Positions 1 to 64,000 of a stretch of 64,000 nt of DNA are shown piece by piece. A program made the position numbers and the translations under genes. Numbering within the stretch: position 1 is the stretch's first letter; each line of letters starts with the position of its first letter. This DNA comes from an uncultured bacterium. Its GTDB lineage: Bacteria; Patescibacteriota; Minisyncoccia; UBA6257; GWB1-50-10. The notes under the pieces were generated by a model. It did not search any database. It saw nothing but the letters and a program-made list of their open reading frames with translations, and was not told the DNA's origin. The stretch spans positions 281,903 through 345,902 of the forward strand of contig CAVYJB010000001.1 of NCBI GenBank assembly GCA_963768835.1. The letters run 5' to 3'.

Positions 1-1402
1 TGCCAAGGAACTCAACACGCTCGTCACCAGACTCCCTTTCGAACTCACCGCCTCCCAAGAGCACGCGCTTCAGGAGATACTCCGGGATCTTGCGCGGCCG
101 CACCCCATGAATCGGCTTCTCCAAGGGGATGTGGGCTCCGGCAAGACCATCCTCGCGGCGCTCGCGGCGCGTGCGGTTGCGCGTGCCGGGTGGCAAACCG
201 CGTTCATGGCTCCCACCGAAATTCTCGCCCGCCAGCACTACCGCACCCTTACGCGCCTCTTCCCTGAGTTTGAGAACGGCATCGCGCTCCTCACCTCCAG
301 CGAGGTCCGCGCGCATTATGGGCACGACTTGGAATCCGTGCCTTCCAAATCCTCGCTTGGAACCGCTATCGAGCGCGGGAAGATCGCCATCGCAATCGGC
401 ACGCATGCCTTGATCCAGAAAACGGTGCGATTCGCCCGCCTCGGGTTTGTCGTGGTGGACGAACAACACCGTTTCGGCGTCCGTCAGCGCGACACCCTCC
501 TGCATCACGCCTCGGCGAGACCTGGGACGGGCTCGCACTCCCACCCGCTTCCGCACTTCCTCTCGATGTCCGCGACTCCCATCCCCCGCACGCTCTCGCT
601 CACGCTCTTCGGGGATCTCGACGTCTCCCTCATCACGGAGCTCCCGAAGAACCGGAAACCGATCATCACGAAGGCTGTCGCCTCCGAGAACCGTCCCAAG
701 GCCTACGCCTTCATCCGCGGCCAGATCCACCAGGGGCGGCAGGCATTCGTCATCTGCCCCCGCATTGAGTCGAGCGGGAATCTGGAAGCGACGGAAGCGG
801 ACCTCCGAAAGCTGGAATGGAAATCCGTGGAAGAGGAGTATGAGAAGCTGAAGACGAAAATCTTTCCCGACCTCCGCGTGGCGATGCTGCACGGCCGCAT
901 GAAGCCCGCCGAGAAAGCAAAGATCATGCATGAGTTCGCGGCGGGCGCGCACGACATCCTCGTCGCCACCTCGGTGGTCGAGGTCGGCGTCGACATCCCC
1001 AACGCGGCCATCATGATGATCGAAGGCGCCGAACGCTTCGGGCTCGCCCAGCTCTACCAGTTCCGCGGACGCGTCGGCCGGGGGGCGCACCAGTCCTTCT
1101 GTTTCCTCTTCTCAGACTCCCCGACGCCCGAAACCCATGCGCGCCTCAAGGCCATCGTGGAAGCCCGCAACGGCTTCGAACTCGCGGAACAGGACCTGCG
1201 GCTCCGCGGCCCGGGTGAGTTCCTCGGCGAAATGCAGACGGGCATGCCGGACCTCGCGATGATCGCGCTCCAGAATCCCGCCGTCGTGCGGCGCGCGCGG
1301 GCGGCCGCCGAGCGCGTCCTCGCGAAGGATCCGACGCTCGCGCGGCACCCCCTGCTCCAGGACCGCCTCGCGGCCGCGGCGTCCCGCATCCACCGGGAGT
1401 AG
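1..1402 (+). CDS. recG: ATP-dependent DNA helicase RecG, C-terminal helicase core (5' end outside window)
   Basis: Frame is open from position 2 upstream of the listed Met. Translation reads ...LPFELTASQEHALQEILRDLARPHPMNRLLQGDVGSGKT (Walker A), and later motifs (VVDEQHRFG, GRVGRG) are typical of RecG. Confidence 0.85.
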   Translation, partial: AKELNTLVTRLPFELTASQEHALQEILRDLARPHPMNRLLQGDVGSGKTILAALAARAVARAGWQTAFMAPTEILARQHYRTLTRLFPEFENGIALLTSSEVRAHYGHDLESVPSKSSLGTAIERGKIAIAIGTHALIQKTVRFARLGFVVVDEQHRFGVRQRDTLLHHASARPGTGSHSHPLPHFLSMSATPIPRTLSLTLFGDLDVSLITELPKNRKPIITKAVASENRPKAYAFIRGQIHQGRQAFVICPRIESSGNLEATEADLRKLEWKSVEEEYEKLKTKIFPDLRVAMLHGRMKPAEKAKIMHEFAAGAHDILVATSVVEVGVDIPNAAIMMIEGAERFGLAQLYQFRGRVGRGAHQSFCFLFSDSPTPETHARLKAIVEARNGFELAEQDLRLRGPGEFLGEMQTGMPDLAMIALQNPAVVRRARAAAERVLAKDPTLARHPLLQDRLAAAASRIHRE

Positions 1403-1483
1403 CCCCCGTCGTTCCTTGCAGAGCGCCCCGCCTCACGCTACGATGGCGGTAGTTTCCTTTCATCCATAAACGCGTGAGGCGTT

Positions 1484-2179
1484 ATGACATACCGAACGAT
1501 TCTTTTGGGAGCACTCATAGGGGCGTTGTTCCAACCCCCGTCGTCCGCGGAACCGAAACCGCATACGATCATTCGAAGGAGCTGTTTCGCCGTCGATATC
1601 AACTACCACAGCGTCATTAAATGGTTCGGAGCGAAGATTCTCAACCTGGAACCCGATTCTCTCGTTCTCACCGAAACCGCGATCATAATCGGCGACAGCG
1701 AAGCCGCATGGTCCATGGAGCTCGCCGAGGGGCCGGATGCCCCATGGCTGCGCGTCAACTCGGACACCAGCGCGTCGTCTTTCACCAACCTCCCCCGCGA
1801 CGGCCGCAAGCGATTCCAGCCGGATGCCATCGCGTTCGTGACGAGACTTCGTGGATACCTCGTATGCCAGGACTCCTGCCCTCCTTCGCTCCTCGGCGCC
1901 CTGCATATGGACGCCACTCCGACGCTTGTGGCCTTCATTCCCGGTGAACCGCTCGCGATCCCCGACTCGGAAAAGGCGGAGGTCCGCGGCGGAAAACCCC
2001 GGCACCTCCACGTGGAGACACAAAATGAGACGACCGTCGCCCCCTACATCTCGGGGGAGCTGCTCATCGAGCACTGGAACGGCAACGTAATCTATCCCTT
2101 CGCCAGCGCGCACCTTCACGCGGAAAACATCGACGTGAAACTCTATCTCAGGCGCTTCTCGATCGACTATTGCCCGTAA
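1484..2179 (+). CDS. hypothetical secreted protein (N-terminal signal-peptide-like segment)
   Basis: ATG start at 1484. N-terminus MTYRTILLGALIGALFQPPSSAEP is hydrophobic. The overlapping minus-strand ORF 1460..2206 is Arg-rich and looks like antisense. Confidence 0.5.
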   Translation: MTYRTILLGALIGALFQPPSSAEPKPHTIIRRSCFAVDINYHSVIKWFGAKILNLEPDSLVLTETAIIIGDSEAAWSMELAEGPDAPWLRVNSDTSASSFTNLPRDGRKRFQPDAIAFVTRLRGYLVCQDSCPPSLLGALHMDATPTLVAFIPGEPLAIPDSEKAEVRGGKPRHLHVETQNETTVAPYISGELLIEHWNGNVIYPFASAHLHAENIDVKLYLRRFSIDYCP

Positions 2180-2204
2180 CATAAGAGCGACCTCCCATAA
2201 CCAC

Positions 2205-2226
2205 AAACCCCGCTTCTGCGGGGTTT
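2205..2226. terminator. bidirectional rho-independent terminator between the convergent hypothetical gene and pheT
   Basis: aaaCCCCGCttctGCGGGGttt is a GC stem with A-run and T-run flanks, placed between stop codons at 2179 (+) and 2255 (-). Confidence 0.6.
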
Positions 2227-2254
2227 CTTATATCTCTCTCGCAACCGCGCGGGT

Positions 2255-4261
2255 TCACCGCACCTCCGCGTTGAACTGGCGATCAAGCATGGCCGTGATC
2301 TTCTCGACAAGACGGTCCACCTCGACAGTCGTGAGGGTGCGGTCCTCACGCTGGAAGACGATCCGGAGCGTCACCCCCACCTGGTCCTCCCACCGAGGGT
2401 CGGTGTACTCGTCAATGAGATCCACATCGCTGATGACCCGGAGGTCGAGCGCCTGGATCGCCTGCATCACGTCGCCGATATGCGCCGCCACCGGCACCAT
2501 GACGGAAAGGTCACGCATCACGGAGGGGTATTTTGGGAGGGGCTCATACTCCTCCTCTTCCTCCACGAGTTCGAGAAGCATATCAAGGTCGAACTCCGCG
2601 ACGCTCACCTTCCACCCGCGCGGCGTTACCCTCGGATGCCCCAGGTAACCGAACGAGGTGCCGCCGGATCGGTACTCGAGGAGCGTAGCGGGGTCCAGGA
2701 ACCCGCGGCCCGCACTCTCGAGCCGCCCCGTCTTCCCCTTGCCATTCGCCGGTGCCGTCGCGAACTCAACGAGCCCGAGCCCTTCCAGAAGCTCTTCCGC
2801 GATACCCTTGAGCTCGAAGAATGCTTCCGTTCCCTTCGAGGCCCGCACGATGCCGATTTTCGCGTGCTCGCCGATGCCTTTGGGGGTCTTGTTCATCACC
2901 TTTCCGACCTCGAAGAGCCGCAGGTCGTCGAGGAACTTGGCGTTGTGCGCGACGCTCCCTAAGAGATTCGGGACGAGGGAAGGGCGGAGATAGAAAAATT
3001 CCTCGCTCACGGGGTTCTCGAGTTCCACGCAGTCCCCCACGACTCCCGCGCCCACCGTTTTCGAAATGAAGGAGCTGTTGTAAACCTCGTCCATCCCGAG
3101 CGACGCGAGGATGCCCCGCGCTTTCTCCCGGAAAACGATCGTCTCGTCCTGCACGCCGGGGTTGAGATAGACATGGGGAGGGTGGGCCGCAAGCCTCCCG
3201 TATCCGTAGAGCCGCACGACCTCTTCCGCAAGGTCGGCGTGCGTCTCGATATCGATGCGCCACGGCGGCACTTCCCATGCATTGGGGCCTGCGCTCCGGA
3301 ACCCTAATCGCGCAAGGAGCGCGCCCGCTTCGGCCCGTCCGAGCGACGAACCAATAAGGCGGTTGAAATTGTTCACGTCGAACTTCAGCACGCGGCGCGG
3401 GGCGGGACGTGTCCGGGAATCGAACCACGCAATGGGCTTGGCGCCCGACTCCACGAGCAGACGGGCGGCGCGCATAAGCCCGAGACCCGCGAGGTGGGGC
3501 GCAAGGGTATGGGCGAAGCGAACCGACGCGTCGGTGACAAGACCTAGAGCGCGGGAGGTACGGTAGACGGAGATAGGATCGAAGTTTGCGGACTCCACAA
3601 TGATACGCTTCGTCGTCGGGCCAATCTCGGCGCTCTTCCCTCCTTTCACGCCCGCGATAGCCACCGGCTTCACTCGGTCCGCGATGACGAGTATTTCAGG
3701 CGAGAGCGCATACGTCGCCCCGTCGATCGTGACGATGGATTCCCCGGCCTTCGCGCGACGTACCACGAGGCGCCCTCCGTCGAGCTTGTCGGCGTCGAAC
3801 GCATGGAGGGGCTGGCCCATCTCAAGCATCGCATAGTTCATGACGTCCACCACGAAATTGATGGGCCGGAGCCCGCATTCCCGGAGCGCCGCCTGCATCC
3901 ACTTCGGGGAAGGCCGCGGAGAAACGCCTTCGAGCAGGAGGGCAGTGTATCGCGGGCAGAGTCGTTCCTCTTCCACCTTCACAATGAGGCCCGCGCCGGG
4001 ACGAGCAGATCGCGGAGGGGGTGTCAGGAGCGCGCGCTTCTCATCGAAGGACACAGGGCAACTCAAGATAGCCCCGATCTCACGCGCAAGTCCCAGATGT
4101 GAACCGGCGTCGGAATAGCGATTGGGGGGGAGCTTCACTTCAAGAGCGTCACCTGGGGCATTTTCTGCCTCGAAGGCGTGCAGGGTCAGAGCCTCAAGGA
4201 CCTGGGGTTTGCCCTTGAGCTTGGGAACGAAGGTTTTGAGGAGGGAGTAAGAAAATCTCAT
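2255..4261 (-). CDS. pheT: phenylalanine--tRNA ligase beta subunit (short form, 668 aa)
   Basis: Translation has PheT-like B3/4 and catalytic-like domains and the C-terminal FDX-like ending ...FNAEVR. It sits immediately downstream of pheS on the same strand. Confidence 0.85.
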   Translation of the reverse strand: MRFSYSLLKTFVPKLKGKPQVLEALTLHAFEAENAPGDALEVKLPPNRYSDAGSHLGLAREIGAILSCPVSFDEKRALLTPPPRSARPGAGLIVKVEEERLCPRYTALLLEGVSPRPSPKWMQAALRECGLRPINFVVDVMNYAMLEMGQPLHAFDADKLDGGRLVVRRAKAGESIVTIDGATYALSPEILVIADRVKPVAIAGVKGGKSAEIGPTTKRIIVESANFDPISVYRTSRALGLVTDASVRFAHTLAPHLAGLGLMRAARLLVESGAKPIAWFDSRTRPAPRRVLKFDVNNFNRLIGSSLGRAEAGALLARLGFRSAGPNAWEVPPWRIDIETHADLAEEVVRLYGYGRLAAHPPHVYLNPGVQDETIVFREKARGILASLGMDEVYNSSFISKTVGAGVVGDCVELENPVSEEFFYLRPSLVPNLLGSVAHNAKFLDDLRLFEVGKVMNKTPKGIGEHAKIGIVRASKGTEAFFELKGIAEELLEGLGLVEFATAPANGKGKTGRLESAGRGFLDPATLLEYRSGGTSFGYLGHPRVTPRGWKVSVAEFDLDMLLELVEEEEEYEPLPKYPSVMRDLSVMVPVAAHIGDVMQAIQALDLRVISDVDLIDEYTDPRWEDQVGVTLRIVFQREDRTLTTVEVDRLVEKITAMLDRQFNAEVR

Positions 4262-4265
4262 GGTG

Positions 4266-5258
4266 TTAGAACTGCCGCACGAACCGGACGTCGCCCGAGT
4301 AGAAAAGGCGGATATCGGGCACGTGGTATTTGATCATCGCCAGACGGTCCAGCCCCACGCCAAACGCAAACCCTTGCATCGTTTCGGGGTTGTAGCGCAC
4401 CGCGTCGAAAACGTTCCGGTGCACCATCCCCGCCCCCATGACCTCAAGCCACCGATCTCCCTTGAAGCGGATGTCCACTTCGACACCCGGCTCCACGAAC
4501 GGGAAGTAGCTCGGTCGGAAGCGGAACTCCACGTTGTTCCCCAAGAGGCGGCGGAGAAACTCCTCTACGACGAACTTCAGGTTGGAGAGGGACACGTCAG
4601 GACCGACCATCAGCCCTTCTACCTGGTAAAAGTTAATCTCATGGGAGGCGTCCGTCGGCTCGTACCGGAAAACGCGTCCGGGGACAATGATCTGAAATGG
4701 CGGGTTGTGGGAAAGCATGTACCGGATCTGCATGGGCGAGGTATGCGTGCGGAGAAGCAGCTTGGGATCCCCGCGCTTGGTCCCGTTCCCTTTGATCCAG
4801 AAAGTATCCCAGAGATCCCGCGCTGGATGGTCCGGCGGGATGTTTAACGCATCGAAGTTGTGATACTCCGTCTCGACTTCGGGCCCCTCGACGACGGAGA
4901 AGTTCATCGAGGCAAAGATGCGCCGCACTTCAGCGTCTATCCGCGTGAGAGGATGCAGGTGCCCACGCGCCGCGCGCTTCCCGGGTTTCGTGACATCGAA
5001 CTGCCGTTCGGTGGGAGCCTTCTCCAACGCTCCCCGACGAGCCTTAAGAGCTCCTTCAAGCTTCCCTTTGAGAGCGTTTGCCGCCGGACCGAGTTTTTTG
5101 CGCTCCGCGAGCGGCCGGTTTTTCAAGGACCGCAGGACCTCCGTGAGCTTCCCGTGTTCGCGGCCGAGATACTCCACGCGCACCGCTTCAAGCGCGGCGA
5201 CATCCTTCGCTTTCGCGATGCTCTCGAGAGCCTGATGTTCTAGTTTTCCCAGGTCCAT
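4266..5258 (-). CDS. pheS: phenylalanine--tRNA ligase alpha subunit
   Basis: Class II aaRS motifs are present (FRYEPTDASHEINFYQVEG, GAGMVHRNV). Start is assigned to MDLGKLEH with GGAGGTG 5 nt upstream (cat at 5256-5258); the listed ORF extends further upstream without support. Confidence 0.85.
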   Translation of the reverse strand: MDLGKLEHQALESIAKAKDVAALEAVRVEYLGREHGKLTEVLRSLKNRPLAERKKLGPAANALKGKLEGALKARRGALEKAPTERQFDVTKPGKRAARGHLHPLTRIDAEVRRIFASMNFSVVEGPEVETEYHNFDALNIPPDHPARDLWDTFWIKGNGTKRGDPKLLLRTHTSPMQIRYMLSHNPPFQIIVPGRVFRYEPTDASHEINFYQVEGLMVGPDVSLSNLKFVVEEFLRRLLGNNVEFRFRPSYFPFVEPGVEVDIRFKGDRWLEVMGAGMVHRNVFDAVRYNPETMQGFAFGVGLDRLAMIKYHVPDIRLFYSGDVRFVRQF

Positions 5259-5337
5259 AGCACCTCCATTATATATCCGACATCCGCGATGTGGAAAGCA
5301 TAATTGAATTTTAGGGGCGGACGGTGTAGGATGGCTC

Positions 5338-5412
5338 CGCGGGGAGGAGTAACGGTTGCTCGTCAGGCTCATAACCTGAAGGTAGTGGGTTCAATTCCCG
5401 CCCCCGCAACCA
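5338..5412 (+). tRNA. tRNA-Met (CAT), initiator-like with a C1:A72 mismatch; 3' CCA encoded
   Basis: Cloverleaf CGCGGGG/AG/GAGT-AACGGTT-GCTC/G/TCAGG-CTCATAA-CCTGA/AGGTA/GTGGG-TTCAATT-CCCGC/CCCCGCA/A/CCA. Unpaired 1:72 is the bacterial initiator hallmark, but the anticodon stem lacks the three consecutive GC pairs. Confidence 0.8.
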
Positions 5413-5525
5413 TGGAAAGCGGCTTCGCCACCTCATGCCAAGCCATCCAGCCTGTTATCGTCTAACGTACGGCTGCATAGAAAGCGGCTTGCGCACGATT
5501 TCAACTTCGTGTCTAATAAAACCAC

Positions 5526-5598
5526 GCCGGCGTAGCTCAGCGGTTAGAGCGAGGCATTCATAACGCCTAGGTCGGAGGTTCGACTCCTCCCGTCGGCA
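5526..5598 (+). tRNA. tRNA with CAT anticodon (elongator Met or lysidine-modified Ile2)
   Basis: GCCGGCG acceptor pairs with CGTCGGC. D-arm is GCTC-AGCGGTTA-GAGC. Anticodon loop TTCATAA; T-arm GGAGG-TTCGACT-CCTCC; discriminator A. Confidence 0.75.
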
Positions 5599-5645
5599 CT
5601 GTTCGTACACGTTCTTTCACACACACCAACCATAAGGAGGTTGCT

Positions 5646-6206
5646 ATGAAAACATCGGATACGGCTGTGCAATCAGTAACGGTCATACCGCAGTCATCTA
5701 CAGAAGCCGCTGCGCATCTTATAAAAATCGCTGCGGAGCGACGCGCCCTCGACGAGGTCAACGGGCGCCTCAACCGGAAGGTGGAGGAGCTCAAAGCGGA
5801 TGCAATGACGGAAGCGAAACCACACCAGGAAGAACTCATCCGATTGATTTACGGCCTCTACGAGTACGCAAAGAAAAACCGCGAAATCCTCACCGAGGGC
5901 GGGAAAACGAAAACCGTCGAGCTGCCAACGGGCAGCTTCGGGTGGCGCTTCAACCCCCCATCTGTCAGCGTCCGCAAAGTAAAAGAGGTTATTAAATACC
6001 TGAGGAGCAAACGCCTGACACGCTTCATACGAGTCAAGGAAGAGGTCGACAAGAAGGCGCTTGGCAAGTCGCCCAAGACAGCCCTCACCATCAAGGGAGT
6101 GACGATCAAACAGGAGGAGGTCTTCGTTGTAACACCGAACGAGCTCAGGGCGGAAATCCCCATGCGGATCGTGGCTCTGGAAAAACTCGAGAAGAAACGG
6201 GCATAG
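5646..6206 (+). CDS. phage Mu Gam-like DNA-end-binding (host-nuclease inhibitor) family protein
   Basis: AGGAGG sits 6 nt upstream of ATG. The coiled-coil N-terminus and the block EILTEGGKTKTVELPTGSFGWRFNPPSVSVRKVKEVIKYLRSKRLTRFIRVKEEVDKKAL align, from memory, with Mu Gam (ELTNGGKVKTANLVTGDVSWRVRPPSVSIRGMDAVMETLERLGLQRFIRTKQEINKEAI). Confidence 0.7.
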   Translation: MKTSDTAVQSVTVIPQSSTEAAAHLIKIAAERRALDEVNGRLNRKVEELKADAMTEAKPHQEELIRLIYGLYEYAKKNREILTEGGKTKTVELPTGSFGWRFNPPSVSVRKVKEVIKYLRSKRLTRFIRVKEEVDKKALGKSPKTALTIKGVTIKQEEVFVVTPNELRAEIPMRIVALEKLEKKRA

Positions 6207-6239
6207 CTACCATCGGAGATTCCTATCGAGAATCTCTAT

Positions 6240-6265
6240 AATCCCCTTCGGGGGATTTTTGTTTA
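6240..6265 (+). terminator. rho-independent terminator after the Gam-like gene
   Basis: ATCCCCttcgGGGGAT followed by tttttgttt. Confidence 0.55.
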
Positions 6266-6747
6266 TATCGACAATCGCCCGAGCCTTGGATACCATTATG
6301 GGAATGACGGAAAGCCAACAGAAACAAATTATCTCGCTTGCCCGCTCGCTTATCGGGAAGCCCTACAAGTACGGCGCGACGCCGGAGGAGGCCCCAGATG
6401 TATTTGATTGCTCGTCCTTCATACAGTACATCTTCAAACAGATCGGGGTTCAGATCCCCCGCGTGAGCACCTTCCAGGCGGCGGACCCGCAGGGAACTGA
6501 AATCATTCCTTCGGAGGACCTGTCGAACCTGCAGCCGGGTGATCCTATCTTCACCCGCGGCACCATCGGGAGATACAACGACGAGTTATTCGGGGGAGAA
6601 AGATAGACATTGGCCACGTCGCGATGATCTCTGGAAACGGGAATGTGTTGCACTCGCGGCATCGATTGGGGGGCGTTACGGAACAAAAAATAGCCGAGCT
6701 CACCTCGGAACCGAACTATAAGATCGTGCTGGTGAAACGTTTCTAAT
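6259..6747 (+). pseudogene. NlpC/P60 (C40) cell-wall peptidase, interrupted by a frameshift in a G5 run near 6592-6596
   Basis: N-part (frame 1) contains GKPYKYGATPEEAPDVFDCSSFIQYIF with the catalytic Cys context. The C-part IDIGHVAMISGNGNVLHSRH (catalytic His context) continues in another frame from ~6600 to the TAA at 6745-6747. Inserting one G in cgggggag restores a single 162-aa ORF. The listed start at 6259 is a TTG; the ATG at 6298 is an alternative. Confidence 0.6.
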
Positions 6748-7282
6748 GCAGCGCGGTGTCCCCCACTACTCACAGTTTCTCGACGTCAAAAATAAACTTT
6801 GGCAGCCGCTCTCCTGCGGAATCGTGTCACTGAAAATAGTGCTCGATTACTGGCACCAGTCCGGGCGCCTGCGACGCGTGCCCCCGTCTATACCGGCACT
6901 GAATCGTCTCGGGCACGAGATGGAGGCTTACGTATGGAACCGTGGTTGGTCGCACCGTGGTTTAGTACTCCTTGCGCGCCGTTTCGGGCTCCACGGTGAG
7001 AATTTAGACTGGGCTTCGCTTCCCTCTCATGCCGCGTTCCGAAAACTCCTTCCGCTCCTCCGCCGCGGGCCAGTCATCGCATCGATCTATCGTTACCCTA
7101 GAGAGAAACGGGGCGGGCATCTTGTCGTGGTGACCGAGGTCGAAGCGGGGAAGGTGTATCTTCTTGACCCGATCGCAAAGACCCGCAGTCGTATCCCCCG
7201 CATTATTACACGCAAGGCGTTCCTCGAAGCATGGAAACGCCGCATTGTTGTGGTGCGGCCACGTTTGCGAAAACGACGGTAG
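6746..7282 (+). CDS. peptidase C39-like (papain-like) domain protein
   Basis: QPLSCGIVSLKIVLDYWHQSG (Cys motif) and GHLVVVTEVEAGKVYLLDP (His motif) fit the C39-like fold. The ATG overlaps the TAA of the upstream NlpC/P60 reading frame (taATGcag). Confidence 0.55.
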   Translation: MQRGVPHYSQFLDVKNKLWQPLSCGIVSLKIVLDYWHQSGRLRRVPPSIPALNRLGHEMEAYVWNRGWSHRGLVLLARRFGLHGENLDWASLPSHAAFRKLLPLLRRGPVIASIYRYPREKRGGHLVVVTEVEAGKVYLLDPIAKTRSRIPRIITRKAFLEAWKRRIVVVRPRLRKRR

Positions 7283-7304
7283 GTTGATACACTAAAAGTC
7301 GCGT

Positions 7305-7380
7305 GCGGGCGTAGCTCAGCCCGGTTTAGAGCGTCCCCCTGTCACGGGGAAGGCCGTGGGTTCAAATCCCATCGCCCGCG
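7305..7380 (+). tRNA. tRNA-Asp (GTC)
   Basis: GCGGGCG/TA/GCTC-AGCCCGGTTTA-GAGC/G/TCCCC-CTGTCAC-GGGGA/AGGCC/GTGGG-TTCAAAT-CCCAT/CGCCCGC/G. Confidence 0.85.
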
Positions 7381-7388
7381 CAAACCCA

Positions 7389-7419
7389 GAAACCCTGATG
7401 TCGTCAGGGTTTCTTTTTA
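7389..7419 (+). terminator. rho-independent terminator downstream of tRNA-Asp
   Basis: AACCCTGAtgtcgTCAGGGTT followed by tcttttt; the palindromic stem is perfect. Confidence 0.65.
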
Positions 7420-7524
7420 CACCCTTGTGAGACGTTGGAACTGGTCGTTATTAAAGATTCCTACTCTCCGGAAGAAAAAGACCCCGTTCATATCGAACGG
7501 GGTCAACATCAAGAACCAAAGAGG

Positions 7525-8208
7525 TCAGCTGCGGGAGAACACGCAAGAGCCATCGTCCCACCTGTCGTCATCCAGGCCGATCGCATTCAGGTCCCACACG
7601 CGGAAACCAGAGCCCCAGCGCACGCGCACCGCAACCACGCGCGAATCTTCCAGTCGAATATAGAAGATGTTGGCGTAGCCGTTCGTGAGGAGGATTCCAT
7701 CCTCACCGTTCGGTTGCCTAGTGAGCAGATCACGAATAATCACAGCGAACTCTCCTGCGGTAAAGGGTCTCGGTTGCCCGAGCTCGTTCAGGATGGCCGA
7801 GTCATACATATACTCGGTGAGCTGGGTCTTCATAAGATTGCCCTGAAACGCCTCAATGGTTTCAGGTATTTCCTTGAGCACCCAGTCTGCGAAGCTGTCC
7901 CCGAAGTAGAGCTTCACGGGACCGGTCTTCATGAAGAAGGAGTGTTTGGGAAAAGGCGCGTTGGCCACCCTGAACGCGGCGATGAGCTGCCTCAGGGATT
8001 TCAGAGCGAGGCCCTTCGCTCCATTCGTTCCGGCTACGATGAGTCCGGCAATCATTCCCGCCATCTGGGGAATCAGGTTATTCTTCGACTTCAATGCGTC
8101 GAAGATTTGCTCCTCCGTCACATTCTGCTTCTTCAGTTCCTTGAAGAGCGCGGAGAAGAAGTCCACCACGAACATCAGGGCTTGCATCACCAGCGATTTG
8201 CGTGCCAT
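7525..8208 (-). CDS. hypothetical protein (228 aa from MARKSLV...), cargo gene bracketed by the duplicated tRNA-Asp 3' flank
   Basis: ATG (cat 8206-8208) is preceded by GGAGGTG. No motif was recognised by eye. The overlapping plus-strand ORF 7435..8445 is rejected as antisense. Confidence 0.5.
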   Translation of the reverse strand: MARKSLVMQALMFVVDFFSALFKELKKQNVTEEQIFDALKSKNNLIPQMAGMIAGLIVAGTNGAKGLALKSLRQLIAAFRVANAPFPKHSFFMKTGPVKLYFGDSFADWVLKEIPETIEAFQGNLMKTQLTEYMYDSAILNELGQPRPFTAGEFAVIIRDLLTRQPNGEDGILLTNGYANIFYIRLEDSRVVAVRVRWGSGFRVWDLNAIGLDDDRWDDGSCVFSRS

Positions 8209-8291
8209 ATGGCACCTCCAGTATTGTGGTTTTCCATCACTCCGTCGTTTGGTCGGGAGCATCGGAAAAACCATTGGGAAAGAACGACATC

Positions 8292-8320
8292 GTTATACTA
8301 TGACAATTTGTACATGTCAA
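8292..8320 (-). promoter_or_regulatory. sigma70-like promoter (TTGACA-17 nt-TATAAC) reading toward the 7525..8208 gene
   Basis: Minus strand reads TTGACAtgtacaaattgtcatagTATAAC. The -35 is consensus and the spacing is 17 nt. The -10 ends about 84 nt upstream of the ATG. Confidence 0.45.
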
Positions 8321-8350
8321 GCATATCCTCACTACTACCTCTAGTGTACC

Positions 8351-8395
8351 AGCTTCGCCACAAAAATCGGCTCCTTCTGCTCCGCAGTAGAGAGC
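8351..8395 (+). repeat. partial copy (5' half) of the ~75-bp intergenic direct-repeat family
   Basis: CCAGCTTCGCCACAAAAATCGGCTCCTTCTGCTCCGCAG shares CTTCGCCACAAAAA...CCTTCTGC with the three full copies. Confidence 0.5.
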
Positions 8396-8454
8396 ACCTA
8401 AGAATTCAGTTTGAAAGGAGCCTCGGCGCAATTAGGACGATTTAGATATATATC

Positions 8455-8527
8455 CAACTTCGCCACAAAAACAGACCCCCCGTACCCCCGTATCGCAGTT
8501 CCAATAGCGTCCACGAGGGCGCGCAAA
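8455..8527 (+). repeat. ~75-bp intergenic direct repeat, copy B, fused to a second copy of the tRNA-Asp 3' flank/terminator (8513..8590)
   Basis: CAACTTCGCCACAAAAACAGACCCCCCGTACCCCCGTATCGCAGTTCCAATAGCGTCCACGAGGGCGCGCAAACC. The GTTCCAATAGCGTCCACGAGGGCGCGCA core is identical in copies C and D. Confidence 0.7.
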
Positions 8528-8532
8528 CCTAG

Positions 8533-8561
8533 AAACCCTGATACCATCGGGGTTTCTTTTT
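8533..8561 (+). terminator. degenerate second copy of the tRNA-Asp-flank terminator
   Basis: AGAAACCCTGATACCATCGGGGTTTCTTTTTGCACCC versus AGAAACCCTGATGTCGTCAGGGTTTCTTTTTACACCC at 7384..7420. The stem is weakened by substitutions. Confidence 0.45.
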
Positions 8562-8688
8562 GCACCCCTACGGGATGTTGGAACTACTCAAGATTTTTAT
8601 AAAAATCGGCGGGCCTCACTCTCGTTATAGGGAGTTGACGCTCAAAGAGGTCGGAGTCTTATCCGACTTAAGCTGGGTTATCCTAAAA

Positions 8689-9447
8689 TTATTTTATACC
8701 CACTATTCCTGTAACATCCAACGGCCGTTCCATAAAACCATTAATCAGTCTTCTCTTGCAATGTTCCGCAAGCGCCTTGCGTGCTTGATCCTTTTTATCT
8801 TCTGAAACTAGGTTCCACAGACTCACTGACTGAAAATAGGCAATCGCGTGGTCGAGCGTAAAATGCTCGCTAACTTCTTTTTTCTCCTTGGTGACTTTTT
8901 GGAACCCACCCTCCTGAAGAATATTCTCCGGGTCATAATGCCTCTTTGCATCGGGAATTTCGCATGAAATAAATGGTTTTAATATCATACGGTATTCCTT
9001 TTTGAAATTGCCGGAATCGTTCTTGTTCACTACGAAAAATATTCCACCGGGCTTCAATACCCTCTTTATCTCTTTCACTGATTCCCTGTCACAGAACCAA
9101 TGAAATGCACTAAAGGCAGTAACCGCATCAAACGTTTCGTTGGAAAATGGCAGATGATTTGCAGGAGCGATGCAGTACGTTGCCTCACTTTCGTTTTTTT
9201 CTTCTGCAATCCGAATCATCTCCGGATCATTGTCGGCCCCGAAAATCTTTGCACTAGGCCGTAACAATTGCCGGGTCGAAATCCCCGTCCCACATCCAAG
9301 GTCTAACACCTTCGGCTGTTCACAGACGACTAATCGCCAAAAGCAATCAATAGTCTCTTGAGGAAATCCTTGTCGGGCTTCATCGTATTGCTTCCCTAGA
9401 TTTCCAAACTTTCCGTACCCTGGTTTTGCCTTGGTCACTTGTCGCAC
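8689..9447 (-). CDS. class I SAM-dependent methyltransferase
   Basis: VLDLGCGTGIST motif I and LKPGGIFFV motif. GTG start at 9447 is preceded on the coding strand by TGgTAGAAT, then 6 nt, then GTG. Local GC is visibly lower than the window average. Confidence 0.7.
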   Translation of the reverse strand: MRQVTKAKPGYGKFGNLGKQYDEARQGFPQETIDCFWRLVVCEQPKVLDLGCGTGISTRQLLRPSAKIFGADNDPEMIRIAEEKNESEATYCIAPANHLPFSNETFDAVTAFSAFHWFCDRESVKEIKRVLKPGGIFFVVNKNDSGNFKKEYRMILKPFISCEIPDAKRHYDPENILQEGGFQKVTKEKKEVSEHFTLDHAIAYFQSVSLWNLVSEDKKDQARKALAEHCKRRLINGFMERPLDVTGIVGIK

Positions 9448-9573
9448 AGTTATATTCTACCACGCGGCTCCCTTCAGATATTGACAAAATATAAATATAA
9501 TGTATTATGTGCGCAGAAACAGAGCCTATTAAGGGCTTTAACAATTCATTTAGACAACTGAGAGGGGTATTGT

Positions 9574-10325
9574 ATGGAACGTCTAGCACGGTGGCAATCT
9601 CATATCACGAGTGTTCGAAGGGATAGGCTCGTGACCTACAGCGTCAATCAGGAGAAGATAATAAGAACGTTCTCGTATGAGGCGATGGTCTACTTCTTGT
9701 TGTTTGGAAAACAACCGTCGCGCGTCACGGCAAGGATGCTCCGAGCCGTCATTCTATCCCACTGCAGCCATGGTATTACCGGACAAAGCACACTTGCGGT
9801 TCGCATGGCGACCGATTGTCGTTCGCCGTTTCTCAACGCCGCGCTAGGAGGGTTCTTGTTGGTTCAGGCACCTTTCATCAAGGAGGACTCGAGATGGCGA
9901 TGAAAGAGCTCCAATCTGCGCTAGCAGCTCCGAGTATTGAGAAATATATTGCCGACAAGCTCTCAAGGAAGCAAATAGTCTACGGTTACGGGCATCGTTT
10001 TCACAAACATGATCCGCGCGCCCGTTGCTTAATGCAATTGTGTCGCCGGCATTCTTTCCTGGGTCCTCACGTAAGGGCGGCAATGAAGATTGACCAAATT
10101 CTGGGAAAGAGGAAGCAGATTCACATGAACATCGAAGCAGCGTGTGGATCTATTCTCCTGGATATAGGATTCCCGTCGGAGATCGCCGCGTTAATCATAC
10201 TCATCGGTCGAGGTCCAATGTTCGCCGCAGCGTACATGGAGCGACTTGCATCCTCACGAAAAACCTTCCAGAAGGTAAAGGTGTTTGATCTTATACCAAC
10301 ACGAAGAGGGCGACGACATGCCTAG
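9574..10325 (+). pseudogene. citrate synthase/citryl-CoA lyase-like gene split by a frameshift near 9850-9856
   Basis: Frame A (9574..9903) ends ...SPFLNAALGGFLLVQAP. Frame B (9816..10325) carries GTFHQGGLEMAMKEL and the GYGHRFHKHDPRA block resembling the citrate-synthase signature G[FY]GH.VY...DPR. One missing base next to the GGG at 9850-9852 would join them into about 250 aa. Confidence 0.5.
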
Positions 10326-11031
10326 ATCATTGGTGTATGCGGTAATCCCAGCGCGTGGCGGATCAAAAGGACTCCGTGGGAAGAATCTCAGGTTGCTCCA
10401 CGGCCAACCGCTCATCAGTTACATCATTCGTGCCGCGCTTCAAGCACAAACAATCGACAGGGTATTCGTCTCAACAGAGAACGATGAAATAGCGAGGGTT
10501 GCCATGCGGTACGGAGCGAAGGTCATTCGACATCCCAAGTCGCTTTCGACCTCAACCACGTCAACGTTCGGCGTCATCCGGCGTGCGGCAAAAATATTCA
10601 AAAAGAAGTGGCGCCGCCCCGACGTATTGGTGACCATGCGGGCGACTTCCCCACTTTGTGAGCCAACTGACGTCGATAATGCCGTAAGGCTGCTCTTCAG
10701 AAAAAATGCTGATTCGGTAGTAAGTGTCGCAAAGTCTGACGTTCACCCTCTCCGGATGCTCAGGAAGAATCGAAAGAAGGAGCTGGAGCATTTCGACAAG
10801 CGGAGTAGCGAACGGAATTTTCCCCATCGCCGTCAGTCGTTCGGTGACGTGTACATCAGGAATGGTGCAATCTACGCCACGAGGACTGAGGTTATCGAAA
10901 GGGGCAGCCTGTGGGGGAAACATTGTGTTCCTTATGTGATGCCGAAAGAGCGTTCTGTGAACATCAACGACTGGATTGACTTCTTGCTAGCGGAATCGCT
11001 TCTAAAGCAACGCGTAAAGCCGCTATCGTGA
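10318..11031 (+). CDS. acylneuraminate/nonulosonate cytidylyltransferase family (CMP-sugar synthetase, NeuA/PseF-like)
   Basis: AVIPARGGSKGLRGKNLRLLHGQPLISYII...IDRVFVSTEND is the characteristic N-terminal CTP-transferase motif. ATG at 10318. Confidence 0.7.
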   Translation: MPRSLVYAVIPARGGSKGLRGKNLRLLHGQPLISYIIRAALQAQTIDRVFVSTENDEIARVAMRYGAKVIRHPKSLSTSTTSTFGVIRRAAKIFKKKWRRPDVLVTMRATSPLCEPTDVDNAVRLLFRKNADSVVSVAKSDVHPLRMLRKNRKKELEHFDKRSSERNFPHRRQSFGDVYIRNGAIYATRTEVIERGSLWGKHCVPYVMPKERSVNINDWIDFLLAESLLKQRVKPLS

Positions 11032-11052
11032 TACGATAGCGGCTTTTTATTC
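11016..11052 (+). terminator. rho-independent terminator at the end of the cytidylyltransferase gene
   Basis: AAAGCCGCTATCGtgatacGATAGCGGCTTTttatt; the stop codon lies in the loop. Confidence 0.65.
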
Positions 11053-11119
11053 CAGAATATAGTGAGACTGAAACAGATTTTATTATTCTCCAGTCGCAGT
11101 GTCAGGTACGGTACCTAAA

Positions 11120-11195
11120 CCCAGCCTCGCCACGAAAACAGAGTCCTTCTGCCTTCGTATCGCAGTTCCAATAGCGTCCACGAGAGCGCGCAAAT
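11120..11195 (+). repeat. ~75-bp intergenic direct repeat, copy C
   Basis: CCCAGCCTCGCCACGAAAACAGAGTCCTTCTGCCTTCGTATCGCAGTTCCAATAGCGTCCACGAGAGCGCGCAAATG. Confidence 0.7.
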
Positions 11196-11298
11196 GTTTT
11201 TTGCCGCCTCCTTTGTGGGGCGGCATGAAGCATCTATCGGTCTTGCGTGTTACAAATATCCGGACGCCAGCGTGGTAGATTAAGCGCCGACCACTCGG

Positions 11299-12750
11299 TT
11301 ACGCCACCCTTGATACTGTAAGCTCTAACGCCCTCTCTCGCAGGAGCGCCGCCACAACCCTTGCCCGTATTCCCATGGGACACACGAGGAGCACCTCCCG
11401 ATTTTTCCATTGTTTTGAAAACTTCGAAAGATTACCAGTAATAGCATTCGAATCCATACGCTTTGACCCGGGGAGACGGAAGTGGATAAATTCTCCATGC
11501 GGCCGGACATCGATAATGGATACTCCTTGCCGCAGGGCAACATCATGGCCCTCCTTGATCTGCGCCCACGCTTTTTGGGGAGGTACCGGGTACGCCATTT
11601 CATATGCGTCGCGAGGATCCACATCGAAGCCTAAGAAGGTGGTCCCGGTCTTCCGCTTCGGAGGTCTTATCTCCCCGGGCTTGTTCATCAGTAGTTCCTC
11701 GTGTTCAATGCCTGGGAAATGGGAGGCATCGAGATACTCAAAGTACTCCTCGATATACGGGAACGGACCGTCGGGGCAGATGAAAACCGCGACAATTTCA
11801 CCGTTCTTGCCCCGCAAATCATTAAGCCCTCCTTCGCTCTTCCGCTTTGAGAAAAACTGCAGCAACCCTTGAAGCGCGAGGCCGGAACTTGGCCCGGCGA
11901 CAACGCCCGCCCGGCACAATTCCAAGCTCTTTTCGTACGATTCTTTCGTACCGACCTCTTCGATATGATCGGTCGCCTGTCGCCAGTCGAAAGCGATTTC
12001 TCGGAGAAGATTCGGGGTTCTCACCCCCGGCACGGGATTATTGGGGAGCCGCGCAACACCGACTCTCACGATCTTCGTTGTTCGTTTCTTGAGATACCCT
12101 CCGGCGCCCACCATCGTTCCCGTCGTACCGAGACCGGAGCAGAATACGCGGATCTTCCCTTCCGTCTGTTCCCATATCTGCGGCCCCGTCCATCGTTCGT
12201 GCGCACCCGGGTTCGCTTCGTTGTCATACTGCCCCGGGTTGAACCATCCCCTACGCCTGCCGATTCGCTTCGCCCTGTAGATGCCGCTCTCCTTATCCGC
12301 AGGATCCGGACAGATCGGCTCCTTGTTCACTACGATCTCCGTCCCAAAGAAGCGGAGTAGTTGGAGCTTGCCCCACGTTACCTCGTGCGACACGATGGCC
12401 CTTGTTTTCGGGATCCCGAACAGCCTCCCGATCACCGCCAAGGAGAAAACGGTGTTTCCAGAGGAGTTTTCGATCAGCGACCGTATACCGCCCAATCCCT
12501 TGGTGCCCCCTCGTTCGAGAAGCATGTTATAGGCCGGAAGAGATTTCACGTTCGCGAGCGGCAGGAAATTCATAAGCTTCGCAAAGACGCGAACTCCGTC
12601 TTCGGCAAATGGGTTGAGATGCGACGGAATCTCCACCAACGGGAGGGGCGGGCTGCGGTCGGGATTCAGGAAATCCTTCACAGCCTCCGGACCGGCGAAG
12701 ACGTTAAACGGTTTTTCGGTTTTGGGAGCGTGTTTTGACATAGTTCTCAA
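11299..12750 (-). CDS. PLP-dependent cysteine synthase family protein fused to a C-terminal rhodanese domain
   Basis: Tryptophan-synthase-beta-fold motifs are present (ENSSGNTVFSLAVIG; CSGLGTTGTMVGAGGYLKK). The C-terminal ~100 aa look like rhodanese (VSIIDVRPHGEFIHFRLPGSKRMD...VLLVCPMGIRARVVAALL with active-site Cys). The listed start overlaps the upstream gene; the true start is probably the MSKHAPK Met at ~12741. Confidence 0.7.
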   Translation of the reverse strand: MRTMSKHAPKTEKPFNVFAGPEAVKDFLNPDRSPPLPLVEIPSHLNPFAEDGVRVFAKLMNFLPLANVKSLPAYNMLLERGGTKGLGGIRSLIENSSGNTVFSLAVIGRLFGIPKTRAIVSHEVTWGKLQLLRFFGTEIVVNKEPICPDPADKESGIYRAKRIGRRRGWFNPGQYDNEANPGAHERWTGPQIWEQTEGKIRVFCSGLGTTGTMVGAGGYLKKRTTKIVRVGVARLPNNPVPGVRTPNLLREIAFDWRQATDHIEEVGTKESYEKSLELCRAGVVAGPSSGLALQGLLQFFSKRKSEGGLNDLRGKNGEIVAVFICPDGPFPYIEEYFEYLDASHFPGIEHEELLMNKPGEIRPPKRKTGTTFLGFDVDPRDAYEMAYPVPPQKAWAQIKEGHDVALRQGVSIIDVRPHGEFIHFRLPGSKRMDSNAITGNLSKFSKQWKNREVLLVCPMGIRARVVAALLRERALELTVSRVA

Positions 12751-13696
12751 AATCGAACGTTTCGTCTATCTGCTTCGTGAGGTCGCCGTACCGTTCGGCG
12801 ATAAACCCCTGCGCAACGTAGCGACGGTGTAGCTCGTAAAGCTTCCGAAGCCGCTTTTTGTAGTCCGGAGTGATTGAGAAAAGCCTTCTTTCGATGTGCG
12901 CCAACAGGGTTTTATTTTCTCCTTCCAACAAATCGACGTTCAGCGCACCGCCTTCCTGGTCCTTCCTACGTAGATATGCAGATTCTTTGAAAAGCCCGAG
13001 GAGTTTTTCCGCCGGGATGGCTTTCTTTATGAATTCCGCGTCAGTTTGGGACCGCACCTTGTTGCCAACCACAAAGAGTGAATCGTAGACCCCCGCTTCT
13101 AGGGCAAGCTTCCGGTATTGCTCGAATACCTCGAGGCCCCGCTTCGTCGGCTCAACGGTGAGCACGAGCATCTCGAATTGCGCGTGGAGCGTGTTTGCAA
13201 AGGCATCAATCCCAGCGACCATATCGGTCACAACGACGCCAGAAGCATCCGCAAGGTGAGAGAGGATGTTCTCAAGGATTGCGAGATTGTTGTGATAACA
13301 GCTGGCGCCGATCTCCTCGCTATCGTAGGTTCCGACGACCAGCAACCGCAGTTTCTCATCGCCCGAGCCAAATCGGGAAAGGACGGGGTCCTGAGGATCG
13401 TCCAAATATATGAGATTCGATTCGGCGGTAGGCGGGGTCGTTTTGCGGAATTGCGCAAGGCCTTTAATGCGTGTATTCCCGCCTTTTAAGTGCGTCTTGA
13501 TGACCCTTGCCGCATCGGGATGCGAGATATGCCTCTCAATCGGCAGCTCGGCTTCAAACCCCAAGAGCCCCCCGAGGTGCATATTCAAATCCGCGTCAAT
13601 GGCGAGCACCGGATGTTTCCTATTGATATATTCGGCAAAGAGAGCGGCCAGCGTTGTTTTCCCCGAACCTCCCTTGCCTACAAAAGCAATCCTCAT
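12704..13696 (-). CDS. CooC/MinD/ParA-family P-loop ATPase
   Basis: MRIAFVGKGGSGKTTLAALFA deviant Walker A; DADLNMHLGG; VVTDMVAGIDAF. Start is taken at MRIAF (cat 13694-13696); an upstream Met at 13732 is also possible. Confidence 0.65.
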   Translation of the reverse strand: MRIAFVGKGGSGKTTLAALFAEYINRKHPVLAIDADLNMHLGGLLGFEAELPIERHISHPDAARVIKTHLKGGNTRIKGLAQFRKTTPPTAESNLIYLDDPQDPVLSRFGSGDEKLRLLVVGTYDSEEIGASCYHNNLAILENILSHLADASGVVVTDMVAGIDAFANTLHAQFEMLVLTVEPTKRGLEVFEQYRKLALEAGVYDSLFVVGNKVRSQTDAEFIKKAIPAEKLLGLFKESAYLRRKDQEGGALNVDLLEGENKTLLAHIERRLFSITPDYKKRLRKLYELHRRYVAQGFIAERYGDLTKQIDETFDFENYVKTRSQNRKTV

Positions 13697-13737
13697 GCCC
13701 CTAACGATACAGACCACACTCTTCGAATACAAGTTAT

Positions 13738-13765
13738 TTGCAAGTAGTTTGCATTTAGATATAAT
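13738..13765 (+). promoter_or_regulatory. promoter-like TTGCAA-16 nt-TATAAT ending 6 nt before the fur-family start codon (leaderless-type); direct TTTGCA repeats overlap it
   Basis: ttatTTGCAAgtagTTTGCAtttagaTATAATgggaaaATG. Confidence 0.45.
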
Positions 13766-13771
13766 GGGAAA

Positions 13772-14236
13772 ATGCCAAAGAAAGATTTTTTCCGCGACAT
13801 ATTGAGAAAAAGCGGCTATAAAGCAACACCTTCCCGGCTCGCGATTCTTGGCGTCTTTAAGGAAACGAGAAATCCGATGAGCGCCCAGGAGATTATCGAC
13901 GCGCTTCCCTCGGATACCGACCAGGCCACCGTCTATCGGACGCTCAAGCTATTGAATGAGAAAGGAGTCATCAAGCAAATCGACCTGCGGCACAACCATG
14001 CCCATTACGAACTTGCCGACCTGAAGGAGCACCATCACTTGGTGTGCGTGCGCTGCGGTAGGATCGAGGACGTGCACCACTGCGGCGCCCTGGCTGTTCA
14101 GGACGCAGTTCTCAAGAGCTCGAGGCACTTTGCGGAAATCAGCAGCCATTCGCTTGAGTTCTATGGCATTTGCACTGCCTGCGTCAAAAAAAGCGAGGCT
14201 GCGCATGTCGCTCCCCATCGCAGTGCACCGCTCTAG
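13772..14236 (+). CDS. Fur-family metalloregulator (Fur/Zur/Nur/PerR-type)
   Basis: Winged-helix N-terminus (RLAILGVF...MSAQEI) and the HHHLVCVRCGRIEDV...C metal-site motifs. Confidence 0.8.
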   Translation: MPKKDFFRDILRKSGYKATPSRLAILGVFKETRNPMSAQEIIDALPSDTDQATVYRTLKLLNEKGVIKQIDLRHNHAHYELADLKEHHHLVCVRCGRIEDVHHCGALAVQDAVLKSSRHFAEISSHSLEFYGICTACVKKSEAAHVAPHRSAPL

Positions 14237-14246
14237 TAGACCACCC

Positions 14247-15431
14247 ATGAAGCATTTCATTCGACACCTGAATCGTCGTCGGAGAATGTACCTTGAGATA
14301 GCTCTTGCGGTCATCGTCATTGTCGGGTGTTCCCTCTTGTATCGCGCGGAGGAAACGAACATTGATGCCTATCTCGCGACGACATTCCCAAGCCCTGCGA
14401 TCAGTCTCGGTGAGGTTATCTCGGTCAGCCCAGCGACAGGTACGATAGGTGCCTATCCCACCTCCCACGTCTCGGTATTATTGCTGACGGGCATGGATAC
14501 AGGAACGACAACCCAGATTACCAGCCAGTCAGGGGATAGTTCGGTCAAGAATAGCTATCTCCAAGTGGTCCCGGGCGAGAAGGTCCTCCTCGCGAAAGAC
14601 GACATGAGTCGTTCTGGCGGAGAGTCCTACTACATCACCGACCGATTCCGATTACCGGCGATCCTTTTTATCATCCTTCTGTTTGTTGCGGTGGCGGTAC
14701 TGTTCGGGCGACTACGGGGATTCACCTCTATTGTGGGATTTGGAATAAGCGTCGGAGTGCTTGGATGGTACGTGGTGCCCCAAATTCTGGAGGGCACCGA
14801 TCCCCTCACCGCTTGTCTTATCGGAGCAGCGGGGATTGCACTCGTATCGCTCTACCTTGCACACGGGTTCAACACGCGAACGACTCTCGCGCTCTGTGGG
14901 ACATTAATTGCACTGGCCGTTTCTGCACTCCTCGCCATTCTTTTCGTCTCAGCTTCGCGGCTCGTCGGTCTGGCGACCGAAGAGTCGTTCGCGGTGGCAA
15001 TCGGGAACGGCACCAGTTTAAGCCTCAGGGGCATTCTTCTCGGAGGCATCATTATTGGGACTCTTGGCGTATTGGACGACGTGACGATCGGACAGTCCGC
15101 CACGGTCGCAGAACTCAATGATGCCAACCCAACACTGGGCTTCAGGGAGTTGTATCGGCGGGGAATGTCGGTGGGTCGAGAGCACATCGCCTCACTCATC
15201 AACACGTTGTTCCTCGCGTACGCGGGTGTTGCCCTGCCGATCATCCTCTATATTGCAGCTTTCCAGAGCAAAATCCCGCTATGGCTCACGGTGAACGGTG
15301 AACCAATCGCCGAGGAGATTGTCCGCACCATGGTGGGGAGCATCGGCATCATCTTTGCTGTTCCTATCACCACGGTTCTCGCGGCTTACTACTACGGCAA
15401 ACACATACATAGAAAGAAAGAGGGTGTATAA
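14247..15431 (+). CDS. YibE/F-family integral membrane protein
   Basis: Multi-pass hydrophobic profile with the YibE/F-like pattern LGVLDDVTIGQSATVAEL...REHIASLINTLFLAYAG. Start is taken at MKHFIRH (ATG 14247), just after the fur stop. Confidence 0.65.
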   Translation: MKHFIRHLNRRRRMYLEIALAVIVIVGCSLLYRAEETNIDAYLATTFPSPAISLGEVISVSPATGTIGAYPTSHVSVLLLTGMDTGTTTQITSQSGDSSVKNSYLQVVPGEKVLLAKDDMSRSGGESYYITDRFRLPAILFIILLFVAVAVLFGRLRGFTSIVGFGISVGVLGWYVVPQILEGTDPLTACLIGAAGIALVSLYLAHGFNTRTTLALCGTLIALAVSALLAILFVSASRLVGLATEESFAVAIGNGTSLSLRGILLGGIIIGTLGVLDDVTIGQSATVAELNDANPTLGFRELYRRGMSVGREHIASLINTLFLAYAGVALPIILYIAAFQSKIPLWLTVNGEPIAEEIVRTMVGSIGIIFAVPITTVLAAYYYGKHIHRKKEGV

Positions 15432-15464
15432 TAAAGAAAAGGTCGTGGGAGTATTCTCATAACC

Positions 15465-15605
15465 ATGCCAAAGAAAGCGAAGAAGAAGGTGCGGAAAACG
15501 GGACCTAAGCATATGTACCTCTGCGCGTGCGGTCGCGGCACATGTCGATGCCGCCCCTGCAAGTGCAAGTGCAAGAAGGGGGTCTGCGTGTGCGTTTGTA
15601 AGTGA
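15465..15605 (+). CDS. unannotated 46-aa lysine- and cysteine-rich protein (13 Cys), metallothionein-like
   Basis: ATG 15465 to TGA 15603-15605. Translation is MPKKAKKKVRKTGPKHMYLCACGRGTCRCRPCKCKCKKGVCVCVCK. GTGGGAG lies 13 nt upstream. A TATAAT at 15427-15432 overlaps the yibE/F stop. A strong terminator follows immediately. Confidence 0.45.
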   Translation: MPKKAKKKVRKTGPKHMYLCACGRGTCRCRPCKCKCKKGVCVCVCK

Positions 15606-15613
15606 AAACCACG

Positions 15614-15641
15614 GCCGCCAGGGAGATCCTGGCGGTTTTTG
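15614..15641. terminator. rho-independent terminator (bidirectional, between convergent genes)
   Basis: GCCGCCAGGgagatCCTGGCGGttttt. Confidence 0.65.
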
Positions 15642-15671
15642 GTTACAAGAGGGATGTCCGAATCAGCACGC

Positions 15672-16052
15672 CTACATAGATCCCAAGTAAAGCAAAACCA
15701 AGCCCAGAAGAAAGGCAACGATTCCTCCGAAGATGAGTACGCCCTCCTTGTTGCACTTCTGATACAGCGTAACGGCGGGGCCAGGAAGGAGAAGGAGAAA
15801 AGCTCCTTTGATGACCGTGAGCCACCCAAGGACCGTGATGAGTAACGGGAGACCGGAGGTCCAGGTGTTGTTCATCACGACAATCACGGCACCCATGGTC
15901 AAAATGAGGAAGCTCCACAGCCACAAGAATCCACGGTCCTGAGTTACCTTTCCAAGGGCGGTCGACATAGTCTTTCTGTCGATCACCACTGATAGACCCA
16001 TGACCGCGAAAATAATACCCAGTGCCTGAGTGATAGCGACGGCGACGTTCAT
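15672..16052 (-). CDS. small integral membrane protein (about 4 TM), hypothetical
   Basis: Hydrophobic throughout (AITQALGIIFAVMGLSVVI...LLGLVLLYLG); ATG at 16052. Confidence 0.5.
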   Translation of the reverse strand: MNVAVAITQALGIIFAVMGLSVVIDRKTMSTALGKVTQDRGFLWLWSFLILTMGAVIVVMNNTWTSGLPLLITVLGWLTVIKGAFLLLLPGPAVTLYQKCNKEGVLIFGGIVAFLLGLVLLYLGSM

Positions 16053-16189
16053 ATATTTTATGTTAGTGGTAACGATACACCACCGGCCTTTCTATTATTA
16101 TAACGCTATTGGGAACATTCGCTCCGCGGGTACGATCCGGACCCACTCTAACCCATCGACCGTTGACTAAGTCCGTTTGCAGCCAGGTC

Positions 16190-16256
16190 CGGTATACGAA
16201 TAGGCTCCTTCTGCTCCCGTATTCTGGTTCCAATAGCGTCCACGAGGGCGCGCACT
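16190..16256 (+). repeat. ~75-bp intergenic direct repeat, copy D
   Basis: CCGGTATACGAATAGGCTCCTTCTGCTCCCGTATTCTGGTTCCAATAGCGTCCACGAGGGCGCGCACTAATAATT. Confidence 0.65.
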
Positions 16257-16278
16257 AATAATTGATCTAGCTAGATAT

Positions 16279-16309
16279 AAAAACCGCCGAAATTTACTCG
16301 GCGGTTTCT
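16279..16309 (-). terminator. rho-independent terminator for the giant beta-helix protein gene
   Basis: Minus strand reads AAACCGCCGAgtaaatttCGGCGGTTTttatatc. Confidence 0.6.
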
Positions 16310-16342
16310 ATTTTATCCTGCCTGAATATCTGAATATTACTC

Positions 16343-19300
16343 CTATTGCCCCGTTCCAAACCCCACGTCATCGAGATACCAGGTGGTGGCGGTGCCGATA
16401 CCCCCGATATAGATGCGGGTGAGCTGGAAGCCTGCAGGGAGCTTGTAGTTCGCGAGGGGAATCGAGACTTCGGTCCACTGGTTGGCCCCAAGGGCGGGAG
16501 TGGGGGCTCCATAGAGGCCCGAAGGGCCTTGGAGGGTGGTGTGAAGCGTGATAGGGGTCGTGGGGTACACCCAGAACTGGAAGGTGGTGTAGCCGGAGAT
16601 CGATTGAGGAGAGGTCCAGGACTGGAAGCTCACGGAACCTGTGGGCTGGGAAACCGCCTTGATGGAGGCGCTGCCGGAGTGGACCTGCGCGGTGGAGTTG
16701 TACGTGTAGACTCCGCGGAAGGAGGCTTTCTGCCAGGGGGAAAGGAGGGAGTCCTGGTAGACGGAGAGGGAGGGGGAAGAACCGGAGGGAGGGGTGGGAG
16801 GGGGTGGCGTGGAGACGGGTGGCGTGGAGACGGGTGGCACAGGGGCAGCGCTTCCACTACTCACCTTCTCAAGTTTGCTGCCGTCAGACCAGCCTGTCGT
16901 TCCATCCGAATACGCGATCTTCCAGAAGGTGTAGCCAGAGGCAGCATCAGGGGAGGGACCCGCGAGGACAGTGCCTTGGGCACCTGCCACCTCGCACTTG
17001 TAGATGTTCGAGGGGATGGTGGGATTGTCGCGGGCATTCAGACAATCTGTTGTGAGAACGACGCGAATCGTGTCTCCAATCGTGAAAGCACCGCCACCAC
17101 CTCCTCCGCCTCCGCCACTACTCACCTTCTCAAGTTTGCTGCCGTCAGACCAGCCTGTCGTTCCATCCGAATACGCGATCTTCCAGAAGGTGTAGCCAGA
17201 GGCAGCATCAGGGGAGGGACCCGCGAGGACAGTGCCTTGGGCACCTGCCACCTCGCACTTGTAGATGTTCGAGGGGATGGTGGGATTGTCGCGGGCATTC
17301 AGACAATCTGTTGTGAGAACGACGCGAATCGTGTCTCCAATCGTGAAAGCACCGCCACCAACGACAGCTGGCGCCAGGACCGTCACCGGCTGCGAAGTCG
17401 CGGTGTTGCCCAGGGAGTCCGTGGCCTTCACGGTCAGAGTGTGGGAGGAACCGGCAGGAAGTCCGGAGGTGTTCCAGGAGAGGGTGTAGGGGGAGGTGGT
17501 GTCGGTGCCGATACTGGTACCGTCCACGAAGAACTGCACGCTTGCGAGGGTGGCGCCTGTCCCATGAGCCGAGGCGGAGGCGGCGAGGGTCACCGTACCC
17601 TGGACCGTGGCGCCCGAGGAAGGGGCGGTGAGGGAGACCGAGGGGGCGCTCGGGAGGGCGGTGTTGCTCACCGTGACCGCATAGCCCTGCGTGGTCGCAC
17701 AGTTGCTGTGGGTGTCACAGGCTTTCTCGGAGAGGGTGTGAGAACCGTTCGAAACACTGGTGGTATCCCAGGAGGCGGTATAGGGACTCGTGGTGTCGGT
17801 CGAGAGGAGGGAGCCGTCCACATAGAAGGAGAGGGAGGAGACCGCATCATCGGGATCGGAGGCCGTGGCACTCAAGGTCGCGGTGCCGGAGAGGGTCGCG
17901 CCCACGGCAGGCGCGGTCGGGGTGATGGTGGGAGCGGTGGTGTCGGCTCCGACGGTGCTCACCACCGTCACGGTGATGCCGGGGGTCGAGGCACAGTTCC
18001 CGTGGGTGTCGCAGGCCTTCGCGGAGAGGACATGGGAGGAACCATTGGGGAGGGAGGCGGTGTTCCAGATGGCCTGATACGGGGAGGTGGTATCGGTGCT
18101 GATGATCGTGGAACCGTCGTAGAAGGTGACGGAGGAGACCGCGTCATCCACGTCCGAGGCGCTTGCAGAAAGAGAGACGGATCCTGTGACCGAGGTACCG
18201 TTCTGAGGCCCATTCAGGGTGACGGAGGGGGCGGTGGTGTCGGTGCTAATGGGACCGCCGGTCGTACGCATTAGGACGTAAACCGCGAAGTCGGAACTTG
18301 TGTGCGAAATAGGGCGTGAATCGTTACCCACCTTGGGCGGAAGGGTGCCCCCCAGCGGTATCGAAATGGTGCCACCATTCCAAATGCCCGAGGCCACGGC
18401 GGGTCCGAAGTAGTTCTGCGCATCTTGAACGGTGTAGGAATTCCCCAGCGACAAGATCCCAGTCGGGTCCACGCTGACGGGGCTGGTCCCCTGCCAGTAC
18501 GCGACGATGTTGGCCCGGCCCGCCTCGTACTTATTGGGGCGGATGAACACCTTGCTCGTCGCCGGCTTGGCCGTCGTCGCAGCGTTGCCAGAGGGGATGG
18601 GGTCGTTCGTCACCGAGGTATCGTAAATCGTGTTCCCGCTGAAGGTCATGTTCGTATTGTTGTTGAGGGTCAGCGTCCCCCCCGCCATATAGTTTCCGGT
18701 AACCACAGCCCCTATCGTACCCAGCGCCCCGTAGCCGATGGGGTAGGCCATGAAAAACATGTTCGTCCCGGCGCCGCCCTGGCCGTCGAGATAGATCATG
18801 TTGTTCTCGATGACGGGATTTTGAGCGACGGCCGTTGCGCCGAGCAGAAAGTTACGCTCCCCGCCGTTGACAGCGACGTTCCCGTTGAACGTGATCCCGT
18901 CCAGAAACCCGCTTTCGGCGTACGCGTCTATGTTCGTCGAATACGCGCGCAGGAATATATTGTCGGCGACGGTCTTGGAGCCGGTATTCTGAATGGTTTG
19001 GATGTAAATGCCATGCCCGTGCGGCCGATCGGGGCCGGTCCAGCCATTGTCGTAAACGACGTTCCCGTAATACTCGGCTTGGTCGGCCTGCTGCCATGCG
19101 CTGAAGCCCTGCCGCGTGTCGTGAACAATGCAGTTGATGAACTTCATGCCCGGGTGCAGGCTTCCCTGATCGATCACCATGCCCTCGCCGCTGGGCAAGA
19201 TACTGGGCTTGGGCCAGGAGGGGTTCGGCACGCCCTTCGAATCGGGCCAGTAATTAGCCAGGCTCACAGGGATCCCAGAAATATCCTTGACGGGGGAAGA

Positions 19301-19699
19301 GCTCATGACCTCAAGACCCCAAAGCCAGGTATAGGACCCGCTCACCAGGAAAACGGGATTGCCGTTGGAATTTCCTCCGTCGATAGTGGCCCGCTGGCCG
19401 TTGTAGTTGCGGACGATAATAGGGCTGGATGCGGTCCCGTTAAGATTCGAAGTGAAGGTTCCGAAATACGTTCCTCCCAACAGCCAGATTGTATCGCCCG
19501 CATGGACGCTAGACGGCTGGTTCAGCGCCGTCTGGAGATCCCACGGACTCGACTGCGAGCCGCTGCCTCCCGAACTTCCGTTCGGGGATACGTACCACTG
19601 GGACGCCGCATGTACCTCGACCGGCGGCAGAACCGTTGCCGCTCCTACCGAACCGACGACTACCGCGCACACGAACAGGAGAATGGAAAACTTCTTCAT
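16343..19699 (-). CDS. large secreted multidomain protein: signal peptide, right-handed beta-helix (pectate-lyase-like), Ig-like domains, two identical SH3b-like modules, Pro/Thr linker, C-terminal CBM-like domain
   Basis: Start is taken at MKKFSILLFVCAVVVGSVGA (cat 19697-19699). The N-domain has the NxxGxxxxxIxxN-type beta-helix rhythm. Three Ig-like modules follow (VTFYDGSTIISTDTTSPY..., LSFYVDGSLL..., VQFFVDGTSIG...). The module GDTIRVVLTTDCLNARDNPTIPSNIYKCEVAGAQGTVLAGP...GYTFWKIAYSDGTTGWSDGSKL is repeated twice. The C-terminal ~150 aa look like a sugar-binding beta-sandwich. Confidence 0.75.
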   Translation of the reverse strand: MKKFSILLFVCAVVVGSVGAATVLPPVEVHAASQWYVSPNGSSGGSGSQSSPWDLQTALNQPSSVHAGDTIWLLGGTYFGTFTSNLNGTASSPIIVRNYNGQRATIDGGNSNGNPVFLVSGSYTWLWGLEVMSSSPVKDISGIPVSLANYWPDSKGVPNPSWPKPSILPSGEGMVIDQGSLHPGMKFINCIVHDTRQGFSAWQQADQAEYYGNVVYDNGWTGPDRPHGHGIYIQTIQNTGSKTVADNIFLRAYSTNIDAYAESGFLDGITFNGNVAVNGGERNFLLGATAVAQNPVIENNMIYLDGQGGAGTNMFFMAYPIGYGALGTIGAVVTGNYMAGGTLTLNNNTNMTFSGNTIYDTSVTNDPIPSGNAATTAKPATSKVFIRPNKYEAGRANIVAYWQGTSPVSVDPTGILSLGNSYTVQDAQNYFGPAVASGIWNGGTISIPLGGTLPPKVGNDSRPISHTSSDFAVYVLMRTTGGPISTDTTAPSVTLNGPQNGTSVTGSVSLSASASDVDDAVSSVTFYDGSTIISTDTTSPYQAIWNTASLPNGSSHVLSAKACDTHGNCASTPGITVTVVSTVGADTTAPTITPTAPAVGATLSGTATLSATASDPDDAVSSLSFYVDGSLLSTDTTSPYTASWDTTSVSNGSHTLSEKACDTHSNCATTQGYAVTVSNTALPSAPSVSLTAPSSGATVQGTVTLAASASAHGTGATLASVQFFVDGTSIGTDTTSPYTLSWNTSGLPAGSSHTLTVKATDSLGNTATSQPVTVLAPAVVGGGAFTIGDTIRVVLTTDCLNARDNPTIPSNIYKCEVAGAQGTVLAGPSPDAASGYTFWKIAYSDGTTGWSDGSKLEKVSSGGGGGGGGGAFTIGDTIRVVLTTDCLNARDNPTIPSNIYKCEVAGAQGTVLAGPSPDAASGYTFWKIAYSDGTTGWSDGSKLEKVSSGSAAPVPPVSTPPVSTPPPPTPPSGSSPSLSVYQDSLLSPWQKASFRGVYTYNSTAQVHSGSASIKAVSQPTGSVSFQSWTSPQSISGYTTFQFWVYPTTPITLHTTLQGPSGLYGAPTPALGANQWTEVSIPLANYKLPAGFQLTRIYIGGIGTATTWYLDDVGFGTGQ
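16854..17360. repeat. perfect tandem duplication, 2 x 261 bp (16854..17114 = 17115..17360), inside the giant protein gene
   Basis: Read off directly: tcaccttctcaagtttgctgccgtcagacc...cgtgaaagcaccgccacca occurs twice with a 261-bp period. Identical short ORFs are listed at 17004 and 17265. Confidence 0.8.
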
Positions 19700-19788
19700 G
19701 GTTGGGTTAAAAAAGGAGACCTTTTGATTGACTGGGTATATTATACATCGCCACGAATGGGATTCCATACGTTTAAAGTGCATAATCC

Positions 19789-19821
19789 CAAAAGAAAAGG
19801 AGGCGCCGCGGCGTCTCCTTG
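19789..19821 (-). terminator. rho-independent terminator after the hypothetical gene 19851..20369
   Basis: Minus strand reads GGAGACGCCGCGGCGCCTCCttttctttt (imperfect GC stem followed by a T-run). Confidence 0.45.
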
Positions 19822-19850
19822 TGATTCATACAATATCAGGCCAGAAAGCG

Positions 19851-20369
19851 TTATCGAGCGCCTCTCATCCGCTGTTCTAGTTCACGTCGAAGCTGCGCGC
19901 GGTATCGTTCCTGTGCTCCACCAATAAGTCTCTCGGTAGACCACGACGACGGTCTCTTGAAGCCTTGCGGCAGCGGGAGAAGTTGAAGCGCCACATCGAC
20001 CATCCGGGCCTCGGAGGTCAGCGCCCTCAAAGGATCTTTCTCGGCGTCTTCCCGGTACCACATCCGCAGTTCGTGGAGAAGGAGAATAGCAAGCGTGCGT
20101 TTGCTGGCGCGTTTGAGAGAAAAAACGGGGCGCACCCGGCTTGGAATCGGCGCCTTCCTCCCCGCAGCTTCTTCAAAGAGCCTCTGTGGTCTGAAAAAGT
20201 CGGGATTATACATATCCGGCATCGGCATAATGCCGATTGCCGATTCTAACAACACGCTCCTAAAGCCGCGACCCATCGAGACTCCACCCGCGTCGTGGGA
20301 CTGCCACAGTTGACGAAGGATGAGTCTCGCCACCTGCTCATTTGTCAGCGTAGAAAGTGACTGGTGCAC
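19851..20369 (-). CDS. hypothetical protein (172 aa)
   Basis: It is the only long ORF in a ~650-bp gap and is followed by a terminator-like hairpin on its own strand. No motif was recognised. Confidence 0.35.
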   Translation of the reverse strand: MHQSLSTLTNEQVARLILRQLWQSHDAGGVSMGRGFRSVLLESAIGIMPMPDMYNPDFFRPQRLFEEAAGRKAPIPSRVRPVFSLKRASKRTLAILLLHELRMWYREDAEKDPLRALTSEARMVDVALQLLPLPQGFKRPSSWSTERLIGGAQERYRAQLRRELEQRMRGAR

Positions 20370-20491
20370 GGAACCTCCGTTTTATAAAAGTGGTTTCTGC
20401 TTTGTTTCTACCACCCAGCCCCGCAAATATCAACCTATTAGAATATCAGAGCCGGGTCCTAAAGCAGGGGTGGCCTGTGCTAATATATCTC

Positions 20492-21499
20492 ATGGAGGAA
20501 TTGTTTAAGCCGTCTATGCCTCGTTTGTGGAAATTCATCGTCGTCATTGCCGCCCTCGCGGTGCTCATTGTTTTCTATAAAAGCGAATTGGGCGCGCCGG
20601 GGGGCGGCACCGGAATCGAGATATTCTCCGTCCCGCTCCACAGAACACGCGCGGAGGTCGTGCAGAGCCTTGTCATGGCGGGGTTCGTGAAGCACGCCTG
20701 GGCTCTGGACCTTGCGCTCACGCTCCGCGGGGCCCCGGTCGCGATCGTGCCGGGGGGATACAACCTTTCAAAATCTATGAATGTGTGGAGCGTGGCCGGC
20801 GTCCTGCTCTCCAAGTCCTCGCTCGTGTGGGTCACGGTCCCCGAAGGGCTCCGGAAGGAGGAGATTGCGGGGCTTCTTGCGGACGCGCTCGGGTGGACCG
20901 AAGCGCAACGGACCGAATGGATTGCACTCGATACCGCACAGAACTCCGACTATTTCGAGGGCGTCTACTTTCCTGAAACCTACCTCCTGCCGGCCAACGA
21001 CAACGGGCCGGACGTGGCCGCTCGCCTCATCGCCAAATTCAACGAGAAGTTCGCGCCGCTCGCGCCCGCATTCGCGAAACAAAATGTGAAATGGACCACC
21101 GCCGTGAAAATTGCTTCGCTCGTCCAGCGCGAGTCCGCGGGGCCCGATGACATGCCGCTCATCGCGGGTATCATCTGGAACCGGCTCCTCAAGAACATGC
21201 CTCTGCAAATCGACTCGACGGTCCAATACGCGCGGGGCGATACGGGGAAAGGTTGGTGGGCCCCCATCACTCTCGCGGACGAGAAGATCGACTCCCCTTA
21301 CAATACCTACCTTCATACGGGGTTGCCGCCCCACCCCATCGCGAACCCGGGGTTCGAGGCGCTCGCGGCGGTCCTCACGCCCACGACGACAACCTGCCTT
21401 TATTACCTCCACGACGCGAATCGGCAGATCCACTGCGCGGCGACGTACGCCGAGCACCTCCAGAACATCAATACCTATCTCTCCCCTAGCAATCCCTGA
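20492..21499 (+). CDS. mltG: endolytic murein transglycosylase MltG (YceG family)
   Basis: N-terminal TM segment, then the YceG-like block (GVYFPETYLLP...; LQIDSTVQYARGDTGKGWWAPIT...YNTYLHTGLPPHPIANPG). Start is taken at MEELFKPSM (ATG 20492), with TAATAT 5 nt upstream. Confidence 0.8.
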   Translation: MEELFKPSMPRLWKFIVVIAALAVLIVFYKSELGAPGGGTGIEIFSVPLHRTRAEVVQSLVMAGFVKHAWALDLALTLRGAPVAIVPGGYNLSKSMNVWSVAGVLLSKSSLVWVTVPEGLRKEEIAGLLADALGWTEAQRTEWIALDTAQNSDYFEGVYFPETYLLPANDNGPDVAARLIAKFNEKFAPLAPAFAKQNVKWTTAVKIASLVQRESAGPDDMPLIAGIIWNRLLKNMPLQIDSTVQYARGDTGKGWWAPITLADEKIDSPYNTYLHTGLPPHPIANPGFEALAAVLTPTTTTCLYYLHDANRQIHCAATYAEHLQNINTYLSPSNP

Positions 21500-21514
21500 A
21501 CCTAGAAACCGTCT

Positions 21515-22975
21515 CTATTCCTCTTTCTCGTAGAGCCGTCCGATGCCCAGGATATCCGCTTCATGGAACGGTCGCCCGATGAGCTGGAACCCAATGGGGA
21601 GCTCCTTGCCCCCCAAGGGGTAATTTTTTACCGGCAGGGAAAGGGCGGGAATCCCCGCGAGGTTCGTCTGCGTCGTGAAGATGTCGGAAAGATACATCGC
21701 GAGAGGGTCTGAGAGCTTCTCGCCGAACTTGAACGCGGGCGTCGGCGAGACGGGCGCGAGAATGACATTCACTCCGCCCCCCGCGGGATCGAAGGCGCGG
21801 TCGAAATCCTCTTTGATCAGCCGACGCACCCGCTGGGCCTTGGCGTAGTAGGCGTCATAGTAGCCGGAGGACAGCACGAAGGTGCCGAGGAGGATGCGAC
21901 GACGGGGCTCCGGGCCGAACCCTGCTCCGCGCGTTTTAAAGTAGAGTTCCCGAAGACTCTTCGCGTCCTCCGCGACCGCCGGGATGCCGGGGTAGCGGAC
22001 TCCCTCGAACCGGGCGAGGTTCGTCGAGACCTCGGCGGGCATGATGATGTAGTAGACCGAGAGCGCGTACTTCGTGTGCGGCAGGCTAATCTCCTTGAAG
22101 GTGAGCCCGAGCGACTTCAGCCGCTCCACGGCCGCCTCGATGCCCTTCGAAACCCTGGGATCGATCCCCTCGATGAAATATTCCTTCGGAATGCCGACCA
22201 CCATCTTCTTCGCCTTCTCCGGCGCGAGGGGAGTGTTTTCGAACTTGAAGTCCGTGCTCGTCGCGTCCAGGGGGTCCTGCCCCCGGATGGCGTTGAAGAG
22301 AAGCGCGGCATCTTCCACCGTCCGGGCGAGGGGCCCGATCTGGTCCAGGCTCGATCCCATCGCGATGAGGCCGAAGCGGGAAACGGCACCGTAGGTGGGG
22401 CGAAGCCCCACGATCCCGCAGAACGCGGCGGGCAGACAGATTGAGCCGCTCGTGTCGCTCCCCAGCCCCGCGAGCGCGAGGCCGGCGGCCACTGCGGCGG
22501 CGGACCCTCCTGACGAACCGCCGGGCACGCGGGTCGGATCATAGGGGTTCTTGGTCACCTTGAACGCCGAGTATTCGGTGGAGGAACCCATCGCGAACTC
22601 ATCAAGATTCGTTTTCCCCAAAAAGACCGCATCGGCTTCCTTGAGCTTCCGGATGACGGTCGCGTCGTAGCTCGCGCGGTAGTGCTCGAGCATCCGCGAG
22701 GCGGCCGTGGCGGGCGCTCCCTCGATGAGAATGTTGTCTTTCACCGCGAGCGGCGCTCCCGCGAGCGGCCCCAGATGTTCCCCTTCGGCGAGCGCGCGAT
22801 CCACGCGGCCGGCCGCCGCCACCGCGTCGTCCTTCAGAAGCGTGAGGTAGGCGCCGAGCTCTCCGTCACGCGCCTCGATCGCCTTGAAATATTCCTGGGT
22901 CGCCTCGAGCGCCGAAAACTTGCCGGCGCGGAGACCCTCTCCAAACGAACGGAGTGTGAGAGCGTTCGTATCCAT
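21515..22975 (-). CDS. gatA: Asp-tRNA(Asn)/Glu-tRNA(Gln) amidotransferase subunit A
   Basis: Amidase signature GGSSGGSAAAVAAGLA...GSDTSGSI.LPA; full-length at 486 aa. Confidence 0.9.
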   Translation of the reverse strand: MDTNALTLRSFGEGLRAGKFSALEATQEYFKAIEARDGELGAYLTLLKDDAVAAAGRVDRALAEGEHLGPLAGAPLAVKDNILIEGAPATAASRMLEHYRASYDATVIRKLKEADAVFLGKTNLDEFAMGSSTEYSAFKVTKNPYDPTRVPGGSSGGSAAAVAAGLALAGLGSDTSGSICLPAAFCGIVGLRPTYGAVSRFGLIAMGSSLDQIGPLARTVEDAALLFNAIRGQDPLDATSTDFKFENTPLAPEKAKKMVVGIPKEYFIEGIDPRVSKGIEAAVERLKSLGLTFKEISLPHTKYALSVYYIIMPAEVSTNLARFEGVRYPGIPAVAEDAKSLRELYFKTRGAGFGPEPRRRILLGTFVLSSGYYDAYYAKAQRVRRLIKEDFDRAFDPAGGGVNVILAPVSPTPAFKFGEKLSDPLAMYLSDIFTTQTNLAGIPALSLPVKNYPLGGKELPIGFQLIGRPFHEADILGIGRLYEKEE

Positions 22976-23256
22976 TATTCAAAAACCGGCGGGACTTTCA
23001 GGAATCCCTGCGCGGGTTTCGGAAGCGCCTGCACGGCCTTCTCGGATGCCACGCGGGGATGCTCCTCGCCCTGGAACACGTTCTCCAGGGAAGTTCCGCC
23101 CGCCATCGGCGCGACGGTCGTGGTATCAAGCTCTTTGAGCTCCTCAAAGTGCGCCAAAATCTTCTCCAGATCCTCCAGGATCTTCTTCTCTTCCGCTTTC
23201 GAGACCTCAATACGGGCAAGCTCCGCGAGATTTTCCAGCTCTTGGGGAGTGATCAT
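22975..23256 (-). CDS. gatC: Asp-tRNA(Asn)/Glu-tRNA(Gln) amidotransferase subunit C
   Basis: 93-aa acidic protein MITPQELENLAELARIEV...; stop overlaps the gatA start. Confidence 0.8.
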   Translation of the reverse strand: MITPQELENLAELARIEVSKAEEKKILEDLEKILAHFEELKELDTTTVAPMAGGTSLENVFQGEEHPRVASEKAVQALPKPAQGFLKVPPVFE

Positions 23257-23302
23257 GATTTCGTGGATGTGCTTCTAACCTTAGGGGGTCGGGCCTTGCC
23301 TG

Positions 23303-25336
23303 TCAACGAAGAAGCTTCAGAAACTCCTCCTCGCGGAGCACGGGAACACTGAGGGTGCGCGCGCGCGCGTACTTAGAACCCGGATTCTCCCCCACCACGA
23401 CGTAAGAGGTCTTGGGGGAAACGGTCTCCGAGACCTCGCCGCCGGCCGCCCGGATGCGCTCCTTGGCATCTTCCCGCTCCAGAGTGCGGAGTGTTCCGGT
23501 GAGAACGAAGGTCTTCCCCGCGAATTTTCCTTTCCGACCGGCCGCCTTCGGTGCCTCCACCTCGACGCCCGCGTCCGCGAGTCGCTCGAGAAATTTTATA
23601 TTGCGGGCGTCGCGGAACCACGCATAGATGCTCTCCGATACCTTGGGACCGATGTCCGACACGCGCTCCAGGTCCTCGCGGCCGAGCTTCGTGTAGCGCC
23701 CGATGAGCTCGGCAATCCCGTTCTTCTGCTTCCCGAGCGAGAACGTGGCGGCCAGAAGGTTCGCGGTCTCCTCCCCCACGTGCAGAATCCCGAGAGAGAA
23801 GAGGAATCGCGGGAGCGTGACGCTCCGTTTCGCGCGGATCTCATCCACGATATTCTCAGCGGATTTTTCCCCGAAATGCTTGAGAACCATAATGTCGCCT
23901 TTGTGGAGACTGAAGAGATCCGCGGCGTCCGTGATGAGCCCTTCATCCAGGAACCGGTCCAGAATCTTCGGCCCCAGCCCCTCGATATTGAACGCGGGTC
24001 GGGCCACGAAGTGGTAGAGGTGCTCGCGCAGGCGCGCGCCGCAACGGGAGTTCGAGCACCGCAGGATGGCTCCTTCCTTCACCACCTTCGAACCGTCCAC
24101 CGGACAGCGCGTCGGCATCTTGAACGGCCGCTCCTTGCCCGTCCGAAGGTCCCGAAGGACCTCTTGGACCTGCGGGATGACGTCCCCCGCCCGGGTCACG
24201 ACGACGGTGTCGCCCACGCGCACGTCGAGGCGTTTGATCTCGTCGAAATTGTGGAGTGTCGCGTGGGTGATGGTGATGCCGCCAAGCGAAACGGGCTGGA
24301 GCACCGCCACGGGGGTCAGGGCGCCGGTCCGCCCGACCTGCACCCGGATCTCCGCCACGCGCGTCGTCGCTTCGCGCGGCGAGAACTTATACGCGATAGC
24401 CGCACGGGGGGCCTTCCCCACGGCGCCCGCCTCCGCGAACGCGTGGTTCGAGTTCAGAATCGCCACCACGCCGTCGATCTCGTAGGGAAGTTCTCCGCGC
24501 TGCTTTTCCCAGCGGTCCCGGAACGCAATCGCCTCCGCGAGCGATTTCACATGCTGGTTGTGCGTATTCGTCTTGAAACCCAACTTCGCGAGCATGACGT
24601 GTTCCTCCTCGTGGGTCTTCGGCGCGAACCCCTCGACAATGGCGTATTCGAAGGAGTCGAGGCGGCGCGACGCAGTGACCTTGGGATCCAGCTGCCGGAT
24701 GGAACCCGCCGCGATGTTCCGGGGATTCGCGTAGACGCGCTCGCCTTTCTTTTTCTGCTCCGCGTTCACGCGCTCGAACTCCTCCCGCGTGATGAAAACC
24801 TCTCCGCGAACCACGAGCTTTTTCGGGACCGTCACGCCCGGCTCCCGGGGGACGATACGGAGCGGAATGGCCTTCACCGTCCGAAGATTCTGCGTCACGT
24901 CCTCGCCGATCTGCCCGTCCCCGCGCGTGGACCCTTGAACAAAAAGACCGTTCTCGTAGACAAGCTCAATCGCGAGCCCGTCGATCTTCAGTTCCACATA
25001 AAGCTCCGTCTCGACGCTCCGCTTCAAATAGTTTCCGAGCCGTTCGAACCACGCGCGGAAGTCCTCCGCCGTGAACACGTCGTTGAAGGAGAGCATCGGC
25101 GCGGTGTGACGCACCTTCCGAAACTCCTTGAGGGGCGCCCCGCCCACGCGCTGGGTCGGCGAGTCGGGCGTCACGAGGTCCGGGTATGCCGCTTCGAGCT
25201 TCGCGAGCTCCCGCGTCAGCGAATCGTAGATCTCGTCGGTGACCGAAGGATCGTCGAGCACGTGATACGCATAGCGATACCGGTCGATCTCATCGCGGAG
25301 TTTATGGATGCGCCCCTCGGCCTCTCGACGGTCCAT
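23303..25336 (-). CDS. ligA: NAD-dependent DNA ligase LigA
   Basis: KIDGLA adenylation motif, OB-fold, Zn-finger Cys cluster (CPVDGSKV...C..C), HhH and C-terminal BRCT (GKTFVLTGTL). Confidence 0.9.
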   Translation of the reverse strand: MDRREAEGRIHKLRDEIDRYRYAYHVLDDPSVTDEIYDSLTRELAKLEAAYPDLVTPDSPTQRVGGAPLKEFRKVRHTAPMLSFNDVFTAEDFRAWFERLGNYLKRSVETELYVELKIDGLAIELVYENGLFVQGSTRGDGQIGEDVTQNLRTVKAIPLRIVPREPGVTVPKKLVVRGEVFITREEFERVNAEQKKKGERVYANPRNIAAGSIRQLDPKVTASRRLDSFEYAIVEGFAPKTHEEEHVMLAKLGFKTNTHNQHVKSLAEAIAFRDRWEKQRGELPYEIDGVVAILNSNHAFAEAGAVGKAPRAAIAYKFSPREATTRVAEIRVQVGRTGALTPVAVLQPVSLGGITITHATLHNFDEIKRLDVRVGDTVVVTRAGDVIPQVQEVLRDLRTGKERPFKMPTRCPVDGSKVVKEGAILRCSNSRCGARLREHLYHFVARPAFNIEGLGPKILDRFLDEGLITDAADLFSLHKGDIMVLKHFGEKSAENIVDEIRAKRSVTLPRFLFSLGILHVGEETANLLAATFSLGKQKNGIAELIGRYTKLGREDLERVSDIGPKVSESIYAWFRDARNIKFLERLADAGVEVEAPKAAGRKGKFAGKTFVLTGTLRTLEREDAKERIRAAGGEVSETVSPKTSYVVVGENPGSKYARARTLSVPVLREEEFLKLLR

Positions 25337-25342
25337 GATGCG

Positions 25343-25792
25343 TTAGAATGTCGCCTCAAGCGCCCGGACGGCGCTCTTGGAGTACCCTTCGGAATTCAAC
25401 TGAATGGAGGGGGAAGCAGACACAATAGTCGATACAGTATAAACCTTGATATTCCCGGGGGGAGGGTCCACATCGCTGAACGTGGGGGCGGGCGGGACAC
25501 CGTTGGCCGCACACCATGCATTCACGGCGGAGGTGTTGGTCAAATCCAGCCCGATCGTCGACGCGACTTTCTGCGCTGAAAAGAAACAGTAGGTTTCCCA
25601 ATCTAGCCCCGCGTCAGCCGCGAAGAAGGCGCGCGCGGAATTTTCCGCGTCGTTCGCTTCGCGTATTTGATAGGTCACGAGGATGCCGGCAATGCCGGTA
25701 GCGGACAGGAGGAGCCCCCCGAGCATGAGAACGCTGAGGAGCATCACCTGTCCCCTTTTACCTCTTTGATTGTTTAAGAAATGGGTGGTCAT
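25343..25792 (-). CDS. PilX-like minor pilin / pilus assembly protein
   Basis: N-terminus QRGKRGQVMLLSVLMLGGLLLSATGIAGILV and the AFFAADAGLDW motif typical of the PilX N-terminal family. Confidence 0.55.
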   Translation of the reverse strand: MTTHFLNNQRGKRGQVMLLSVLMLGGLLLSATGIAGILVTYQIREANDAENSARAFFAADAGLDWETYCFFSAQKVASTIGLDLTNTSAVNAWCAANGVPPAPTFSDVDPPPGNIKVYTVSTIVSASPSIQLNSEGYSKSAVRALEATF

Positions 25793-25798
25793 GGAACA

Positions 25799-26365
25799 CT
25801 AGGGAAGTTCGAACGGCAGCGTTCGGGCGCTTACCGTGGTCTGGATCATCTCCTGCTGGCCCTGGAACTGCTTGTCCGTGGGGGCCACCGTGGCTATGAT
25901 CGTGACGCGCCAGGGGTCCGATGCACTGTTATGTTTCAGGACGAAGCAGAGGTTCTTCACTGCGATATTTGATGCAGTGAGCGGTTCCGGGTTCGCATTG
26001 TTCTCTGAACGGTCCACCGTTTCCGCAGCAGAGTCCCAGCTGTAATAGACGGGGACGAAACTCGCCACGCCCGGGCGAGTCCGTTCGAAATTAATCTGAG
26101 TGCCGCCCCCAGGACACCCGACACCTCCGGTCGAGAACCGGAACCCGGCGCGTATCTCGCGGGCCATCTGCTCCAGAACGAGGCTCATGTTGCTATTAAC
26201 TCCGATCATGCTCGTGAGCAACCGCTGGGAACGCAGACCCTGTACGAAGATACCCACCACGAGCCCCACGACGATAGAGAAAACGGAAAGAGCGACAAGG
26301 AGTTCCACGATCGTGAACCCTCGGGAGTTTTGGAGCGAACCCTGCGATTGTTGATATTCGTGCAT
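25799..26365 (-). CDS. type IV pilin-like minor pilin (PilW/PilV-like) with prepilin N-terminal methylation motif
   Basis: ...NSRGFTIVELLVALSVFSIVVGLVVG; start is taken at MHEYQQ (cat 26363-26365). Confidence 0.6.
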   Translation of the reverse strand: MHEYQQSQGSLQNSRGFTIVELLVALSVFSIVVGLVVGIFVQGLRSQRLLTSMIGVNSNMSLVLEQMAREIRAGFRFSTGGVGCPGGGTQINFERTRPGVASFVPVYYSWDSAAETVDRSENNANPEPLTASNIAVKNLCFVLKHNSASDPWRVTIIATVAPTDKQFQGQQEMIQTTVSARTLPFELP

Positions 26366-26369
26366 AAGT

Positions 26370-26924
26370 TTAGAGCGAACGCCAATCGTAGAAATAATCC
26401 TCAAGATCGATGCTTTGATCCGGATTTAGGAGGACCTGCGACTTCCAGGTCACGTGCGAGACCACCTTGAGGGAGTGGACGATCCCGTTCGCGTCGGGGG
26501 TCATTGATATAGTCACGGTGCGCGTATAAGGAGTTGCGCGACCGTTTCCGCTATTCTGCACATAGAACCCCTCCGGAGTAAGGTAGAGTGGTTGTGGCTG
26601 GCCGAACTGACACCCCAGCAGCCCCGCCGACGTATCCGTGTCGTAGTTCACCTGGTAAGTGCAGCTTGTAAGTCCGTACCACCAGAGATGCCCGGGACCG
26701 TTCGCGATGTCCGTATAGTTCTTATCCACGATGCTCCGCATCACCTCGATGCCCTCTGCGGCAAGGTAAGTTGCGATAAACCTCTCGCTGGTCTGCCGGT
26801 TCACCACGATGGACTGCGTGAGAAGCGAGAGCACGCCGAGAAGCCCCACGACGCCGACCGAAGCCGCGACGAGAGCTTCCAGGAGCATCTGGCCGGAACG
26901 CTGGTTGTGGGGGTTACGGAACAT
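26370..26924 (-). CDS. type IV pilin-like minor pilin
   Basis: MFRNPHNQRSGQMLLEALVAASVGVVGLLGV prepilin-like N-terminus (atypical: Q instead of F at +1). Confidence 0.55.
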   Translation of the reverse strand: MFRNPHNQRSGQMLLEALVAASVGVVGLLGVLSLLTQSIVVNRQTSERFIATYLAAEGIEVMRSIVDKNYTDIANGPGHLWWYGLTSCTYQVNYDTDTSAGLLGCQFGQPQPLYLTPEGFYVQNSGNGRATPYTRTVTISMTPDANGIVHSLKVVSHVTWKSQVLLNPDQSIDLEDYFYDWRSL

Positions 26925-26931
26925 GCGATTC

Positions 26932-27540
26932 TTAGTTCGTCGTAATCTGACCTGCGTCCGAAACGACAACCCATGTCGAAACGCTCTGGCCCGCCGGCGC
27001 AAGACCGATGCGGTAGGGCAAGGAATTGCCGGACGGAGCAAACGTGGTGGGATCCGGAGGTATATAGATGAGGTCCTGCCAGCTATTGTCGTTCCCGTCT
27101 TGGAGGGTCACCAAGACCCGTGGGTCGGTGGTATAGGTTTCAAGATCCTCGTCCCGGGCTCCGACGCCCGGGACGTACTTCCCTTGGCCATGGTATCCCC
27201 CGTCCCGGCACTGGGCATTAGGGCCGTTCGCGGGATCTATGAGATCCTGGAATATGGTGAACGTGGCATTCCCCGTCGGATTCTTCACGGCGTGCACGCC
27301 GAACCCGCATGCATCCGGGTTGCTATTCAATTTCTCAATGGCGAGCGACTTGGCTCGGTAGAACATCCCCGCAATGACCGCTTGGTCCTTATCCATCGCG
27401 ATCTGGACCTCGCTCGCGCGGCTATACGTGAGAAGGATGCCCGAGAGAGACGCCATCACGGCGATAACGACCATGAGCTCGATAAGAGTGAACCCTGTGC
27501 ATAAATTCCGGCGCTCCGTTCCCTTCATAGACCACTCCAT
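26932..27540 (-). CDS. type IV pilin-like minor pilin (GspH/FimT-like)
   Basis: ...RRNLCTGFTLIELMVVIAVMASLSGILL. Start is at MEWSMKG (27540) or MKG (27528); the listed ORF extends further upstream through Arg-rich, non-coding-looking sequence. Confidence 0.6.
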   Translation of the reverse strand: MEWSMKGTERRNLCTGFTLIELMVVIAVMASLSGILLTYSRASEVQIAMDKDQAVIAGMFYRAKSLAIEKLNSNPDACGFGVHAVKNPTGNATFTIFQDLIDPANGPNAQCRDGGYHGQGKYVPGVGARDEDLETYTTDPRVLVTLQDGNDNSWQDLIYIPPDPTTFAPSGNSLPYRIGLAPAGQSVSTWVVVSDAGQITTN

Positions 27541-27593
27541 TATACAACAAAAATCGCCGGTCCTCCCCGGTGTTCGCCCGCATTGAACGGAGG

Positions 27594-28499
27594 TTAGGAG
27601 AGCCCAAAGAGACGGAAGTACCACGTAAGGATCACGGAGCCGAGAAAAACCGTGAGCGCGGAGGCGAGAACGAGAAAGGGCGCGAACGGAAGCCGGTCTT
27701 TCATCCGCTTCCGACGCCTGAGGAGCGCCACAAGACCGACAGCGCCTCCGATGAAAAAGGAGAGGAGTACTACGAATGCGATGTCGGGCCAACCAAGAAG
27801 TACGCCTATCGCAAACCCGAGCTTCACGTCTCCGAACCCCATCGCGCGTCCGCGGCTCAAGCCCCAGAGCAGCCCGAAGGAGAGGACACCGACCGCCGCG
27901 CCCAGCACCCGGTTCCAAAAAATGCTGTTCACGGGGTTGAAAAGAAGGACGTAGGGTCCGAGGAAGGAGCTGCTCGTGGGCGGAAGCGCCGCGCCATGGA
28001 GCGCGGTGAGCCCGGCGACGAAAATACCAATGAGGAGCACGCCGAATGTGAGCTCGTTCGGGATGACGTAGGTCCGGAGATCGATCGCGGCGATGAGAAG
28101 CCACGCGAGGAACGCGAGAACCCAGGCACCCACGAGCCCGTAATACCAACCCGGCGCCAAGGCCACCGCAAAGACCGCATTTGGAATCCAGTAAAGATGG
28201 TTAAAAACGAGAGGGACCGCGACGAAGATCACTCCGGAGATCAGTTCCACGAGCGGATACTGGAGTGTGAGACGCGCCCGGCAGGTCCGGCACCGGCCCC
28301 GAAGGGCAAGGAAGCTAAGAACGGGGATTAGCTCTCGAAGAGTGAGGGTTCGCCCGCAATGAGGGCAGTGAGAGCGGCCACCGAGATGCCGAAATGAAAA
28401 AAGCGGCCCCTCAGGGTCGTAGCGCAGGATAACGACGTTCAGGAAACTCCCGACATTCGCGCCAAGAATGAAGAGGAGCGCAAAGAGAATGACCGCCAT
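27594..28499 (-). CDS. pilD: prepilin peptidase / N-methyltransferase (A24 family)
   Basis: Polytopic membrane protein with the cytoplasmic Cys tetrad (CPHCGRTL...CRTCRARL) and conserved Asp-containing segments (GFGDVKL). Confidence 0.85.
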   Translation of the reverse strand: MAVILFALLFILGANVGSFLNVVILRYDPEGPLFSFRHLGGRSHCPHCGRTLTLRELIPVLSFLALRGRCRTCRARLTLQYPLVELISGVIFVAVPLVFNHLYWIPNAVFAVALAPGWYYGLVGAWVLAFLAWLLIAAIDLRTYVIPNELTFGVLLIGIFVAGLTALHGAALPPTSSSFLGPYVLLFNPVNSIFWNRVLGAAVGVLSFGLLWGLSRGRAMGFGDVKLGFAIGVLLGWPDIAFVVLLSFFIGGAVGLVALLRRRKRMKDRLPFAPFLVLASALTVFLGSVILTWYFRLFGLS

Positions 28500-28508
28500 G
28501 GGCCGCGG

Positions 28509-28991
28509 CTACCGTCCCGGGACGCCGAGCGCGACGCAGTAGGCTTTCGTATCTCCACAGACGCACGTTGGAGCGGGAAGGACCGGACTATTGCGGGGCC
28601 CGACGTTGTAGGCGATGTTATCGGTCGGTTTCCAGCTCGGGATATCTGTCGTGAGATTATTCTCCAAACAGTCACCGATCACGTAGCTGTCGCGCGAAAG
28701 CTGATAGTACTGGTATTGACCGCCCTGGGGATCCTGCGGCATGCCGGGGATGGCGGGGGTGCTTGCGTTGTAAAAAATATCTTGGGTGGGATACATCCCG
28801 TTCTCCGAGTGATAGGCCTCGAGACCGTTTTGGATCTCCCGTATGTCCGCGATGCGACGGGCGTCACGGGCGCGGCTCCGCGCGGTGCCGAGCCCCACGA
28901 GGATGGTGGAGGAGAGGAGCCCGATGATGGCGATGACCACCAGCATCTCGATGAGGGTGAACCCCGCGCGCCGCCCGGAAGTACTGTGCAT
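28509..28991 (-). CDS. type IV major pilin paralogue 1
   Basis: MHSTSGRRAG|FTLIEMLVVIAIIGLLSSTILVGLG: class III signal peptide with G-1/F+1/E+5 and Cys pairs in the C-terminal domain. Confidence 0.8.
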   Translation of the reverse strand: MHSTSGRRAGFTLIEMLVVIAIIGLLSSTILVGLGTARSRARDARRIADIREIQNGLEAYHSENGMYPTQDIFYNASTPAIPGMPQDPQGGQYQYYQLSRDSYVIGDCLENNLTTDIPSWKPTDNIAYNVGPRNSPVLPAPTCVCGDTKAYCVALGVPGR

Positions 28992-29045
28992 CGTTAGTTA
29001 GCTGATATAGCTCGGCCTATTCCCTCTATTATAGCACATCGCGCC

Positions 29046-29495
29046 TCACGAACCCGACAGCACGCCACCTTCTATGCACTGAGCATTGGGGTCTCCTTGG
29101 CACGTGAGAGGGTTTCCGTCCTGGTCCGCAGGATCGCACGGTAGCGTGCCGTTCAAGCTCACCCCAGTGGCATTCTCAAGCAATGCGCCAACAACGTAAG
29201 CCTGGCCGTCAGGACGCTGGCAGTAATAGTAAGGGTCGCCACCCTGAGGGTCGTGGGGAAGCGTACCGTTACTCGTGAGAGAGAGAAACTCGCTCGGCGG
29301 GGGGTATCCTTTTGTCGGCGTGTAGTACTCGATCTCCATGTAATTCTGGATCTGTTTCAAATCCTCTAGGCGCCGCTGGTCGCGTGCTTTTGACCGCGCG
29401 CTTCCGAGACCGATCACGACGGTCGACGCGAGGAGCGCAATGATGCCGATGACCACCAGCATCTCTATAAGCGTGAATCCTTTTCTGCCTCGCAT
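29046..29495 (-). CDS. type IV major pilin paralogue 2
   Basis: MRGRKG|FTLIEMLVVIGIIALLASTVVIGLG; start at cat 29493-29495. Confidence 0.75.
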   Translation of the reverse strand: MRGRKGFTLIEMLVVIGIIALLASTVVIGLGSARSKARDQRRLEDLKQIQNYMEIEYYTPTKGYPPPSEFLSLTSNGTLPHDPQGGDPYYYCQRPDGQAYVVGALLENATGVSLNGTLPCDPADQDGNPLTCQGDPNAQCIEGGVLSGS

Positions 29496-29505
29496 TGCGA
29501 TGGGA

Positions 29506-29937
29506 CTATTGCCCGGAGAGAAGCAGGCAGTACCGGTGCTGGTTATCGCACGAGAGCCCGCCAGGACACCTGGCCGCCACCTCGCTCGCCGGGATGGCGT
29601 TGTCGGTCCCCTCAAGGCAGGCGCCGACCTGGGCGGTGTCGCCCCCTCCTGAAACCTGGTAAGCATAAGGAACGCTGTTAGGGTCATCCTGCGGCGCCGA
29701 GCCTGTAAGCGCGGGAGGGTAACCGTTCGCGGAGCTATAGTTGATCTCGGCCCAGTTCTGGATCTGAGTCACGTCCGCCACGCGCCGCGAGTCGCGCGCT
29801 TTTATCCGCGCGCTCCCGAGACCGATAATAACGGTGGACGAGAGAAGCCCGATGATGGCAATAACCACGAGCATCTCGATGAGGGTGAAACCGCGACGAC
29901 CCCAATTATTTCTCATCATATTGTGTGCGTTTGTCAT
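29506..29937 (-). CDS. type IV major pilin paralogue 3
   Basis: ...MMRNNWGRRG|FTLIEMLVVIAIIGLLSSTVIIGLG. Start is at 29937 (MTNAHN) or 29919 (MMRNNW). Confidence 0.75.
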   Translation of the reverse strand: MTNAHNMMRNNWGRRGFTLIEMLVVIAIIGLLSSTVIIGLGSARIKARDSRRVADVTQIQNWAEINYSSANGYPPALTGSAPQDDPNSVPYAYQVSGGGDTAQVGACLEGTDNAIPASEVAARCPGGLSCDNQHRYCLLLSGQ

Positions 29938-30025
29938 CAAGTAGACCTCTCTATTATACAACAACCCGTTCGCGGAGAACGGGGTTGTTGGTATTGCCCT
30001 ACCGGCGAACTAGCTCCTTAGGAAA

Positions 30026-30439
30026 TCACTGATTGGAAACACAGTATATTACGCCGCTCTGGCAGGCTGGTGTTCCTCCACACGGATTCGTCGAGCCTGT
30101 CTGGCCTACAGGTGGTGCTTTTTCAAGAGTGGCTGCAATGTAATATTCATTATTCGACGTGCCGCACACTTCGTAGCCATAAGGGTTGTTATTCAGGGGA
30201 TCCTTGGGCATGGATGCGGGGAGTGCGGGGGGATACCCAGTTCCGGGAACAAAATTCTGTTCAACGTAGTTCTGGATCTCTTTCACGTCCGCCATTCGCC
30301 GAGCGTCTCGCGCTTGCGACCGCGCGCTCCCGAGGCCGATAACAATAATAGAGGAGAGAAGCCCGATAATGGCGATGACCACGAGCATCTCGATGAGGGT
30401 GAAACCTTTTCGGTTCTCCATGATTCTATTGGTTTTCAT
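30026..30439 (-). CDS. type IV major pilin paralogue 4
   Basis: (MKTNRI)MENRKG|FTLIEMLVVIAIIGLLSSIIVIGLG. Confidence 0.75.
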   Translation of the reverse strand: MKTNRIMENRKGFTLIEMLVVIAIIGLLSSIIVIGLGSARSQARDARRMADVKEIQNYVEQNFVPGTGYPPALPASMPKDPLNNNPYGYEVCGTSNNEYYIAATLEKAPPVGQTGSTNPCGGTPACQSGVIYCVSNQ

Positions 30440-30496
30440 TCTAATAGAAGAATTTGGACGACCTTTCGTAAGTATCTTTATTATAGCAAATACTGC

Positions 30497-31702
30497 TCAG
30501 ATGGACCGCGTAAGGTTGTAGAGAGGCAGGAGAATGGCGGCGAAGAGCCCCCCCACCAGGACGCCGATAACGACCATCATGATAGGCTGGATAAGTTCCG
30601 CGAAATTGCTCGTGGTATTCTCCGCCTCGCGCCGATAGAAATCTCCCACCTTCGAAAGAAGGATCTCAAGGCGCCCTGTCGCCTCTCCGACGGCGATGAG
30701 CTGGCCTACCAAAGGCGGGAAGAACGGCGCGTCCTTCAGGGCCTGGGACAGGAGCACGCCTTTCCGGATGGACTGAGCCGCGTTGTGCAGGATTTCCCGG
30801 TAGATGCTGTTCCCGATGGTGTGTGAGGAGATCTCAACGGCCTGCGGGATGGTAAGGCCTCCTTGGATGAGAACGCGGGCCGATTCCGCAAAGCGGGAAA
30901 GATAGAGTTTCTGGAAAAGCGGGCCGAAAATGGGGAGCCGGAGCGAAAGTTCGTCTTTTACCACCTTCCCTTCCGCCGACTGGAAGTAGTTTACAAGGAC
31001 CCCCGTGACCACGACGACAAGGATGAGGAGCAACCACCACCAGTTCAGGACGAACGTGCCGCCCGTGAGAAGAATCTTCGTATAGATCGGAAGGTCCACG
31101 CCCGACTCCGTGAAGATGGGCATGAGCTGGGGCAGCACCATCGTGAGCATCACAATCACCACGACGATGAAGAGCACGATGATAAACGCCGGGTAAATGA
31201 GGGCGCTCCGGACCTTGCTGATCAGGATATCCTGCTTCTCGAGATAGTCCGCGAGGAAATCCAGCACATCGCTCAGGCGTCCCGTAACCTCCGCCGACTT
31301 CACCATATTAATGTAGAACTCAGAGAAAACGTTCGGATGCCGGGCGAGCGCCTGGGAAAGCGAGAAACCCGATTGGATGTCGTTCCCGATCTCCGCAATG
31401 GCCTCCTTCAAAACCGGTTTCGTCGTCTGCGCATAGAGGTTCCGAAGGCTGTCTCCCAAGGGCACCTGGGACGCGAGAAGGGTCGCGAACTGCCGCGTGA
31501 AGATCATGAGATCCGCGGACCGCACACGCGAAAACATATTCGTGAGGCTGTCGTACCAGGCGCCTCCTTCCGCGCTCTCAATCGAGAGAATAAAAAGCCC
31601 GTGCGAGAGAAGGATGGTGGTCGCGGCCTCGCGAGTCGCGGCCTCCACGCTCCCCACCTGGAGCTCGCCGTCCTTGGTCCGCGCTTTGTAGGTAAACTTC
31701 AT
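30497..31702 (-). CDS. pilC: type IV pilus inner-membrane platform protein PilC (GspF family)
   Basis: Two GspF-type repeats; 401 aa; located between pilT and the pilins. Confidence 0.85.
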   Translation of the reverse strand: MKFTYKARTKDGELQVGSVEAATREAATTILLSHGLFILSIESAEGGAWYDSLTNMFSRVRSADLMIFTRQFATLLASQVPLGDSLRNLYAQTTKPVLKEAIAEIGNDIQSGFSLSQALARHPNVFSEFYINMVKSAEVTGRLSDVLDFLADYLEKQDILISKVRSALIYPAFIIVLFIVVVIVMLTMVLPQLMPIFTESGVDLPIYTKILLTGGTFVLNWWWLLLILVVVVTGVLVNYFQSAEGKVVKDELSLRLPIFGPLFQKLYLSRFAESARVLIQGGLTIPQAVEISSHTIGNSIYREILHNAAQSIRKGVLLSQALKDAPFFPPLVGQLIAVGEATGRLEILLSKVGDFYRREAENTTSNFAELIQPIMMVVIGVLVGGLFAAILLPLYNLTRSI

Positions 31703-31714
31703 GGCGGTAGAAAT

Positions 31715-32788
31715 CTAAGTTCGCTCCAGGAGAATCCGGAGCTCCGCGGGGTTCAAGGAGAACAACTCGGCCTGTTCCAGGGAAACTTCCTTTTGCTTCA
31801 CGAGGTTCACGAGGGAGCGGTTCAAAGAGATCATCCCCTCCTGCACCGAGGTCTCGATCACGAGATCGATCTGGTAGATCTTCTTCTCGCGGATCAGGTT
31901 CCGGACCGCGGAGTTCATGAGCATAACCTCCGTCACGGGCACCCGGCCGCCTCCGAGGCGCGGTACCAGCCGCTGAGAAATGATGCCGACGAGGGTGGAG
32001 GCGAGCTGTGAAACGATCTGGCCTTGCTGTTCCGAGGGGAAGGAGTCGATGATGCGGTCGATGGTCTGGGAGGCGGAGTTCGTGTGAAGCGTGGAGAAAA
32101 CCACGTGGCCCGTCTCCGCGGCCGTCATCGCGGTTGCGATGGTTTCGGGGTCGCGCATCTCGCCGATCATGACGACATCGGGGTCCTGCCGCAGAATGGC
32201 CCGAAGGGCTTCATGGAACGAGGTGGCGTCCTGCCCCACTTCGCGCTGGGAGATGATGCACCGATCCTGGGAAAAGATGTACTCAATGGGGTCCTCGACG
32301 GTGATGATGTGCTCGGTGCGTTTGTGGTTCACCTCATCCAAGATTCCCGCGAGAGTCGTGGATTTCCCGTGCCCGGCGGGGCCCACCACGAGCACAAAAC
32401 CCTGGTTCAGCTTCGCAAAATCATGGAGGATGGGCGGGAGGTTCAGTTCATCGATGGTACGGATGCGCGCGGGGATGAGCCGGAGCGCGGCCGCCATGAA
32501 GCCCCGCTGGTAGTAGACGTTCACGCGGAAGCGCGCCTTCTCCTCGTAGTCGTAGGAGAAATCGAGCTGCCGCAGCTTCAGGAACCGATCGCGCTGGTCA
32601 TCCGTCAGGAGCGCCATCACGAGCCCCTCCGTGTCCTCCTTCGTGAGGACCTGCTCCTTGGCGAGCGGGATGAGGACGCTGTCGACACGGATCGTCGGGC
32701 GACGGCCCACCGCGATGTGCAGGTCCGACGCGTTCTGGCGCGCCGTGACGAGAAGGAGTTCGTTCAATTTTTCCTTGTGGTTCTCCAT
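31715..32788 (-). CDS. pilT: twitching-motility retraction ATPase PilT
   Basis: GPAGHGKSTT Walker A, Asp box, HIITVEDPIEY, His box; about 357 aa, no N-terminal extension. Confidence 0.85.
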   Translation of the reverse strand: MENHKEKLNELLLVTARQNASDLHIAVGRRPTIRVDSVLIPLAKEQVLTKEDTEGLVMALLTDDQRDRFLKLRQLDFSYDYEEKARFRVNVYYQRGFMAAALRLIPARIRTIDELNLPPILHDFAKLNQGFVLVVGPAGHGKSTTLAGILDEVNHKRTEHIITVEDPIEYIFSQDRCIISQREVGQDATSFHEALRAILRQDPDVVMIGEMRDPETIATAMTAAETGHVVFSTLHTNSASQTIDRIIDSFPSEQQGQIVSQLASTLVGIISQRLVPRLGGGRVPVTEVMLMNSAVRNLIREKKIYQIDLVIETSVQEGMISLNRSLVNLVKQKEVSLEQAELFSLNPAELRILLERT

Positions 32789-32814
32789 AATATTTTTATT
32801 GTATCATGCTTCCT

Positions 32815-34554
32815 CTAAGAGCGCGGCGTGGCGGTCTCGCTCAAGACCTCTTCCATCGACATGCTTCCGTCGAGCGCCTTAAGAACCGCGTCCTGCCGGA
32901 GCGTTACCATCCCCTGGCGTAGAGCCTCGTCGCGGAGCGTACCTTCCGTGAATCCTCTCGTGATGAGGTCACCGAGCTCACGCGTCATCCGGAACATCTC
33001 GAAGATGGCTACGCGCCCCGCAATGCCGCGACCGTGGCAAATCTTGCAGTCCGCCTTCGGCTGCACCTGATAGACCGTGTAGGGCGGTTTGTAGGGGACG
33101 TCTTTCAAGAGCCCCTCCGGCATGTTCGCGAGGGCTTCCTCGATAGCATGTGCCGCGTCCTTCGAGGCCGCGACCGGCACCCGGCACGACGGGCAGATCT
33201 GGACCACGAGCCGCTGGGCCATGAGAAGGTTCAGGGCTGAGGACAGAAGAAAAGGAGGCACGCCGAGGTCCACAAGACGCGGGATGACACCGATGGCGTT
33301 ATTTGTGTGGATGGTCGAGAGCACCACATGGCCCGTCAAAGCTGCATTCACGGCAAGGTCCGCGGTCTCGGAATCGCGGATCTCCCCCACCATGATGACA
33401 TCAGGGTCTTGCCGGAGAATCTGCCGGAGCCCCGACGCGAACGTGTAACCGATCTCCGGCTTCACCTGGGATTGGTTGATGCCTTCCATGAAATACTCGA
33501 CCGGATCCTCGAGCGTCAGGATGTTCTGCGATTCCTTGTTGATGCGCTGCATCATCGCGTAGAGCGTCGTCGTCTTCCCGGAACCCGTGGGGCCCGAGAG
33601 GAGGAGCATCCCGAACGGACGTCCGACGGCTTCGTCCAACGCGCCTGCGTTCCATTTATTGAGGCCTAGCTGGTCGAGACCCTTCAGCCCCGTCGCCGTG
33701 TCGAGCACCCGGATCGCGACCTTCTCGCCGGCGGGCGTGGGGAAAGTCGCCACGCGGTAGTCGATGTCGCGCCCGAAAAGGAAGGTGCGGAAGCGCCCAT
33801 CCTGCGGGATGCGGGTTTCGTCGAGCTTCAGACGCGAGAGCACCTTCACGCGGGAGACGATGGGTTGAGCGAGACTCGGCGGGAGCGACGCCACCTCGCG
33901 GAGCTCTCCGTCCAGACGCATCCGGATCCGGAGGCGACCCCGCTGGGGCTCGATGTGAATGTCCGACGCCTGCTGCTGAACCGCTTCCTGAAGCGTCGAG
34001 GCCACGATCTTGATGATCGGAGCGTCGTCCGCGGAGCCGCCCTCTTCAAGCCCCACAAAATGGCCCGGCTCTTCCGCGGGCCGCCCGATTTCCTTCACCG
34101 CGGCCGCGATCTCCGTTTGGTAGGGAGCGTAGCGGCGCCACACCGCGGCGAGATCCGTCGGGGTCACGAGATAGACGCCGAGGCTCACCCCTTGCTGCTT
34201 CGCGATGAACTTCAGGGCTTCCTGCGCGCGGAGATCGTCGGGGTGCATCATCCCGACGACCAGCATGTTGCCGGATTTCGAGATGGGCGCGAGGCGATAC
34301 GTCACCGCTGTTTCCCGCGGGATAGAGCGCACGAGCTCCTCGGAAACTTCGGAGGCGTCCACCTGCTTGTAGGGGACACCTGTGAGCTCGCTCTTTACCT
34401 TGGCAACCGCGACTTCGTCCGCTTGCCGCTTCTCATAGAGAATCTCCTCGGCCGAGCGCCCAACAAACGCTCCGTCCCGGAGCGCTTGCTCAGCCTCGCT
34501 ATTGCCCACCAGCTTCCGTTTAACGAGTTCTCGGACAAGTTCCTGATCGGTCAT
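32815..34554 (-). CDS. pilB: type IV pilus assembly ATPase PilB (GspE family)
   Basis: N-terminal GspII-like domain, LLSGPTGSGKTTTL Walker A, and the tetracysteine motif CPSCR...CKICHGRG. Confidence 0.9.
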   Translation of the reverse strand: MTDQELVRELVKRKLVGNSEAEQALRDGAFVGRSAEEILYEKRQADEVAVAKVKSELTGVPYKQVDASEVSEELVRSIPRETAVTYRLAPISKSGNMLVVGMMHPDDLRAQEALKFIAKQQGVSLGVYLVTPTDLAAVWRRYAPYQTEIAAAVKEIGRPAEEPGHFVGLEEGGSADDAPIIKIVASTLQEAVQQQASDIHIEPQRGRLRIRMRLDGELREVASLPPSLAQPIVSRVKVLSRLKLDETRIPQDGRFRTFLFGRDIDYRVATFPTPAGEKVAIRVLDTATGLKGLDQLGLNKWNAGALDEAVGRPFGMLLLSGPTGSGKTTTLYAMMQRINKESQNILTLEDPVEYFMEGINQSQVKPEIGYTFASGLRQILRQDPDVIMVGEIRDSETADLAVNAALTGHVVLSTIHTNNAIGVIPRLVDLGVPPFLLSSALNLLMAQRLVVQICPSCRVPVAASKDAAHAIEEALANMPEGLLKDVPYKPPYTVYQVQPKADCKICHGRGIAGRVAIFEMFRMTRELGDLITRGFTEGTLRDEALRQGMVTLRQDAVLKALDGSMSMEEVLSETATPRS

Positions 34555-34560
34555 TGAAGG

Positions 34561-34872
34561 TCAGAGAGACTTGAAGGGATTGTCCTTCCCGGGAGGCGGG
34601 GTTGTGAGGGGGGTCGTATAGTCATGGAGAAGGCTAAATACCTTGGATTCCCGGGTGCCCGAGGTGGGGTCCACGACGGATTTGGGGTCGAGGTTCAGCT
34701 GCGAGAGGTTTTTCACGTCCTGGAGATTGCCGGGGAGCACCACGTCCACCGTCTGCGGAGCTTTGAAAAAGAGGTAGTACCCGCCCGTGACGACCGCCAC
34801 GAGGATCAAAATGAACGAGATCAGTCCGATCCAGTTCATCGGTTTCTTTTCCTGTTCTACAAGAATAGCCAT
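34561..34872 (-). CDS. small single-pass membrane protein within the pilus locus
   Basis: 103 aa with one TM segment (WIGLISFILILVAVVTGGYYLFF), positioned between pilO-like and pilB. Confidence 0.4.
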   Translation of the reverse strand: MAILVEQEKKPMNWIGLISFILILVAVVTGGYYLFFKAPQTVDVVLPGNLQDVKNLSQLNLDPKSVVDPTSGTRESKVFSLLHDYTTPLTTPPPGKDNPFKSL

Positions 34873-34876
34873 GGGG

Positions 34877-35449
34877 TTATTGCGCGTCCTGATAATATAC
34901 GTCGACCGTGAGGGAGAGGAGGTTCGTGGTATCCGCGTTCTTGCCGACGCCCGGCTGGAATTTTAGATCCGTGACATTCGCCACACGGACGCTCGTCTCA
35001 AGAAGCTGGAGAAATTGTTTCAGCTGCGGGTACGTACCCTGCGCCGCGAGCGTTATCTCAAACGTCTCGATCTGACGAATGAAGGGTTGTGTCGGCGGCT
35101 GGGTGCTAAAGACCTGCTTGAAGGCGAGGCTTGTGAGGGTCGCGCCCGCGGAGGCCGCGGTCGCCTCCACCTGACGCAGGGCTCCGATGGTTTCCTGTCC
35201 GTTCGGCATGGCGAGAGAGACGGTGGTCTGGAGGCTCGCCAGGTTCTTGAACTGCGCGATCAGGTTCTGCACCTGGGTCACCGCCTCGGACTGGTTTTGG
35301 AACAGCGCTCCCTTGGAAGCCACCTCGTTGCGTACCTGCGTGATCGTGCCAACCTCGGGGATGATAAGATTCGCGTAGACGATAATCGCCCCGATGAAAA
35401 GGAGGAGTGAAGCTCCGATACTGAGAATGCGTTTGGTGGATACGCGCAT
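34877..35449 (-). CDS. pilO: PilO-like pilus biogenesis protein
   Basis: N-terminal TM helix, coiled coil, then a C-terminal alpha/beta domain; position and size fit PilO. Confidence 0.5.
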   Translation of the reverse strand: MRVSTKRILSIGASLLLFIGAIIVYANLIIPEVGTITQVRNEVASKGALFQNQSEAVTQVQNLIAQFKNLASLQTTVSLAMPNGQETIGALRQVEATAASAGATLTSLAFKQVFSTQPPTQPFIRQIETFEITLAAQGTYPQLKQFLQLLETSVRVANVTDLKFQPGVGKNADTTNLLSLTVDVYYQDAQ

Positions 35450-35456
35450 GGTCGCT

Positions 35457-36032
35457 CTAGATGGTGGGCTTATCGAAAAACGTGGGGATGAACTTCAAGT
35501 CGATGGAGAAGGAAACGCTCCCGGGCTGGAGATCGACGCTCGACAGGAGCACGGTGGCGATCTCCGGTTGCTTCTGGAATATGCCCACCTGCGCCGCGAC
35601 CGTATCGAACGTGTCCGCGATCCCTTTGAGGTTCAGAGTGCCGTCCGAGACCTTTCCTGTCGCCTCGGTGAAGTAGAGCGTCGGCAGACTGCTCCGCTCG
35701 AGGAAAGTGAAAATGTTGGAAGAGAACGGGTGGCTCTGGAGCACCTTCTGCAGGTTGGCGATCTGGGAATAGAAGGTGATGAACCGGTCGCGGTCTTCGT
35801 TGCTCACCTGCTGTCCCAGCTGGCTGATCTGCGTATCGATGGCCTTCGACTGCGCGTTCAGGGAAGTCTCATAGCCGGCCTTCAGGCCGACGTAGGCAAA
35901 CACCGTGAGCCCGAAGATGACGATGGCGGCTACGAGGAGCTTCCACGGCCAACCGACCGGAAGGCTCTCGGTGGAGAACTCCTCCGAAATATTGCTGATG
36001 TTACCGATTGGGGACCCCTCTTGTGGTGGCAT
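35457..36032 (-). CDS. pilN: PilN-like pilus biogenesis protein
   Basis: Short cytoplasmic N-terminus, TM helix (LLVAAIVIFGLTVFAYVGL), coiled coil; overlaps the end of pilM as is common. Confidence 0.5.
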   Translation of the reverse strand: MPPQEGSPIGNISNISEEFSTESLPVGWPWKLLVAAIVIFGLTVFAYVGLKAGYETSLNAQSKAIDTQISQLGQQVSNEDRDRFITFYSQIANLQKVLQSHPFSSNIFTFLERSSLPTLYFTEATGKVSDGTLNLKGIADTFDTVAAQVGIFQKQPEIATVLLSSVDLQPGSVSFSIDLKFIPTFFDKPTI

Positions 36033-37125
36033 AGTATTTGAGTGCGAGGCCGGTTGCGAGAGCGAGCTTGGCGTTCAGGGACGGGATGGCGGGTTCGACG
36101 TCGGACGGATAATGGAGCTGCAGGAAAGGACGAGGTTCCGAGAGCTTCAGCTGCAGCCGGGCCGCCGCGTAGTCGCCGATGCCCGGAAGATTGGCGCCGC
36201 CGCCCACGAGCATCGCGCGTTCCACCGTTTTTCCTTTCCCTCCCTGGTAGATGCCTCGCACGCGTTCGGCTTCCTGTATTATAACATCCAGAAACGGCTC
36301 GAGCGAGGTCGATAATTCGCTTTCTCCGCCGAACCCGAGGAGACCCCGGCGGCATTTGAGTTCTTCGGCCCGCCACGCGCTTACATCGAGGCTCCGCGCC
36401 AGGGCCTGCGTCAGGGCCACACCGCCATAGTCGGTCTGGCCGGTTTGCTTCAGGGCTCCGCCCTCCACCACCGCGAGTCCCGTCGATTCCGCTCCGATAT
36501 CGATGATGAGCGTCGGTGGATCCGCCGCAGTGAGGAGCGAACGGATCAGGGCATGGCTCTCGACCTCGATGGAGGAGAGCGGAATCCCCGCCATCTGGAA
36601 GATGTTCTTGTACCGCTGGAGCGTCTCATTGGGGATCGCGGTAAGGAGGATGCGCTGGAATTGCTGTCCCTTGTCGTTCTCATACTCCTCCACCTTCGTC
36701 CAGTCGAGCGTCGCCTTCTCCGGCGGGATGGGGATATACTGCCGTGCCTGGAAGAAAAGCGACTGCTGGGTCTCCGCCGGAGAAAGCATGGGCATCTCGA
36801 TCGGAACGACGAAGACCCCGAAGAGCGGCACGGACGCGACCACATGATCCACGCCCGGGCGCATGTCCCGCAGCAGGGTCTTGAGGAGCACCGCGGTATC
36901 TTTCTCTACCAGCTTGAACGAGGTGGTCTGGATGACCTCGTTCGAGCGCTCCAGATACTCCTTCTTTTCGAGAATGCCGTAGTTCACGAGCTTCACGGCA
37001 TCCGCCGTCCGCTCAACCTCGACGGCTTTTATGGAAACCGTGCCGATATCCACGCCCAGCGTGCGTTTATATTTCAGAAACTGGAAAACATCGCCGAAAA
37101 AATCGCTAAGGATACCGAATCGCAT
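36001..37125 (-). CDS. pilM: type IV pilus assembly protein PilM (actin-like ATPase)
   Basis: LGVDIGTVSIKAVEV... actin-fold phosphate-1 motif; 374 aa. The coding strand has TGgTAGAAT, then 6 nt, then the ATG. Confidence 0.8.
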   Translation of the reverse strand: MRFGILSDFFGDVFQFLKYKRTLGVDIGTVSIKAVEVERTADAVKLVNYGILEKKEYLERSNEVIQTTSFKLVEKDTAVLLKTLLRDMRPGVDHVVASVPLFGVFVVPIEMPMLSPAETQQSLFFQARQYIPIPPEKATLDWTKVEEYENDKGQQFQRILLTAIPNETLQRYKNIFQMAGIPLSSIEVESHALIRSLLTAADPPTLIIDIGAESTGLAVVEGGALKQTGQTDYGGVALTQALARSLDVSAWRAEELKCRRGLLGFGGESELSTSLEPFLDVIIQEAERVRGIYQGGKGKTVERAMLVGGGANLPGIGDYAAARLQLKLSEPRPFLQLHYPSDVEPAIPSLNAKLALATGLALKYYATTRGVPNR

Positions 37126-37167
37126 GTCTCCATTCTACCACAGTACTCCGCGACCGCGTGCGGGCGA

Positions 37168-37198
37168 CAAAACCCCGCTCCGGAGGAGCGGGTTTTGA
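37168..37198. terminator. rho-independent terminator between the giant Ig-repeat gene and pilM
   Basis: AAAACCCCGCTCCggagGAGCGGGGTTTT. Confidence 0.65.
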
Positions 37199-37219
37199 GT
37201 CCGAGAAAAGGAGGTGCGG

Positions 37220-40200
37220 TTAGTGCTCGATCCAGTGGCGCAGTTTCACTCCGCCGCCGCCGCTTCCGCTCACGCTCTTCTGCACCGCGCAGATGTCGGT
37301 CCCCATGCCGGGATCGGTCACGGTGAGCGTCACGGGGGTCGAGGCGCCCGTCGGGAAGGTTGTGGTGGCTACCATGGTCGTGCTGCCGAAACTCCAGTTC
37401 CAGTTCCAGCTCGGCACCGGATAGGTACCGTCCACGGTCGTGCGGTCGATGGAGATGGGCGGCGAGGCGTCCATGGTATACGTGTAGGGAGTGGTCGCCG
37501 GAGCCACGGGCGCCGCCACGACCCAGCTGAAGTCGATGAGCGGATAGTAGTGGTTCGCCATCGTGATAGCTTCGGTCGCCGTCGCGTCTGGCGAGTTACC
37601 TGCCGCTGAAGCATCCGTCGCTCGGACCGACACTGAATAGGTCTGGCCGGGGGTGAGCCGGAAAGGACTCGATACATCCCCAGCGATGGAATGGCTGATC
37701 GGATCGTGGAGTGCGTACGTTAAGGGATTGGGAGAGATATCGTCGAATTTCTTACCCCCGTCCGTCGAGAAGAAGTGGACATACGCCGTTGAGGGAACGG
37801 TCAATGCCCCGTCCTGGAAATCCCACGTCACCTCGAGATAGGGGTCCGTGCACCACGGGCTGCTGTCCGCCGTGAAGCCCGTAAGATCGTAGACGAGCTT
37901 CAGGTGGACGTTCGAGACCACGGGCACCCCGACACCGTTCGCGACATTCACCTGGATAGGCGCGGAGGTGCCGCTGTCCCCCGCCGAGTCATAGGCAATC
38001 GCCGTGATGGTATGGGTGCCGCTCCACCCGGCCGTGTTCCAGCTGGTGGCGTAGGGGGCGTGGGTCGATTCCGGGCCTACGAACGCTCCGTCCACCATGA
38101 ACTGCACATAGGTGATGGTACCGGAGTTCGTCGAAGCGGTGGCGGCGATGTCCACGAGACCGTTCACGGTCGCGTTCCATGCCGGGGAGGTGATGGTTAC
38201 TATCACGCCGCTGTTGCCGCCCGCGACGGATACGGTGATGACTCGCGAGGAAGCGACGTCCCCTGCCGAGTCATGCCCCACCGCCCACAGGTAGTGGCTG
38301 GAACCGGGGGCGAGGCTAATGGTGTTCCAGGGAGCGGTGTAGGGAGCAACGGGGTCCGTCCCAACACGCGTGCCATCCGCATAGAATTCCACGCTTGTGA
38401 CGGAACCGGCGTCGGTCGAGGCGGTGGCCGCCAGCGGGACCGAGCCCTGCGCGACGGTCGCGCCATCCGCCGGAGCTGTCATATTTACCGTGAGATGGCC
38501 GGAGCAGCTGGGACATCCCGCGATCGTCACGGTGACGGGCTGAGAGGCTCCATTGCTTCCGCTCGAATCCGTTGCCTGGGCCGTCAGCACATGCTGGGAA
38601 CCGGCAGCGAGGCCCGTCGTGTTCCACGCCACGGCGTAAGGAGCGGTCGTTTTCGTACCGATGCTCGTTCCATCCACCAGGAACGTCACGCCGGTGATAC
38701 TGCCGATATTGGTCGAGGCGATGGCGGCGATGTTCACGACACCCGAGACAGTCGCACCGTTCCCAGGAGCCGTGACCGCGACCGTCACGGTGCTCACCGC
38801 GCCTCCGATGGTCACGCTCACCACCGAAGAATTCTTCGTGTCGCCGGCGGAGTCGTATGCAATCGCCCAGAGCGTGTGCGTGGAGCCCGTGGAGAGACCG
38901 GAGGTGTTCCACACCGCGGTGTAGGGGCTCGTAGCATCGGTGGTAAGGAGCACCCCGTCCCTGTAGAACTCCACCTTCGTGATGGCGCCGGCGTCGGTCG
39001 AGGCGGTGGCCGCGACCGTCACCATGCCCTGCGAAACCACCGCATTGTTCGCGGGAGCCGTGATACTCACCGTGATATGGCCAGTGCAGGTGGGGCAGCC
39101 CGCGATCGTCACGCCGATCGGCGTGGCCGCGGCTGTGTTGCCCGCCGAATCGGTCGCCTGAGCCGTAATGACATGCTGGGAACCGGCGGCGAGGCCCGTC
39201 GTGTTCCACGCCATGGTGTACGCGGGAGTTGTCTTCGTACCGATGCTTACTCCGTCCACGAAGAAGGTGACTCCCGTCACCGAACCGGCGGTGCTCACGG
39301 CGGTGGCCGCGATGTTCACAATGCCGCTCACCTGGGCACCGTCCGCAGGCGCAGTGATATTAACCGTCAGCGTGCCTCCGCCACCCGAGATAGTCACGTT
39401 CACAGGCTGGGAAATTCCTGTGGAACCGGAGGAGTCTATCGCCTGGGCCGTCAGCACATGCTGGGAACCGGCGGTGAGACCGCCCGTATTCCAGGTCGCG
39501 GTGTAAGGTGCGGTTGTTTTTGTACCGATACTTGTACCGTCCGCGAAGAACTGCACGCTCGTGATAGCGCCGTTCAGGGAGGAGGCGGTCGCCGCGATGG
39601 TCACAAGGCCCTGGGGCACGGTGGCGCCGTTGCCAGGAGCCGTGATGGTCACGGTCACGCCGCCGCCGCCATTCTGGATTGTCACCGTTACTTTCGGGGA
39701 AACGCCGGTGTTGCCCGCCGAATCCGTGCCGCGCGCCACAAGGTCATGCGAGGAGCCGGGCGTAAGGCTCAGAGTGTTCCACGCTATCGTGTAAGGAGCG
39801 GTTGTTTTCGTACCGACGATTGCCCCGTCCACGTAGAACTGCACATTCGAGATGGACCCGCTGTTCGTCGATGCGGTCGCCGCAATGGTCACGGTGCCCT
39901 GCGCGACCGTCGCGCCATCGGCGGGTGCGGTGATGGTGACGGTCACGGTGCCGGTGCAGCCAGAACAGTTTTTCACGGTCACCGTGACCGGCGTCGAGAT
40001 ATTCGTGTTGCCCGCCGAGTCCGTCGCCTGGGCCGTCAGGGTGTGCTGGCCGTCATTGATGAGAATCGTGTTCCAGGAAGCGGTATAGGGAGTGGTCGCC
40101 TTGGAGGAGAGGCTCGCACCGTCCACGTAGAACTCGACATTCGTGATCGTACCCGCATCACTCGATGCGGTCGCCGCGATGTTCACGAGACCGCTCACCT

Positions 40201-41512
40201 GCGCACCATTCGCCGGCGCCGTGAGATTGACAGTCACATGGCCACCGGTTCCGCCGCCGATCGTAACGTTGATGGATGCAGAAGCCGTATTGCCCGCCGA
40301 GTCCGTCGCGGTGACCTTAATGGCATGAATGGAGCCCGCGGTAAGGCTGGCGGTGTTCCAGGCTACGGTGTAAGGAGGAGCACTAACCGAGGAGAGGTTT
40401 GCGCCATCCACCTGGAACTGGACGTTCGTGATGGAGCCGCTATCGCTCGATGCGGTGGCCGCGATGTTTACGAGGCCCGAAACGGTCGCGTTGTTTGCGG
40501 GAGCCGTGATGGCGACTTGGACATGGCCCGGGCCACCGCCACCAATGGTCACCTGGACCGGCGGAGAGACCCCGAGATTGTTCTGGGAATCCGTCGCCTT
40601 GGCGGTAATCGTGTGGCTTGAGCCGGAAGTGAGCGCACTCGTGTCCCACGCTATGGTATAGGGAGCGGTCGTTTTCGTGCCGATGAGCGCACCGTCCACG
40701 TAGAACTGGACGTTCGAGATACTCGCGCCGGGCGCGTTCGTCGAGGCGGTGGCCGCAATGTTCACGGTGCCCTTAGGAACGGTGGCGCCATCTGCAGGGG
40801 CGGTGATGGCAACAGTTACGTAGGAGCAGGGTGGAGTGGTGCATCCGCCACCATTTTTCACTATCACCGAAACCGGCGCTGAGAAACCAATATGCCCCGC
40901 CGCATCCCCTGCGCTTGCCATCAAGGTGTGCGGACCATCCGTCGTGAGCGTGGAATTCCAACTGATCGTATAGAGACCGCCGGTCGGTGCGGTGGCGAGC
41001 CCGATGTTCACCGTTCCATCCAACCAGAATTGAACGCCCGTGATGGCGCCCGCGTTCGAGGATGCGGTTGCGGAGACCGGAACGGTGCCTTGGACCGTCG
41101 CACCGCTCGCGGGCGCGGTGATCGCCACCGAGATGGAGCTCGTCGCGCCCGTGTCGTCCGCCTGGACGATACACTTCGCGGCACCGTTGCAGTCACTCAA
41201 GGCAAGCCACCCATTCACTGTCGGCCCACCCCATGCAGCGCCCGTGAAGTTTCCGCTCACGGGATCGAAGGTCACGCCGTACGATTTCCCATTGCCAGCC
41301 GTTCCCCCAGCGATACCCACCCGTCCCAGCCGCCCAGCGTCGCGGGGTCCGCGTACCGCGGGAGGATGAAACGCGCCCAACCGCTCGTCTTCTGGGTCGC
41401 GAAGTTGAAGCGGGCCTCGCACGGGCCGGAGGGGCACCCGACGAGATCGCTTTGGTTGAAGGAGAGCCAGCCGTAGGTGTAGCTTCTCGCGCCAGCCTGC
41501 ACGGAGGCCCAT
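37220..41512 (-). CDS. giant surface protein, distal segment: about a dozen tandem Ig-like repeats plus a ~340-aa C-terminal domain
   Basis: Repeat unit ~95 aa, consensus V.(I/V)TAPA.GATV.G.V.IAATAS...G.I..V.F.VDG..(I/V)G....APY...WNT..L..GS.H.L.A.A.DSAG. The first ~75 codons of the listed ORF are Arg-rich and overlap the upstream ORF, so they are probably not translated in this frame. Confidence 0.65.
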   Translation of the reverse strand: MGLRAGWREKLHLRLALLQPKRSRRVPLRPVRGPLQLRDPEDERLGAFHPPAVRGPRDAGRLGRVGIAGGTAGNGKSYGVTFDPVSGNFTGAAWGGPTVNGWLALSDCNGAAKCIVQADDTGATSSISVAITAPASGATVQGTVPVSATASSNAGAITGVQFWLDGTVNIGLATAPTGGLYTISWNSTLTTDGPHTLMASAGDAAGHIGFSAPVSVIVKNGGGCTTPPCSYVTVAITAPADGATVPKGTVNIAATASTNAPGASISNVQFYVDGALIGTKTTAPYTIAWDTSALTSGSSHTITAKATDSQNNLGVSPPVQVTIGGGGPGHVQVAITAPANNATVSGLVNIAATASSDSGSITNVQFQVDGANLSSVSAPPYTVAWNTASLTAGSIHAIKVTATDSAGNTASASINVTIGGGTGGHVTVNLTAPANGAQVSGLVNIAATASSDAGTITNVEFYVDGASLSSKATTPYTASWNTILINDGQHTLTAQATDSAGNTNISTPVTVTVKNCSGCTGTVTVTITAPADGATVAQGTVTIAATASTNSGSISNVQFYVDGAIVGTKTTAPYTIAWNTLSLTPGSSHDLVARGTDSAGNTGVSPKVTVTIQNGGGGVTVTITAPGNGATVPQGLVTIAATASSLNGAITSVQFFADGTSIGTKTTAPYTATWNTGGLTAGSQHVLTAQAIDSSGSTGISQPVNVTISGGGGTLTVNITAPADGAQVSGIVNIAATAVSTAGSVTGVTFFVDGVSIGTKTTPAYTMAWNTTGLAAGSQHVITAQATDSAGNTAAATPIGVTIAGCPTCTGHITVSITAPANNAVVSQGMVTVAATASTDAGAITKVEFYRDGVLLTTDATSPYTAVWNTSGLSTGSTHTLWAIAYDSAGDTKNSSVVSVTIGGAVSTVTVAVTAPGNGATVSGVVNIAAIASTNIGSITGVTFLVDGTSIGTKTTAPYAVAWNTTGLAAGSQHVLTAQATDSSGSNGASQPVTVTIAGCPSCSGHLTVNMTAPADGATVAQGSVPLAATASTDAGSVTSVEFYADGTRVGTDPVAPYTAPWNTISLAPGSSHYLWAVGHDSAGDVASSRVITVSVAGGNSGVIVTITSPAWNATVNGLVDIAATASTNSGTITYVQFMVDGAFVGPESTHAPYATSWNTAGWSGTHTITAIAYDSAGDSGTSAPIQVNVANGVGVPVVSNVHLKLVYDLTGFTADSSPWCTDPYLEVTWDFQDGALTVPSTAYVHFFSTDGGKKFDDISPNPLTYALHDPISHSIAGDVSSPFRLTPGQTYSVSVRATDASAAGNSPDATATEAITMANHYYPLIDFSWVVAAPVAPATTPYTYTMDASPPISIDRTTVDGTYPVPSWNWNWSFGSTTMVATTTFPTGASTPVTLTVTDPGMGTDICAVQKSVSGSGGGGVKLRHWIEH
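38240..41180. repeat. array of divergent ~285-bp tandem repeats encoding the Ig-like modules
   Basis: The repeats are recognisable at the protein level and only partially at the DNA level. Antisense ORFs 37904..40621 and a ladder of short plus-strand ORFs (MxxPxxVxAVAAMFT...) arise from the same repeats. Confidence 0.6.
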
Positions 41513-42951
41513 GCGGCGCCCGAGAAGAGGCCGGAGAGGTTCACCTGCACGCTGTACTGGTGCGAGGGAGTGGAGAGCGAATTGAAGTCGACCCAGCCGA
41601 TGCCGGTGGGCGTCCCCGCAAGCTGCGCCAGGCCCGTCCAGGCGTGACCGCGGAGGATGAGTTTTACATTCAGGTCCGCGATGCCGACGCTCGAGTACTC
41701 GGAGTAGGATCCGCTCCCGAACTGCGCCCGCACGCGGTAGGCATAGACGGTTCCGAAGGGCACATTCGAATCCGTTACCTTCAGGAGCGGTTGATTGGCG
41801 CCCGCGAGCACGGGAGAACCGAGCGGCGCGTACGCGCCGCCCAGGGGAGCTCGCTCCAGGACATAGTTTGTGTTCGGAAACGTGTTATTCCAGGAGAGGG
41901 TCACCTGCCCTTGCCCCGGCTTCGGCGCGATGGAAACGTACGTGACCGCGGCCGAGAAATTCTGCGGAGCGTTCCCGACCTGCACGTTCACGATGTTCGA
42001 GTAACTCGAGCAACCCGTGGCTCCGGTGACCGCGACGCAGCCGTGGACGGCATAGTAGTAGGAGGAGCCGGCCTGGAGCGTCGCATCAAGATAGCCTGTC
42101 GTGTTTCCGCCGAGCGTGGCGAGGTGCTGGAGGTTGATGGGCGAGGTGCCGCGGAGAACCTCCATGCTCGACTGACCGACGCCGTTCACCCACGCGAGCT
42201 GGACCTGGCTCGGGACGCCGGGCCCGTTGTAGGTATACTGTCCGACGAGGCCTGTGGGCGCGGTCGGCACCGTCGCGGCGACTGTAGGAGCCGAGGGGGA
42301 CGCTTGGGAAAGATCACAGTTCGGGTCCCCTTGGACCGCGGTTACTTGGTAGCGAACGATACCCGCAGGAGGCGCCGGGTCCGTATAGGAATTCACCGCG
42401 ACGGTTCCGATCTGCGCGGGAAGATTGTCCTGGATGAGCGCGAAGGAGCCGCCTGAAGCGCCGGGCGCACGATAAATGCGATAAAAGGCGTTCGCCGGAT
42501 CCGAGAAGGTCGGTGGAGTCCAGGCGAGGAGCGGAAGACCGCCGTGTCCGTCCGCTGTGAACGCGGTCGGAACGGTCGGCGTCGGAATATCCGCCGTCGT
42601 GACGGAGGGCGGCGTCGAGAGCACCCAGGCCGTCAGAGGGTTCCCGCTTCCGTCCTGCCCTTGGATGCGGTACTGGTACGGGGTGTTCTTATTGAGTCCC
42701 GTGTGGGAAAAACTCGTGCCAGCCGTCACCGTGGCGAGCGTCCCCGCCGGGAAAAAGGAAGTGGTGGTATACTCCACACGATAGGTGGTAACCTGCGTGC
42801 CCGGAGTCCACGAGAGATCGATGCGGCAAGCGGTTACTGCCTTCGCTGTGAAGTTCGAAGGGGGTGTTTGGGCGTGGGCAATCGCGCCGACGAATGCGAG
42901 CGCAACCGAAAGCGCGAGTATCCCACCGAGCCTCCGTGTCATTAGTTCCAA
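41272..42951 (-). CDS. giant surface protein, proximal segment: signal peptide plus FN3-like domains; probably continuous with 37220..41512 across a frameshift
   Basis: MTRRLGGILALSVALAFVGAIAHAQ signal peptide. FN3-like modules (FTAKAVTACRIDLSWTPG...YRVEY; APQNFSAAVTYVSIAPKPGQGQVTLSWNN). It ends at 41272 inside a segment where the other frame already reads as Ig-repeat-like protein (GNGKSYGVTFDPVSGNF...). Confidence 0.65.
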   Translation of the reverse strand: MELMTRRLGGILALSVALAFVGAIAHAQTPPSNFTAKAVTACRIDLSWTPGTQVTTYRVEYTTTSFFPAGTLATVTAGTSFSHTGLNKNTPYQYRIQGQDGSGNPLTAWVLSTPPSVTTADIPTPTVPTAFTADGHGGLPLLAWTPPTFSDPANAFYRIYRAPGASGGSFALIQDNLPAQIGTVAVNSYTDPAPPAGIVRYQVTAVQGDPNCDLSQASPSAPTVAATVPTAPTGLVGQYTYNGPGVPSQVQLAWVNGVGQSSMEVLRGTSPINLQHLATLGGNTTGYLDATLQAGSSYYYAVHGCVAVTGATGCSSYSNIVNVQVGNAPQNFSAAVTYVSIAPKPGQGQVTLSWNNTFPNTNYVLERAPLGGAYAPLGSPVLAGANQPLLKVTDSNVPFGTVYAYRVRAQFGSGSYSEYSSVGIADLNVKLILRGHAWTGLAQLAGTPTGIGWVDFNSLSTPSHQYSVQVNLSGLFSGAAWASVQAGARSYTYGWLSFNQSDLVGCPSGPCEARFNFATQKTSGWARFILPRYADPATLGGWDGWVSLGERLAMGNRTA

Positions 42952-43044
42952 TTATAGCATACCGCCGTTACACTTCTCGGCCCACCAAGAGGAGGGGCGA
43001 TGCTCTATCTGTATATTGTAGATACGCATGTCGCGAAGAATGAC

Positions 43045-43070
43045 AAAAGGGAGCCCTCAGGTTCCCTTTT
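43045..43070. terminator. hairpin flanked by A-run and T-run downstream of the glycine-rich protein gene
   Basis: AAAAGGGAgccctcaggtTCCCTTTT. Confidence 0.4.
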
Positions 43071-43121
43071 GTATCGACTCTCCTATCTTAGCCCGCCCTG
43101 TCCTTATCTAATTGGAATTTA

Positions 43122-45779
43122 TTACCACGTCACAATAACACCGCCACCAGTACCATAAGTACCGTAGTTGGCCGAACCATCGCAGGTATTAACGCCATTA
43201 CCGCCCTTCCCAAAGTTGAAACCATTCAGAAAACTGTTGCCGCCGAGACCACCACCATTAGTCACGCCAATAGCGCCATTCGTCCCGTTCATGTGAAACG
43301 CACCGCCACTTGCTGTCCCTCCCGTTCCACCACCCATAGCCCCGTTGAAGCCATTCCCTCCACCGCCGGCGGTGAGACTACCGAATGTGCTGTTCTGGCC
43401 AGACTGTATCGGCGCATAGTAGACTGTGCCACCGCCACCAACGGTCCCAGAGAAACTCTGCCCGGGGGTAACATTAATGAAATCAGTCACATAAGCACCG
43501 CCGCCACCGCCACCGCCACCAACAGGAGCTGGGGTATCGCCGCCGCACGCCGTGAGATCCGCTAACCCGCTGGCGCCGCCGCCGCCCCACACTTCAGCCT
43601 TTATGGAATAGACATTGGCGGGCACCGTGAAGGTAAAGCTCCCTGGAGTGTTGAACACCTGCATGCCGTGGGGAATGCCGCTTACACCTGCCTTCGCCGT
43701 TACAAGCCCGCCTACCGTCAAACTATTTTCGATATTCGTCGTTCCGTCCTGAGCAAGAGTAAACCGCACGTCACCGCTGCCGTTCGTGAACTCGAGAGTG
43801 CCGGCAACCGTATTAATGGAGTACTGGCCGCTGCCGGCGACACAGATAATTTTCCGATAATAGAATTGGGGATCATTCAGAATGTGGCCCACGTCAGTCC
43901 ATTCTACATTGACTGGGTCGCCGGCTTTACAAATATAGTAGGCGGTGTTATCGGCCGATGGGGTGGTATCTCCGGGGCAGCCAGCCGGGCTACCACTACT
44001 GCCGCAAGCCACAGCGGTCTGTGTGACCTGGGTGGAGAGAGACGCGCCTGGAGACTCGAGAATCAGCTGAGGGCCAGGACCCGGGGTCACATTGTTTCCA
44101 GGCTGCCGCATCAGGTCGATATTGCCGTTCAGGATGGATAAAGCGTGGGGCGGGGCCTCCGTCCCGATGCCGACATTCCCACCCTTCAGAACAAGCACAT
44201 CGTCCTGTCCACCATTCTTAACCACGAGCGCGCCATCCGTGCCCATCTTAAAGAGGGTGGGATTCGCGGCACCGCTACGCTCGAGCGCGAGGACCGGATC
44301 CGTGGCGCTCATGACCGCGAAGTGCGCGGTCGGGGCGGGGTTCGTGTCTCCGATGCCGACGTTTCCCTGATTGTCGATAGTCACAAGATCTGTGGCGCCC
44401 GGCGTTGCACCCTGGGAGATGCGTAGGGTGTTGTCCCCGCGGTTATCAATATGGAACCACGAGCCAGAAGTGGAAGGATAGAATGAGAGCTTTCCCGCTG
44501 CCGTCCCCGCCACTCCCAACCCCACAACGCCGCTATTCGTGTTATTAATGTCGTTCCCATTCGCTGCCCAGTAGCTTGTTCCGGAACCACCGCCCGGCCA
44601 CACGCTGATACAGTTGGGGAGAGGCGATCCGGGAAGACAGAACTGCTTTGCAAAAAGGCTTCCGTTCACATCCATCGTGTGGAAGGGCGGCCCGCCAAAC
44701 CCTCCGACCTTCAGAGTTCCCATCAAGATTCCATTCACCCCCACAAAGTTCTGGGCGCTCACGGCCGCTCCGCTCACGGAACCCGCCGCGGTGATATTGC
44801 CCTGCGCGGTGATATCACCATTCGAGAGCGTGGCCTGCTGCAGCTGGAAATGGGTGTATCCCAGGTGCCAGGCGAGAGTCGCGTCAGATTGGGGTATGCC
44901 GCTGGTAAAGAGTTCATAAACGTCCGTGGGCGAGCTTGGACCGGTTGCCTGATACGTGCTAGCCGGACATTCCTGGGTGTTGAGCGTCGCGTCGTTACAC
45001 TCGCTGTTGGCGCTCGAGATCCGTAACGAAGCGATGTTCGCGGGCGGAGGCGTGGTCGTGCTCCAGTCAGCCGACCCCCACAACGAAGCGGACGAAGGGG
45101 TTTGGTATGACGCGGAGGTATCTTGCGAGTAGAACGGGCCTCCGACTAATTTGTACTGATATCCGCCGACCGCAACCTGGTTCGCGGCGATGTCGCCGTA
45201 CACGGCGAGCGGGGCAGATTTCAGAATAGACGGACCTCCCACCGTCACCGCGGGGTTCGTTGCGGACGCATATTGAATGCCGCCGGATATTAACTGCCAG
45301 TATCCCGCGCCACCGCCGCCACCGCCTCCAGCACCGATCGGTACCCACGCCGTCCCGTTGTAGAGCTTAATACTGTTTGATACGACATCGTAGTAAATCG
45401 CACCCGCTCTCGTCGGCGTGGGAACCCCTCCCGGCGCAGGTATCTCGAGATCTCCGCGTGCGTTCTGGATAACCGTGTTACCGTTTTGATCCTCGGGGAA
45501 AAACTGGACCGCCGCGCCCACTCCGATAAATTGTCCCGGCTGGAAGTAGAGGACACCGGGACCCGCCGCCGCGCCGAACGTGATGTTGCCGCCCGTCTTC
45601 GTCTGCGCCGCCGCGCTCGTATCAAGCGGCGGGAAAACATTCCCGTTCGGGAAGTCCTGCGTGGGAGCCGTCCAGTTCGTCTGGGCGTTCACCAATGGAA
45701 GTCCCGCGAAAGAGAACGAAACCGCGACGACCGTTGAGAGTGCGACCGAAACGAACGAACGCACGATGGGACGGTTCAT
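43122..45779 (-). CDS. secreted glycine-rich tail-fibre-like protein (885 aa)
   Basis: Start is at MNRPIVRSFVSVALSTVVAVSFSFAGLPLVNAQ (cat 45777-45779), with TATAAT 9 nt upstream on the coding strand. Motifs GNVGIGDTNPAPTAHFAV / GNVGIGTEAPPHALSI resemble the VGIGTxxP motif of phage tail-fibre proteins, and there are long poly-Gly tracts (GGGGGGGAG, VWGGGGASG, GGGGGGGGAYV). The listed ORF continues ~600 bp upstream through Arg-rich sequence, which is rejected. Confidence 0.65.
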   Translation of the reverse strand: MNRPIVRSFVSVALSTVVAVSFSFAGLPLVNAQTNWTAPTQDFPNGNVFPPLDTSAAAQTKTGGNITFGAAAGPGVLYFQPGQFIGVGAAVQFFPEDQNGNTVIQNARGDLEIPAPGGVPTPTRAGAIYYDVVSNSIKLYNGTAWVPIGAGGGGGGGAGYWQLISGGIQYASATNPAVTVGGPSILKSAPLAVYGDIAANQVAVGGYQYKLVGGPFYSQDTSASYQTPSSASLWGSADWSTTTPPPANIASLRISSANSECNDATLNTQECPASTYQATGPSSPTDVYELFTSGIPQSDATLAWHLGYTHFQLQQATLSNGDITAQGNITAAGSVSGAAVSAQNFVGVNGILMGTLKVGGFGGPPFHTMDVNGSLFAKQFCLPGSPLPNCISVWPGGGSGTSYWAANGNDINNTNSGVVGLGVAGTAAGKLSFYPSTSGSWFHIDNRGDNTLRISQGATPGATDLVTIDNQGNVGIGDTNPAPTAHFAVMSATDPVLALERSGAANPTLFKMGTDGALVVKNGGQDDVLVLKGGNVGIGTEAPPHALSILNGNIDLMRQPGNNVTPGPGPQLILESPGASLSTQVTQTAVACGSSGSPAGCPGDTTPSADNTAYYICKAGDPVNVEWTDVGHILNDPQFYYRKIICVAGSGQYSINTVAGTLEFTNGSGDVRFTLAQDGTTNIENSLTVGGLVTAKAGVSGIPHGMQVFNTPGSFTFTVPANVYSIKAEVWGGGGASGLADLTACGGDTPAPVGGGGGGGGAYVTDFINVTPGQSFSGTVGGGGTVYYAPIQSGQNSTFGSLTAGGGGNGFNGAMGGGTGGTASGGAFHMNGTNGAIGVTNGGGLGGNSFLNGFNFGKGGNGVNTCDGSANYGTYGTGGGVIVTW

Positions 45780-45899
45780 ATTGATTCCATTATAACATAC
45801 GGTGCACTGTGGAAAGGTGTTGGTTGTGCACCTCTCTATAGAATGCCCTGTGCACAGTTCCGCGCTGGCTTCCCCGGAGGGGCGCGGTAGAATGAAGAC

Positions 45900-46376
45900 A
45901 TGGAACAGCAGAAATCGCGGCGGTTGGTCGTGATTGGCGTCGTCATCCTTGTGATCGGCGTCGCTTTTGGCATCTGGTACGGCGCGCAGAAACTTATCCC
46001 GCACATGACGCCTACGCCCGCTGCGCGACCTTCCGAGAACTTCCCGAAGCCCCCCGCGGAGCTCCATACCCTTACAGGAACTATCCTGCAAGTCGTCGGA
46101 GCCTCGATCTATTTCAACGTCGACGACCCCACGGACTACCTGCCGCACGCCGACGGCACGCCCCCCCGCCAGCAGACGCGCGTCGCAAACCTGACGAAAG
46201 CCACCACCATCACCCTCGTCGATCCCACGAAACTCGCTGCATCGGGCACGCCGACGGTCACCACCCTGACGCTTAAGGACCTGAAGCCGAAGATGGGCAT
46301 CACGGTCACAAGCGATCAGAACATCCTCTCCGCGCCGCAATTTGACGTAACCGCCATCAAGTTGATAAAATCGTAG
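45900..46376 (+). CDS. hypothetical membrane-anchored protein (158 aa)
   Basis: [28 protein letters not shown] signal-anchor, then a Thr/Pro-rich domain. TAGAAT lies 6 nt upstream of the ATG. Confidence 0.5.
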
Positions 46377-46380
46377 GGCC

Positions 46381-46968
46381 ATGAACCTTATCCCTACGGT
46401 CATCGAGAAGTCCGCCTACGGCGAGCGGGCCTATGATATCTACTCGCGTCTTCTTCGGGACCGCATCGTTTTCCTCGGCGGCCCTATCGTGGACCAGGTC
46501 GCGAACAGTGTCATCGCGCAACTCCTTTTTCTTGACCACGAGGACCCCAAGAAGGACATCAAGCTGTACCTGAACACGCCCGGCGGCTCCGTGACGGCGG
46601 GTCTCGCCATCTATGACGCGATGCAGTTCGTGAAATCCCCCGTCTCGACCATCTGCGTCGGCATGGCGGCCTCGATGGGCGCGGTACTCCTCGCCTCCGG
46701 CGCGAAGGGAAAGCGCTTTGCGCTCCCGAACTCCGAGATCCTCCTTCACCAGGTGATGGGCGGCGCGGAGGGGCAGGCCATCGAGATCGAGATCACGGCC
46801 CGCCACATCGTGAAGATCAAGGACAAGCTGAACCAGATCCTCGTGAAGCACACGGGGCAGAAGCTCGAGAAGATCGAGCGCGACACGGACCGCGATTTCT
46901 ATCTGACGCCCGCCGAAGCGAAGGATTACGGCCTCCTCGACGAGATCATCCGAACCAAGAAATCCTAA
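46381..46968 (+). CDS. clpP: ATP-dependent Clp protease proteolytic subunit
   Basis: Ser-His-Asp triad contexts ([22 protein letters not shown]) and full ClpP length. Confidence 0.9.
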
Positions 46969-46984
46969 TTTCCTTCAAGCGCGA

Positions 46985-47022
46985 TGATCCCGTCGGTTCG
47001 GACACCGGCGGGATTTTTATTT
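46985..47022 (+). terminator. terminator-like imperfect hairpin plus T-run after clpP
   Basis: gatCCCGtCGGttcggacaCCGgCGGGatttttatttt. Confidence 0.4.
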
Positions 47023-47082
47023 TGGGAACCCGTGAGGTAGAATGGAGGCGCAATGCCCGCAAGGAAAGAACCCCAGGAATCC

Positions 47083-48228
47083 ATGATGCAAAAGGCGCTC
47101 ACGCGCGGCGTGGAGGACATCCACGTGCGCACGCACCTCGAGGCGGCCTTGCGCTCCGGCCGGAAACTCCGCGTCAAGCTGGGTATCGACCCGACCTCTC
47201 CCGACCTCCATCTCGGGCACACGGTGGTCCTCCGGAAGCTCCGGCAGTTCCAGGACCTAGGCCACAAAGCCGTGCTCATCATCGGAGACTTCACCGCGCA
47301 GATCGGCGACCCGTCGGGACGCTCCGAGACCCGCAAACCGCTCGAGGAGGCGGAGGTGAAACAGAACCTCAAGACCTATCTCGCGCAGGCAGGGAAAGTG
47401 ATCGACCTTAAGCATGTCGAGACGCGGTTCAACAGCGAGTGGCACCAGGCCAAGGGCCTCTCGGCGCTCCTCACGCTCGCGGGCACCGCGACGGTGCAGC
47501 AGATCCTGAAGCGGGACGATTTCGAGAAGCGCTTCGAAGAGGATTCCGACATCTCCATCCTCGAAACGCTCTACCCGCTCCTCCAGGGATACGACTCGGT
47601 GGCGGTGAAGGCCGACGTCGAGCTCGGCGGCACCGACCAGACCTTCAATCTTCTGATGGGCCGGCAGGTGCAGCGACGCTTCGGGATGCCGGAACAGGAC
47701 GTGGTGACCGTGCCCCTTATCGAGGGCACGGACGGCGTGAAAAAGATGAGTAAGAGCTACAAGAACTACATCGCGCTCACGGAGACCCCCGGCGAGATGT
47801 TCGGGAAGCTCATGCGCGTGCCCGACGCGCTTCTCCCGAAATACTTCGAGACGCTCACGGACTTCGAGCCCCCGCACAGCGCGGGGCCGCGGGAGCAGAA
47901 GCTTTTCCTCGCGGAGGCCGTCGTCGGCATGTACCACACGCCCGCGGCGGCGCGCGCGGCGCGCGAGGATTTCATCCGCGTCTTCTCGCGGGGCGAAGCC
48001 CCCGCGCGCGTTCCGGAGCTCCGCGTCGCCAAACCGTCCGTGAATATCCTGGAACTTCTTCTTGAGGCCGGCATTCCGTCCCGCAGCGAGGCGCGCCGTC
48101 TCGTGGAACAGGGCGGCATCGAGATCGACGACGTCCTGAAACGCGACCCGTTGGAGGTCGTCGCGCTCCGGGGCGGCGAAGTGCTCAAGATCGGCAAGCA
48201 TCGCTTCTTCAAACTTCTCGTGAAATAA
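47083..48228 (+). CDS. tyrS: tyrosine--tRNA ligase
   Basis: HLGH (PDLHLGHTV) and KMSKS motifs, C-terminal S4-like domain. Start is taken at MMQKALTRG (AGGAA 5 nt upstream) because that aligns with canonical TyrS N-termini; the listed ORF starts 30 nt earlier at 47053. Confidence 0.85.
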   Translation: MMQKALTRGVEDIHVRTHLEAALRSGRKLRVKLGIDPTSPDLHLGHTVVLRKLRQFQDLGHKAVLIIGDFTAQIGDPSGRSETRKPLEEAEVKQNLKTYLAQAGKVIDLKHVETRFNSEWHQAKGLSALLTLAGTATVQQILKRDDFEKRFEEDSDISILETLYPLLQGYDSVAVKADVELGGTDQTFNLLMGRQVQRRFGMPEQDVVTVPLIEGTDGVKKMSKSYKNYIALTETPGEMFGKLMRVPDALLPKYFETLTDFEPPHSAGPREQKLFLAEAVVGMYHTPAAARAAREDFIRVFSRGEAPARVPELRVAKPSVNILELLLEAGIPSRSEARRLVEQGGIEIDDVLKRDPLEVVALRGGEVLKIGKHRFFKLLVK

Positions 48229-48261
48229 AAATCCCATCCACCACGGCATGGGATTTTTTGG
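48227..48261 (+). terminator. rho-independent terminator after tyrS
   Basis: AAAATCCCATccaccacggcATGGGATTTTTTgg. Confidence 0.7.
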
Positions 48262-48347
48262 CGCACGACACTTGCACCCTACGCTTCACTGGCTTAGGAT
48301 GACGGGCAGTAGTTTGTTGATCCATAACAATATATAAGGAGGGGCTT

Positions 48348-49211
48348 ATGCGGAAACTCCTGCCGTTCGCCCTGGTGCTCGGCGTTCTCCGTGGGGAGGC
48401 GCAAATGCTCGAGGCCCGAGCGGAAGGGCCCGACTCTGTACGGGCGTTCCCGCTCGCGGTGGTTGCGGCCCATATCCCAGTCGTCTGCATATGGATTGAC
48501 GGCATGTACCGGTGGAAATATTCAGATAACGCCTATGGCGCTCCCCACGATTTTCAGTGGACCCGGTGGATGGGGGATAATTACTCCGGTGGATTCGACA
48601 TCGCCGGCAATGCGATGTACTCCGCCGTCATCACGCGTTCGGAGTATTACCTCTTCCGGTGGAGCGGTTTCGATCCGATCCCCGCTTCCGTCTTGGGTGG
48701 GCTCACCGCGGGCTTTTACCAGGCATACGCGAAGCATCATGAGGGGTACTACACGGGCGCGAAAGCTCGAGAGTTCGTCGGTGCCTGGACAGCCATCCTT
48801 CTCACGATGGGCCAGACCATCGAACCCGAGGTCATAGGTACGCAGACACTCGCGCGTGCCCAGCTTCAATTCTCCTATCGGGCATACCCGGGATATATTG
48901 AACGGCCCCCGCATATCACGCCGCTCGATATCTACGCGTACCAGAAATTTTTCTTTATGGTACGAGTGGGTGACCTCGTATTCGGAAAAGGGGCGCTGGG
49001 AGGCATCAACATCGGAGTGGGCGGCGGCTATATGCCCGCCGACAAGCCCGGAGGACCGGGCGACATCCGCCGATATCTATTTGTAGTCGGATACGATCTC
49101 CGGTGGATCATCCCTGGCCCTTTGGGAGATATCCTGAACTTCTACCACCTTCCCTTGTCATTCGGGGTCTGGACCGACAGGCGAGGGCTCCACGCAGGAC
49201 TCGCTTTCTGA
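48348..49211 (+). CDS. hypothetical secreted protein (287 aa; aromatic/Gly-rich)
   Basis: MRKLLPFALVLGVLRGEAQ signal peptide; no motif recognised. Confidence 0.5.
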   Translation: MRKLLPFALVLGVLRGEAQMLEARAEGPDSVRAFPLAVVAAHIPVVCIWIDGMYRWKYSDNAYGAPHDFQWTRWMGDNYSGGFDIAGNAMYSAVITRSEYYLFRWSGFDPIPASVLGGLTAGFYQAYAKHHEGYYTGAKAREFVGAWTAILLTMGQTIEPEVIGTQTLARAQLQFSYRAYPGYIERPPHITPLDIYAYQKFFFMVRVGDLVFGKGALGGINIGVGGGYMPADKPGGPGDIRRYLFVVGYDLRWIIPGPLGDILNFYHLPLSFGVWTDRRGLHAGLAF

Positions 49212-49234
49212 TTCCTTTCCTTAATCAAAACAAA

Positions 49235-49268
49235 TCAGGACACGCTTTATGTGTCCTGAATTTTTATA
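49235..49268 (+). terminator. rho-independent terminator
   Basis: TCAGGACACgctttatGTGTCCTGAatttttat. Confidence 0.65.
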
Positions 49269-49337
49269 TGCCACCCAGAAAACCACGGGCGCAGGGCCGG
49301 CGTCTGTCAGTTCCGCGGGGAACCCACGGCACTCTCG

Positions 49338-49787
49338 CTATCTCACGAGCTGCGTCACCCAAACCAGCACGATAATCGCATAGGCGCTCACAAGAAGCGT
49401 CCGTATCCAGTGCGTCTTTAAAATTTTGACGAGATACGGGCTTTCGGAACCCAACGGGTCACGGGAGAGTTTTCCTTGCCATCGACCCCACGTGAAAATC
49501 GTGAGAACGAGCGAAAGCCACAGGCACGCGACTCCGCCGTAGATTGCCCAGAGAGGGGAACCGACGGGATGGTACCAAATGAGCACGGTGGAACCCGCAA
49601 GCTCCAGTCCCCACGGGAACAAGACCCAGTACGGAAGTTTCTTCCAGTGCGCTTCCTGCACGCGCAAGAAATCTGCCTTGCCAATCAGCTTCCACGACCG
49701 AAAAGTGTCTACTTCGTTTGCCCAAACTGTGCCGACATTATAGAAACCGACGGCGAGGTTGAGAAAAAGAAAGACCGTAGCATCCAT
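49338..49787 (-). CDS. hypothetical integral membrane protein (150 aa from MDATVFLF...)
   Basis: The listed ORF runs on through the tRNA-Gly gene. It is truncated here to the first Met downstream of the tRNA, which has TATAAT 6 nt upstream on the coding strand. Four hydrophobic segments. Confidence 0.5.
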   Translation of the reverse strand: MDATVFLFLNLAVGFYNVGTVWANEVDTFRSWKLIGKADFLRVQEAHWKKLPYWVLFPWGLELAGSTVLIWYHPVGSPLWAIYGGVACLWLSLVLTIFTWGRWQGKLSRDPLGSESPYLVKILKTHWIRTLLVSAYAIIVLVWVTQLVR

Positions 49788-49871
49788 GGTTATATTATAA
49801 ATTACTACAACCAATAACCCGACCGCCGAACCGCTCGTGATAACTCTATAAGATTCATCGTTTCTTAAGTG

Positions 49872-49942
49872 TGCGGGCAGGGAGAATCGAACTCCCGTCT
49901 CAACCTTGGCAAGGTCGTGTTCTACCACTAAACCATGCCCGC
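49872..49942 (-). tRNA. tRNA-Gly (GCC)
   Basis: Reverse complement reads GCGGGCA/TG/GTTT-AGTGGTA-GAAC/A/CGACC-TTGCCAA-GGTTG/AGAC/GGGAG-TTCGATT-CTCCC/TGCCCGC/A. Confidence 0.85.
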
Positions 49943-49956
49943 TATTTATTCTTCGC

Positions 49957-50136
49957 TTATTGCGGAGGAGGCGGTCCCGGCGGCCCCACCACGTGCGGAG
50001 CTCCGATCGGTCCGTTGAACCCGGGTGCCGGCGGAGGCGTCTTCATGAGCTGCGCCCAAAGAAACAGCGCCAAGAGAAGCACGCCGACGAGGACCGCGAG
50101 CACCGCAAGGATGATGGCAATAAACTTCCTCTGCAT
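49957..50136 (-). CDS. possible unannotated 59-aa Pro-rich membrane peptide
   Basis: Translation is MQRKFIAIILAVLAVLVGVLLLALFLWAQLMKTPPPAPGFNGPIGAPHVVGPPGPPPPQ; AGGGGA lies 5 nt upstream; it falls just below the 60-aa ORF cutoff. Confidence 0.3.
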   Translation of the reverse strand: MQRKFIAIILAVLAVLVGVLLLALFLWAQLMKTPPPAPGFNGPIGAPHVVGPPGPPPPQ

Positions 50137-50170
50137 CCGTTCCCCTATTGTAGGAAAATCCTGAAAAGTT

Positions 50171-50854
50171 TCAACTGCGACGGATAATGAGGTCGCTTTC
50201 CGGCACGTCCCGCTTCAGGTTTTCCACGATGCGGCCCGCGACAAAAGAAGGCTTCATATAGGTATCGTAGTCCGCCTGCGTCTCGCCCTCGAAGAGGTTC
50301 GTCTGGATGCGTTCCGAGTACACTCCGACCACGGCGATGCCGGCCGGCGCCACCTCGAGGCGGAGTGTCTTTGTGAATCCGTCGGCGGCGGCTTTGCTCG
50401 CGGTGTATCCGGAGCACCCCGCGTGGTTGTCGATCACGCGGATCGAGAGAATGTTCACGATGGTGCCACTCCCCTGTTTCCGCATCGCCGCGACCGCGGT
50501 GCGCGAACCGTAGAACGTCCCGAAGAAGTTCACCTCCATCATCGCGTGCATCCGCGCCGGGTCCTGTTCCTCGACGGAGACGTGCGGCGTCCAGATACCG
50601 GCATTGTTCACCCATATGTCGATACGACCGTAGGTCCGGATGGCGAGATCGCCCAGCGCGCGGACGGCTGCCTCGTCGGCCACGTCACCCGCGAGCGACG
50701 CGGCGCCGAGAGGTTCGGCCGCGCCGCGCAACGCGTCCGCGCTTCGGTCATTCAGAACGAGCCGTGCGCCTTCCTTAGCGAACGTTTCCGCGAGCGCCTT
50801 TCCGAGGCCGCTCCCCGCTCCGGTGATAACCGCTACCTTGTCTTTGAGATCCAT
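50171..50854 (-). CDS. SDR-family short-chain dehydrogenase/reductase
   Basis: MDLKDKVAVITGAGSGLGKALAETFAKEGARLVL Rossmann motif, NNAG, catalytic YxxxK context; AAGGA 4 nt upstream of the ATG at 50854. Confidence 0.8.
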   Translation of the reverse strand: MDLKDKVAVITGAGSGLGKALAETFAKEGARLVLNDRSADALRGAAEPLGAASLAGDVADEAAVRALGDLAIRTYGRIDIWVNNAGIWTPHVSVEEQDPARMHAMMEVNFFGTFYGSRTAVAAMRKQGSGTIVNILSIRVIDNHAGCSGYTASKAAADGFTKTLRLEVAPAGIAVVGVYSERIQTNLFEGETQADYDTYMKPSFVAGRIVENLKRDVPESDLIIRRS

Positions 50855-50893
50855 AATCCTTGTGGGAGAATACCGCCTGCCGTTTTGCTTTTG

Positions 50894-50975
50894 TGCCCGG
50901 GGTGGGGGTCGAACCCACACGCTCTTGCGAGCAGGGGATTTTAAGTCCCCTGGCTACCAGTTACAGCACCCGGGC
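50894..50975 (-). tRNA. tRNA-Leu (TAA), type II with long variable arm
   Basis: Reverse complement reads GCCCGGG...GGGGA-CTTAAAA-TCCCC-TGCTCGCAAGAGCGTGT-GTGGG-TTCGACC-CCCAC-CCCGGGC-A. The D-arm pairing is irregular, but the acceptor, anticodon and T arms are clean. Confidence 0.75.
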
Positions 50976-50990
50976 GTTCCACGATTCCTG

Positions 50991-51062
50991 AGGCCACGGC
51001 GAGAATTGAACTCGCGTATAAGGGTTTTGCAGACCCTCGCCTTACCACTTGGCTACGTGGCC
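50991..51062 (-). tRNA. tRNA-Cys (GCA)
   Basis: Reverse complement reads GGCCACG/TA/GCCA-AGTGGTA-AGGC/G/AGGGT-CTGCAAA-ACCCT/TATAC/GCGAG-TTCAATT-CTCGC/CGTGGCC/T. Confidence 0.8.
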
Positions 51063-51370
51063 GTCTTTTCTAGCCCGCCCTCCTCCGCGATGACAAACTT
51101 CAGATGCGGGACCGTGCGCGTTCGCATGGTCCGGAGGAGGCGGCGCTCGAACTCCCGACGGTGCCGCTCGACCTCCGCATACACTTCCGGTCCTTTCTCC
51201 ATCGGAATGATACCAAGCCGGACTGTGGCCTGCAATAAGTCGCCCGTTACCTCAACGCCGAGAATGGTAACGAGTGCCCGCTCGACATCGAGATCTCGGA
51301 GGAAGTAGCGCCCCAGCTCCGCCTCGATCACGCTCGCGATCCGCAGGTTGCGATAGGAAGGAGACGGCAT
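51053..51370 (-). CDS. rbfA: ribosome-binding factor A
   Basis: MPSPSYRNLRIASVIEAELGRYF...LVTILGVEVTGDLLQATV is a KH-like RbfA fold pattern. Classic infB-rbfA order. The stop codon TAG falls at nt 8-10 of tRNA-Cys, a 10-nt overlap. Confidence 0.7.
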   Translation of the reverse strand: MPSPSYRNLRIASVIEAELGRYFLRDLDVERALVTILGVEVTGDLLQATVRLGIIPMEKGPEVYAEVERHRREFERRLLRTMRTRTVPHLKFVIAEEGGLEKTAT

Positions 51371-51377
51371 GGAAATT

Positions 51378-52805
51378 CTAACTGAACACCAGGCGGTACC
51401 CGACTTTGATCGGCGCTTCGCTTTCGACGAGGAGCCCCGCTTCCACGCCCGCGGCCGCCTCGGCGACATCCTTGCGTCCGGATTGTAAGTTCAAAATCCT
51501 CCCCGCGCCGATGAGGCGCTTGTCCTGCCAGATCTCGAATGCTTCCTGATTCCTCACGGGGCCGAGGACGACGCGCCCGCCCACCACGCGTTCTTTTCCT
51601 TTCGGCGTCCCGAACACCGCGAGAATCTCGATTGCGCGCCTCTCGCGGACGATGGCGCCCCGCACGTATTTCCGGATCGCGTCCTCGAGTTCATAGATGA
51701 TGGGAGAGAGCAGGAGCGTGATGTGCCGCGCCTGCGCGAGATTCTGCGCGGCTCCGTCCGCTTTCACGCGGAACCCCACAACGAGCCCGGTGCCCATCTC
51801 CGCACCCTTGATGTCGGTCTCGTGAATATCGCCGACGCTCGCGGAGAGCACTCCGATGGTCGCGGATTCCGACGCGGCGATTTTTTGGATGAGGTCCTCG
51901 AGCGCTTCGAGGGAAGCTGCTTCGTCCGCTTTGATGAGAATCTCGAGCTCCCCTTCTTTGGGTTTCTCGGCGCGCGCCGCTGGTGCGACCGCCGCCATGG
52001 CGAGCGCCTTCATGACCGCGGCGTCCGCTCCCGCGAAGAACGGCTCGCCGAGCTTCGGAAGCTTCTCGAACCCGACGATGAGGGCGGGGGCGCTGGGGAT
52101 GAGCGCCGCAGCGCGCTTCCCCGTGAAATCCTCGAGGAGCTTCACTTTTCCGGAGGCGGACGCGGTCGCAATCCATTGCCCTGTCGTAAGGGTCCCGTTT
52201 TCGAGGATAATGCCCACCTGCACGCCCCGTTTCGGATCGAGCCGGGCGGAGAGGACCGCGCCCGCCGCGGGCGCGGCCGGGTCGTAGGTCAGTCCCTCCA
52301 TCTCGGAGGCGAGGAGTACGAGATCCAGGAGGTCCGAGACGCCGTCCCCGGTCTTCGCGGAGATAGGGTGCCAGGATACGTTGCCGCCGTACCCTTCGAG
52401 ATACACGCCGTTCTGGCTCAGGTCCTTCTTGGTCTTCTCCACGTCCGCCCCGGGCTTGTCCATCTTATTGATGGCAACGATAAACGGGAGTTTTGCTTCG
52501 TTTAGATGCTTGAGAGCGTCGAGCGTCTGGGGCTTCACGCTGTCGTCGGCCGCCACGACGAGGATGGCGAGGTCTGCGACGCGCGCACCGTGCGCGCGCA
52601 TGTTCGAGAACGCCTCGTGCCCCGGTGTGTCGATGAAGGTGATGCGTTTCCCGTTGTGCGTCGTCTCGTACGCGCCGATGGCTTGCGTGATACCGCCCGC
52701 CTCGCGCGCCGCGACGGAGGTTTTGCGGATGTAATCCAGAAGAGTTGTTTTCCCGTGATCCACGTGGCCAAGAACCGCCACGACGGGAGGGCGTTCGTGC
52801 ATCAT
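51378..52805 (-). CDS. infB: translation initiation factor IF-2, short form (475 aa, G-domain onward)
   Basis: VVAVLGHVDHGKTTLLD (G1), DTPGHEAF (G3), NKMD (G4), then domains II to C2; no long N-terminal region. Confidence 0.85.
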   Translation of the reverse strand: MMHERPPVVAVLGHVDHGKTTLLDYIRKTSVAAREAGGITQAIGAYETTHNGKRITFIDTPGHEAFSNMRAHGARVADLAILVVAADDSVKPQTLDALKHLNEAKLPFIVAINKMDKPGADVEKTKKDLSQNGVYLEGYGGNVSWHPISAKTGDGVSDLLDLVLLASEMEGLTYDPAAPAAGAVLSARLDPKRGVQVGIILENGTLTTGQWIATASASGKVKLLEDFTGKRAAALIPSAPALIVGFEKLPKLGEPFFAGADAAVMKALAMAAVAPAARAEKPKEGELEILIKADEAASLEALEDLIQKIAASESATIGVLSASVGDIHETDIKGAEMGTGLVVGFRVKADGAAQNLAQARHITLLLSPIIYELEDAIRKYVRGAIVRERRAIEILAVFGTPKGKERVVGGRVVLGPVRNQEAFEIWQDKRLIGAGRILNLQSGRKDVAEAAAGVEAGLLVESEAPIKVGYRLVFS

Positions 52806-52871
52806 ATTCGTCTTGTAAAGTTAGCAGAGAAATGCTATAAAAACAAGCAGTTTCAAGAATTTCGGATCAAC

Positions 52872-52958
52872 GGAGGGGTCGCATAGTGGCCTAGTGCGGC
52901 GCGGTGCTAACGCGCTGACCTCGAAAGGGGTCCGTGGGTTCGAATCCCACCCCCTCCG
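52872..52958 (+). tRNA. tRNA-Ser (GCT), type II
   Basis: GGAGGGG/TC/GCAT-AGTGGCCTA-GTGC/G/GCGCG-GTGCTAA-CGCGC/long variable arm TGACCTCGAAAGGGGTCC/GTGGG-TTCGAAT-CCCAC/CCCCTCC/G. TTGTAA-17 nt-TATAAA lies ~30 nt upstream. Confidence 0.8.
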
Positions 52959-53101
52959 CAGACAATATTTCTCATCGTGGAGCGCCTCGCTTAAGGTAGT
53001 GGTGCGGCCGAGACATATTTTCTCTTAAAAGGTTCGGGGATAAGTAATAAGTGGTATAATTCTTAAAAGGCCGTGCGCTTAATTAACCTCATAATAAAAA
53101 T

Positions 53102-53260
53102 ATGGTAAAAGGAAACTTTCTTGGTGCCGCGATTGTCGCAATAATCTACACGGTCTATATTGCATGGAATCCTCTTCCGTCACGCCCACAAACAGCAATA
53201 TTGTTGGTGGTTCTTAATGCTTTAACTATCGTGTTGATGGCTTTTGCATTTAAGGGGTAA
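53102..53260 (+). CDS. possible 52-aa two-TM peptide in the AT-rich spacer after tRNA-Ser
   Basis: Translation is MVKGNFLGAAIVAIIYTVYIAWNPLPSRPQTAILLVVLNALTIVLMAFAFKG. TGGTATAAT extended -10 at 53052-53060. Below the 60-aa cutoff; no RBS evident. Confidence 0.25.
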   Translation: MVKGNFLGAAIVAIIYTVYIAWNPLPSRPQTAILLVVLNALTIVLMAFAFKG

Positions 53261-53323
53261 AAGAGGAAATAAGAATTTACCGCCAAAGGAAACGATGGCC
53301 GTGCCGTTCGGGTCGCAGTGTCC

Positions 53324-53364
53324 CCGCAAAATAACCCGCCGTTGTGGCGGGTTTGATTTTGCGG
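53324..53364 (+). other. strong nested hairpin (CCGCAAAATAACCCGCCgttgtGGCGGGTTtgATTTTGCGG)
   Basis: About 16 bp of near-perfect inverted repeat. Not followed by a T-run, so it is not a canonical terminator. Confidence 0.5.
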
Positions 53365-53460
53365 AGGGGGAACGACACAATCAATTAGCTAAAGCTCGAG
53401 GAGCTTGAACGGTAAAGGTTCTAGACGGACCCTCACCGCAGACTGCTCCTCTATTCGTCC

Positions 53461-54378
53461 ATGGAACTTCCTGGAGAACTGAAGGCCTTGTATCGGCACT
53501 GGCCGCTGCACACCGCTCCGTCGCGGCAGCCGCACGCAAGCGGCGTACCGAGAGAAATCCTCTCCTTCGTCGAGGAACGGGTGAAAATCTGGCAACGCAA
53601 GACCGCCAAAGAATCACCTCCCTTTACGGCGGACCCCGTGCTTGCGCGCTACCGTTTCTGCAACATTCTGCGCGAACTCGACCGGCAAACGATCGAGTTC
53701 CACACGCTTCTGGAGGATCTTCGCGGCGATTTTCCGCTCTGGCTCCTCAACATGTTCTGTTGCCGGATGATTGCCCGGCCCGAAACGGTGCGCGCGGTCG
53801 GTCTGCTCTCCTTCGACAAGGCGGAGAACGAGAGGTGGTACAAGAAACTCATGGAATCCGAGCGGCCGCGCTTCGGCACGCCGTATGTGTTCCCCGTGAG
53901 CGTCATCCAGGGAGGCGCGACGCCGACCCGCGAGCTTTTCCTGGCGAGGCATCTGCCCGACGTGATCGGGGCGGTTGCCAACGAGGTGCGAACATGGGAC
54001 CGAAAATCCGTGTACGACGGGGTGCGGGCCGTGCTCCCGGTCTTCCGTTATCCTCTCTCGTTCCTATGGACCGAAGTCCTGATCGACACGGCGTATCAGT
54101 TCCCCGAACGACTGGATCTGTTCAGCCGTTTCCCCGTCGGGCCGGGCGCTCTCCCGACGTTCGAACGGTTCAATCCGGGCGAGGACCCTTCACGAGTGGT
54201 GCAGGCGCTCGGCGCGCTCGGCGTGACCATTGATATCTCGTATAATAACCTCCCAATCAGGCTCTCGGCGGAGAACTGGGAAGGCGTCGGCTGCGAATAC
54301 CGCAAGTACACCAACCTGAAACAGGGCAAGGGGAGGAAACGTATTTACGCGACCGGCTCCGCCCCAAGCTTATTCTAA
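53461..54378 (+). CDS. conserved hypothetical protein (305 aa) with a YRFCNILRELDRQT motif
   Basis: No secretion signal; predicted cytoplasmic. My only lead is a loose resemblance of the RYRFCN.LRELDR block to the thymine-hypermodification pyrophosphorylase-like (aGPT-Pplase) family; this is unverified. Confidence 0.5.
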   Translation: MELPGELKALYRHWPLHTAPSRQPHASGVPREILSFVEERVKIWQRKTAKESPPFTADPVLARYRFCNILRELDRQTIEFHTLLEDLRGDFPLWLLNMFCCRMIARPETVRAVGLLSFDKAENERWYKKLMESERPRFGTPYVFPVSVIQGGATPTRELFLARHLPDVIGAVANEVRTWDRKSVYDGVRAVLPVFRYPLSFLWTEVLIDTAYQFPERLDLFSRFPVGPGALPTFERFNPGEDPSRVVQALGALGVTIDISYNNLPIRLSAENWEGVGCEYRKYTNLKQGKGRKRIYATGSAPSLF

Positions 54379-54467
54379 AAAACGGGTACCTATCCTAATA
54401 AGATCGAATCGGAAACAGAAAACGTCACGAGAAAAAATGACGGGAAAAAGGTTATAATCTGAGACAC

Positions 54468-55256
54468 ATGATCGAAGTACGCAATCTGACGAAGAAATAC
54501 GGCGATATCGTGGCCGTGAACGATATTTCTTTCACGGTCAATGACGGAGAGGTGTTCGCTTTCCTCGGGCCCAACGGCGCGGGCAAAACCACGACCATCA
54601 AGATGCTCACGACGCTGCTCCATCCCACCGCGGGAACGATCAAGCTTGATGACATCGACCCCGTGCTCGAACCGGAGCTGGCGCGCCGGCAGTTCGGGAT
54701 CGTGTTCCAGGACCCGAGCTTGGACGACGACCTGACCGCTTGGGAAAACATGGACCTGCACGGCGTGCTTTACGACGTGCCGGACGCGCTGCGGAAACAG
54801 CGGTGCGAAGAGCTTCTGAAATTCGTCGATCTGTGGGACCGCAAGGACAGCTCGGTCAAGGAATTTTCCGGAGGCATGAAGCGCCGGCTCGAGATCGCCC
54901 GGGGACTTTTGCACGAACCCAAGATTCTTTTCCTCGACGAGCCGACGACGGGCCTCGATCCTCAGACAAGAAACCTCATGTGGGACCGCCTGCAGGAACT
55001 GAACAAGACCAAGAAAATGACGATTTTCCTCACGACCCATTACATGGAGGAGGCGGACAGGATGGCGGACCGCATCGCCATCATGGACCACGGCAAGATC
55101 ATCGCCACCGGGACTCCGGAGGAGCTCAAAAAGCAGACGAACACCGAATTCCTCGAGGACGCGTTCCTCGCGCTCACGGGCAAGACCATCCGCGAGGAGG
55201 GAGCCAGCTCCTCCGATCACGCGAGGACCATGGCCCGCCGCATGGGAAGAAGATAG
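54468..55256 (+). CDS. ABC transporter ATP-binding protein (ABC-2/DrrA-like)
   Basis: GPNGAGKTTT Walker A, LSGGMKRRLEIA signature, ILFLDEPTTGLD Walker B. The overlapping minus ORF 54390..55271 is rejected. Confidence 0.85.
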   Translation: MIEVRNLTKKYGDIVAVNDISFTVNDGEVFAFLGPNGAGKTTTIKMLTTLLHPTAGTIKLDDIDPVLEPELARRQFGIVFQDPSLDDDLTAWENMDLHGVLYDVPDALRKQRCEELLKFVDLWDRKDSSVKEFSGGMKRRLEIARGLLHEPKILFLDEPTTGLDPQTRNLMWDRLQELNKTKKMTIFLTTHYMEEADRMADRIAIMDHGKIIATGTPEELKKQTNTEFLEDAFLALTGKTIREEGASSSDHARTMARRMGRR

Positions 55257-55269
55257 CGCTCCCCTACGC

Positions 55270-56016
55270 ATGAAAAAGATCTATTACCTCTGGCTCCGGC
55301 AAATCAAGAAGTACCTGCGCTCCACGGCGCGCCTGGTCGGCTCCCTCGCCCAGCCGATCATTTTCCTCGTCATGTTCGGGTACGGATTCGGCAGCTCCTT
55401 CGGAGGCGGGGGCAACTATCTCGATTATCTCGCGCCCGGCATCATCGGCATGAGCATCATTTTCACCGCCATCTTCTCGGGCATCGAAGTGATCTGGGAC
55501 CGCCAGTTCGGGTTCTTGAAGGAAACCCTCGTGGCACCCATGCCGCGCATCGACGTCATGATCGGCAGAACCGTCGGCGGCGCGACCGTCGCCACCATCC
55601 AGGGCGTCATCGTGCTGCTCATCTCGTTCCTCTTCGGTTTCCACCCGGCGAGCTGGATCGCGATCATCCCTGCGCTATTCATCATGTTCCTGATCGCGCT
55701 CATTTTTTCGTCGATCGGCACGATAATCGGCTCGCTCCTCGAGGACATGCAGGCCTTCTCGCTCATCATGAATTTCCTCGTCATGCCGCTCTTCTTCCTC
55801 TCGGGCGCGCTGTTTCCGCTGCAAGGATTGCCGGCCTGGCTTTCCTTCGTCTCCCGCATCGACCCGCTCACGTACGGCGTCGACGCCCTGCGCGTCCTCC
55901 TCGCTAACATCGGTCATCACGATTTGGGGCTGGGAATGGATATCGTGGTCCTCGTGGTGGTCGCGTTGGCGTTCGTAGGAGCGGGCGGCTACTTCTTCGA
56001 GAAAATTGAGGTTTAA
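55270..56016 (+). CDS. ABC-2 family transporter permease
   Basis: Six hydrophobic segments; immediately downstream of the ATPase. Confidence 0.8.
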   Translation: MKKIYYLWLRQIKKYLRSTARLVGSLAQPIIFLVMFGYGFGSSFGGGGNYLDYLAPGIIGMSIIFTAIFSGIEVIWDRQFGFLKETLVAPMPRIDVMIGRTVGGATVATIQGVIVLLISFLFGFHPASWIAIIPALFIMFLIALIFSSIGTIIGSLLEDMQAFSLIMNFLVMPLFFLSGALFPLQGLPAWLSFVSRIDPLTYGVDALRVLLANIGHHDLGLGMDIVVLVVVALAFVGAGGYFFEKIEV

Positions 56017-56085
56017 CGGAGTACGATATAATAATATTATCCGATACGGATATCCTTTCTGTGAAACGACTTTTAGCATTTTATC

Positions 56086-57600
56086 GTGCATGGGGTCATC
56101 ATTATTCTCGCCGCCGCCGGCATCGCCGCGTGGTATGTCGCGTCGGACACGGTCCCCGCGCTCGATTCCTACACGGTCACGCGGGGTAACGTCGTCGAGG
56201 CGCTCGACGAGCCGGGGACGGTGGTCGCGGAAGACAAAGCGGATCTCTCGTTCCAAGAGACGGGGCAGATTGCGCACGTCTACGTGAAGGAAGGAAACGT
56301 GGTGGACACGGGGGCGGCGCTCGCGGACCTGGATCGCGCATCCCTCGAGACGAGCGTGGCGCAGGCGGACGCGGCCCTCGCCGCGGCTCAGGCGAAGCTC
56401 GACAAACTGGAAACGGGCGCCACGCCCGAAGAAATCGCGGTCTCCCAGACGGCGCTTTCGACGGCCGAGCAGACGCTTGCGAACACCTACACCGGGGTCG
56501 CGAACACGCTCGCCGACGCCTACGCGAAATCGAACGACGCGGTCCGTAACCAGCTCGCCGCTTTTTTCTCGAACGCGGAGATGGGCGACCCGCAACTCAC
56601 CTTCGGCGTGGACGATTCCCAGGCCGCCCTCAATGCCCAGAGCCTGCGGCTCTCCGCGAGCACCGAATTGAACGCATGGCAGGCGGGGCTCGCGACCACG
56701 ACCGCGAGCTCCTCGAACGCGATTCTCGATGCGGCACTCCAGAACGCGGCGGGTTTCCTCTCGCCGATCAAGAGCCTCATCGATGCCGCCATGACGGCGC
56801 TCACCAAAGAGACCGGCTTGCCGGCGGCGACCCTCGCGGCGTACGGAAGCTCCGGGCAGACGGGGCGCACCGAGGTGAACGCCGCGATCACGGAGATTAG
56901 CATTGCACAGCAGTCCATCGCGTCCCAGGAAGCCGCCATCTCGCAGGCGCAGGCGGGGCTCAATCTCACGGAGGCAAGCTCGACGCCGCAGGACATCGAG
57001 GGACAGCAGGCGGTCGTCGCGCAGGCGGAGGCCGCGGCCGCGGCGGCGCGGGTCGCGCTGAACAACACGTCGCTCCTCGCGCCGTTTCCCGGCACGGTGC
57101 AGGGCCTGACCGCGCAGGTCGGGCAGGTGGTCACGCCCGGCGGCCGGGTGCTCTCGCTCGTGAATAACGACGGGCTCAAGATCCAGGCATACGTTTCCGA
57201 AGCCGACGTCACGAAGGTCGCCGTCGGCGGCACGGCGGAGGTGACCCTGGACGCATTTGGCACCGGCACGGGGTTCCCGGCAACCGTGACGACGATCGAC
57301 AGCGCGGAGACGCCGGTCAACGGAACGCCCTCGTACCTCGTCACACTCCACTTCACGAACCCCGTACCCCAGGTGAAGGACGGCATGACAGGCAACGCGC
57401 ACATCGTTCTCGCCGAAGACGACAACGTGATCGCCATCCCGAGCCGTCTCGTGCTCAACAACGGCGGCAACGATTTCGTGCTCGTGAAAACCCCCACCGG
57501 AACCGCGCAAAAGCAGGTCCAGACCGGCCTTGTGGGCGACCACGGCACGACGGAGATCACCTCGGGAATCGGTGAAAGCGATATCCTCGCGGACTTCTAA
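56086..57600 (+). CDS. HlyD-family periplasmic adaptor / membrane fusion protein (long coiled coil)
   Basis: N-terminal TM anchor, beta-strand/lipoyl-like segments flanking an Ala/Gln-rich coiled coil of over 250 aa, and a C-terminal beta-barrel segment. Confidence 0.7.
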   Translation: MHGVIIILAAAGIAAWYVASDTVPALDSYTVTRGNVVEALDEPGTVVAEDKADLSFQETGQIAHVYVKEGNVVDTGAALADLDRASLETSVAQADAALAAAQAKLDKLETGATPEEIAVSQTALSTAEQTLANTYTGVANTLADAYAKSNDAVRNQLAAFFSNAEMGDPQLTFGVDDSQAALNAQSLRLSASTELNAWQAGLATTTASSSNAILDAALQNAAGFLSPIKSLIDAAMTALTKETGLPAATLAAYGSSGQTGRTEVNAAITEISIAQQSIASQEAAISQAQAGLNLTEASSTPQDIEGQQAVVAQAEAAAAAARVALNNTSLLAPFPGTVQGLTAQVGQVVTPGGRVLSLVNNDGLKIQAYVSEADVTKVAVGGTAEVTLDAFGTGTGFPATVTTIDSAETPVNGTPSYLVTLHFTNPVPQVKDGMTGNAHIVLAEDDNVIAIPSRLVLNNGGNDFVLVKTPTGTAQKQVQTGLVGDHGTTEITSGIGESDILADF

Positions 57601-57602
57601 CT

Positions 57603-58262
57603 ATGGCTCAAGAACAAGAAGAAGAAATGAAATCTGTGCAGAAGAAAAAGAGCGGCCGCGCGACCGCGTTCGCGATCCTCATCGTTCTCCTTGCCGTCGG
57701 CGCCATCGCCGGCACGGCCTACTGGCAGGCGTCCTCGAAGACGGTCTACATCGACCAGTCGGTCATCCAGGCGCCGATCATCAATCTCTCGCCGACGAAC
57801 TCCGGCCCCCTGCAGGCGGTGTTCGTGAAGGTCGGCGACATCGTGACCGCGAACCAGCCCATCGCCCGCGTCGGCGGCGGAATCGTCGAATCGAAAACGA
57901 GCGGCGAGATCGTTTCCATCGACCAGAACATCGGCGAGTCGGAGAACGCCGTGACCGGGCAGTCGGTCGTCGCGACGATGATCGACCCCACCCAGCTGCG
58001 CGTCGTGGGACACCTGGACGAGGACAAGGGGCTCGCGGACGTGAAGGTGGGCGACGTGGTGAAGTTCACCGTGGACACGTTCGGCGGAAAACAATACTAC
58101 GGCGTCGTCGACGAGATAGGCCAGACGTCGCAGGAGAGCGCGACCTCCAATATTTTCAACCAGCGCCCCGTAAACGAGTTCAATGTGAAGGTGCGCTTCA
58201 ACCCCGCGCGGTATCCCGAGCTCAAGGACGGCATGTCGGCGCGCATCTGGGTCTATAAGTAA
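57603..58262 (+). CDS. HlyD-like adaptor, short form lacking the coiled coil
   Basis: TM anchor, then biotinyl/lipoyl-like hairpin motifs (VKVGDIVTANQPIARV; VKVGDVVKFTVD). Confidence 0.55.
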   Translation: MAQEQEEEMKSVQKKKSGRATAFAILIVLLAVGAIAGTAYWQASSKTVYIDQSVIQAPIINLSPTNSGPLQAVFVKVGDIVTANQPIARVGGGIVESKTSGEIVSIDQNIGESENAVTGQSVVATMIDPTQLRVVGHLDEDKGLADVKVGDVVKFTVDTFGGKQYYGVVDEIGQTSQESATSNIFNQRPVNEFNVKVRFNPARYPELKDGMSARIWVYK

Positions 58263-58279
58263 GTAGCACCAGACCGCTG

Positions 58280-58453
58280 ATGAAACCACTCCGCTCCCTC
58301 GCGCTCCTCGGGAATGCCGCTTATATCCTTTGGGTACTGTATAACGGGATCGATGAAGGGTTCCGTAATATCGGGAGCGTCCAGAGCGTTGCGCTCATCG
58401 GCCTCATCCTCCTCCTCGTCCTGAACCTCGTCCTTCTATCGAAGGAGAAATAG
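58280..58453 (+). CDS. possible 57-aa two-TM peptide
   Basis: Translation is MKPLRSLALLGNAAYILWVLYNGIDEGFRNIGSVQSVALIGLILLLVLNLVLLSKEK; below the 60-aa cutoff. Confidence 0.3.
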   Translation: MKPLRSLALLGNAAYILWVLYNGIDEGFRNIGSVQSVALIGLILLLVLNLVLLSKEK

Positions 58454-58483
58454 AATGCCGCAGAATCACAGAGGCCGACGGGC

Positions 58484-59056
58484 CTATTTTTTTACCTTCT
58501 CCGCCAGGGAATAGTAATGCAGCGAGTTTCCCGATTGGAACTCCCGCGTCTTGAAAAGCTTCAGGCCCACCCTCCTGGAGAGGCCGGTGAAGAGCGAACT
58601 GCCCTTCCCCAGCGCGACCGGATTCACCATGATCCGGAATTCGTCGATCAGCCCCTCCTCTATCAGACCGACACAGAGATTATTGCTGCCGAATATCGCG
58701 ATCTCCTTGCCGGGCCGCGCCTTGAGCTTCCCGATCTCGCCTACGACGTTGTTCGAGACGACGGTGGTGCCTTTCCATTCCGGCTTGAACGGTTCGTGCG
58801 AAGCGACGATCTTCGGCGTTTCGTTCATGAACCGCGCGGTCTCCGGGTCCGCCGCCGTCCCCTGCGGCGTCGGCCAGAAGCCCGCCATCAGGTCGTAGGT
58901 CCAGTGCCCGAAGAGAATCGTGTCGACGAGTCCGTCCTGCTGCCCGTGCGCGAATGCATTGAACTCGGCATCCACGTTATGCCATGACAGGTCGTGGCCC
59001 ACACCCTCGAAGTAACCGTCCACGCTCACCATCATGAACAGGAAAATCTTCCTCAT
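58484..59056 (-). CDS. dihydrofolate-reductase-like (RibD C-terminal/YwjB family) protein
   Basis: MRKIFLFMMVSVDGYFEG...ILFGHWTYDLMAGFWP...IAIFGSNNLCVGLIEEGLIDEFRIMVNPVALGKG. Start at cat 59054-59056 with TACAAT 6 nt upstream on the coding strand. Confidence 0.65.
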   Translation of the reverse strand: MRKIFLFMMVSVDGYFEGVGHDLSWHNVDAEFNAFAHGQQDGLVDTILFGHWTYDLMAGFWPTPQGTAADPETARFMNETPKIVASHEPFKPEWKGTTVVSNNVVGEIGKLKARPGKEIAIFGSNNLCVGLIEEGLIDEFRIMVNPVALGKGSSLFTGLSRRVGLKLFKTREFQSGNSLHYYSLAEKVKK

Positions 59057-59160
59057 GGGAGTATTGTACCAAACGGGTCCATCCTCCGCGGAAACAAATA
59101 AGAAAGGCGTCCAGATTTGGTTCTGAACGCCTTTTACAATGCGTTTTCCCTGCTGAAGAT

Positions 59161-59574
59161 CTACACGGTGAATTCCCCGTACGCGCCGCCCGCAACAAGC
59201 GGGATCCAGACCGACACCTTCCTTATCGCCATCGGCCGATTCCCTCTCTGGTCGTCCAACCAGCAACACACATCTGCCAGGATCTTGCTTTTGCGCCCTT
59301 CGAGATCTTTGAGTCGCTCGGGATATTCGTTCGCAAACACGACGATCTCAACGTCGGCACTATGGACATCGAATTTCCCGAACTCCCGGACCTCAACCTC
59401 GACCTCACTCGAGGCCAACTCTGCTTTCGTGCCCGGCACCGAGAGAGCCCCGGCCACGATCGTCGTGAGATATCTTGTGAAGAGCCTGAGCGGATGCTTC
59501 TCAATGTCTCCAAGGAGAAGATCGTCCGTGGGCCCGAAGTATTTCTCTTTGGTCTTTACGATCACGTACGGCAT
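59161..59574 (-). CDS. hypothetical protein, possibly tautomerase-superfamily-like (Pro at position 2)
   Basis: MPYVIVKTKEKYF... N-terminus; 137 aa; weak call. Confidence 0.35.
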   Translation of the reverse strand: MPYVIVKTKEKYFGPTDDLLLGDIEKHPLRLFTRYLTTIVAGALSVPGTKAELASSEVEVEVREFGKFDVHSADVEIVVFANEYPERLKDLEGRKSKILADVCCWLDDQRGNRPMAIRKVSVWIPLVAGGAYGEFTV

Positions 59575-59769
59575 TGGCGTCCCCTTTCGTATTGGTGGAT
59601 GAAAAGAACGTGCTTACGCTGGGCACAGGATAGCATAAATTCATTTATTAGTCAATGTTCTCACTTGCCTCGCCGAGTCCGCCGACGTACCGTTTCTCAA
59701 AAATCCCCCGCCTCAAAGAGGTCGGGGGCTTTTGTATGTGTGCCGCGCTATGGCGGTCAAGGACCGGAG

Positions 59770-60174
59770 TCACCGGTCGGACGGACCCTCGGGAGGTATC
59801 CCTTCCGAGTTGCCGGGTTTGCGAGGATGCCGCCAGACGTACCGACGGACCGCATGAGTCCTTCGGCGACGTTCTTCGGGGGTCTCCTCGATCTTCCTGA
59901 TGTCGACGGTAGTGGGGCGATACGGCCGGCAATCGATGATGCCGCCCCACTGCCAGAAGAGGGTAACCTCATCCGAAACGACCTTGATCCAGAACCATCG
60001 GATTTGGCCGTCGGGGAGCGTGACCTTGAATCGATCGCGTTCTTCGCTCACCTCAAGCTTCGCCGTTTGGGCTATCATGAGGAATTTCCGGATAGATTCG
60101 TCGACACGCAGAACAGGTTTATGCGGCGCATGCGCAAGGAGCTTCTGCGCCAATTCGGTAGCCGTAAGGACCAT
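59770..60174 (-). CDS. hypothetical protein (134 aa)
   Basis: Chosen over the overlapping antisense plus-strand ORF 59362..60201, which is Arg/Pro-rich. Confidence 0.35.
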   Translation of the reverse strand: MVLTATELAQKLLAHAPHKPVLRVDESIRKFLMIAQTAKLEVSEERDRFKVTLPDGQIRWFWIKVVSDEVTLFWQWGGIIDCRPYRPTTVDIRKIEETPEERRRRTHAVRRYVWRHPRKPGNSEGIPPEGPSDR

Positions 60175-60333
60175 CCACGGCCCTCCTTTCTTCGCTTGTG
60201 ATGGGAAAGTGCTTCCGGCCTCCCAGGGACGGTATATTAATAGAACGTAGAAGAGCCTTCGGGGTTACCGGCGGTGTATAAAAGTCCCCTGGGCAAAAGC
60301 TGCCTAGGGGACTTCGGTTCAAGCTACCCGCCC

Positions 60334-62334
60334 TTATTTCCCGAACTGGAGAAAGGAGGACAGGAACCGCACCGCGAGCGTCGCTTCGAACACCCATACC
60401 TCGACCCACCGGAGGGGATTCAGCACGTGACGATACCACTCGCGCCAGATCCGATCCACATGGGCCCGCGAGGACGCGATGAACGGATTGTGCTTCCGCA
60501 GCCAGACGGAAAGACGCGTCGTATTGAGGGTCCGCAGTTCGGGGACCTTCTCCGCGAGCTCCCGGTAGAACGCCACAAGCTCGCGCGTCCGCACTCCCTG
60601 CCAGTCCACGACGTCCTGCTTCGTCTTCGCGAGAAGCGCTTCGAGTTCCTCCTCGAGGCGGCTCTTCGGTCGGCTCCGAAGCCAGACCTCCTCGAACTGC
60701 CGGAGCAGCCGCATCAGCACGCGGCCACGGCGCAGAAGATCCAGGGCTTCGCGCACGAGAAACACGGGGAGTGATTCCCGCGGCATCCCAGGGCGCCGGT
60801 CGCGACGCGAACGGATGCGCCAGAACCCGCAGTTCATCGGATGCAGCCCTTCGACGAGCGGTGCATAGAGGTACCACGCGAGCGTGGAGAGCTGCCCCCA
60901 GTACCGCGGGGTTTTTCTCCAATGCCGCATCACCTGCACCATGTAGTCCGTCGTATAGAGCTGCGTCCACGCGTCCCGGTAGGATTGCATAAGCTCCTCC
61001 CCCGTCATGCGCTCCGGCTTCACGGTGATGTGGGCCGAGTCGTAGAGGTTGAGGTCTGGCTCCAGCGGCACGCGGTTTCGGTGCCAGGTCTGGTGATCTT
61101 CGGAACCGGGAAGCGCCGTCAGGATGTAGAACGAGACCAGGTCGAAGCCGACCTCCTTCAGGGTTTCGATGTCGTGGCGGATGCTCTCCGGAGTGTCGAA
61201 CGGCAGACCGAGGATGTACCCCGCATGGCAGCTCATCCCGAGCGACTGCAGGTACGAGACGAGATCGTGATAGCCCCGCACCTGGTTCTGGTACTTGCCC
61301 TGCGCGCGGAGATTCTCCTGGCTCACGCTCTCCACTCCCATAAACACCTGGTCGCAGCCGGCCCGCGCGGCGCGCTCGAAGAAATTCCCTTTCATCTTCC
61401 GCGCGGCCAGATCGGCCTGCATCATGAAGGTGAACGGTATATGCTCCTGCTCGCGCAGATGCGTGAGGCCGTCGAAAAGCTCCGGCCAGCGCGGGTTCCG
61501 GGCGAGGTTGTCATCCGTGAAGAAACAGTGGGTGACCCCCGCATCGTGGTAGCCGCGACGGACGAAATCGATCACGTGCTCCGGGTCGCGGAAGCGCATG
61601 GTATTGCCCTGGACGTTGATGATCGTGCAGAACTTACACGTGAAGGGGCATCCCCGACCGGTGTCGAGCGTGCTGAAGGGCGACGCGAAGCTCCGGAAAT
61701 CCTTCGGCGTGAGCCGCGGGGTCGGGGCGCGTTCGAGGCTCGGCGTCCGCTCGAGGAAATTATAGAGCGGGTGCGCCTCGCCGGTGACCACGTCCTCGAT
61801 GATGCGGGGCAGGCGTCCTTCCTCGACCTCGCCCGCGACGAGAATGATTCCGTCGCAGAGCGCGTCGCGGAGCTCCCGCGTGAGCGTGATCATGGCGAGC
61901 GTGCCGCTCACGTGGAACCCTCCGATCAGGACGGGTATCCCGTGCGGCAAGAAACGCGCGGCAAGATCGCGGGAGCGCGGAAACTGGTTCGACTGGACCC
62001 CGACGAAGGCGACAATCACGCGTACGCCGGGAACCTTGGACCGACGGATGATCTCGCGGACCGGAACGGTGGCGACCGCTTCGTCGATAGGATGCGTATG
62101 GAGACGCACGCCCGCGAAGAACGGGTCGCTCCGCAGGTCGTCCGTCAGGGTGCGCATCTGCGTCAGGGTGTTCGAGCGGATGACGCCGATCCTCGTTCGG
62201 ATCGGATAGCCGTGGTCGTCATAGTTCGTCGCCCGGATGAGATACACATCGATCTCGCGCGCATACGCGAGGGCCTTTCGGCCCGGATCGGTCCCTACGG
62301 TCGGGACCGCACCGCTTTCCACAGTGAGCTGCAT
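60334..62334 (-). CDS. B12-binding-domain radical SAM protein (666 aa)
   Basis: N-terminal cobalamin-binding-like Rossmann segment, then GRGCPFTCKFC (CxxxCxxC radical SAM cluster motif), and a long C-terminal extension. Confidence 0.85.
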   Translation of the reverse strand: MQLTVESGAVPTVGTDPGRKALAYAREIDVYLIRATNYDDHGYPIRTRIGVIRSNTLTQMRTLTDDLRSDPFFAGVRLHTHPIDEAVATVPVREIIRRSKVPGVRVIVAFVGVQSNQFPRSRDLAARFLPHGIPVLIGGFHVSGTLAMITLTRELRDALCDGIILVAGEVEEGRLPRIIEDVVTGEAHPLYNFLERTPSLERAPTPRLTPKDFRSFASPFSTLDTGRGCPFTCKFCTIINVQGNTMRFRDPEHVIDFVRRGYHDAGVTHCFFTDDNLARNPRWPELFDGLTHLREQEHIPFTFMMQADLAARKMKGNFFERAARAGCDQVFMGVESVSQENLRAQGKYQNQVRGYHDLVSYLQSLGMSCHAGYILGLPFDTPESIRHDIETLKEVGFDLVSFYILTALPGSEDHQTWHRNRVPLEPDLNLYDSAHITVKPERMTGEELMQSYRDAWTQLYTTDYMVQVMRHWRKTPRYWGQLSTLAWYLYAPLVEGLHPMNCGFWRIRSRRDRRPGMPRESLPVFLVREALDLLRRGRVLMRLLRQFEEVWLRSRPKSRLEEELEALLAKTKQDVVDWQGVRTRELVAFYRELAEKVPELRTLNTTRLSVWLRKHNPFIASSRAHVDRIWREWYRHVLNPLRWVEVWVFEATLAVRFLSSFLQFGK

Positions 62335-62663
62335 GGAGAACTCCTCTTAGATATGAATGTGAATGTTGATTTTTGAAATACTGGTTCCAAGCGTAGCAAG
62401 GAAATCGTCCGGCGGCAAGCCAGTGCTAGCGTTTCAGGCCTTCTCCGTCTATACTTTCCCCGAGGCCACCGCCTACGAGCCCGGGACGCGGGCTCCCTAG
62501 CTTGTTACATGGATTCGAATCCGGCGTAGGTATCCCTCGCGGTCCCCAGAATCACTCTTTCCCCACACTATTTACTGGTAACGTTTTTGGCTCTCGCACG
62601 GCTACGAATTACCGGATAGTCCGAGTGTTTTGATGTTGATGAAAAGATTTTCGCTATAACCGC

Positions 62664-64000
62664 ATGAAACAACTTCTGAAATATTCCCGGCCCTACCTCT
62701 GGCAATTCCTTCTGTTGCTGGTCATGGTCTACCTCATGGTGGCGGCCACGCTGGCGTTGCCGGACTACATGGCCACGATCATCAACAAGGGCATCATCGT
62801 CCAGGACATGGGCGTCGTCTGGCACAACGGGTGGGTCATGCTGCTCTTCGCGCTTGGCGCCGCGGGAGCCAGCGTCGTGGTCGGCTGGCTGGCCTCGCGC
62901 ATCGCGGCCGGATTTTCCCGCGACATCCGCGCCGCCACCTTCGCCAAGGTGGAGAGCTTCTCGCTCCATGAGTTCAATACGTTCTCGACCGCCTCTCTCA
63001 TCACCCGCACGACCAACGACGTCCAGCAGATACAGACGGTCCTGACCATGCTCCTGCGGATGGCCTTGATGGCGCCGTTTATGGGCGTGTGGGCCATCAT
63101 CAAGGCCTACCAGAACGCCCCGTCGATGACCTGGATCATGGGCTGGGCGGTCGGGGTGCTCATCGCGATTATTGCGGTCCTGTTCACCATCGCGATTCCC
63201 CGTTTCAAAATCCTCCAGAAGCTCGTCGACCGCCTGAACCTCGTCAGTCGGGAAATCCTCACTGGTCTGCGGGTCATTCGCGCCTTCAACCGCGAACCGG
63301 CCGAGGAACGGAAATTCGACCGCGCCAACGTAGAGCTGACGAACGTCAACCTGTTCGTCAACCGGCTGCTGGTCGTCATGCAGCCGGTCATGACCCTCAT
63401 CATGAACGTCGCGAGCCTGGGCATCATCTGGTACGGCGCGCATCTCATCGACCTCGGCAACCTGCAGATCGGCCAGATGCTCGCCTTCATGCAGTACGCC
63501 ATGCAGGCGGTGTTCGCATTCCTTCTGATCACCATCGTTTTCATCATGGTCCCGCGTGCGTCCGTTTCGGCGAACCGCATCGGCGAGGTGTTGGCGACCG
63601 AAGCCACGATCGAGGACCCGGAAAAGCCGGTCGACGTCTCCGCCCTCCGCGGCGGCAAGGTGGAGTTCCAGGACGTGACCTTCTCCTATTCCGGCGCCGA
63701 CACGCCGGTGCTCTATGACATCACCTTCTCGGCGCTCCCGGGGCAGACCACCGCGTTCGTCGGCAGCACGGGCAGCGGGAAATCCACCCTGATCAACCTG
63801 ATCCCGCGGTTTTACGAAGTCACGAACGGCGCGATCAGGATCGACGGCGTCGATATCCGCCAGATGCGCCTCGAAGACCTGTACGCCAAGATCGGGTACG
63901 TGCCGCAGAAGGGCGTTCTGTTCTCCGGAACGGTGGAAAGCAACCTGAAGTACGGCGCGCCGAACGCCTCGGCCGCGGAGGTGCGGGACGCGGTGGCAAT
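62664..64000 (+). CDS. ABC exporter with fused TMD and NBD (MsbA/MdlB-like), 3' partial
   Basis: Not in the ORF track because it runs off the window. ATG at 62664. Six-TM type I exporter domain (…TRTTNDVQQIQTV…), then NBD with GSTGSGKST Walker A and Q-loop. Frame is open to 64000. Confidence 0.85.
   Translation, partial: MKQLLKYSRPYLWQFLLLLVMVYLMVAATLALPDYMATIINKGIIVQDMGVVWHNGWVMLLFALGAAGASVVVGWLASRIAAGFSRDIRAATFAKVESFSLHEFNTFSTASLITRTTNDVQQIQTVLTMLLRMALMAPFMGVWAIIKAYQNAPSMTWIMGWAVGVLIAIIAVLFTIAIPRFKILQKLVDRLNLVSREILTGLRVIRAFNREPAEERKFDRANVELTNVNLFVNRLLVVMQPVMTLIMNVASLGIIWYGAHLIDLGNLQIGQMLAFMQYAMQAVFAFLLITIVFIMVPRASVSANRIGEVLATEATIEDPEKPVDVSALRGGKVEFQDVTFSYSGADTPVLYDITFSALPGQTTAFVGSTGSGKSTLINLIPRFYEVTNGAIRIDGVDIRQMRLEDLYAKIGYVPQKGVLFSGTVESNLKYGAPNASAAEVRDAVA

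What the first reader, a model, noticed from the sequence alone, without database searches (positions are those of the whole stretch)
7305..16256. tRNA-Asp-proximal accessory tract punctuated by a ~75-bp direct-repeat family (3.5 copies)
Four same-orientation copies of a ~75-bp element share the core GTTCCAATAGCGTCCACGAGGGCGCGCA, preceded by CCTTCTGC and CGCCAC(A/G)AAAACAG: 8351-8395 (partial), 8455-8527, 11120-11195 and 16190-16256. They sit only in intergenic DNA and partition ~9 kb after tRNA-Asp into cassettes: a single hypothetical gene; a low-GC cassette of methyltransferase, citrate-synthase-like pseudogene and cytidylyltransferase; and a metal/sulfur module. Dispersed direct repeats at cassette boundaries next to a tRNA are what serial site-specific integration (att-site reiteration) or a MITE/REP-like element family would leave. 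No integrase is present, so mobilisation would have to be in trans or ancient.
Basis: seen in the sequence. Interest (0 to 1): 0.65.

Follow-up and report, generated by a model that had tools for sequence, protein, structure and literature searches.

The report
tRNA-anchored gene-cassette array with pseudo-tRNA junctions
The ~75-bp repeats are real and look like the junction scars of gene cassettes inserted one after another at the 3' end of a tRNA-Asp gene in an ultra-small (Patescibacteria) bacterium, and the same conserved junction element marks such insertions in at least ten distant relatives, none with an integrase inside the insert.

Summary
There are three full same-strand copies (8449-8527, 11116-11194, 16178-16256) and one 5' fragment (8349-8383), all intergenic, all downstream of tRNA-Asp (7305-7381).

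The element (EL) is not a REP/MITE: each genome has one locus. It is not a detectable structured RNA: no Rfam hit and no covariation. Its 28-nt core is a diverged copy of a tRNA-Asp 3' end (T-loop to acceptor, plus 5 nt).

The exact 20-mer occurs in only 13 public loci, nearly all Patescibacteria. In every locus with enough flank it lies 1-7 kb downstream of a tRNA on the same strand: tRNA-Asp nine times, tRNA-Leu once. The genes in between are unrelated from genome to genome.

Syntenic relatives lack both the cargo and the EL. The window has 14.1 kb where relatives have 0.3-0.7 kb. A clean empty/occupied pair exists at tRNA-Leu, where the EL's last bases switch from GCGCA to GCACA to match that tRNA.

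Best reading (about 0.6): the EL is the attR-side arm of site-specifically integrated cassettes stacked at the tRNA end and moved in trans. No recombinase is encoded in the window. This is a new variant of a known kind, of moderate interest.

The parts
7305..7381 (+). tRNA-Asp(GTC), anchor of the array (attL side). Its last bases, CGCGCA (7377-7382), are shared with every repeat copy.
   Evidence: ARAGORN; Rfam tRNA 68 bits; alignment.
7390..7443 (.). First P'-type arm: a terminator hairpin (7390-7418) followed by an inverted, 3-nt-deleted copy of the repeat core (7420-7443, minus strand, CAGTTCCAACGTCTCACAAGGGTG).
   Evidence: Fuzzy search; local alignment against shuffles, 0 of 200 reach the score; sequence.
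7519..8208 (-). Cassette 1 cargo: a 227-aa protein of a Patescibacteria-only family. Its 3' end (7519-7641) is a DGR variable-repeat-like segment.
   Evidence: Homologues sit beside bAvd and a reverse transcriptase. It matches a template repeat elsewhere in the same genome (96/123 identical; 18 of 27 mismatches at template adenines).
8349..8383 (+). Truncated copy of the element: the 5' part only, with no core.
   Evidence: D19; profile positions 3-35, weak.
8449..8527 (+). Element copy 1 (core 8498-8525; shared end CGCGCA at 8520-8525).
8528..8585 (.). Second P'-type arm, about 80% identical to 7383-7443: terminator hairpin 8533-8561 and inverted core 8567-8585. Together with copy 1 it forms a composite palindrome.
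   Evidence: Alignment; alignment against shuffles, 0-5 of 200; DNA fold z = -5.45; RNA fold.
8689..11031 (.). Cassette 2 cargo (GC 0.44-0.53, the lowest 0.44 at 8.5-9.5 kb): SAM methyltransferase (8689-9447, minus), a citrate-synthase-like gene split into two ORFs (9574-9903, 9816-10325), and a cytidylyltransferase (10285-11031).
   Evidence: Pfam; composition.
11116..11194 (+). Element copy 2 (core 11165-11192). It has no inverted partner and is followed by the minus-strand terminator of the next gene.
11299..16052 (.). Cassette 3 cargo: a PLP-enzyme/rhodanese fusion, a CbiA/ParA-like ATPase, Fur, a YibE/F membrane protein, and a 126-aa ORF.
   Evidence: Pfam.
16178..16256 (+). Element copy 3, the distal end of the recognisable array (core 16227-16254). 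It is followed by a bidirectional terminator at 16281-16307.
7385..21514 (.). The whole variable tract between tRNA-Asp and gatA. It is 14.1 kb here and 0.3-0.7 kb of non-coding DNA (at most one extra gene) in four syntenic relatives.
   Evidence: tblastx/blastn synteny with L017; gene maps.

Best explanation
The repeats are junction (att-type) sites of a stack of gene cassettes inserted site-specifically at the extreme 3' end of the tRNA-Asp gene.

Each inserted unit has three parts. It begins with a 'P-prime' arm: a terminator hairpin, often followed by an inverted copy of the core. Cargo genes follow, in either orientation. It ends with the ~75-bp element (the 'P' arm). The last 28 nt of that arm are a conserved, non-functional imitation of a tRNA-Asp 3' end, finishing in the same CGCGCA as the real tRNA.

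I infer that a recombinase which recognises the T-arm/acceptor DNA of the tRNA also binds this imitation and exchanges strands in the shared 5-6 nt. A tyrosine integrase is the most likely enzyme. The tRNA stays intact, and each new cassette leaves another copy of the element downstream, always on the tRNA's strand.

Shown here: the linkage to the tRNA, the polarity, the variable cargo, the empty sites in relatives, and the dependence of the terminal bases on the anchor tRNA. Inferred: the enzyme class, the exact crossover point, and that movement occurs in trans, because no recombinase is encoded in the window or in any insert examined.
For: 1. tRNA linkage. The exact 20-mer of the core occurs in only 13 public loci and in 0 viral contigs. 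In all nine loci with enough upstream sequence (window, L001, L003, L005, L006, L007, L008, L011, L021), a tRNA-Asp lies 1-4.4 kb upstream on the same strand.

2. Unrelated cargo. The genes in between differ in every genome: DUF924/MauE, a pilin, NUDIX plus a PG-binding protein, a reverse transcriptase, ThiF, a CheB-CheR kinase, NYN, HAD.

3. Arrays elsewhere. A profile search finds further diverged same-strand copies that separate single ORFs in L001, L005, L007 and L009.

4. Empty sites in relatives. They keep the order pheT-pheS-tRNAMet-tRNAMet-NlpC-C39-tRNAAsp-gatA-ligA but lack both the cargo and the element.

5. Clean empty/occupied pair. In L043, tRNA-Leu ends ...CAGCACA|CGAAAAG, 29 nt from xer. 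L015 has 6.7 kb inserted exactly there. The element at the distal end of the insert finishes ...CTGCACA|CATGCGG rather than ...GCGCGCA.

6. tRNA-Asp-like core. The core aligns best to tRNA-Asp 3' ends among all tRNAs sampled (19 of 24 positions, with one 5-nt insertion; 1 of 500 shuffles reaches the score).

7. True direct repeats in relatives. Relatives carry ~190-nt mini-units bounded by 12-20-nt direct repeats of the real tRNA-Asp 3' end, starting in the T-loop. This is the classical signature of an integrase.

8. Cassette indel. L009 has one extra unit (ORF plus element) relative to L007, with the breakpoint inside the element.

9. Polarity follows the tRNA. The element keeps the tRNA's strand even where the adjacent gene is on the other strand (window copies 1 and 3, L006, L021).
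Against: No integrase or any other recognisable recombinase is encoded in the 64-kb window, nor inside any of the roughly ten inserts examined. The one adjacent tyrosine recombinase (L002/L015) looks like a housekeeping Xer. It sits beside the tRNA in the empty-site genome too.

The identity between the element and the resident tRNA is only 5-6 nt. A short target-site duplication made by another kind of enzyme would look the same.

The inverted core sits about 45-55 nt from the crossover, separated by a hairpin. That is not the geometry of a standard tyrosine-recombinase core site.

The set of elements was collected by exact 20-mer match, so the apparent invariance of the core is inflated. Copies found independently differ at 1-8 positions.

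No excised circles or polymorphic reads were examined.
Confidence: 0.6

Rival explanations
1. Integron-like capture platform. The composite palindrome (core, hairpin, inverted core) folds as single-stranded DNA, like an attC site, and recombines with the tRNA 3' end, which acts as an attI equivalent. The enzyme would be a trans-encoded recombinase, possibly the resident Xer-type one.
For: Arrays of mostly single, co-oriented ORFs, each followed by the element (L001, L005, L009). Internal and first junctions are strong palindromes (window copy 1 z = -5.45; L003 perfect 20-bp arms, z = -11.4). The outer boxes TTCCAAY...GTTGGAA resemble R''/R' of attC. No integrase lies inside the cassettes, as in integrons.
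Against: Many junctions have no inverted partner (window copies 2 and 3, and the L001, L003, L005, L006, L008 and L013 elements). The inferred crossover (CGCGCA) is at the loop-proximal end of the stem, not in the outer GTT box. No IntI gene was seen next to any array (ligA, C39 or tRNA-Met lie upstream). The GTT/AAC triplets are not conserved: the elements have CCAAT, and L007 has GTGGAAC.
Confidence: 0.12
2. Target-specific transposon (DDE or HUH type). It inserts just after the tRNA and duplicates 5 bp (GCGCA or GCACA). The element and the inverted core would be subterminal transposase-binding sites.
For: Only 5-6 nt are shared between the tRNA end and the element end, and they change with the anchor tRNA. 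Inverted copies of the core flank the cargo.
Against: In the L043/L015 pair, the inserted DNA extends about 47 nt beyond the left inverted copy, so the inverted repeats are not terminal. The mini-units in relatives are bounded by 12-20-nt direct repeats of the tRNA end, which is too long for a target-site duplication. No transposase was found anywhere (Pfam calls).
Confidence: 0.1
3. Passive repeats. The element is a conserved module (for example terminator-associated) that accompanies horizontally acquired genes. It is copied by duplication or homologous recombination and has no recombination-site function of its own.
For: No recombinase is linked to it. The 5' parts of the three window copies have diverged (68-82% identity), so the copies are old. 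The L007/L009 indel could also arise by homologous deletion between direct repeats.
Against: This does not explain the strict co-orientation with, and position just downstream of, a tRNA in ten genomes. Nor does it explain the switch of the terminal bases to match tRNA-Leu, the pseudo-tRNA nature of the core, or its conservation against diverged flanks.
Confidence: 0.1
4. A functional RNA. The element would be a tRNA-like 3' UTR element or small RNA (a minihelix mimic) that ends just before a terminator.
For: The element has tRNA length (about 73 nt). It usually starts 0-60 nt after a stop codon and is followed by an intrinsic terminator. It contains a T-loop-like GUUCCAAU and a small terminal hairpin GCGUCC/GGRCGC.
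Against: No Rfam family matches at gathering or permissive thresholds, and ARAGORN finds nothing. RNAalifold on 13 elements gives -1.4 kcal/mol with no compensatory pair. Substitutions in the variant cores (L009b, L005b) are not compensated. The element's orientation follows the tRNA, not the neighbouring gene. It is absent from syntenic relatives, so it is not a resident gene. No consistent promoter was found.
Confidence: 0.08

Closest known systems
Genomic islands and integrative elements at tRNA genes, including tandem accretion and cis-mobilisable remnants (CIMEs) flanked by att sites but lacking an integrase (from established knowledge of tRNA-targeting tyrosine integrases)
   Same: Insertion at the 3' end of a tRNA gene. 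Same-strand repeats bound each unit. Several units are stacked. The cargo varies between genomes. Relatives have empty sites. Some units lack an integrase.
   Different: The repeat is not the resident tRNA's 3' end. It is a conserved pseudo-tRNA-Asp segment with a 5-nt insertion, shared across distant Patescibacteria. Identity with the tRNA is only 5-6 nt at the very end, so the tRNA is never split. Units are very small (0.2-5 kb, often one ORF). No unit in any genome examined carries the integrase.
Integron cassette arrays and CALINs (clusters of attC sites lacking an integrase)
   Same: Short, often single-ORF cassettes, each followed by a ~70-110-bp site. Some sites are imperfect palindromes. 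No recombinase lies inside the cassettes. The array is anchored at one fixed chromosomal site.
   Different: No IntI or attI was found. Many sites are not palindromic. The sites are conserved in sequence rather than in structure. The inferred crossover position differs. The anchor is a tRNA gene.
Xer-dependent integrative elements (IMEX) and dif modules
   Same: Cargo modules without a recombinase of their own, moved by a host tyrosine recombinase. In one genome the target tRNA lies beside the xer gene.
   Different: The core has no dif-like dyad (11-bp arms around a 6-8-bp spacer). The arrays at tRNA-Asp are not near xer. No dif site was identified.
REP elements and MITEs
   Same: Short, intergenic, repeated, and often next to terminators.
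   Different: One locus per genome, a single strand, no terminal inverted repeats at the insertion boundaries, and a tie to a tRNA.

Membership tests
tRNA-targeting integrative element att sites (attL/attR, tandem accretion) | Same-orientation repeats bound the inserted DNA, one of them being the 3' end of a tRNA gene. | tested here: met
   tRNA-Asp lies on the same strand in nine loci and tRNA-Leu in one. The shared end is CGCGCA or GCACA. Relatives have 12-20-nt direct repeats of the true tRNA end.
tRNA-targeting integrative element att sites (attL/attR, tandem accretion) | The insert is absent at exactly that site in related genomes (empty attB). | tested here: met
   L043 (empty) against L015 (6.7 kb insert) at tRNA-Leu. 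Window (14.1 kb) against L017/L023/L025 at tRNA-Asp.
tRNA-targeting integrative element att sites (attL/attR, tandem accretion) | An integrase gene lies within the element, next to one att site. | tested here: not met
   None in the 54 window ORFs or in the inserts of L001, L003, L005-L009, L011, L015 and L021. The only neighbour of this kind is a housekeeping-type Xer outside the insert.
tRNA-targeting integrative element att sites (attL/attR, tandem accretion) | Excision to a circle with a reconstituted attP and attB. | not testable with these tools
   This needs read-level metagenome data or an experiment.
Integron / CALIN | attC architecture: an imperfect palindrome R''-L''...L'-R' with conserved RYYYAAC/GTTRRRY boxes at every cassette boundary. 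| tested here: not met
   A palindrome is present at some junctions but absent at window copies 2 and 3 and at several other loci. The boxes match only partly (TTCCAAT / GTTGGAA).
Integron / CALIN | An IntI integrase with attI at the head of the array. | tested here: not met
   Upstream of the arrays lie C39 peptidase/NlpC, ligA or tRNA-Met. No IntI was found.
REP / MITE | Many copies dispersed over the genome. | tested here: not met
   Copies in the 64-kb window are confined to 8.3-16.3 kb. A 913-kb contig has a single exact match. There is one locus per genome in both collections.
Structured RNA / tRNA-like RNA | A conserved secondary structure supported by covariation, or a match to a curated family. 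| tested here: not met
   No Rfam hit. RNAalifold gives -1.4 kcal/mol with 0 compensatory pairs. ARAGORN is negative.
DGR variable or template repeat | The repeats differ at adenines of a template and lie inside the 3' end of target ORFs. | tested here: not met
   The copies differ at all four bases and are intergenic. Separately, the cargo gene of cassette 1 does carry such a repeat.

The most novel reading that the evidence does not exclude
Patescibacteria possess an integron-like gene-capture system with three parts. A tRNA 3' end serves as the fixed landing site. A conserved pseudo-tRNA palindrome is carried by each cassette as the mobile recombination site. The enzyme is a recombinase encoded elsewhere, possibly the cell's own Xer-type enzyme. 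This would give these minimal-genome epibionts a dedicated, integrase-free cassette shuttle for accessory and defence genes.
Probability: 0.15. Interest if true: 0.8.

Novelty: new variant of a known kind. Interest (0 to 1): 0.55.

Why it matters
Patescibacteria (CPR) have tiny genomes, and little is known about how they gain and lose genes. A conserved, easily searchable 28-nt junction that marks cassette insertions at a tRNA end would give a direct handle on their accessory gene pool. The cargo seen here includes a DGR target, a reverse transcriptase, NYN and ThiF genes, and metal and sulfur modules. It would also help in finding the recombinase responsible. The pseudo-tRNA arm is a tidy example of a mobile site that imitates its target: the resident tRNA is never interrupted, yet the same protein could read both partners. 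I found no description of this arrangement in the searchable literature. The general principle, tRNA genes as integration hotspots with stacked islands, is well established.

Tried and rejected
1. Rfam at gathering and permissive thresholds on the window and on relatives: only tRNAs and chance terminator-like hits.

2. RNA folding and RNAalifold: individual folds are inconsistent between copies and show no covariation.

3. Cloverleaf or minihelix readings of the element, worked through by hand: the 5' strand does not covary with the invariant 3' strand.

4. Viral contigs. The exact 20-mer gives 0 hits. A degenerate core gives 10 hits, all inside two families of phage ORFs with no tRNA and no 5' part, so they are chance matches.

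5. The tyrosine recombinase beside the element in L002. It is a highly conserved Xer-type gene among ftsK, recA, pnp and rpsO, and it is present beside the tRNA in the empty-site genome as well. The adjacency is a by-product of where the tRNA lies.

6. DGR repeat hypothesis for the element: rejected. The search did reveal that the cassette 1 gene is a DGR target paralogue.

7. Direct repeats of the true tRNA-Asp 3' end elsewhere in the window: none found.

8. Sigma-70 promoter scan upstream of the copies: nothing consistent.

9. Literature searches for a prior description: none found.


Full report
**Observation.**
The 28-nt core is present three times on the + strand: 8498-8525, 11165-11192 (one mismatch) and 16227-16254. 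None is expected by chance. Extended, the copies are 79 nt long: 8449-8527, 11116-11194 (82% identity to copy 1) and 16178-16256 (68%). A fourth, truncated copy keeps only the 5' part (8349-8383). A profile built from the element finds no other copy in the 64-kb window. tRNA-Asp(GTC) is at 7305-7381.

**What the element is not.**
- It matches no Rfam family at curated or permissive thresholds, and ARAGORN sees no tRNA in it.
- Thirteen elements from different genomes give an RNAalifold consensus of -1.4 kcal/mol with no compensatory pair. Substitutions in the variant cores are not compensated in the 5' part.
- It is not a genome-wide repeat. The exact 20-mer GTTCCAATAGCGTCCACGAG occurs in 7 loci among 185,579 species genomes and 6 metagenome loci, always once per stretch, including once on a 913-kb contig. 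It occurs in no viral contig.
- A degenerate scan of viral contigs hit only two families of phage ORFs, which are chance matches.

**Where it occurs.**
The hits are nearly all Patescibacteria MAGs. The window's own genome is also Patescibacteria. Its best non-self PheS hits, at 65-70% identity, are from Patescibacteria, Jorgensenbacteria and Paceibacterota MAGs.

In every locus with enough upstream sequence, a tRNA-Asp(GTC) lies 1-4.4 kb upstream on the same strand. These loci are the window, L001, L003, L005, L006, L007, L008, L011 and, found independently through synteny, L021. The genes in between are unrelated from genome to genome.

The profile also finds more diverged same-strand copies. 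These turn several loci into arrays of the form tRNA-Asp, ORF, element, ORF, element (L001, L005, L007, L009). The element usually begins 0-60 nt after a stop codon and is followed by an intrinsic terminator. Even so, its strand follows the tRNA where the neighbouring gene is on the other strand (window copies 1 and 3, L006, L021).

**The core is a pseudo-tRNA-Asp 3' end.**
Among 37 tRNA 3' ends sampled, only the tRNA-Asp ends align well to the core. Against the L005 and L023 tRNA-Asp, 19 of 24 positions are identical with one 5-nt insertion: GGTTCcAATagCgTCCAC[GAGGG]CGCGC. Only 1 of 500 shuffles reaches the mean score.

The element and the resident tRNA share their last bases, CGCGC(A). In the window and in L001, the 3' flank of the tRNA (its terminator) is duplicated, at about 80% identity, after an element.

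About 45-55 nt downstream, beyond the hairpin, many junctions carry an inverted copy of the core or of the tRNA's own 3' end. These junctions are:
- window 7420-7443 and 8567-8585;
- the tRNA-Asp flanks of L001, L003 (a perfect 20 bp) and L006;
- the element flanks of L007, of L009 (both copies) and of L005b.

Such junctions fold as composite palindromes (z = -5.45 for copy 1, -11.4 for L003). Window copies 2 and 3 have no partner.

**Empty sites.**
Contexts of PheS homologues gave syntenic relatives with the order pheT, pheS, tRNA-Met, tRNA-Met, NlpC/P60, C39, tRNA-Asp, then gatA, gatC, ligA.
- The window is collinear with L017 on both sides of the tract. It has 14.1 kb (7385-21514) where L017 has 0.66 kb.
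- L017, L018, L023, L025 and L026 have no element at all.
- L021 has cargo (a HAD protein and a 301-aa protein) followed by an element whose core differs at one base.

The 'empty' relatives are not bare. They hold one to three ~190-nt mini-units. Each consists of a terminator, an inverted tRNA-Asp 3' end, about 100 nt with covarying hairpins, an A-rich stretch, and a 12-20-nt direct repeat of the true tRNA-Asp 3' end starting in the T-loop. That is the classical footprint of integrase action at a tRNA.

**A second, cleaner pair.**
In L043 the tRNA-Leu(TAG) gene ends ...CAGCACA|CGAAAAG, 29 nt from the stop codon of a Xer-type recombinase gene. In the related L015 (the full context of L002), 6.7 kb is inserted exactly there. 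The tRNA is followed by a P'-type arm homologous to those of L007 and L009. Next come a 1956-aa fn3/PG-binding protein and a DUF1801 protein. The insert ends with the element, finishing ...GAGGCTGCACA|CATGCGG.

So the element arrives with the cargo, at its distal end. Its last bases are GCACA where the anchor is tRNA-Leu and GCGCA where it is tRNA-Asp. The inserted DNA extends about 47 nt beyond the left inverted core. That argues against a transposon bounded by terminal inverted repeats.

**Cassette gain or loss.**
L007 and L009 share a reverse-transcriptase cassette. L009 has one additional unit (a 256-aa ORF plus an element) between two elements. The single L007 element resembles the first L009 copy on its left and the second on its right (76% against 68% on the right flank).

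**Mechanism.**
The simplest account is site-specific integration at the extreme 3' end of the tRNA, with the following parts.
- The mobile partner carries an attP made of the ~75-bp element (the P arm, whose core imitates the tRNA's T-arm and acceptor DNA).
- A 5-6-nt crossover segment follows it.
- Then comes a P' arm (a hairpin plus an inverted core).

Integration leaves the tRNA intact, followed by P'. It places the P arm, the crossover segment and the old flank at the far end. Repeated integration at the tRNA-proximal site stacks units.

This predicts what is seen in the window: complete palindromic junctions at the tRNA and at copy 1, and a bare final junction at copy 3. Copy 2 lacks the predicted P' arm, which I take as decay, and the fragment at 8349-8383 is a further remnant.

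The enzyme is not identified. No recombinase domain is found in any of the 54 window ORFs or in any insert. The Xer gene beside the L015 element is housekeeping-like: 77-92% identity over more than 120 clusters, among ftsK, recA and pnp, and present in the empty-site genome too. Movement must therefore be in trans, or the arrays are fossils. The divergence of the 5' parts of the three window copies (68-82% identity) shows that they are not recent duplicates.

**Comparison with known systems.**
In logic this is a tRNA-anchored stack of integrative units, including integrase-less ones, as in tandem accretion and CIMEs. It differs in four ways:
- the conserved, non-functional pseudo-tRNA arm;
- the very short identity with the tRNA;
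- the small, often single-ORF units;
- the absence of an integrase from every unit seen.

It resembles integron arrays in cassette size, the absence of an integrase inside the cassettes, and partly palindromic sites. It fails the attC and IntI criteria. It fails the REP/MITE and RNA-family criteria outright.

**Caveats.**
The element set was gathered by exact match, so the conservation of the core is overstated. Independent copies differ at 1-8 of 28 positions. The closest syntenic relatives are distant (PheS about 68% identical). The tract 16257-21514 (an Ig-like protein, a 172-aa ORF and YceG) is also absent from relatives, but no recognisable element bounds it. The crossover position is inferred from homology breakpoints, not observed.

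**Verdict.**
The repeat is a conserved pseudo-tRNA junction arm of tRNA-anchored cassette arrays in Patescibacteria. It is a new variant of a known kind, with interest about 0.55.

Noticed in passing
window 7519-8208 (minus); L040 2036-2158: The 'single hypothetical gene' of cassette 1 belongs to a Patescibacteria-only family that elsewhere sits next to bAvd and a reverse transcriptase. Its 3' end matches the template repeat of a diversity-generating retroelement located elsewhere in the same genome (96/123 identical; 18 of 27 mismatches at template adenines). It is probably a remote DGR target.
   Followed up: partly
window 5646-6206: A phage Mu Gam-like gene lies between tRNA-Met and the NlpC/P60 gene. 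Syntenic relatives (L017, L023, L025) have only a 64-66-aa ORF at that position, so this is a second small insertion next to a tRNA.
   Followed up: partly
window 16854-17099 and 17115-17360: A 246-nt direct repeat pair, 100% identical, with copies 15 nt apart, lies inside the 1146-aa Big_7 Ig-like gene (16343-19783, minus). It is either a very recent duplication or an assembly artefact.
   Followed up: no
window 53461-54378: This ORF has a 5-hmdU DNA kinase helical domain, a domain known from phage thymidine hypermodification. It lies next to the tRNA-Ser gene.
   Followed up: no
window 9574-10325: The citrate-synthase-like gene is split into two overlapping ORFs (9574-9903 and 9816-10325). 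This is consistent with a frameshifted pseudogene inside the low-GC cassette.
   Followed up: no
L017 7560-7920, L021 2950-3200 and 5200-5490, L023 7030-7585, L025 8060-8298: ~190-nt mini-units follow tRNA-Asp in relatives. Each has a terminator, an inverted tRNA-Asp 3' end, two hairpins that covary between genomes, a conserved GGAGGAAGCCGAGCC...GGGGGAGAAAAATCC stretch, and a direct repeat of the tRNA end. The inverted and direct copies could close a long stem. No Rfam match. They could be bare att remnants or a small RNA.
   Followed up: partly
L003 6672-6760: A perfect 20-bp inverted repeat of the tRNA-Asp 3' end brackets the tRNA's terminator (DNA fold z = -11.4).
   Followed up: partly
L009 532-1773: The reverse-transcriptase gene shared with L007 is interrupted by a 1.24-kb insert that carries a 382-aa ORF with no Pfam match. 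It may be an undescribed insertion sequence.
   Followed up: no
L043 10895-11005, L015 10889-17764: In two related Paceibacteria-like genomes, the xer-type recombinase gene ends 29 nt (empty site) or 10 nt plus the element (occupied site) from the tRNA-Leu(TAG) integration point. Whether this recombinase acts on the site is unknown.
   Followed up: partly
window 28810-30406: Four ~155-nt repeats, spaced 412-516 nt apart, coincide with a run of paralogous pilin-like genes carrying the N-terminal methylation motif, inside a type IV pilus locus (26.9-37.1 kb).
   Followed up: no

Follow-up and report, generated by a model that had tools for sequence, protein, structure and literature searches.

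Why does the sequence that follows a tRNA-Asp gene recur about 1.1 kb further downstream, with a single gene in between? The question is of general interest since CPR/Patescibacteria have tiny genomes and their gene exchange is little understood. In a preliminary description of the 64-kb stretch of DNA analysed here (the window), the arrangement was taken for the attL/attR geometry of an element inserted at a tRNA 3' end and reduced to one orphan gene.

A direct repeat behind tRNA-Asp

The recurring sequence is an ungapped direct repeat of 66 nt, in which 7377-7442 and 8520-8585 are identical at 55 of 66 positions (83%). The next-best repeat within 5000-11000 is only 27 nt long at 70%. The features of this region are:

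7305-7381, plus strand: tRNA-Asp (GTC), found by ARAGORN and with 68.2 bits by the Rfam tRNA model
7377-7442, plus strand: direct repeat copy 1, consisting of CGCGCAAACC, the terminator hairpin and the X' stretch (repeat search and alignment)
7388-7414, plus strand: terminator hairpin of tRNA-Asp, a 12-bp stem followed by a T run (-17.3 kcal/mol, z = -5.2)
7415-7442, plus strand: X' copy 1 (TTTTTACACCCTTGTGAGACGTTGGAACT), an inverted, degenerate stretch that by alignment is X-like or tRNA-T-arm-like; left end of the cargo
8520-8585, plus strand: direct repeat copy 2, with a hairpin at 8531-8557 and X' at 8558-8585 (repeat search and folding)

The flank had been described as duplicated at 7374-7440 and 8513-8590, which is right to within a few bases. 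Each copy is composed of CGCGCAAACC, a terminator hairpin with a 12-bp stem (-16.2 kcal/mol in copy 2) and 28 further nucleotides, and the similarity is thus not confined to the hairpin. Past the hairpin 23 of 29 positions are identical between the copies, and the repeat stops right after GTTGGAACT. The tRNA-Asp gene contributes its last 5 nt (CGCGC) only, so that of the proposed attL/attR geometry a repeat-bounded region of insertion type stands, but hardly a classical att duplication. An independent Logan assembly of 5665 nt (run ERR11594402) has the same sequence with 100% identity over the region, which rules out an assembly artefact.

The 66-nt repeat is best read as the two junctions of a 1.14-kb cassette placed directly after tRNA-Asp. 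The two copies of terminator and X' may be the right-hand homologous arms of two related cassettes, with no target-site duplication. An old event, as had been suggested, is one way to read the 17% divergence of the copies, but it need not apply if the flanks are such arms.

The cargo gene

The interval holds one credible gene, as was stated earlier:

7525-8208, minus strand: cargo gene for a 227-aa DGR variable-protein paralog of a CPR family without Pfam match (ORF calls and homology)
7528-7641, minus strand: 3'-terminal variable repeat (VR) of the cargo gene, matching the template repeat TR2 of locus L002 with adenine-biased differences
7480-7504, minus strand: GC-rich hairpin GACCCCGTTC-N5-GAACGGGGTC, 20 nt past the cargo stop codon (-20 kcal/mol, z = -5.9)
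8292-8320, minus strand: promoter-like TTGACA-17-TATAAC of the cargo gene, read from the sequence

The gene has a Shine-Dalgarno sequence (GGAGGTG). Its promoter, which on the plus strand reads TGTCAA (8315-8320) and GTTATA (8292-8297), is present as described, though a consensus promoter scan, which accepts only a T as the final base of the -10 box, does not list it.

The gene is neither an orphan nor an Abi-type toxin. Its protein is 56% identical to the variable-protein target of a DGR, and homologs of the gene adjoin bAvd and RVT_1. Between TR2 of L002 and the VR in the window, 18 of 29 adenine sites and 7 of 85 other sites are changed (Fisher p = 1.8e-8), compared with 22 of 29 and none of 85 between TR2 and the VR of L002 itself. 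The match to TR2 is imperfect given the seven non-adenine changes, and because of them the cargo gene is not currently templated by this TR, the only one available. The stretch past the TR homology (CGCAGCTGACCTCT) is common to the cargo gene and the active L002 target, and the hairpin is near-identical in this paralogous target; both differ from the end of the TR. The hairpin at 7480-7504 is of the DGR target-recognition type and is also a terminator.

No reverse transcriptase (RT) or Avd is found in the 64-kb window, while both lie with the cargo paralog in L002. Judged by its sequence, the cargo gene is therefore a spare ('remote') DGR target gene, and a remote target at best. The reverse transcriptase, Avd and template repeat of the DGR appear to lie on the cargo gene's own 353-kb contig, outside the window (P0001, P0007 and P0055 are each recorded on one 353,519-bp contig). 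DGR variable proteins with remote targets are known from Bordetella phage Mtd and Treponema TvpA, and the DGRs of CPR and DPANN were reportedly described by Paul et al. in 2017. Like these proteins, the cargo has its VR at the C-terminus, and the differences from the TR, which is rich in AAC codons, are adenine-specific; the VR is followed by an IMH-type conserved stretch and a GC hairpin, and the gene lies away from the RT. Unlike them, it shows non-adenine differences from the TR, and RT, Avd and TR lie outside its locus. The signal for a C-type-lectin/FGE-like fold is weak. The suggestion that the cargo might be Abi- or toxin-like is met by neither a Pfam nor a PADLOC match.

The X box and the array

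The cassette is not a stand-alone bracket either. It ends on its right side in a repeat of 79 nt, the '75-bp repeat' of the preliminary description, which occurs in three copies and one partial copy:

8449-8527, plus strand: copy A, ending in the X box GTTCCAATAGCGTCCACGAGGGCGCGCA (8498-8525); right end of cassette A (repeat family, nhmmer)
11116-11194, plus strand: copy B with X at about 11.16 kb (82%)
16178-16256, plus strand: copy C with X at about 16.2 kb (68%)
8349-8383, plus strand: partial copy A', limited to the left part of the repeat and lacking the X box (repeat family; weak nhmmer match at 8342-8381)
8586-11194: segment B, the second that ends in X, with a methyltransferase (minus strand), split citrate-synthase-like ORFs, a cytidylyltransferase and copy B with X
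11195-16256: segment C, the third that ends in X, with a PLP-enzyme/rhodanese, a CbiA/ParA-like ATPase, a Fur-like ORF (by eye), YibE/F, a small membrane protein and copy C with X

X is a conserved box of about 28 nt, GTTCCAATAGCGTCCACGAG-GNCGCGCA, and forms the last 28 nt of an element of about 80 nt. In the region, at least three segments that end in X stand in tandem (7.4-8.5, 8.5-11.2 and 11.2-16.3 kb), with X on the side distal to the tRNA. Segments B and C have 3-5 genes each, in both orientations and with ordinary-looking metabolic or regulatory content. All three X copies of the window lie less than 9 kb downstream of tRNA-Asp and in the orientation of the tRNA; in the rest of the window an nhmmer profile of X finds only the weak partial copy A' and a near-noise match at 62378-62393 (E = 8).

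X ends in CGCGCA, the hexamer that also ends the tRNA-Asp gene. Past GGTTC and CGCGCA, its similarity to the tRNA-Asp 3' end is not significant, and X lacks dyad symmetry. With so little tRNA similarity and no dyad, it is unlike a dif site and also unlike the classical att core that derives from a tRNA. At some junctions X takes part in a long palindrome: in the window, X and repeat copy 2 together (8497-8585) form an imperfect palindrome of 90 nt (-49.5 kcal/mol, z = -6.2), and a second case is found in L015 (z = -8.5). Most junctions have no such palindrome. An inverted partner of X is significant for 5 of 16 X copies, three times downstream and twice upstream; copy C has an upstream one (16094-16106). 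Three of nine genomes have an inverted copy of their own tRNA end.

Several other identities of X were considered. For the three window copies and 12 loci, Rfam gave tRNAs and chance matches only, at gathering thresholds as well as at E <= 10, and RNAalifold found four trivial pairs and no covariation in 15 copies. Local alignment gave no significant similarity to 8 tRNA-Asp ends or to 13 ends of other tRNAs, and ARAGORN found nothing. Six-frame ORFs are short, non-conserved and stop early. No CRISPR repeat or tandem array was found, X is absent from the IMG/VR viral contigs scanned, and the inverted repeats of the IS that splits an RT gene in L008 are unrelated to it. A universal attC-like hairpin of X and X' is contradicted by the low number of X copies with a partner, and the idea of dif or the terminus by the missing dyad and the lack of a global GC-skew switch. 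A literature search on the X sequence, on CPR tRNA-Asp islands and on attC in Patescibacteria found nothing relevant.

Signs of insertion

Comparison with related genomes had been proposed as a check, and one syntenic locus (L021) is informative. It has the order RecG-PheTS-tRNAMet x2-NlpC/P60-C39-tRNA-Asp and then 0.8 kb to gatA, compared with 14 kb between tRNA-Asp and gatA in the window, and X is absent from it. The GC content is 44-57% over 5.5-16.5 kb and 60-65% in the flanks. These sequence comparisons support the view that the segment behind tRNA-Asp is probably an insertion-type region bounded by direct repeats. As for a tRNA-targeted element, it lies 3' of a tRNA, is missing from a related locus and has an atypical composition, but neither tblastn with two recombinase queries nor Pfam, over the genes scanned, showed an integrase in it. 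The insertion is deduced from distant comparisons only, as no true empty site, circular junction or close relative (>65% protein identity) was retrieved; the C39-neighbour homologs sought for the empty site are at best <=65% identical and lie on short contigs.

Recurrence behind tRNA-Asp in other genomes

Loci with X were retrieved by an exact 20-mer match to the X core, which hit 6 metagenome contigs and 7 species-representative genomes; their labels are Patescibacteria, Saccharibacteria and, for one bin, Atribacterota. Besides the window there are 11 independent X loci, with L009, L011 and L019 counted once since they are one sequence. Nine loci extend far enough upstream to be judged, and in 8 of them (the window, L007, L010, L013, L015, L017, L018 and L019, with L016 as the exception) X follows a tRNA-Asp(GTC) of the same strand at a distance of 1.0-4.4 kb. 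By a rough estimate, not a computed one, chance would give this link in less than 1% of cases per genome. The geometry of tRNA-Asp, cargo and X is also that of other CPR genomes, where the terminator flank is in some cases duplicated. In each of the eight, a different cargo lies between tRNA-Asp and X:

Window: DGR variable-protein paralog
L019/L011/L009: DGR target and RT
L007: ThiF/E1 and JAB-like genes
L010: sensor kinase (CheR/CheB-like by eye) and response regulator
L018: NYN nuclease
L015: pilin-like protein
L017: NUDIX, then a PG-binding/fn3 protein
L013: MauE-like, then DUF924

Arrays of X exist in four loci, with three copies in the window and 2-3 each in L008, L013 and L017. Within a genome the junctions have a flank in common that runs rightwards from (C)GCGC(A); it is 66 nt long in the window, some 40 nt in L013 and some 50 nt in L017. 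The left edge of this similarity is always at the CGCGCA hexamer.

Discussion

We suggest that the array might have arisen by tandem, site-specific insertion: cassettes without an integrase would enter at the CGCGCA end of tRNA-Asp by means of an enzyme that acts in trans. This is our best explanation, and we rate its chances a little above even. The hexamer would be the crossover point of a site-specific recombinase. A circular cassette (X-CGCGCA-terminator-X') would join the tRNA-Asp 3' end, and each newcomer would enter at the tRNA and shift the older cassettes outward by accretion. The predicted empty site is the tRNA-Asp 3' end followed by copy 2 and its flank (ATCCCATCGCCCGCGCAAACCTAGAAACCCTGATACC), and the predicted circle junction leads from 8527 to 7382 (CCACGAGGGCGCGCAAACCCAGAAACCCTGATGTC).

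Since no recombinase was found in the cassettes scanned, the enzyme would have to act in trans. In the 64-kb window, tblastn with one Xer-type (tyrosine) and one large-serine-recombinase query gave no match, and Pfam showed no recombinase among the genes scanned at 5.6-20.4 kb. The cargo ORFs scanned in about 14 cassettes of 9 loci have none either, although these searches have limited sensitivity, covering part of the cargo ORFs, several of them without a family. A host Xer-type tyrosine recombinase is the only candidate seen. The only hint of its role is found in L014, where X abuts the 3' end of an Xer-type recombinase gene; this is also the only locus with two AATAGCGTCC arms in facing orientation, separated by 14 nt.

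Another possibility is that these are classical tRNA-targeted islands whose integrases were lost by deletion (CIME-type remnants), with X as the conserved P-arm and the array built by tandem accretion. Such islands and integrase-less CIMEs are known, for example, from the ICESt1-related elements of Streptococcus thermophilus, and Williams in 2002 reportedly distinguished tRNA sublocation classes. The geometry would be the same as with cassettes: the units insert at a tRNA gene's 3' end, each junction is marked by a direct repeat, several units stand in tandem with att-like sites repeated in one orientation, and they have atypical GC, accessory cargo and no recombinase of their own. Classical integration at tRNA-Asp does occur in this group, as L015 has a direct 24-nt duplicate of its own tRNA-Asp 3' end (6855-6878), and in L010 a large serine recombinase adjoins tRNA-Asp. 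However, only CGCGC(A) is common with the tRNA here (5 nt within the repeat), against 15-50 nt of the 3' half in such islands, the units are very small (1-5 kb), no parent that bears an integrase was found, and the IMG/VR viral contigs scanned are without X. Across distant CPR lineages the distal site X hardly varies, which is partly a selection effect of the exact 20-mer retrieval. An independent loss of the recombinase in all scanned cassettes is improbable, and we regard the remnant explanation as unlikely.

It seems more doubtful still that X and the terminator are a small RNA gene or cis-regulatory module near tRNA-Asp (a promoter-like TATRAAAAC, about 65 nt and a terminator), with the 66-nt repeat due to local duplication or gene conversion and no mobile DNA involved. 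A hairpin of the Rho-independent type follows most X copies even where no plus-strand gene precedes it, many copies have an AT-rich box (CTATGAAAAC / TATAAAAAT) some 40 nt upstream of X, and the X core is well conserved over distant lineages. Against this, the 15 copies have no conserved secondary structure or covariation, Rfam has no match, and the genes downstream of X are unrelated to one another. An RNA module would also leave the variable cargo, the arrays, the common CGCGCA and the missing X in L021 unexplained. That X, hairpin and X' are a dispersed palindromic repeat (MITE, REP or Correia-like) which landed by chance at the tRNA terminator, next to a gene that was always there, would fit the 90-nt palindrome, the inverted X-like nature of X' and the upstream partner of copy C, but is very improbable, given that only three X copies exist in 64 kb, clustered behind tRNA-Asp in a single orientation, that most X copies have no inverted partner, that the tRNA-Asp link in 8 of 9 loci is unexplained and that there is no associated transposase, the IS in L008 having unrelated inverted repeats.

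Like integrons and CALINs with their attC sites, the loci consist of small arrayed cassettes that have no recombinase and are each closed by a repeated site in constant orientation, the sites are more similar within a genome than between genomes, and some junctions are imperfect palindromes of 90-120 nt with an inner stem-loop. Unlike integrons, they have no platform of IntI, attI and Pc, the array begins at tRNA-Asp, and the palindrome is inconsistent between junctions. RYYYAAC and GTTRRRY are missing, and the boxes here are GTTCCAA and TTGGAAC in the opposite arrangement. Instead of promoterless, co-oriented cassettes of a single ORF, we find cassettes with their own promoters, in either orientation and often with several genes, and the cargo gene of the window is antisense to the array. 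IMEX elements and the pdif modules of Acinetobacter are mobile DNA that uses the host XerC/D. They too are integrase-less modules bounded by short conserved sites and found in tandem arrays, but X does not have the 11-6-11 dyad of dif (two inverted arms of about 11 bp with a 6-8 bp spacer), and the anchor here is the end of a tRNA gene and not the dif site of the terminus.

A more far-reaching idea, which we put forward only tentatively, is that Patescibacteria might have an integron-like cassette platform not described before, whose recombination site would be X with an optional hairpin and X'. Recombinase-less cassettes of 1-5 kb would be captured by a host-encoded recombinase (Xer-type or other) and stacked at the CGCGCA end of tRNA-Asp. 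In this way DGR modules and DGR target genes would be shuffled among very distant CPR lineages, along with conflict-system genes and surface proteins.

The boundary element of 28 nt marks small recombinase-less cassettes behind tRNA-Asp from the Jorgensenbacteria-like source genome to Saccharibacteria. If confirmed, it would offer a concrete feature by which a gene-capture hot spot of the CPR radiation can be searched for. If the enzyme is a host Xer-type recombinase, the principle of IMEX elements and dif modules would be extended to a tRNA-anchored site. Confirmation would also mean that DGR modules and spare DGR targets travel as cassettes, which bears on how the surface proteins of episymbionts diversify.

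Results

The preliminary description had placed a duplicated tRNA-Asp 3' flank around a single gene, and both are present. A repeat scan finds a single 66-nt direct repeat without gaps (7377-7442 and 8520-8585, 83% identical) and no second repeat of similar quality in 5-11 kb of the window. Its left edge lies 5 nt inside the tRNA-Asp end (CGCGC). AAACC and a terminator hairpin with a 12-bp stem follow, the hairpin being retained in both copies (-17.3 kcal/mol in the first, -16.2 kcal/mol in the second). The similarity goes beyond the hairpin alone, because the repeat extends 28 nt past it and stops exactly after GTTGGAACT. L001, assembled independently from the same organism, matches the window at 100% across 5.7 kb. 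The tRNA body is replaced in the second copy by a member of a repeat family, described earlier as a 75-bp repeat; the repeat is real, but the family unit is 79 nt long.

Features of the window around tRNA-Asp
7305-7381, plus strand: tRNA-Asp(GTC), from tRNA scans
7525-8208, minus strand: cargo gene, the sole convincing gene of the bracketed interval, with a Shine-Dalgarno sequence
8349-8383, plus strand: partial copy of the 79-nt repeat, followed by a hairpin
8449-8527, 11116-11194 and 16178-16256, plus strand: copies of the 79-nt repeat, each followed by a hairpin

The invariant part of the 79-nt repeat is a conserved box, X (GTTCCAATAGCGTCCACGAG-G(N)CGCGCA). X and the tRNA-Asp gene both end in CGCGCA, which is exactly where the 66-nt repeat starts. 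X was ruled out as a known RNA by RNA-family searches and as coding sequence by translation; it shows no conserved structure among 15 copies, and its similarity to tRNA is not significant.

A syntenic genome (L021) has the order RecG, PheT, PheS, two tRNA-Met, NlpC/P60, C39 peptidase and tRNA-Asp, with only 0.8 kb from tRNA-Asp to gatA-gatC-ligA. The distance from tRNA-Asp to gatA in the window is 14 kb, and GC content falls from 60-65% to 44-57% at 5.5-16.5 kb, a stretch that includes all three X copies. A phage Mu Gam-like gene (5646-6206; PF07352, E = 6.5e-34) begins 47 nt past the second tRNA-Met. It is missing from L021, where NlpC/P60 directly follows tRNA-Met, and represents another insertion of one gene behind the 3' end of a tRNA, with no flanking repeat observed. 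An in-frame stop shortens the NlpC/P60 gene of the window (6259-6721) to 115 aa, where L021 and a further relative, L022, have 147-148 aa; the gene is probably a pseudogene. The second X-bounded segment carries a citrate-synthase-like gene as two overlapping ORFs (9574-10325; 109 and 169 aa, both PF00285), likely a frameshifted pseudogene. Beyond the third X copy, a surface-protein-like gene of 1146 aa (16343-19783, minus strand) contains a 261-bp tandem duplication (16854-17360), 100% identical, which exactly duplicates an 87-aa module. Coding repeats of 285-297 nt form a long array (38000-41150, also 17400-18250; 11 copies, 60-80% identical), an arrangement typical of giant proteins with Ig-like repeats. 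In L021, 16 nt of the tRNA-Met 3' end (CCCCCACCCCTGCTAC) recur as a direct repeat 130 nt downstream of that tRNA (7320-7335 and 7466-7481). This small att-like bracket encloses GAAGAGTATTCGAG, nearly the same as a motif upstream of the template repeats (TRs) in L002, a diversity-generating retroelement (DGR) locus.

The cargo gene has a promoter-like TTGACA-17-TATAAC upstream, as read from the sequence, and its own hairpin terminator. Pfam and PADLOC gave no match for its product; the AlphaFold model is confident (pLDDT 86.5), and Foldseek against the PDB gave no match at E < 0.8. Its family comprises 54 proteins and is CPR-restricted, with one match annotated Candidatus Jorgensenbacteria, and bAvd and RVT_1 genes adjoin its homologs in a DGR arrangement. 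The gene had been called an orphan; it is instead a paralog of DGR variable proteins that carries a variable repeat (VR), and at best a remote DGR target. The L002 cassette has as its target gene P0007, a paralog with 56% identity; this cassette appears to lie in the same genome outside the window, since P0007 and the window proteins are each recorded on a single 353,519-bp contig. Neither of the DGR partners RT and Avd occurs within the 64-kb window.

The L002 template encodes VVAVNVNWNSNDREWNLNANDLDDNRWNDGNCVLSRS, with AAC codons as is typical of DGR templates. Compared with its own target, 22/29 adenines and 0/85 other bases are changed; compared with window 7528-7641 (minus strand), the changes are 18/29 and 7/85 (Fisher p = 1.8e-8). 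Both targets have CGCAGCTGACCTCT just past the TR homology and share a GC hairpin, GACCCCGTTC-N5-GAACGGGGTC; the TR end differs in both respects. Four of the 7 non-adenine changes sit near the 3' end. These seven changes indicate that the VR was not recently rewritten from the L002 TR, and the gene is either served by another TR or no longer active. L002 itself (1-3980) has two template-repeat/Avd units (TR1 ~400-520 with avd 540-833; TR2 2036-2149 with a second avd-like ORF) and, besides a full-length RT (2487-3524), a 5' RT fragment (857-1033). This layout suggests duplication or rearrangement of a DGR, or else a chimera introduced by assembly.

Exact-match searches with a 20-nt core found X in 6 metagenome contigs and in 7 species-representative genomes, whose labels are Patescibacteria and Saccharibacteria apart from one bin labelled Atribacterota; such scans found no X core in IMG/VR viral contigs. 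As L009, L011 and L019 are identical in sequence, there are 11 independent X loci besides the window. According to tRNA scans, X is preceded on its own strand by tRNA-Asp(GTC), at a distance of 1.0-4.4 kb, in the window, L007, L010, L013, L015, L017, L018 and L019. Nine loci had sufficient upstream sequence for this comparison: these eight are positive and L016 is the sole negative; L008, L012 and L014, with too short an upstream sequence, were left out of the count. A profile search revealed further, diverged X copies within L017 and L013, and L008 has two, so arrays of X-terminated units are common. The genes between tRNA-Asp and X are unrelated between genomes.

Cargo between tRNA-Asp and X
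Window: DGR variable-protein paralog
L019 (= L009/L011): DGR target and RT
L007: ThiF/E1 and JAB-like genes
L010: sensor kinase (CheR/CheB-like, judged by eye) and response regulator
L018: NYN nuclease
L015: pilin-like protein
L017: NUDIX; PG-binding/fn3 protein
L013: MauE-like; DUF924

The L007 cargo (5031-8466) is a set of four genes. Two encode JAB-like and ThiF/E1-like proteins, one a small protein of 109 aa and one a protein of 518 aa whose function is unknown; the set resembles ubiquitin-like conjugation conflict systems. In L008 (530-1770) a DGR reverse-transcriptase gene is interrupted by an IS element (382-aa transposase, inverted repeats GCTCATAAT...GTTACCGTAGTTT).

Discussion

Within a genome, the junctions have a common right-hand flank that starts at (C)GCGC(A) and varies in length. 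It measures 66 nt for the window, ~40 nt when the tRNA and X junctions of L013 are compared and ~50 nt between two X junctions of L017. Hairpins differ from genome to genome. We infer that circular cassettes (X-CGCGCA-right arm) would be inserted site-specifically at the tRNA-Asp end and that successive cassettes would accrete in tandem. This mechanism fits a left edge that is constant at CGCGCA, a right edge that varies, arrays of a single orientation that have tRNA-Asp as their anchor, and cargo that is unrelated between genomes. The two copies of the terminator and X', an inverted X-like stretch past the hairpin, would then come from two related cassettes, as their homologous right arms.

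Three main rivals have to be weighed. The arrays might be decayed classical tRNA-targeted islands. The preliminary description had read the interval as attL/attR geometry, and this is partly right: it is an insertion-type region bounded by direct repeats, but one unit of a wider cassette array with no tRNA-half att core. In L015 the tRNA-Asp 3' end is followed by a classical direct copy of itself (6855-6878, 24 nt) and by an inverted one (6741-6760, 20 nt); both are perfect and lie less than 190 nt downstream of tRNA-Asp, before the X-bounded pilin-like cassette. Pfam scans of part of the cargo ORFs, several of them without a family, found no recombinase, which favours a trans-acting enzyme over repeated loss. 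The only candidate enzyme seen is a Xer-type recombinase, whose stop codon in L014 lies 19 nt from X; a large serine recombinase is also encoded in L010, on the opposite side of tRNA-Asp. A small-RNA or terminator module would match the hairpin that follows most X copies. A dispersed palindromic repeat would match those junctions where X' is the left arm inverted, as in the 90-nt imperfect palindrome of X and X' in the window (8497-8585, z = -6.2). In L015 the partner is the inverted copy of that genome's own tRNA-Asp end (z = -8.5). Most X copies have no inverted partner.

Site-specific insertion with accretion would work similarly to three known systems. It differs from CIME accretion in lacking a tRNA-half att core and an integrase of its own, from integron cassette capture in lacking IntI and attC boxes, and from Xer-dependent modules in that X has no dif dyad. 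The element described here is one unit of a wider tRNA-Asp-anchored cassette array that is apparently undescribed.

What the first reader, a model, noticed from the sequence alone, without database searches (positions are those of the whole stretch)
8560..11100. Low-GC cassette of SAM methyltransferase, frameshifted citrate-synthase-like gene and lone CMP-nonulosonate cytidylyltransferase
GC drops visibly (long AT-rich stretches at 8560-8700 and 9380-9570) relative to the flanks, and the cassette lies exactly between repeat copies B and C. A NeuA/PseF-type cytidylyltransferase has no sugar-synthase partners in view. Given four major pilin paralogues ~18 kb away, an acquired pilin/surface-glycosylation function is a reasonable guess. 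The citrate-synthase/citryl-CoA-lyase-like gene looks like decaying cargo.
Basis: partly seen in the sequence, partly recalled or inferred. Interest (0 to 1): 0.5.

Follow-up and report, generated by a model that had tools for sequence, protein, structure and literature searches.

The report
Mobile lyase-like/cytidylyltransferase-like gene module
The low-GC cassette is real and was acquired, but it is one copy of a three-gene unit that travels between very different bacteria, pairing a citryl-CoA-lyase-like protein with a sialic-acid-activating-type enzyme that has lost its usual metal-binding residues, so it is probably an undescribed small-molecule pathway and not a stray pilin-glycosylation gene.

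Summary
Window 8689-11031 is the lowest-GC, most compositionally deviant stretch of the window (GC 0.483 against 0.598; z about -3). It lies between 79-nt repeat copies at 8449-8527 and 11116-11194. It encodes a SAM methyltransferase (-), a citryl-CoA-lyase (CCL)-fold gene broken by one missing base after nt 9854, and a CMP-sialic-acid-synthetase-fold gene (CT). A relative, L067, has 660 nt where this genome has 14.1 kb downstream of tRNA-Asp, so acquisition is supported.

The interpretation mostly fails. The CT is not lone. In 46 of 48 loci from six phyla it directly follows the CCL-like gene. The two proteins co-evolve (Mantel r 0.88). The methyltransferase lies divergently upstream in 19 of 38 loci. 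No sugar synthase or glycosyltransferase recurs. The CCL gene is not decayed: one repaired base restores 55 of 56 family-invariant residues, and indel artefacts exist in this dataset. The paired CTs replace all three Mg-ligand residues of CMP-NeuAc synthetase (Gln to Arg, Asp to Asn twice). The CCL-like proteins usually carry Glu at the catalytic Asp position.

Best reading: a self-contained, mobile small-molecule module, also found as cargo on ICE and mobilisable elements. Its chemistry is unknown and I found no description of it. Interest 0.58.

The parts
7305..7381 (+). tRNA-Asp (GTC). The 14.1-kb variable segment that holds the cassette starts directly downstream of it.
   Evidence: ARAGORN and Rfam. 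The collinear relative L067 has tRNA-Asp followed after 660 nt by gatA, whereas the window has 7381 to 21512.
8449..8527 (+). Repeat copy B, a 79-nt att-like junction repeat. Its 3' end GCGCGCA resembles the tRNA-Asp 3' end CCGCGCA.
   Evidence: the repeat finder family D2, core pattern search, alignment with tRNA-Asp.
8520..8585 (+). Second copy (83% identical) of the tRNA-Asp 3' tail plus its terminator hairpin; the first copy is at 7377-7442.
   Evidence: the repeat finder D4 and I1.
8689..9447 (-). Class I SAM-dependent methyltransferase, the divergent third gene of the module.
   Evidence: PF08241 E 9e-24. No NCBIfam equivalog cut-off is reached. A homologue lies divergently upstream of the pair in 19 of 38 loci.
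9448..9573 (.). AT-rich divergent promoter region (GC 0.357), with a near-consensus sigma-70-like site TTGACA-16-TATTAT at 9481-9508 facing the CCL-like gene.
9574..10325 (+). Citryl-CoA-lyase-fold gene, interrupted by a 1-nt deletion after nt 9854. The repaired product is 250 aa.
   Evidence: PF00285 and NCBIfam CCL subfamily hits on both halves. DNA alignment to the intact L002 gene. The repaired protein keeps 55 of 56 invariant residues. Best PDB match of the family is 6hxp.
10318..11031 (+). CMP-nonulosonate-synthetase-fold protein (P0001, 237 aa) with Arg108/Asn215/Asn217 in place of the Gln/Asp/Asp Mg-ligand triad. Its start codon overlaps the CCL-like stop by 8 nt.
   Evidence: PF02348 E 6e-31. 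PseF model 135.9 bits, below the 205.7 cut-off. AF2 pLDDT 94.7, and Foldseek TM 0.83-0.89 to 6ifd, 1eyr and 9ftc. Residue mapping.
11019..11051 (+). Intrinsic-terminator-like hairpin (GCCGCTATCG-tgata-CGATAGCGGC, then TTTTTATT) that closes the CCL-like/CT operon. The CT stop codon lies in the loop.
   Evidence: Read directly from the sequence. It was not listed by the consensus scan.
11116..11194 (+). Repeat copy C (82% identical to B).
16178..16256 (+). Repeat copy D (68% identical to B). It closes the next sub-segment, which holds the PALP-rhodanese, CbiA-like ATPase, Fur and YibE/F genes.

Best explanation
Window 8689-11031 is one copy of a conserved, horizontally mobile gene module. It has a translationally coupled pair and, in Patescibacteria, a divergently transcribed class I SAM methyltransferase.

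The pair consists of a short citryl-CoA-lyase-fold protein followed by a CMP-nonulosonate-synthetase-fold protein.

Shown:
- The pair is inherited and transferred as a unit across at least six phyla.
- It has no other constant neighbour.
- In this genome it arrived by lateral transfer, inside a 14-kb composite segment downstream of tRNA-Asp whose sub-segments are separated by att-like 79-nt repeats.

Inferred mechanism:
- The two proteins act together on one small molecule.
- The CCL-fold protein keeps the His/His/Arg/Arg set that holds oxaloacetate or citrate in citrate synthases. It usually has Glu instead of the catalytic Asp. It therefore probably binds or makes a 2-oxo- or 2-hydroxy-polycarboxylate.
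- The transferase-fold protein keeps its CTP-binding residues but replaces all three Mg-ligand residues (Gln to Arg, Asp to Asn, Asp to Asn). It therefore probably joins CMP to, or otherwise processes, a more anionic non-sugar acid by a changed, possibly metal-independent, mechanism.
- The methyltransferase, or in other lineages a HAD or alpha/beta hydrolase, is an optional tailoring step.

The module is not a nonulosonic-acid or pilin-glycosylation gene set. In this genome the CCL-like gene carries a single 1-nt deletion. That is either a very recent inactivation or an assembly error.
For: Conserved unit:
- The CCL-like gene is followed by the CT in 46 of 48 non-redundant loci with room downstream, and also in L071 and L072.
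- Start and stop codons overlap or lie within a few nt of each other (window 10318 against 10325).
- Pairwise-identity matrices of the two proteins correlate at Mantel r 0.88, with 0 of 2000 permutations as high.
- The methyltransferase is divergent and adjacent in 19 of 38 loci.
- Clustering of neighbours finds no other family in more than 5 loci.

Taxonomic spread: Patescibacteria, Gammaproteobacteria, Verrucomicrobiales, Acidobacteria, Planctomycetia and Dictyobacter.

Mobility:
- The pair is cargo inside ICE transfer genes (L072) and lies beside MobC/relaxase/ArdA (L071).
- Elsewhere it lies beside tyrosine integrases, a serine recombinase, Fic and M78 peptidase genes.

Acquisition here:
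- GC z = -3.0 and tetranucleotide z = +3.1.
- The 14.1-kb segment is absent from the collinear relative L067.
- The related genome L002 carries the same triad in a different context, and also at lower GC than its flanks (0.468 against 0.567).

Active sites:
- Window Asn215 and Asn217 align to Asp209 and Asp211 of N. meningitidis CMP-NeuAc synthetase, and Arg108 aligns to Gln104.
- The Arg (Lys in one)/Asn/Asn signature is present in all 23 subfamily members examined and in none of the 9 more distant homologues.
- N-x-N occurs in essentially all of the closest roughly 51 hits (one has K-I-N).
- D209A abolishes activity and D211A lowers kcat 15,000-fold in the characterised enzyme (PMC2901514).
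- The CCL-like family keeps SHG, HQG, GxGHRFH, DPRA and GRxPM. The catalytic-Asp position is Glu in 92 of 120, Gly in 11, Ala in 3, Asp in 3, Lys in 1, Thr in 1 and unassigned in 9.

Folds are confirmed.

Gene integrity: a single-base repair gives 55 of 56 invariant residues.
Against: - No biochemical datum exists. The substrate proposal rests only on residue conservation and on analogy between the C2 centre of ulosonic acids and the hydroxyl-bearing carbon of citrate-like acids.
- Loss of the Mg ligands could instead mean that the CT-fold protein is not a transferase at all.
- The catalytic-Asp position in the CCL-like protein varies (Gly, Ala or Lys in about 13%), which fits poorly with a strictly conserved Claisen or retro-Claisen step.
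- Two loci have the CCL-like gene without the CT (L038, L046). One close CT (P0013, L004) has no CCL-like gene within 8 kb.
- No integrase lies between repeats B and C, or among the ORFs scanned in the 14-kb segment, so the route of entry is inferred.
- The frequent mobile-element context would also fit a conflict (defence or anti-defence) function.
Confidence: 0.6

Rival explanations
1. First reader's reading. The cytidylyltransferase is a stand-alone NeuA/PseF-type enzyme that activates a nonulosonic acid for glycosylation of pilins or another surface structure. The methyltransferase and a decaying citrate-synthase-like gene are unrelated cargo.
For: The fold and the best PDB and NCBIfam matches are CMP-NeuAc and CMP-Pse synthetases. 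The CTP-binding residues Arg13 and Lys22 and the RRQ and NGxIY motifs are kept. A type IV pilus cluster lies 15-25 kb away.
Against: The Gln/Asp/Asp metal-ligand triad is replaced in the whole subfamily. The PseF model score of 135.9 is below the 205.7 cut-off. No nonulosonate synthase or glycosyltransferase was found in the window or recurring in about 50 loci. The constant partner is the CCL-like gene. The pilus cluster is native synteny, outside the inserted segment.
Confidence: 0.05
2. The pair, with or without the methyltransferase, is a conflict system of mobile elements: a defence, anti-defence or toxin/immunity module that acts on a nucleotide or metabolite. It is not a biosynthetic pathway for a cell component.
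For: The distribution is patchy and cross-phylum, at more than 50% identity. The pair is cargo within ICE transfer genes and next to relaxase/ArdA. Integrases, a recombinase, Fic and M78 peptidase genes are neighbours. In the window it sits in a tRNA-adjacent variable region with a Mu Gam-like gene nearby. The methyltransferase hits a PADLOC MADS methyltransferase model.
Against: Neither protein of the pair matches any PADLOC model. The methyltransferase hit covers only the generic SAM-binding domain. There is no homologue on any phage record, and none above 33% identity on any PLSDB plasmid. In several Patescibacteria loci the neighbours are housekeeping genes. Both proteins keep metabolite-binding residues typical of enzymes.
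Confidence: 0.2
3. The CCL-like gene is a genuine citryl-CoA lyase or citrate synthase of central carbon metabolism, and its adjacency to the transferase is incidental.
For: The best NCBIfam and PDB matches are citryl-CoA lyases. The His/His/Arg residues are kept.
Against: No citryl-CoA synthetase partner recurs. The catalytic Asp is Glu or variable. The family is a tight separate cluster (275-416 bits against 224 bits or less for the rest). Adjacency to the CT in 46 of 48 loci and the co-evolution are not incidental. The unit is mobile.
Confidence: 0.05
4. The frameshift is real, and the module in this genome is a recently inactivated remnant, a non-functional passenger of a decaying island.
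For: The deletion is present in two assemblies (window and L001). A second gene 3 kb away, NlpC/P60, is also frameshifted. No mobility genes are left in the segment.
Against: There is only one lesion, and 55 of 56 invariant residues are intact. Both assemblies derive from the same run, and they differ by a CC/CCC homopolymer indel at 11331-11333. The deletion lies in a short T/C run.
Confidence: 0.45

Closest known systems
CMP-N-acetylneuraminate, CMP-pseudaminate and CMP-Kdn synthetases (PF02348; PDB 6ifd, 1eyr, 1qwj, 9ftc, 9t4z)
   Same: Same fold (TM 0.82-0.89) at 28-34% identity. The CTP-binding Arg and Lys, the TSP motif, the RRQ of the dimerisation arm and the NGxIY motif are conserved.
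   Different: All three residues assigned to the catalytic Mg site, Gln104, Asp209 and Asp211 in N. meningitidis numbering, are Arg, Asn and Asn (PMC2901514). The score is below the PseF equivalog cut-off. There is no nonulosonate synthase partner. The obligate partner is a CCL-fold protein instead.
Citryl-CoA lyase of Hydrogenobacter thermophilus (PDB 6hxp) and the CCL module of ATP-citrate lyase
   Same: Same short (about 250 aa) citrate-synthase-derived fold (TM 0.82; profile E 1e-40). The His, His and Arg residues that bind oxaloacetate or citrate are conserved.
   Different: HQG replaces HGG. The catalytic Asp (ACLY D1026 equivalent) is Glu in 77% of members and Gly, Ala, Lys or Thr in others. 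No citryl-CoA synthetase partner is present. The family forms its own tight cluster and is carried on mobile elements.
Phosphonate antibiotic pathways that combine TCA-like enzymes with a cytidylyltransferase (phosphinothricin tripeptide Pms/PhpF; FR-900098 FrbC/FrbH). This comparison rests on my own knowledge plus PMC8942020 and PMC9088020, which were found but not read in detail.
   Same: A citrate-synthase-like condensing enzyme and a CMP-forming transferase act on a small non-sugar acid within one pathway.
   Different: Those clusters have a PEP mutase and many further genes, and use other transferase families. None of this accompanies the pair in any of the roughly 50 loci. This is a functional analogy only, not homology that I tested.
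tRNA-adjacent genomic islands with tandem att-site remnants
   Same: The cassette lies directly downstream of tRNA-Asp, deviates in composition, is absent from a collinear relative, and is bounded by direct repeats whose ends resemble the tRNA 3' end. The tRNA tail is duplicated.
   Different: No integrase or other mobility gene was found in the segment. The repeats are 68-82% identical, not exact.

Membership tests
CMP-nonulosonate synthetase (NeuA/PseF/LegF type, PF02348) | Nucleotide-sugar-transferase fold with a dimerisation arm | tested here: met
   AF2 model pLDDT 94.7. Foldseek TM 0.82-0.89 to 6ifd, 1eyr, 1qwj and 9ftc. PF02348 E 6e-31.
CMP-nonulosonate synthetase (NeuA/PseF/LegF type, PF02348) | CTP-binding residues (Arg12 and Lys21 of the N. 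meningitidis enzyme) | tested here: met
   Arg13 (Lys in 3 of 32 sequences) and Lys22 are conserved across the alignment.
CMP-nonulosonate synthetase (NeuA/PseF/LegF type, PF02348) | Catalytic Mg-binding residues Asp209 and Asp211, plus Gln104 | tested here: not met
   The window protein has Asn215, Asn217 and Arg108 at the aligned positions. The same holds in all 23 subfamily members examined (Lys for Arg in one), while more distant homologues keep Gln (Glu in one) and D/N-I-D. D209A and D211A cripple the characterised enzyme (PMC2901514).
CMP-nonulosonate synthetase (NeuA/PseF/LegF type, PF02348) | Curated equivalog score (NCBIfam TIGR03584 PseF) | tested here: not met
   135.9 bits against a cut-off of 205.7.
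CMP-nonulosonate synthetase (NeuA/PseF/LegF type, PF02348) | Genomic association with a nonulosonate synthase (NeuB/PseI/LegI) and a transferase | tested here: not met
   None was found among the window ORFs scanned. None recurs in about 50 loci. The rest of the genome could not be searched.
CMP-nonulosonate synthetase (NeuA/PseF/LegF type, PF02348) | CTP plus nonulosonate gives CMP-nonulosonate plus PPi | not testable with these tools
   Needs an enzyme assay.
Citryl-CoA lyase / citrate synthase superfamily (PF00285) | Citrate-synthase large-domain fold in the short CCL form | tested here: met
   Profile E 1.1e-40 to 6hxp. AF2 pLDDT 88.6 and TM 0.82 to 6hxp.
Citryl-CoA lyase / citrate synthase superfamily (PF00285) | Oxaloacetate/citrate-binding His, His, Arg and Arg (pig CS His238, His320, Arg329, Arg401) and His274 | tested here: met
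   SHG, HQG, GxGHR, DPRA and GRxPM are invariant or nearly so in 16 and in 120 sequences. The mapping to pig CS numbering rests on my knowledge of the motifs.
Citryl-CoA lyase / citrate synthase superfamily (PF00285) | Catalytic Asp (pig CS Asp375, ACLY Asp1026) | tested here: not met
   The aligned position is Glu in 92 of 120, Gly in 11, Ala in 3, Asp in 3, Lys in 1, Thr in 1 and unassigned in 9. 6hxp has Asp there.
Citryl-CoA lyase / citrate synthase superfamily (PF00285) | Partner citryl-CoA synthetase, or a TCA/rTCA context | tested here: not met
   No such neighbour recurs.
tRNA-linked genomic island | Insertion next to a tRNA gene and absence from a collinear relative | tested here: met
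tRNA-linked genomic island | Deviant composition | tested here: met
tRNA-linked genomic island | Flanking direct repeats derived from the tRNA 3' end | tested here: inconclusive
   The tRNA tail is duplicated at 8520-8585. Repeats B, C and D end in GCGCGCA, like the tRNA 3' end, but are otherwise unrelated to the tRNA.
tRNA-linked genomic island | Integrase or other mobility gene | tested here: not met
   None among the ORFs scanned in 7.4-21.5 kb. Small ORFs were not all scanned.
Known anti-phage defence systems (PADLOC 2.0) | Match of the component proteins to a system model | tested here: not met
   No hit for the CCL-like or CT proteins. The methyltransferase hits only through its generic SAM domain.

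The most novel reading that the evidence does not exclude
The CCL-fold/CT-fold pair is a new two-enzyme system. A citrate-synthase-derived protein and a CMP-sugar-synthetase-derived protein with its Mg site replaced by Arg/Asn/Asn would together make or process a CMP-linked non-sugar polycarboxylate, or another nucleotide-acid conjugate. Mobile elements would spread it across phyla, Patescibacteria included, either as a new activated metabolite for cell-envelope decoration or as a metabolite-based conflict module.
Probability: 0.3. Interest if true: 0.8.

Novelty: new variant of a known kind. Interest (0 to 1): 0.58.

Why it matters
Databases name these two proteins 'citryl-CoA lyase' and 'acylneuraminate cytidylyltransferase'. 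Read that way, they feed false sialic-acid and rTCA calls into metabolic reconstructions of Patescibacteria and symbionts.

Four things define a concrete, testable unit of unknown chemistry:
- the two genes are strictly linked;
- they co-evolve;
- they move on ICE-type and other mobile elements;
- they carry correlated active-site changes, namely the whole Mg-ligand triad replaced in one and the catalytic Asp replaced in the other.

The intact versions are small, soluble-looking proteins that could be expressed directly. If the product is a CMP-activated non-sugar acid, it would extend the chemistry of the CMP-ulosonate synthetase fold. It would also give a first function to a gene pair shared by minimal-genome bacteria and by Proteobacteria, Acidobacteria, Planctomycetes, Verrucomicrobia and Chloroflexota.

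Tried and rejected
- Rfam, at gathering and at E up to 5, found nothing at the repeats or in the intergenic regions. There is therefore no riboswitch to hint at a ligand.
- RNAalifold on repeats B, C and D gave only a 6-bp invariant hairpin with no covariation. I dropped the small-RNA idea as untestable with three copies.
- Integron cassette or attC reading: no integrase is present and the repeats are direct, not imperfect palindromes. Rejected.
- Programmed frameshift: there is no slippery motif at 9850-9860. Split genes in other loci (L018 CT, L055 CCL) break at other positions. Rejected.
- Rosetta-stone fusion of CCL with CT: the two long representatives, P0361 and P0369, are tandem CCL-CCL duplications. 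No CCL-CT fusion was found.
- L002 has no flanking repeats around its module.
- Exact-sequence look-ups with my first start codons failed.
Host taxonomy came from PheS hits instead: Patescibacteria or Jorgensenbacteria, at most 70% identical.
- Plasmid and phage collections hold only generic CCL paralogues at 28-33% identity, or nothing.
- Seven literature searches found no paper that describes the pairing.


Full report
**1. What is in the sequence**

ORF listing and Pfam/NCBIfam scans confirm three genes between 8.69 and 11.03 kb:
- A class I SAM methyltransferase at 8689-9447 (-), PF08241 E 9e-24.
- A citrate-synthase-family gene split over two frames, 9574-9903 and 9816-10325. Both halves match NCBIfam citryl-CoA lyase (CCL) subfamily PRK06224.1-3.
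- A PF02348 cytidylyltransferase-family gene (CT).

The CT's true start is ATG 10318 (P0001, 237 aa). It overlaps the CCL-like stop codon (10323-10325) by 8 nt.

The 126-nt spacer between the methyltransferase and the CCL-like gene has GC 0.357. It holds a near-consensus TTGACA-16-TATTAT at 9481-9508.

A clean hairpin plus T-run at 11019-11051 closes the operon (sequence).

**2. Composition and repeats**

The module has GC 0.483, against 0.598 for the rest of the window. That is z = -2.96 among equal-sized sliding windows. Its tetranucleotide distance is z = +3.1, and only overlapping windows rank higher.

It lies between two copies of a 79-nt direct repeat, B at 8449-8527 and C at 11116-11194 (82% identical). 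A third copy, D, is at 16178-16256 (68%), and a partial copy is at 8349-8383. The 28-nt core occurs three times, against none expected.

Copy B is followed by a second copy (83%) of the tail and terminator of tRNA-Asp: 7377-7442 is copied at 8520-8585. All three repeats end in GCGCGCA, which resembles the tRNA 3' end CCGCGCA.

Rfam finds nothing at the repeats. The only shared structure is a 6-bp invariant hairpin.

**3. Acquired or native?**

PheS places the host in the Patescibacteria. The best named hits are Patescibacteria group and Jorgensenbacteria, at 70% identity or less.

A relative found through PheS, L067 (GCA_964348705.1), is collinear with the window on both sides. The shared order is pheT, pheS, two tRNA-Met, NlpC/P60, C39 peptidase, tRNA-Asp, then gatA, gatC, ligA, pilins and prepilin peptidase.

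In L067, tRNA-Asp and gatA are 660 nt apart. In the window they are 14.1 kb apart (7381 to 21512).

The cassette is therefore part of a composite variable segment at tRNA-Asp. Lateral acquisition is supported.

L067 also carries a second copy of the tRNA-Asp 3' end about 240 nt downstream of its tRNA-Asp. This suggests the site is a recurrent integration point in the lineage.

No integrase was found in the window's segment. The route of entry is therefore inferred.

The type IV pilus genes (pilins, PilB/T/C/M/O, prepilin peptidase) belong to the conserved part, not to the insertion.

**4. The three genes are one unit**

The closest CT homologue with a long contig, P0008 (63% identical), sits in L002 and L003 in the same arrangement: methyltransferase (-), an intact 251-aa CCL-like gene, then the CT. 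The surrounding genes are different, with enolase on one side and an amidohydrolase and FtsW on the other.

I searched GTDB species genomes and JGI metagenomes with a profile of the CCL-like protein. This gave 52 further non-redundant loci.

| Measure | Result |
|---|---|
| CT directly downstream of the CCL-like gene, among loci with at least 750 nt of room | 46 of 48 |
| Methyltransferase homologue adjacent and divergent, among loci with room upstream | 19 of 38 |
| Other neighbour families present in more than 5 loci | none |
| Correlation of pairwise identities of the two proteins over 39 loci | Mantel r 0.88; 0 of 2000 permutations as high |

The CT start often overlaps the CCL-like stop codon. 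The neighbour clusters that did recur are antisense shadow ORFs.

Hosts include Patescibacteria, Gammaproteobacteria, Verrucomicrobiales, Acidobacteria, Planctomycetia and the cultured Dictyobacter arantiisoli.

In most lineages the module's GC follows that of the host. In the window and in L002 it is about 0.10 lower than the flanks. This points to a more recent arrival, probably from a lower-GC Patescibacterium. The nearest homologues are all from uncultured organisms, and the best named one is Andersenbacteria.

**5. Mobile context elsewhere**

- In a Ctena orbiculata symbiont, the pair plus an unknown 223-aa gene sits among ICE transfer genes (TraC_F_IV, DUF3438, RAQPRD, TraG, integrase; L072).
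- In a Thiodiazotropha MAG, an alpha/beta-hydrolase, the CCL-like gene and the CT form an operon between MobC/relaxase and ArdA (L071).
- Other neighbours are tyrosine integrases (L017, L018), a serine recombinase (L049), Fic (L025), an M78 peptidase (L018) and HAD hydrolases directly adjacent (L058, L049).
- No phage record holds the family. PLSDB plasmids hold only generic CCL paralogues at 28-33% identity.
- PADLOC has no model for either protein of the pair.

**6. The proteins**

*CT-fold protein.*
- The model is confident (pLDDT 94.7). It superposes on CMP-Neu5Ac, CMP-Pse and CMP-Kdn synthetases at TM 0.82-0.89.
- The CTP-binding Arg13 and Lys22, and the TSP, RRQ and NGxIY motifs, are kept.
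- In the alignment to N. meningitidis CMP-Neu5Ac synthetase (1eyr), the window's Asn215 and Asn217 fall on Asp209 and Asp211, and Arg108 falls on Gln104.
- These three residues are the ones assigned to the catalytic Mg site. D209A abolishes activity and D211A lowers kcat 15,000-fold (PMC2901514).
- The Arg (Lys in one)/Asn/Asn combination is present in all 23 members of the CCL-linked subfamily that I tabulated. It is in none of 9 more distant homologues, which have Gln (Glu in one) and D/N-I-D.
- N-x-N holds for essentially all of the top 51 hits; one has K-I-N.
- The PseF equivalog model scores 135.9 bits, below its 205.7 cut-off.

*CCL-fold protein.*
- The family profile matches H. thermophilus CCL (6hxp) at E 1e-40. 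The model has pLDDT 88.6 and TM 0.82 to 6hxp, with the CCL modules of ATP-citrate lyase next.
- The family is very conserved, with a mean pairwise identity of 57% across phyla.
- It keeps SHG, GxGHRFH, DPRA and GRxPM. These correspond to the oxaloacetate/citrate-binding His and Arg residues of citrate synthase.
- It has HQG where CS and CCL have HGG.
- At the catalytic-Asp position it has Glu in 92 of 120, Gly in 11, Ala in 3, Asp in 3, Lys in 1, Thr in 1 and unassigned in 9.
- In an exhaustive profile search, the family stands apart at 275-416 bits, with fragments and other CCLs at 224 bits or less.
- The two long hits are CCL-CCL tandem duplications, not fusions to the CT.

*Methyltransferase.* It is a generic class I enzyme with no equivalog match. 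Weak hits include BioC, UbiE, Tam and HvrF.

**7. The frameshift**

Against the intact L002 gene, the window lacks one base after nt 9854: GGGTT-CTTG against GGTTTCCTTG. Inserting one base gives a 250-aa protein that is 66% identical to L002's and keeps 55 of 56 family-invariant residues. The gene is therefore not degraded.

The Logan assembly of the same run (L001) shares the deletion. However, it differs from the window by a CC/CCC homopolymer indel at 11331-11333. L002 and L003 also differ by two indels in 6.5 kb.

Indel artefacts therefore exist in these data. The lesion may be an assembly error or a very recent mutation, and I cannot decide between them.

A second frameshift, in NlpC/P60 near 6595, lies in native DNA.

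**8. How it most likely works**

*Shown:* there is a two-gene core with an optional third gene. The core is co-inherited, translationally coupled, mobile and self-contained.

*Inferred:* the two core proteins act on one small molecule.
- The CCL-fold protein provides a pocket for a 2-oxo- or 2-hydroxy-polycarboxylate.
- The CT-fold protein still binds CTP. Its active site has gained three units of positive charge relative to NeuA. This fits a more anionic acceptor than a sugar acid, or catalysis without the usual Mg ion.
- The hydroxyl-bearing carbon of citrate-like acids (OH, COO-, two carbon substituents) resembles C2 of ulosonic acids, which is the atom these transferases normally link to CMP.
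- The variable third gene (methyltransferase, HAD phosphatase or alpha/beta hydrolase) looks like a tailoring or release step.

*My probability estimates:*

| Claim | Probability |
|---|---|
| Conserved mobile module, not nonulosonate glycosylation | about 0.85 |
| The specific CMP-polycarboxylate chemistry | about 0.2 |
| A conflict-system role | about 0.2 |

**9. Comparison and novelty**

Both proteins belong by fold to known superfamilies, but each fails a defining catalytic-residue test of its nearest characterised family.

Seven full-text searches found no description of the pairing. Databases label the two genes separately as citryl-CoA lyase or citrate synthase, and as acylneuraminate cytidylyltransferase.

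I rate it a new variant of known kinds. It has moderate to high interest because it is directly testable and corrects misleading annotation.

Noticed in passing
window 6259-6746: The NlpC/P60 endopeptidase gene is frameshifted near 6595-6600. The catalytic His motif (IGHVAMISGNGNVLHS) continues in another frame. The orthologue in L067 is an intact 147-aa gene.
   Followed up: partly
window 5646-6206: A Mu Gam-like gene (PF07352, E 6.5e-34) lies between the second tRNA-Met and NlpC/P60. L067 has only a 65-aa ORF at that place, so this may be a second small insertion.
   Followed up: partly
window 7377-7442 and 8520-8585; gene 7525-8274 (-): The tRNA-Asp tail and its terminator are duplicated (83% identical). 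The two copies bracket an orphan 249-aa gene that has no Pfam, NCBIfam or PADLOC match.
   Followed up: partly
window 11331-11333: The window and the Logan assembly of the same run (L001) differ by one C in a C-run. This changes the C-terminus of the PALP-rhodanese fusion gene (11299-12750, -): 483 aa against 471 aa.
   Followed up: yes
window 11299-15431: The sub-segment between repeats C and D holds four genes: a cysteine-synthase-like PLP enzyme fused to a rhodanese domain, a CbiA/ParA-like ATPase, a Fur-family regulator and a YibE/F membrane protein. This may be a sulfur or metal-related cargo unit of its own.
   Followed up: no
window 16343-19783 (-), repeats 16854-17099 and 17115-17360: A giant surface protein with Big_7 Ig-like domains contains a 246-nt exact tandem-like repeat. 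It lies inside the variable segment.
   Followed up: no
window 52872-54378: A second low-GC spot (GC 0.458 at 53001-53500) lies directly after tRNA-Ser. It is followed by a protein with a 5-hmdU DNA kinase helical domain (HMUDK_hel). The same domain is encoded near the CCL/CT pair in L071.
   Followed up: no
L067, about 240 nt downstream of its tRNA-Asp (locus coordinates about 7680-7700, - strand): The relative that lacks the 14-kb segment also has a second copy of the tRNA-Asp 3' end (CATCGCCCGCGC) and a pair of local repeats. This suggests repeated integration and excision at this tRNA.
   Followed up: partly
proteins P0361 (461 aa) and P0369 (442 aa): These are tandem duplications of the CCL-like domain in one polypeptide. 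The second half lacks the GHRFH motif, so each may be a fused pseudo-heterodimer.
   Followed up: partly
L002 915-3369: The pyruvate phosphate dikinase/PEP-utilising genes are split into four ORFs in the ENA assembly. L002 and L003 differ by two indels in 6.5 kb. This points to indel errors in these assemblies.
   Followed up: partly
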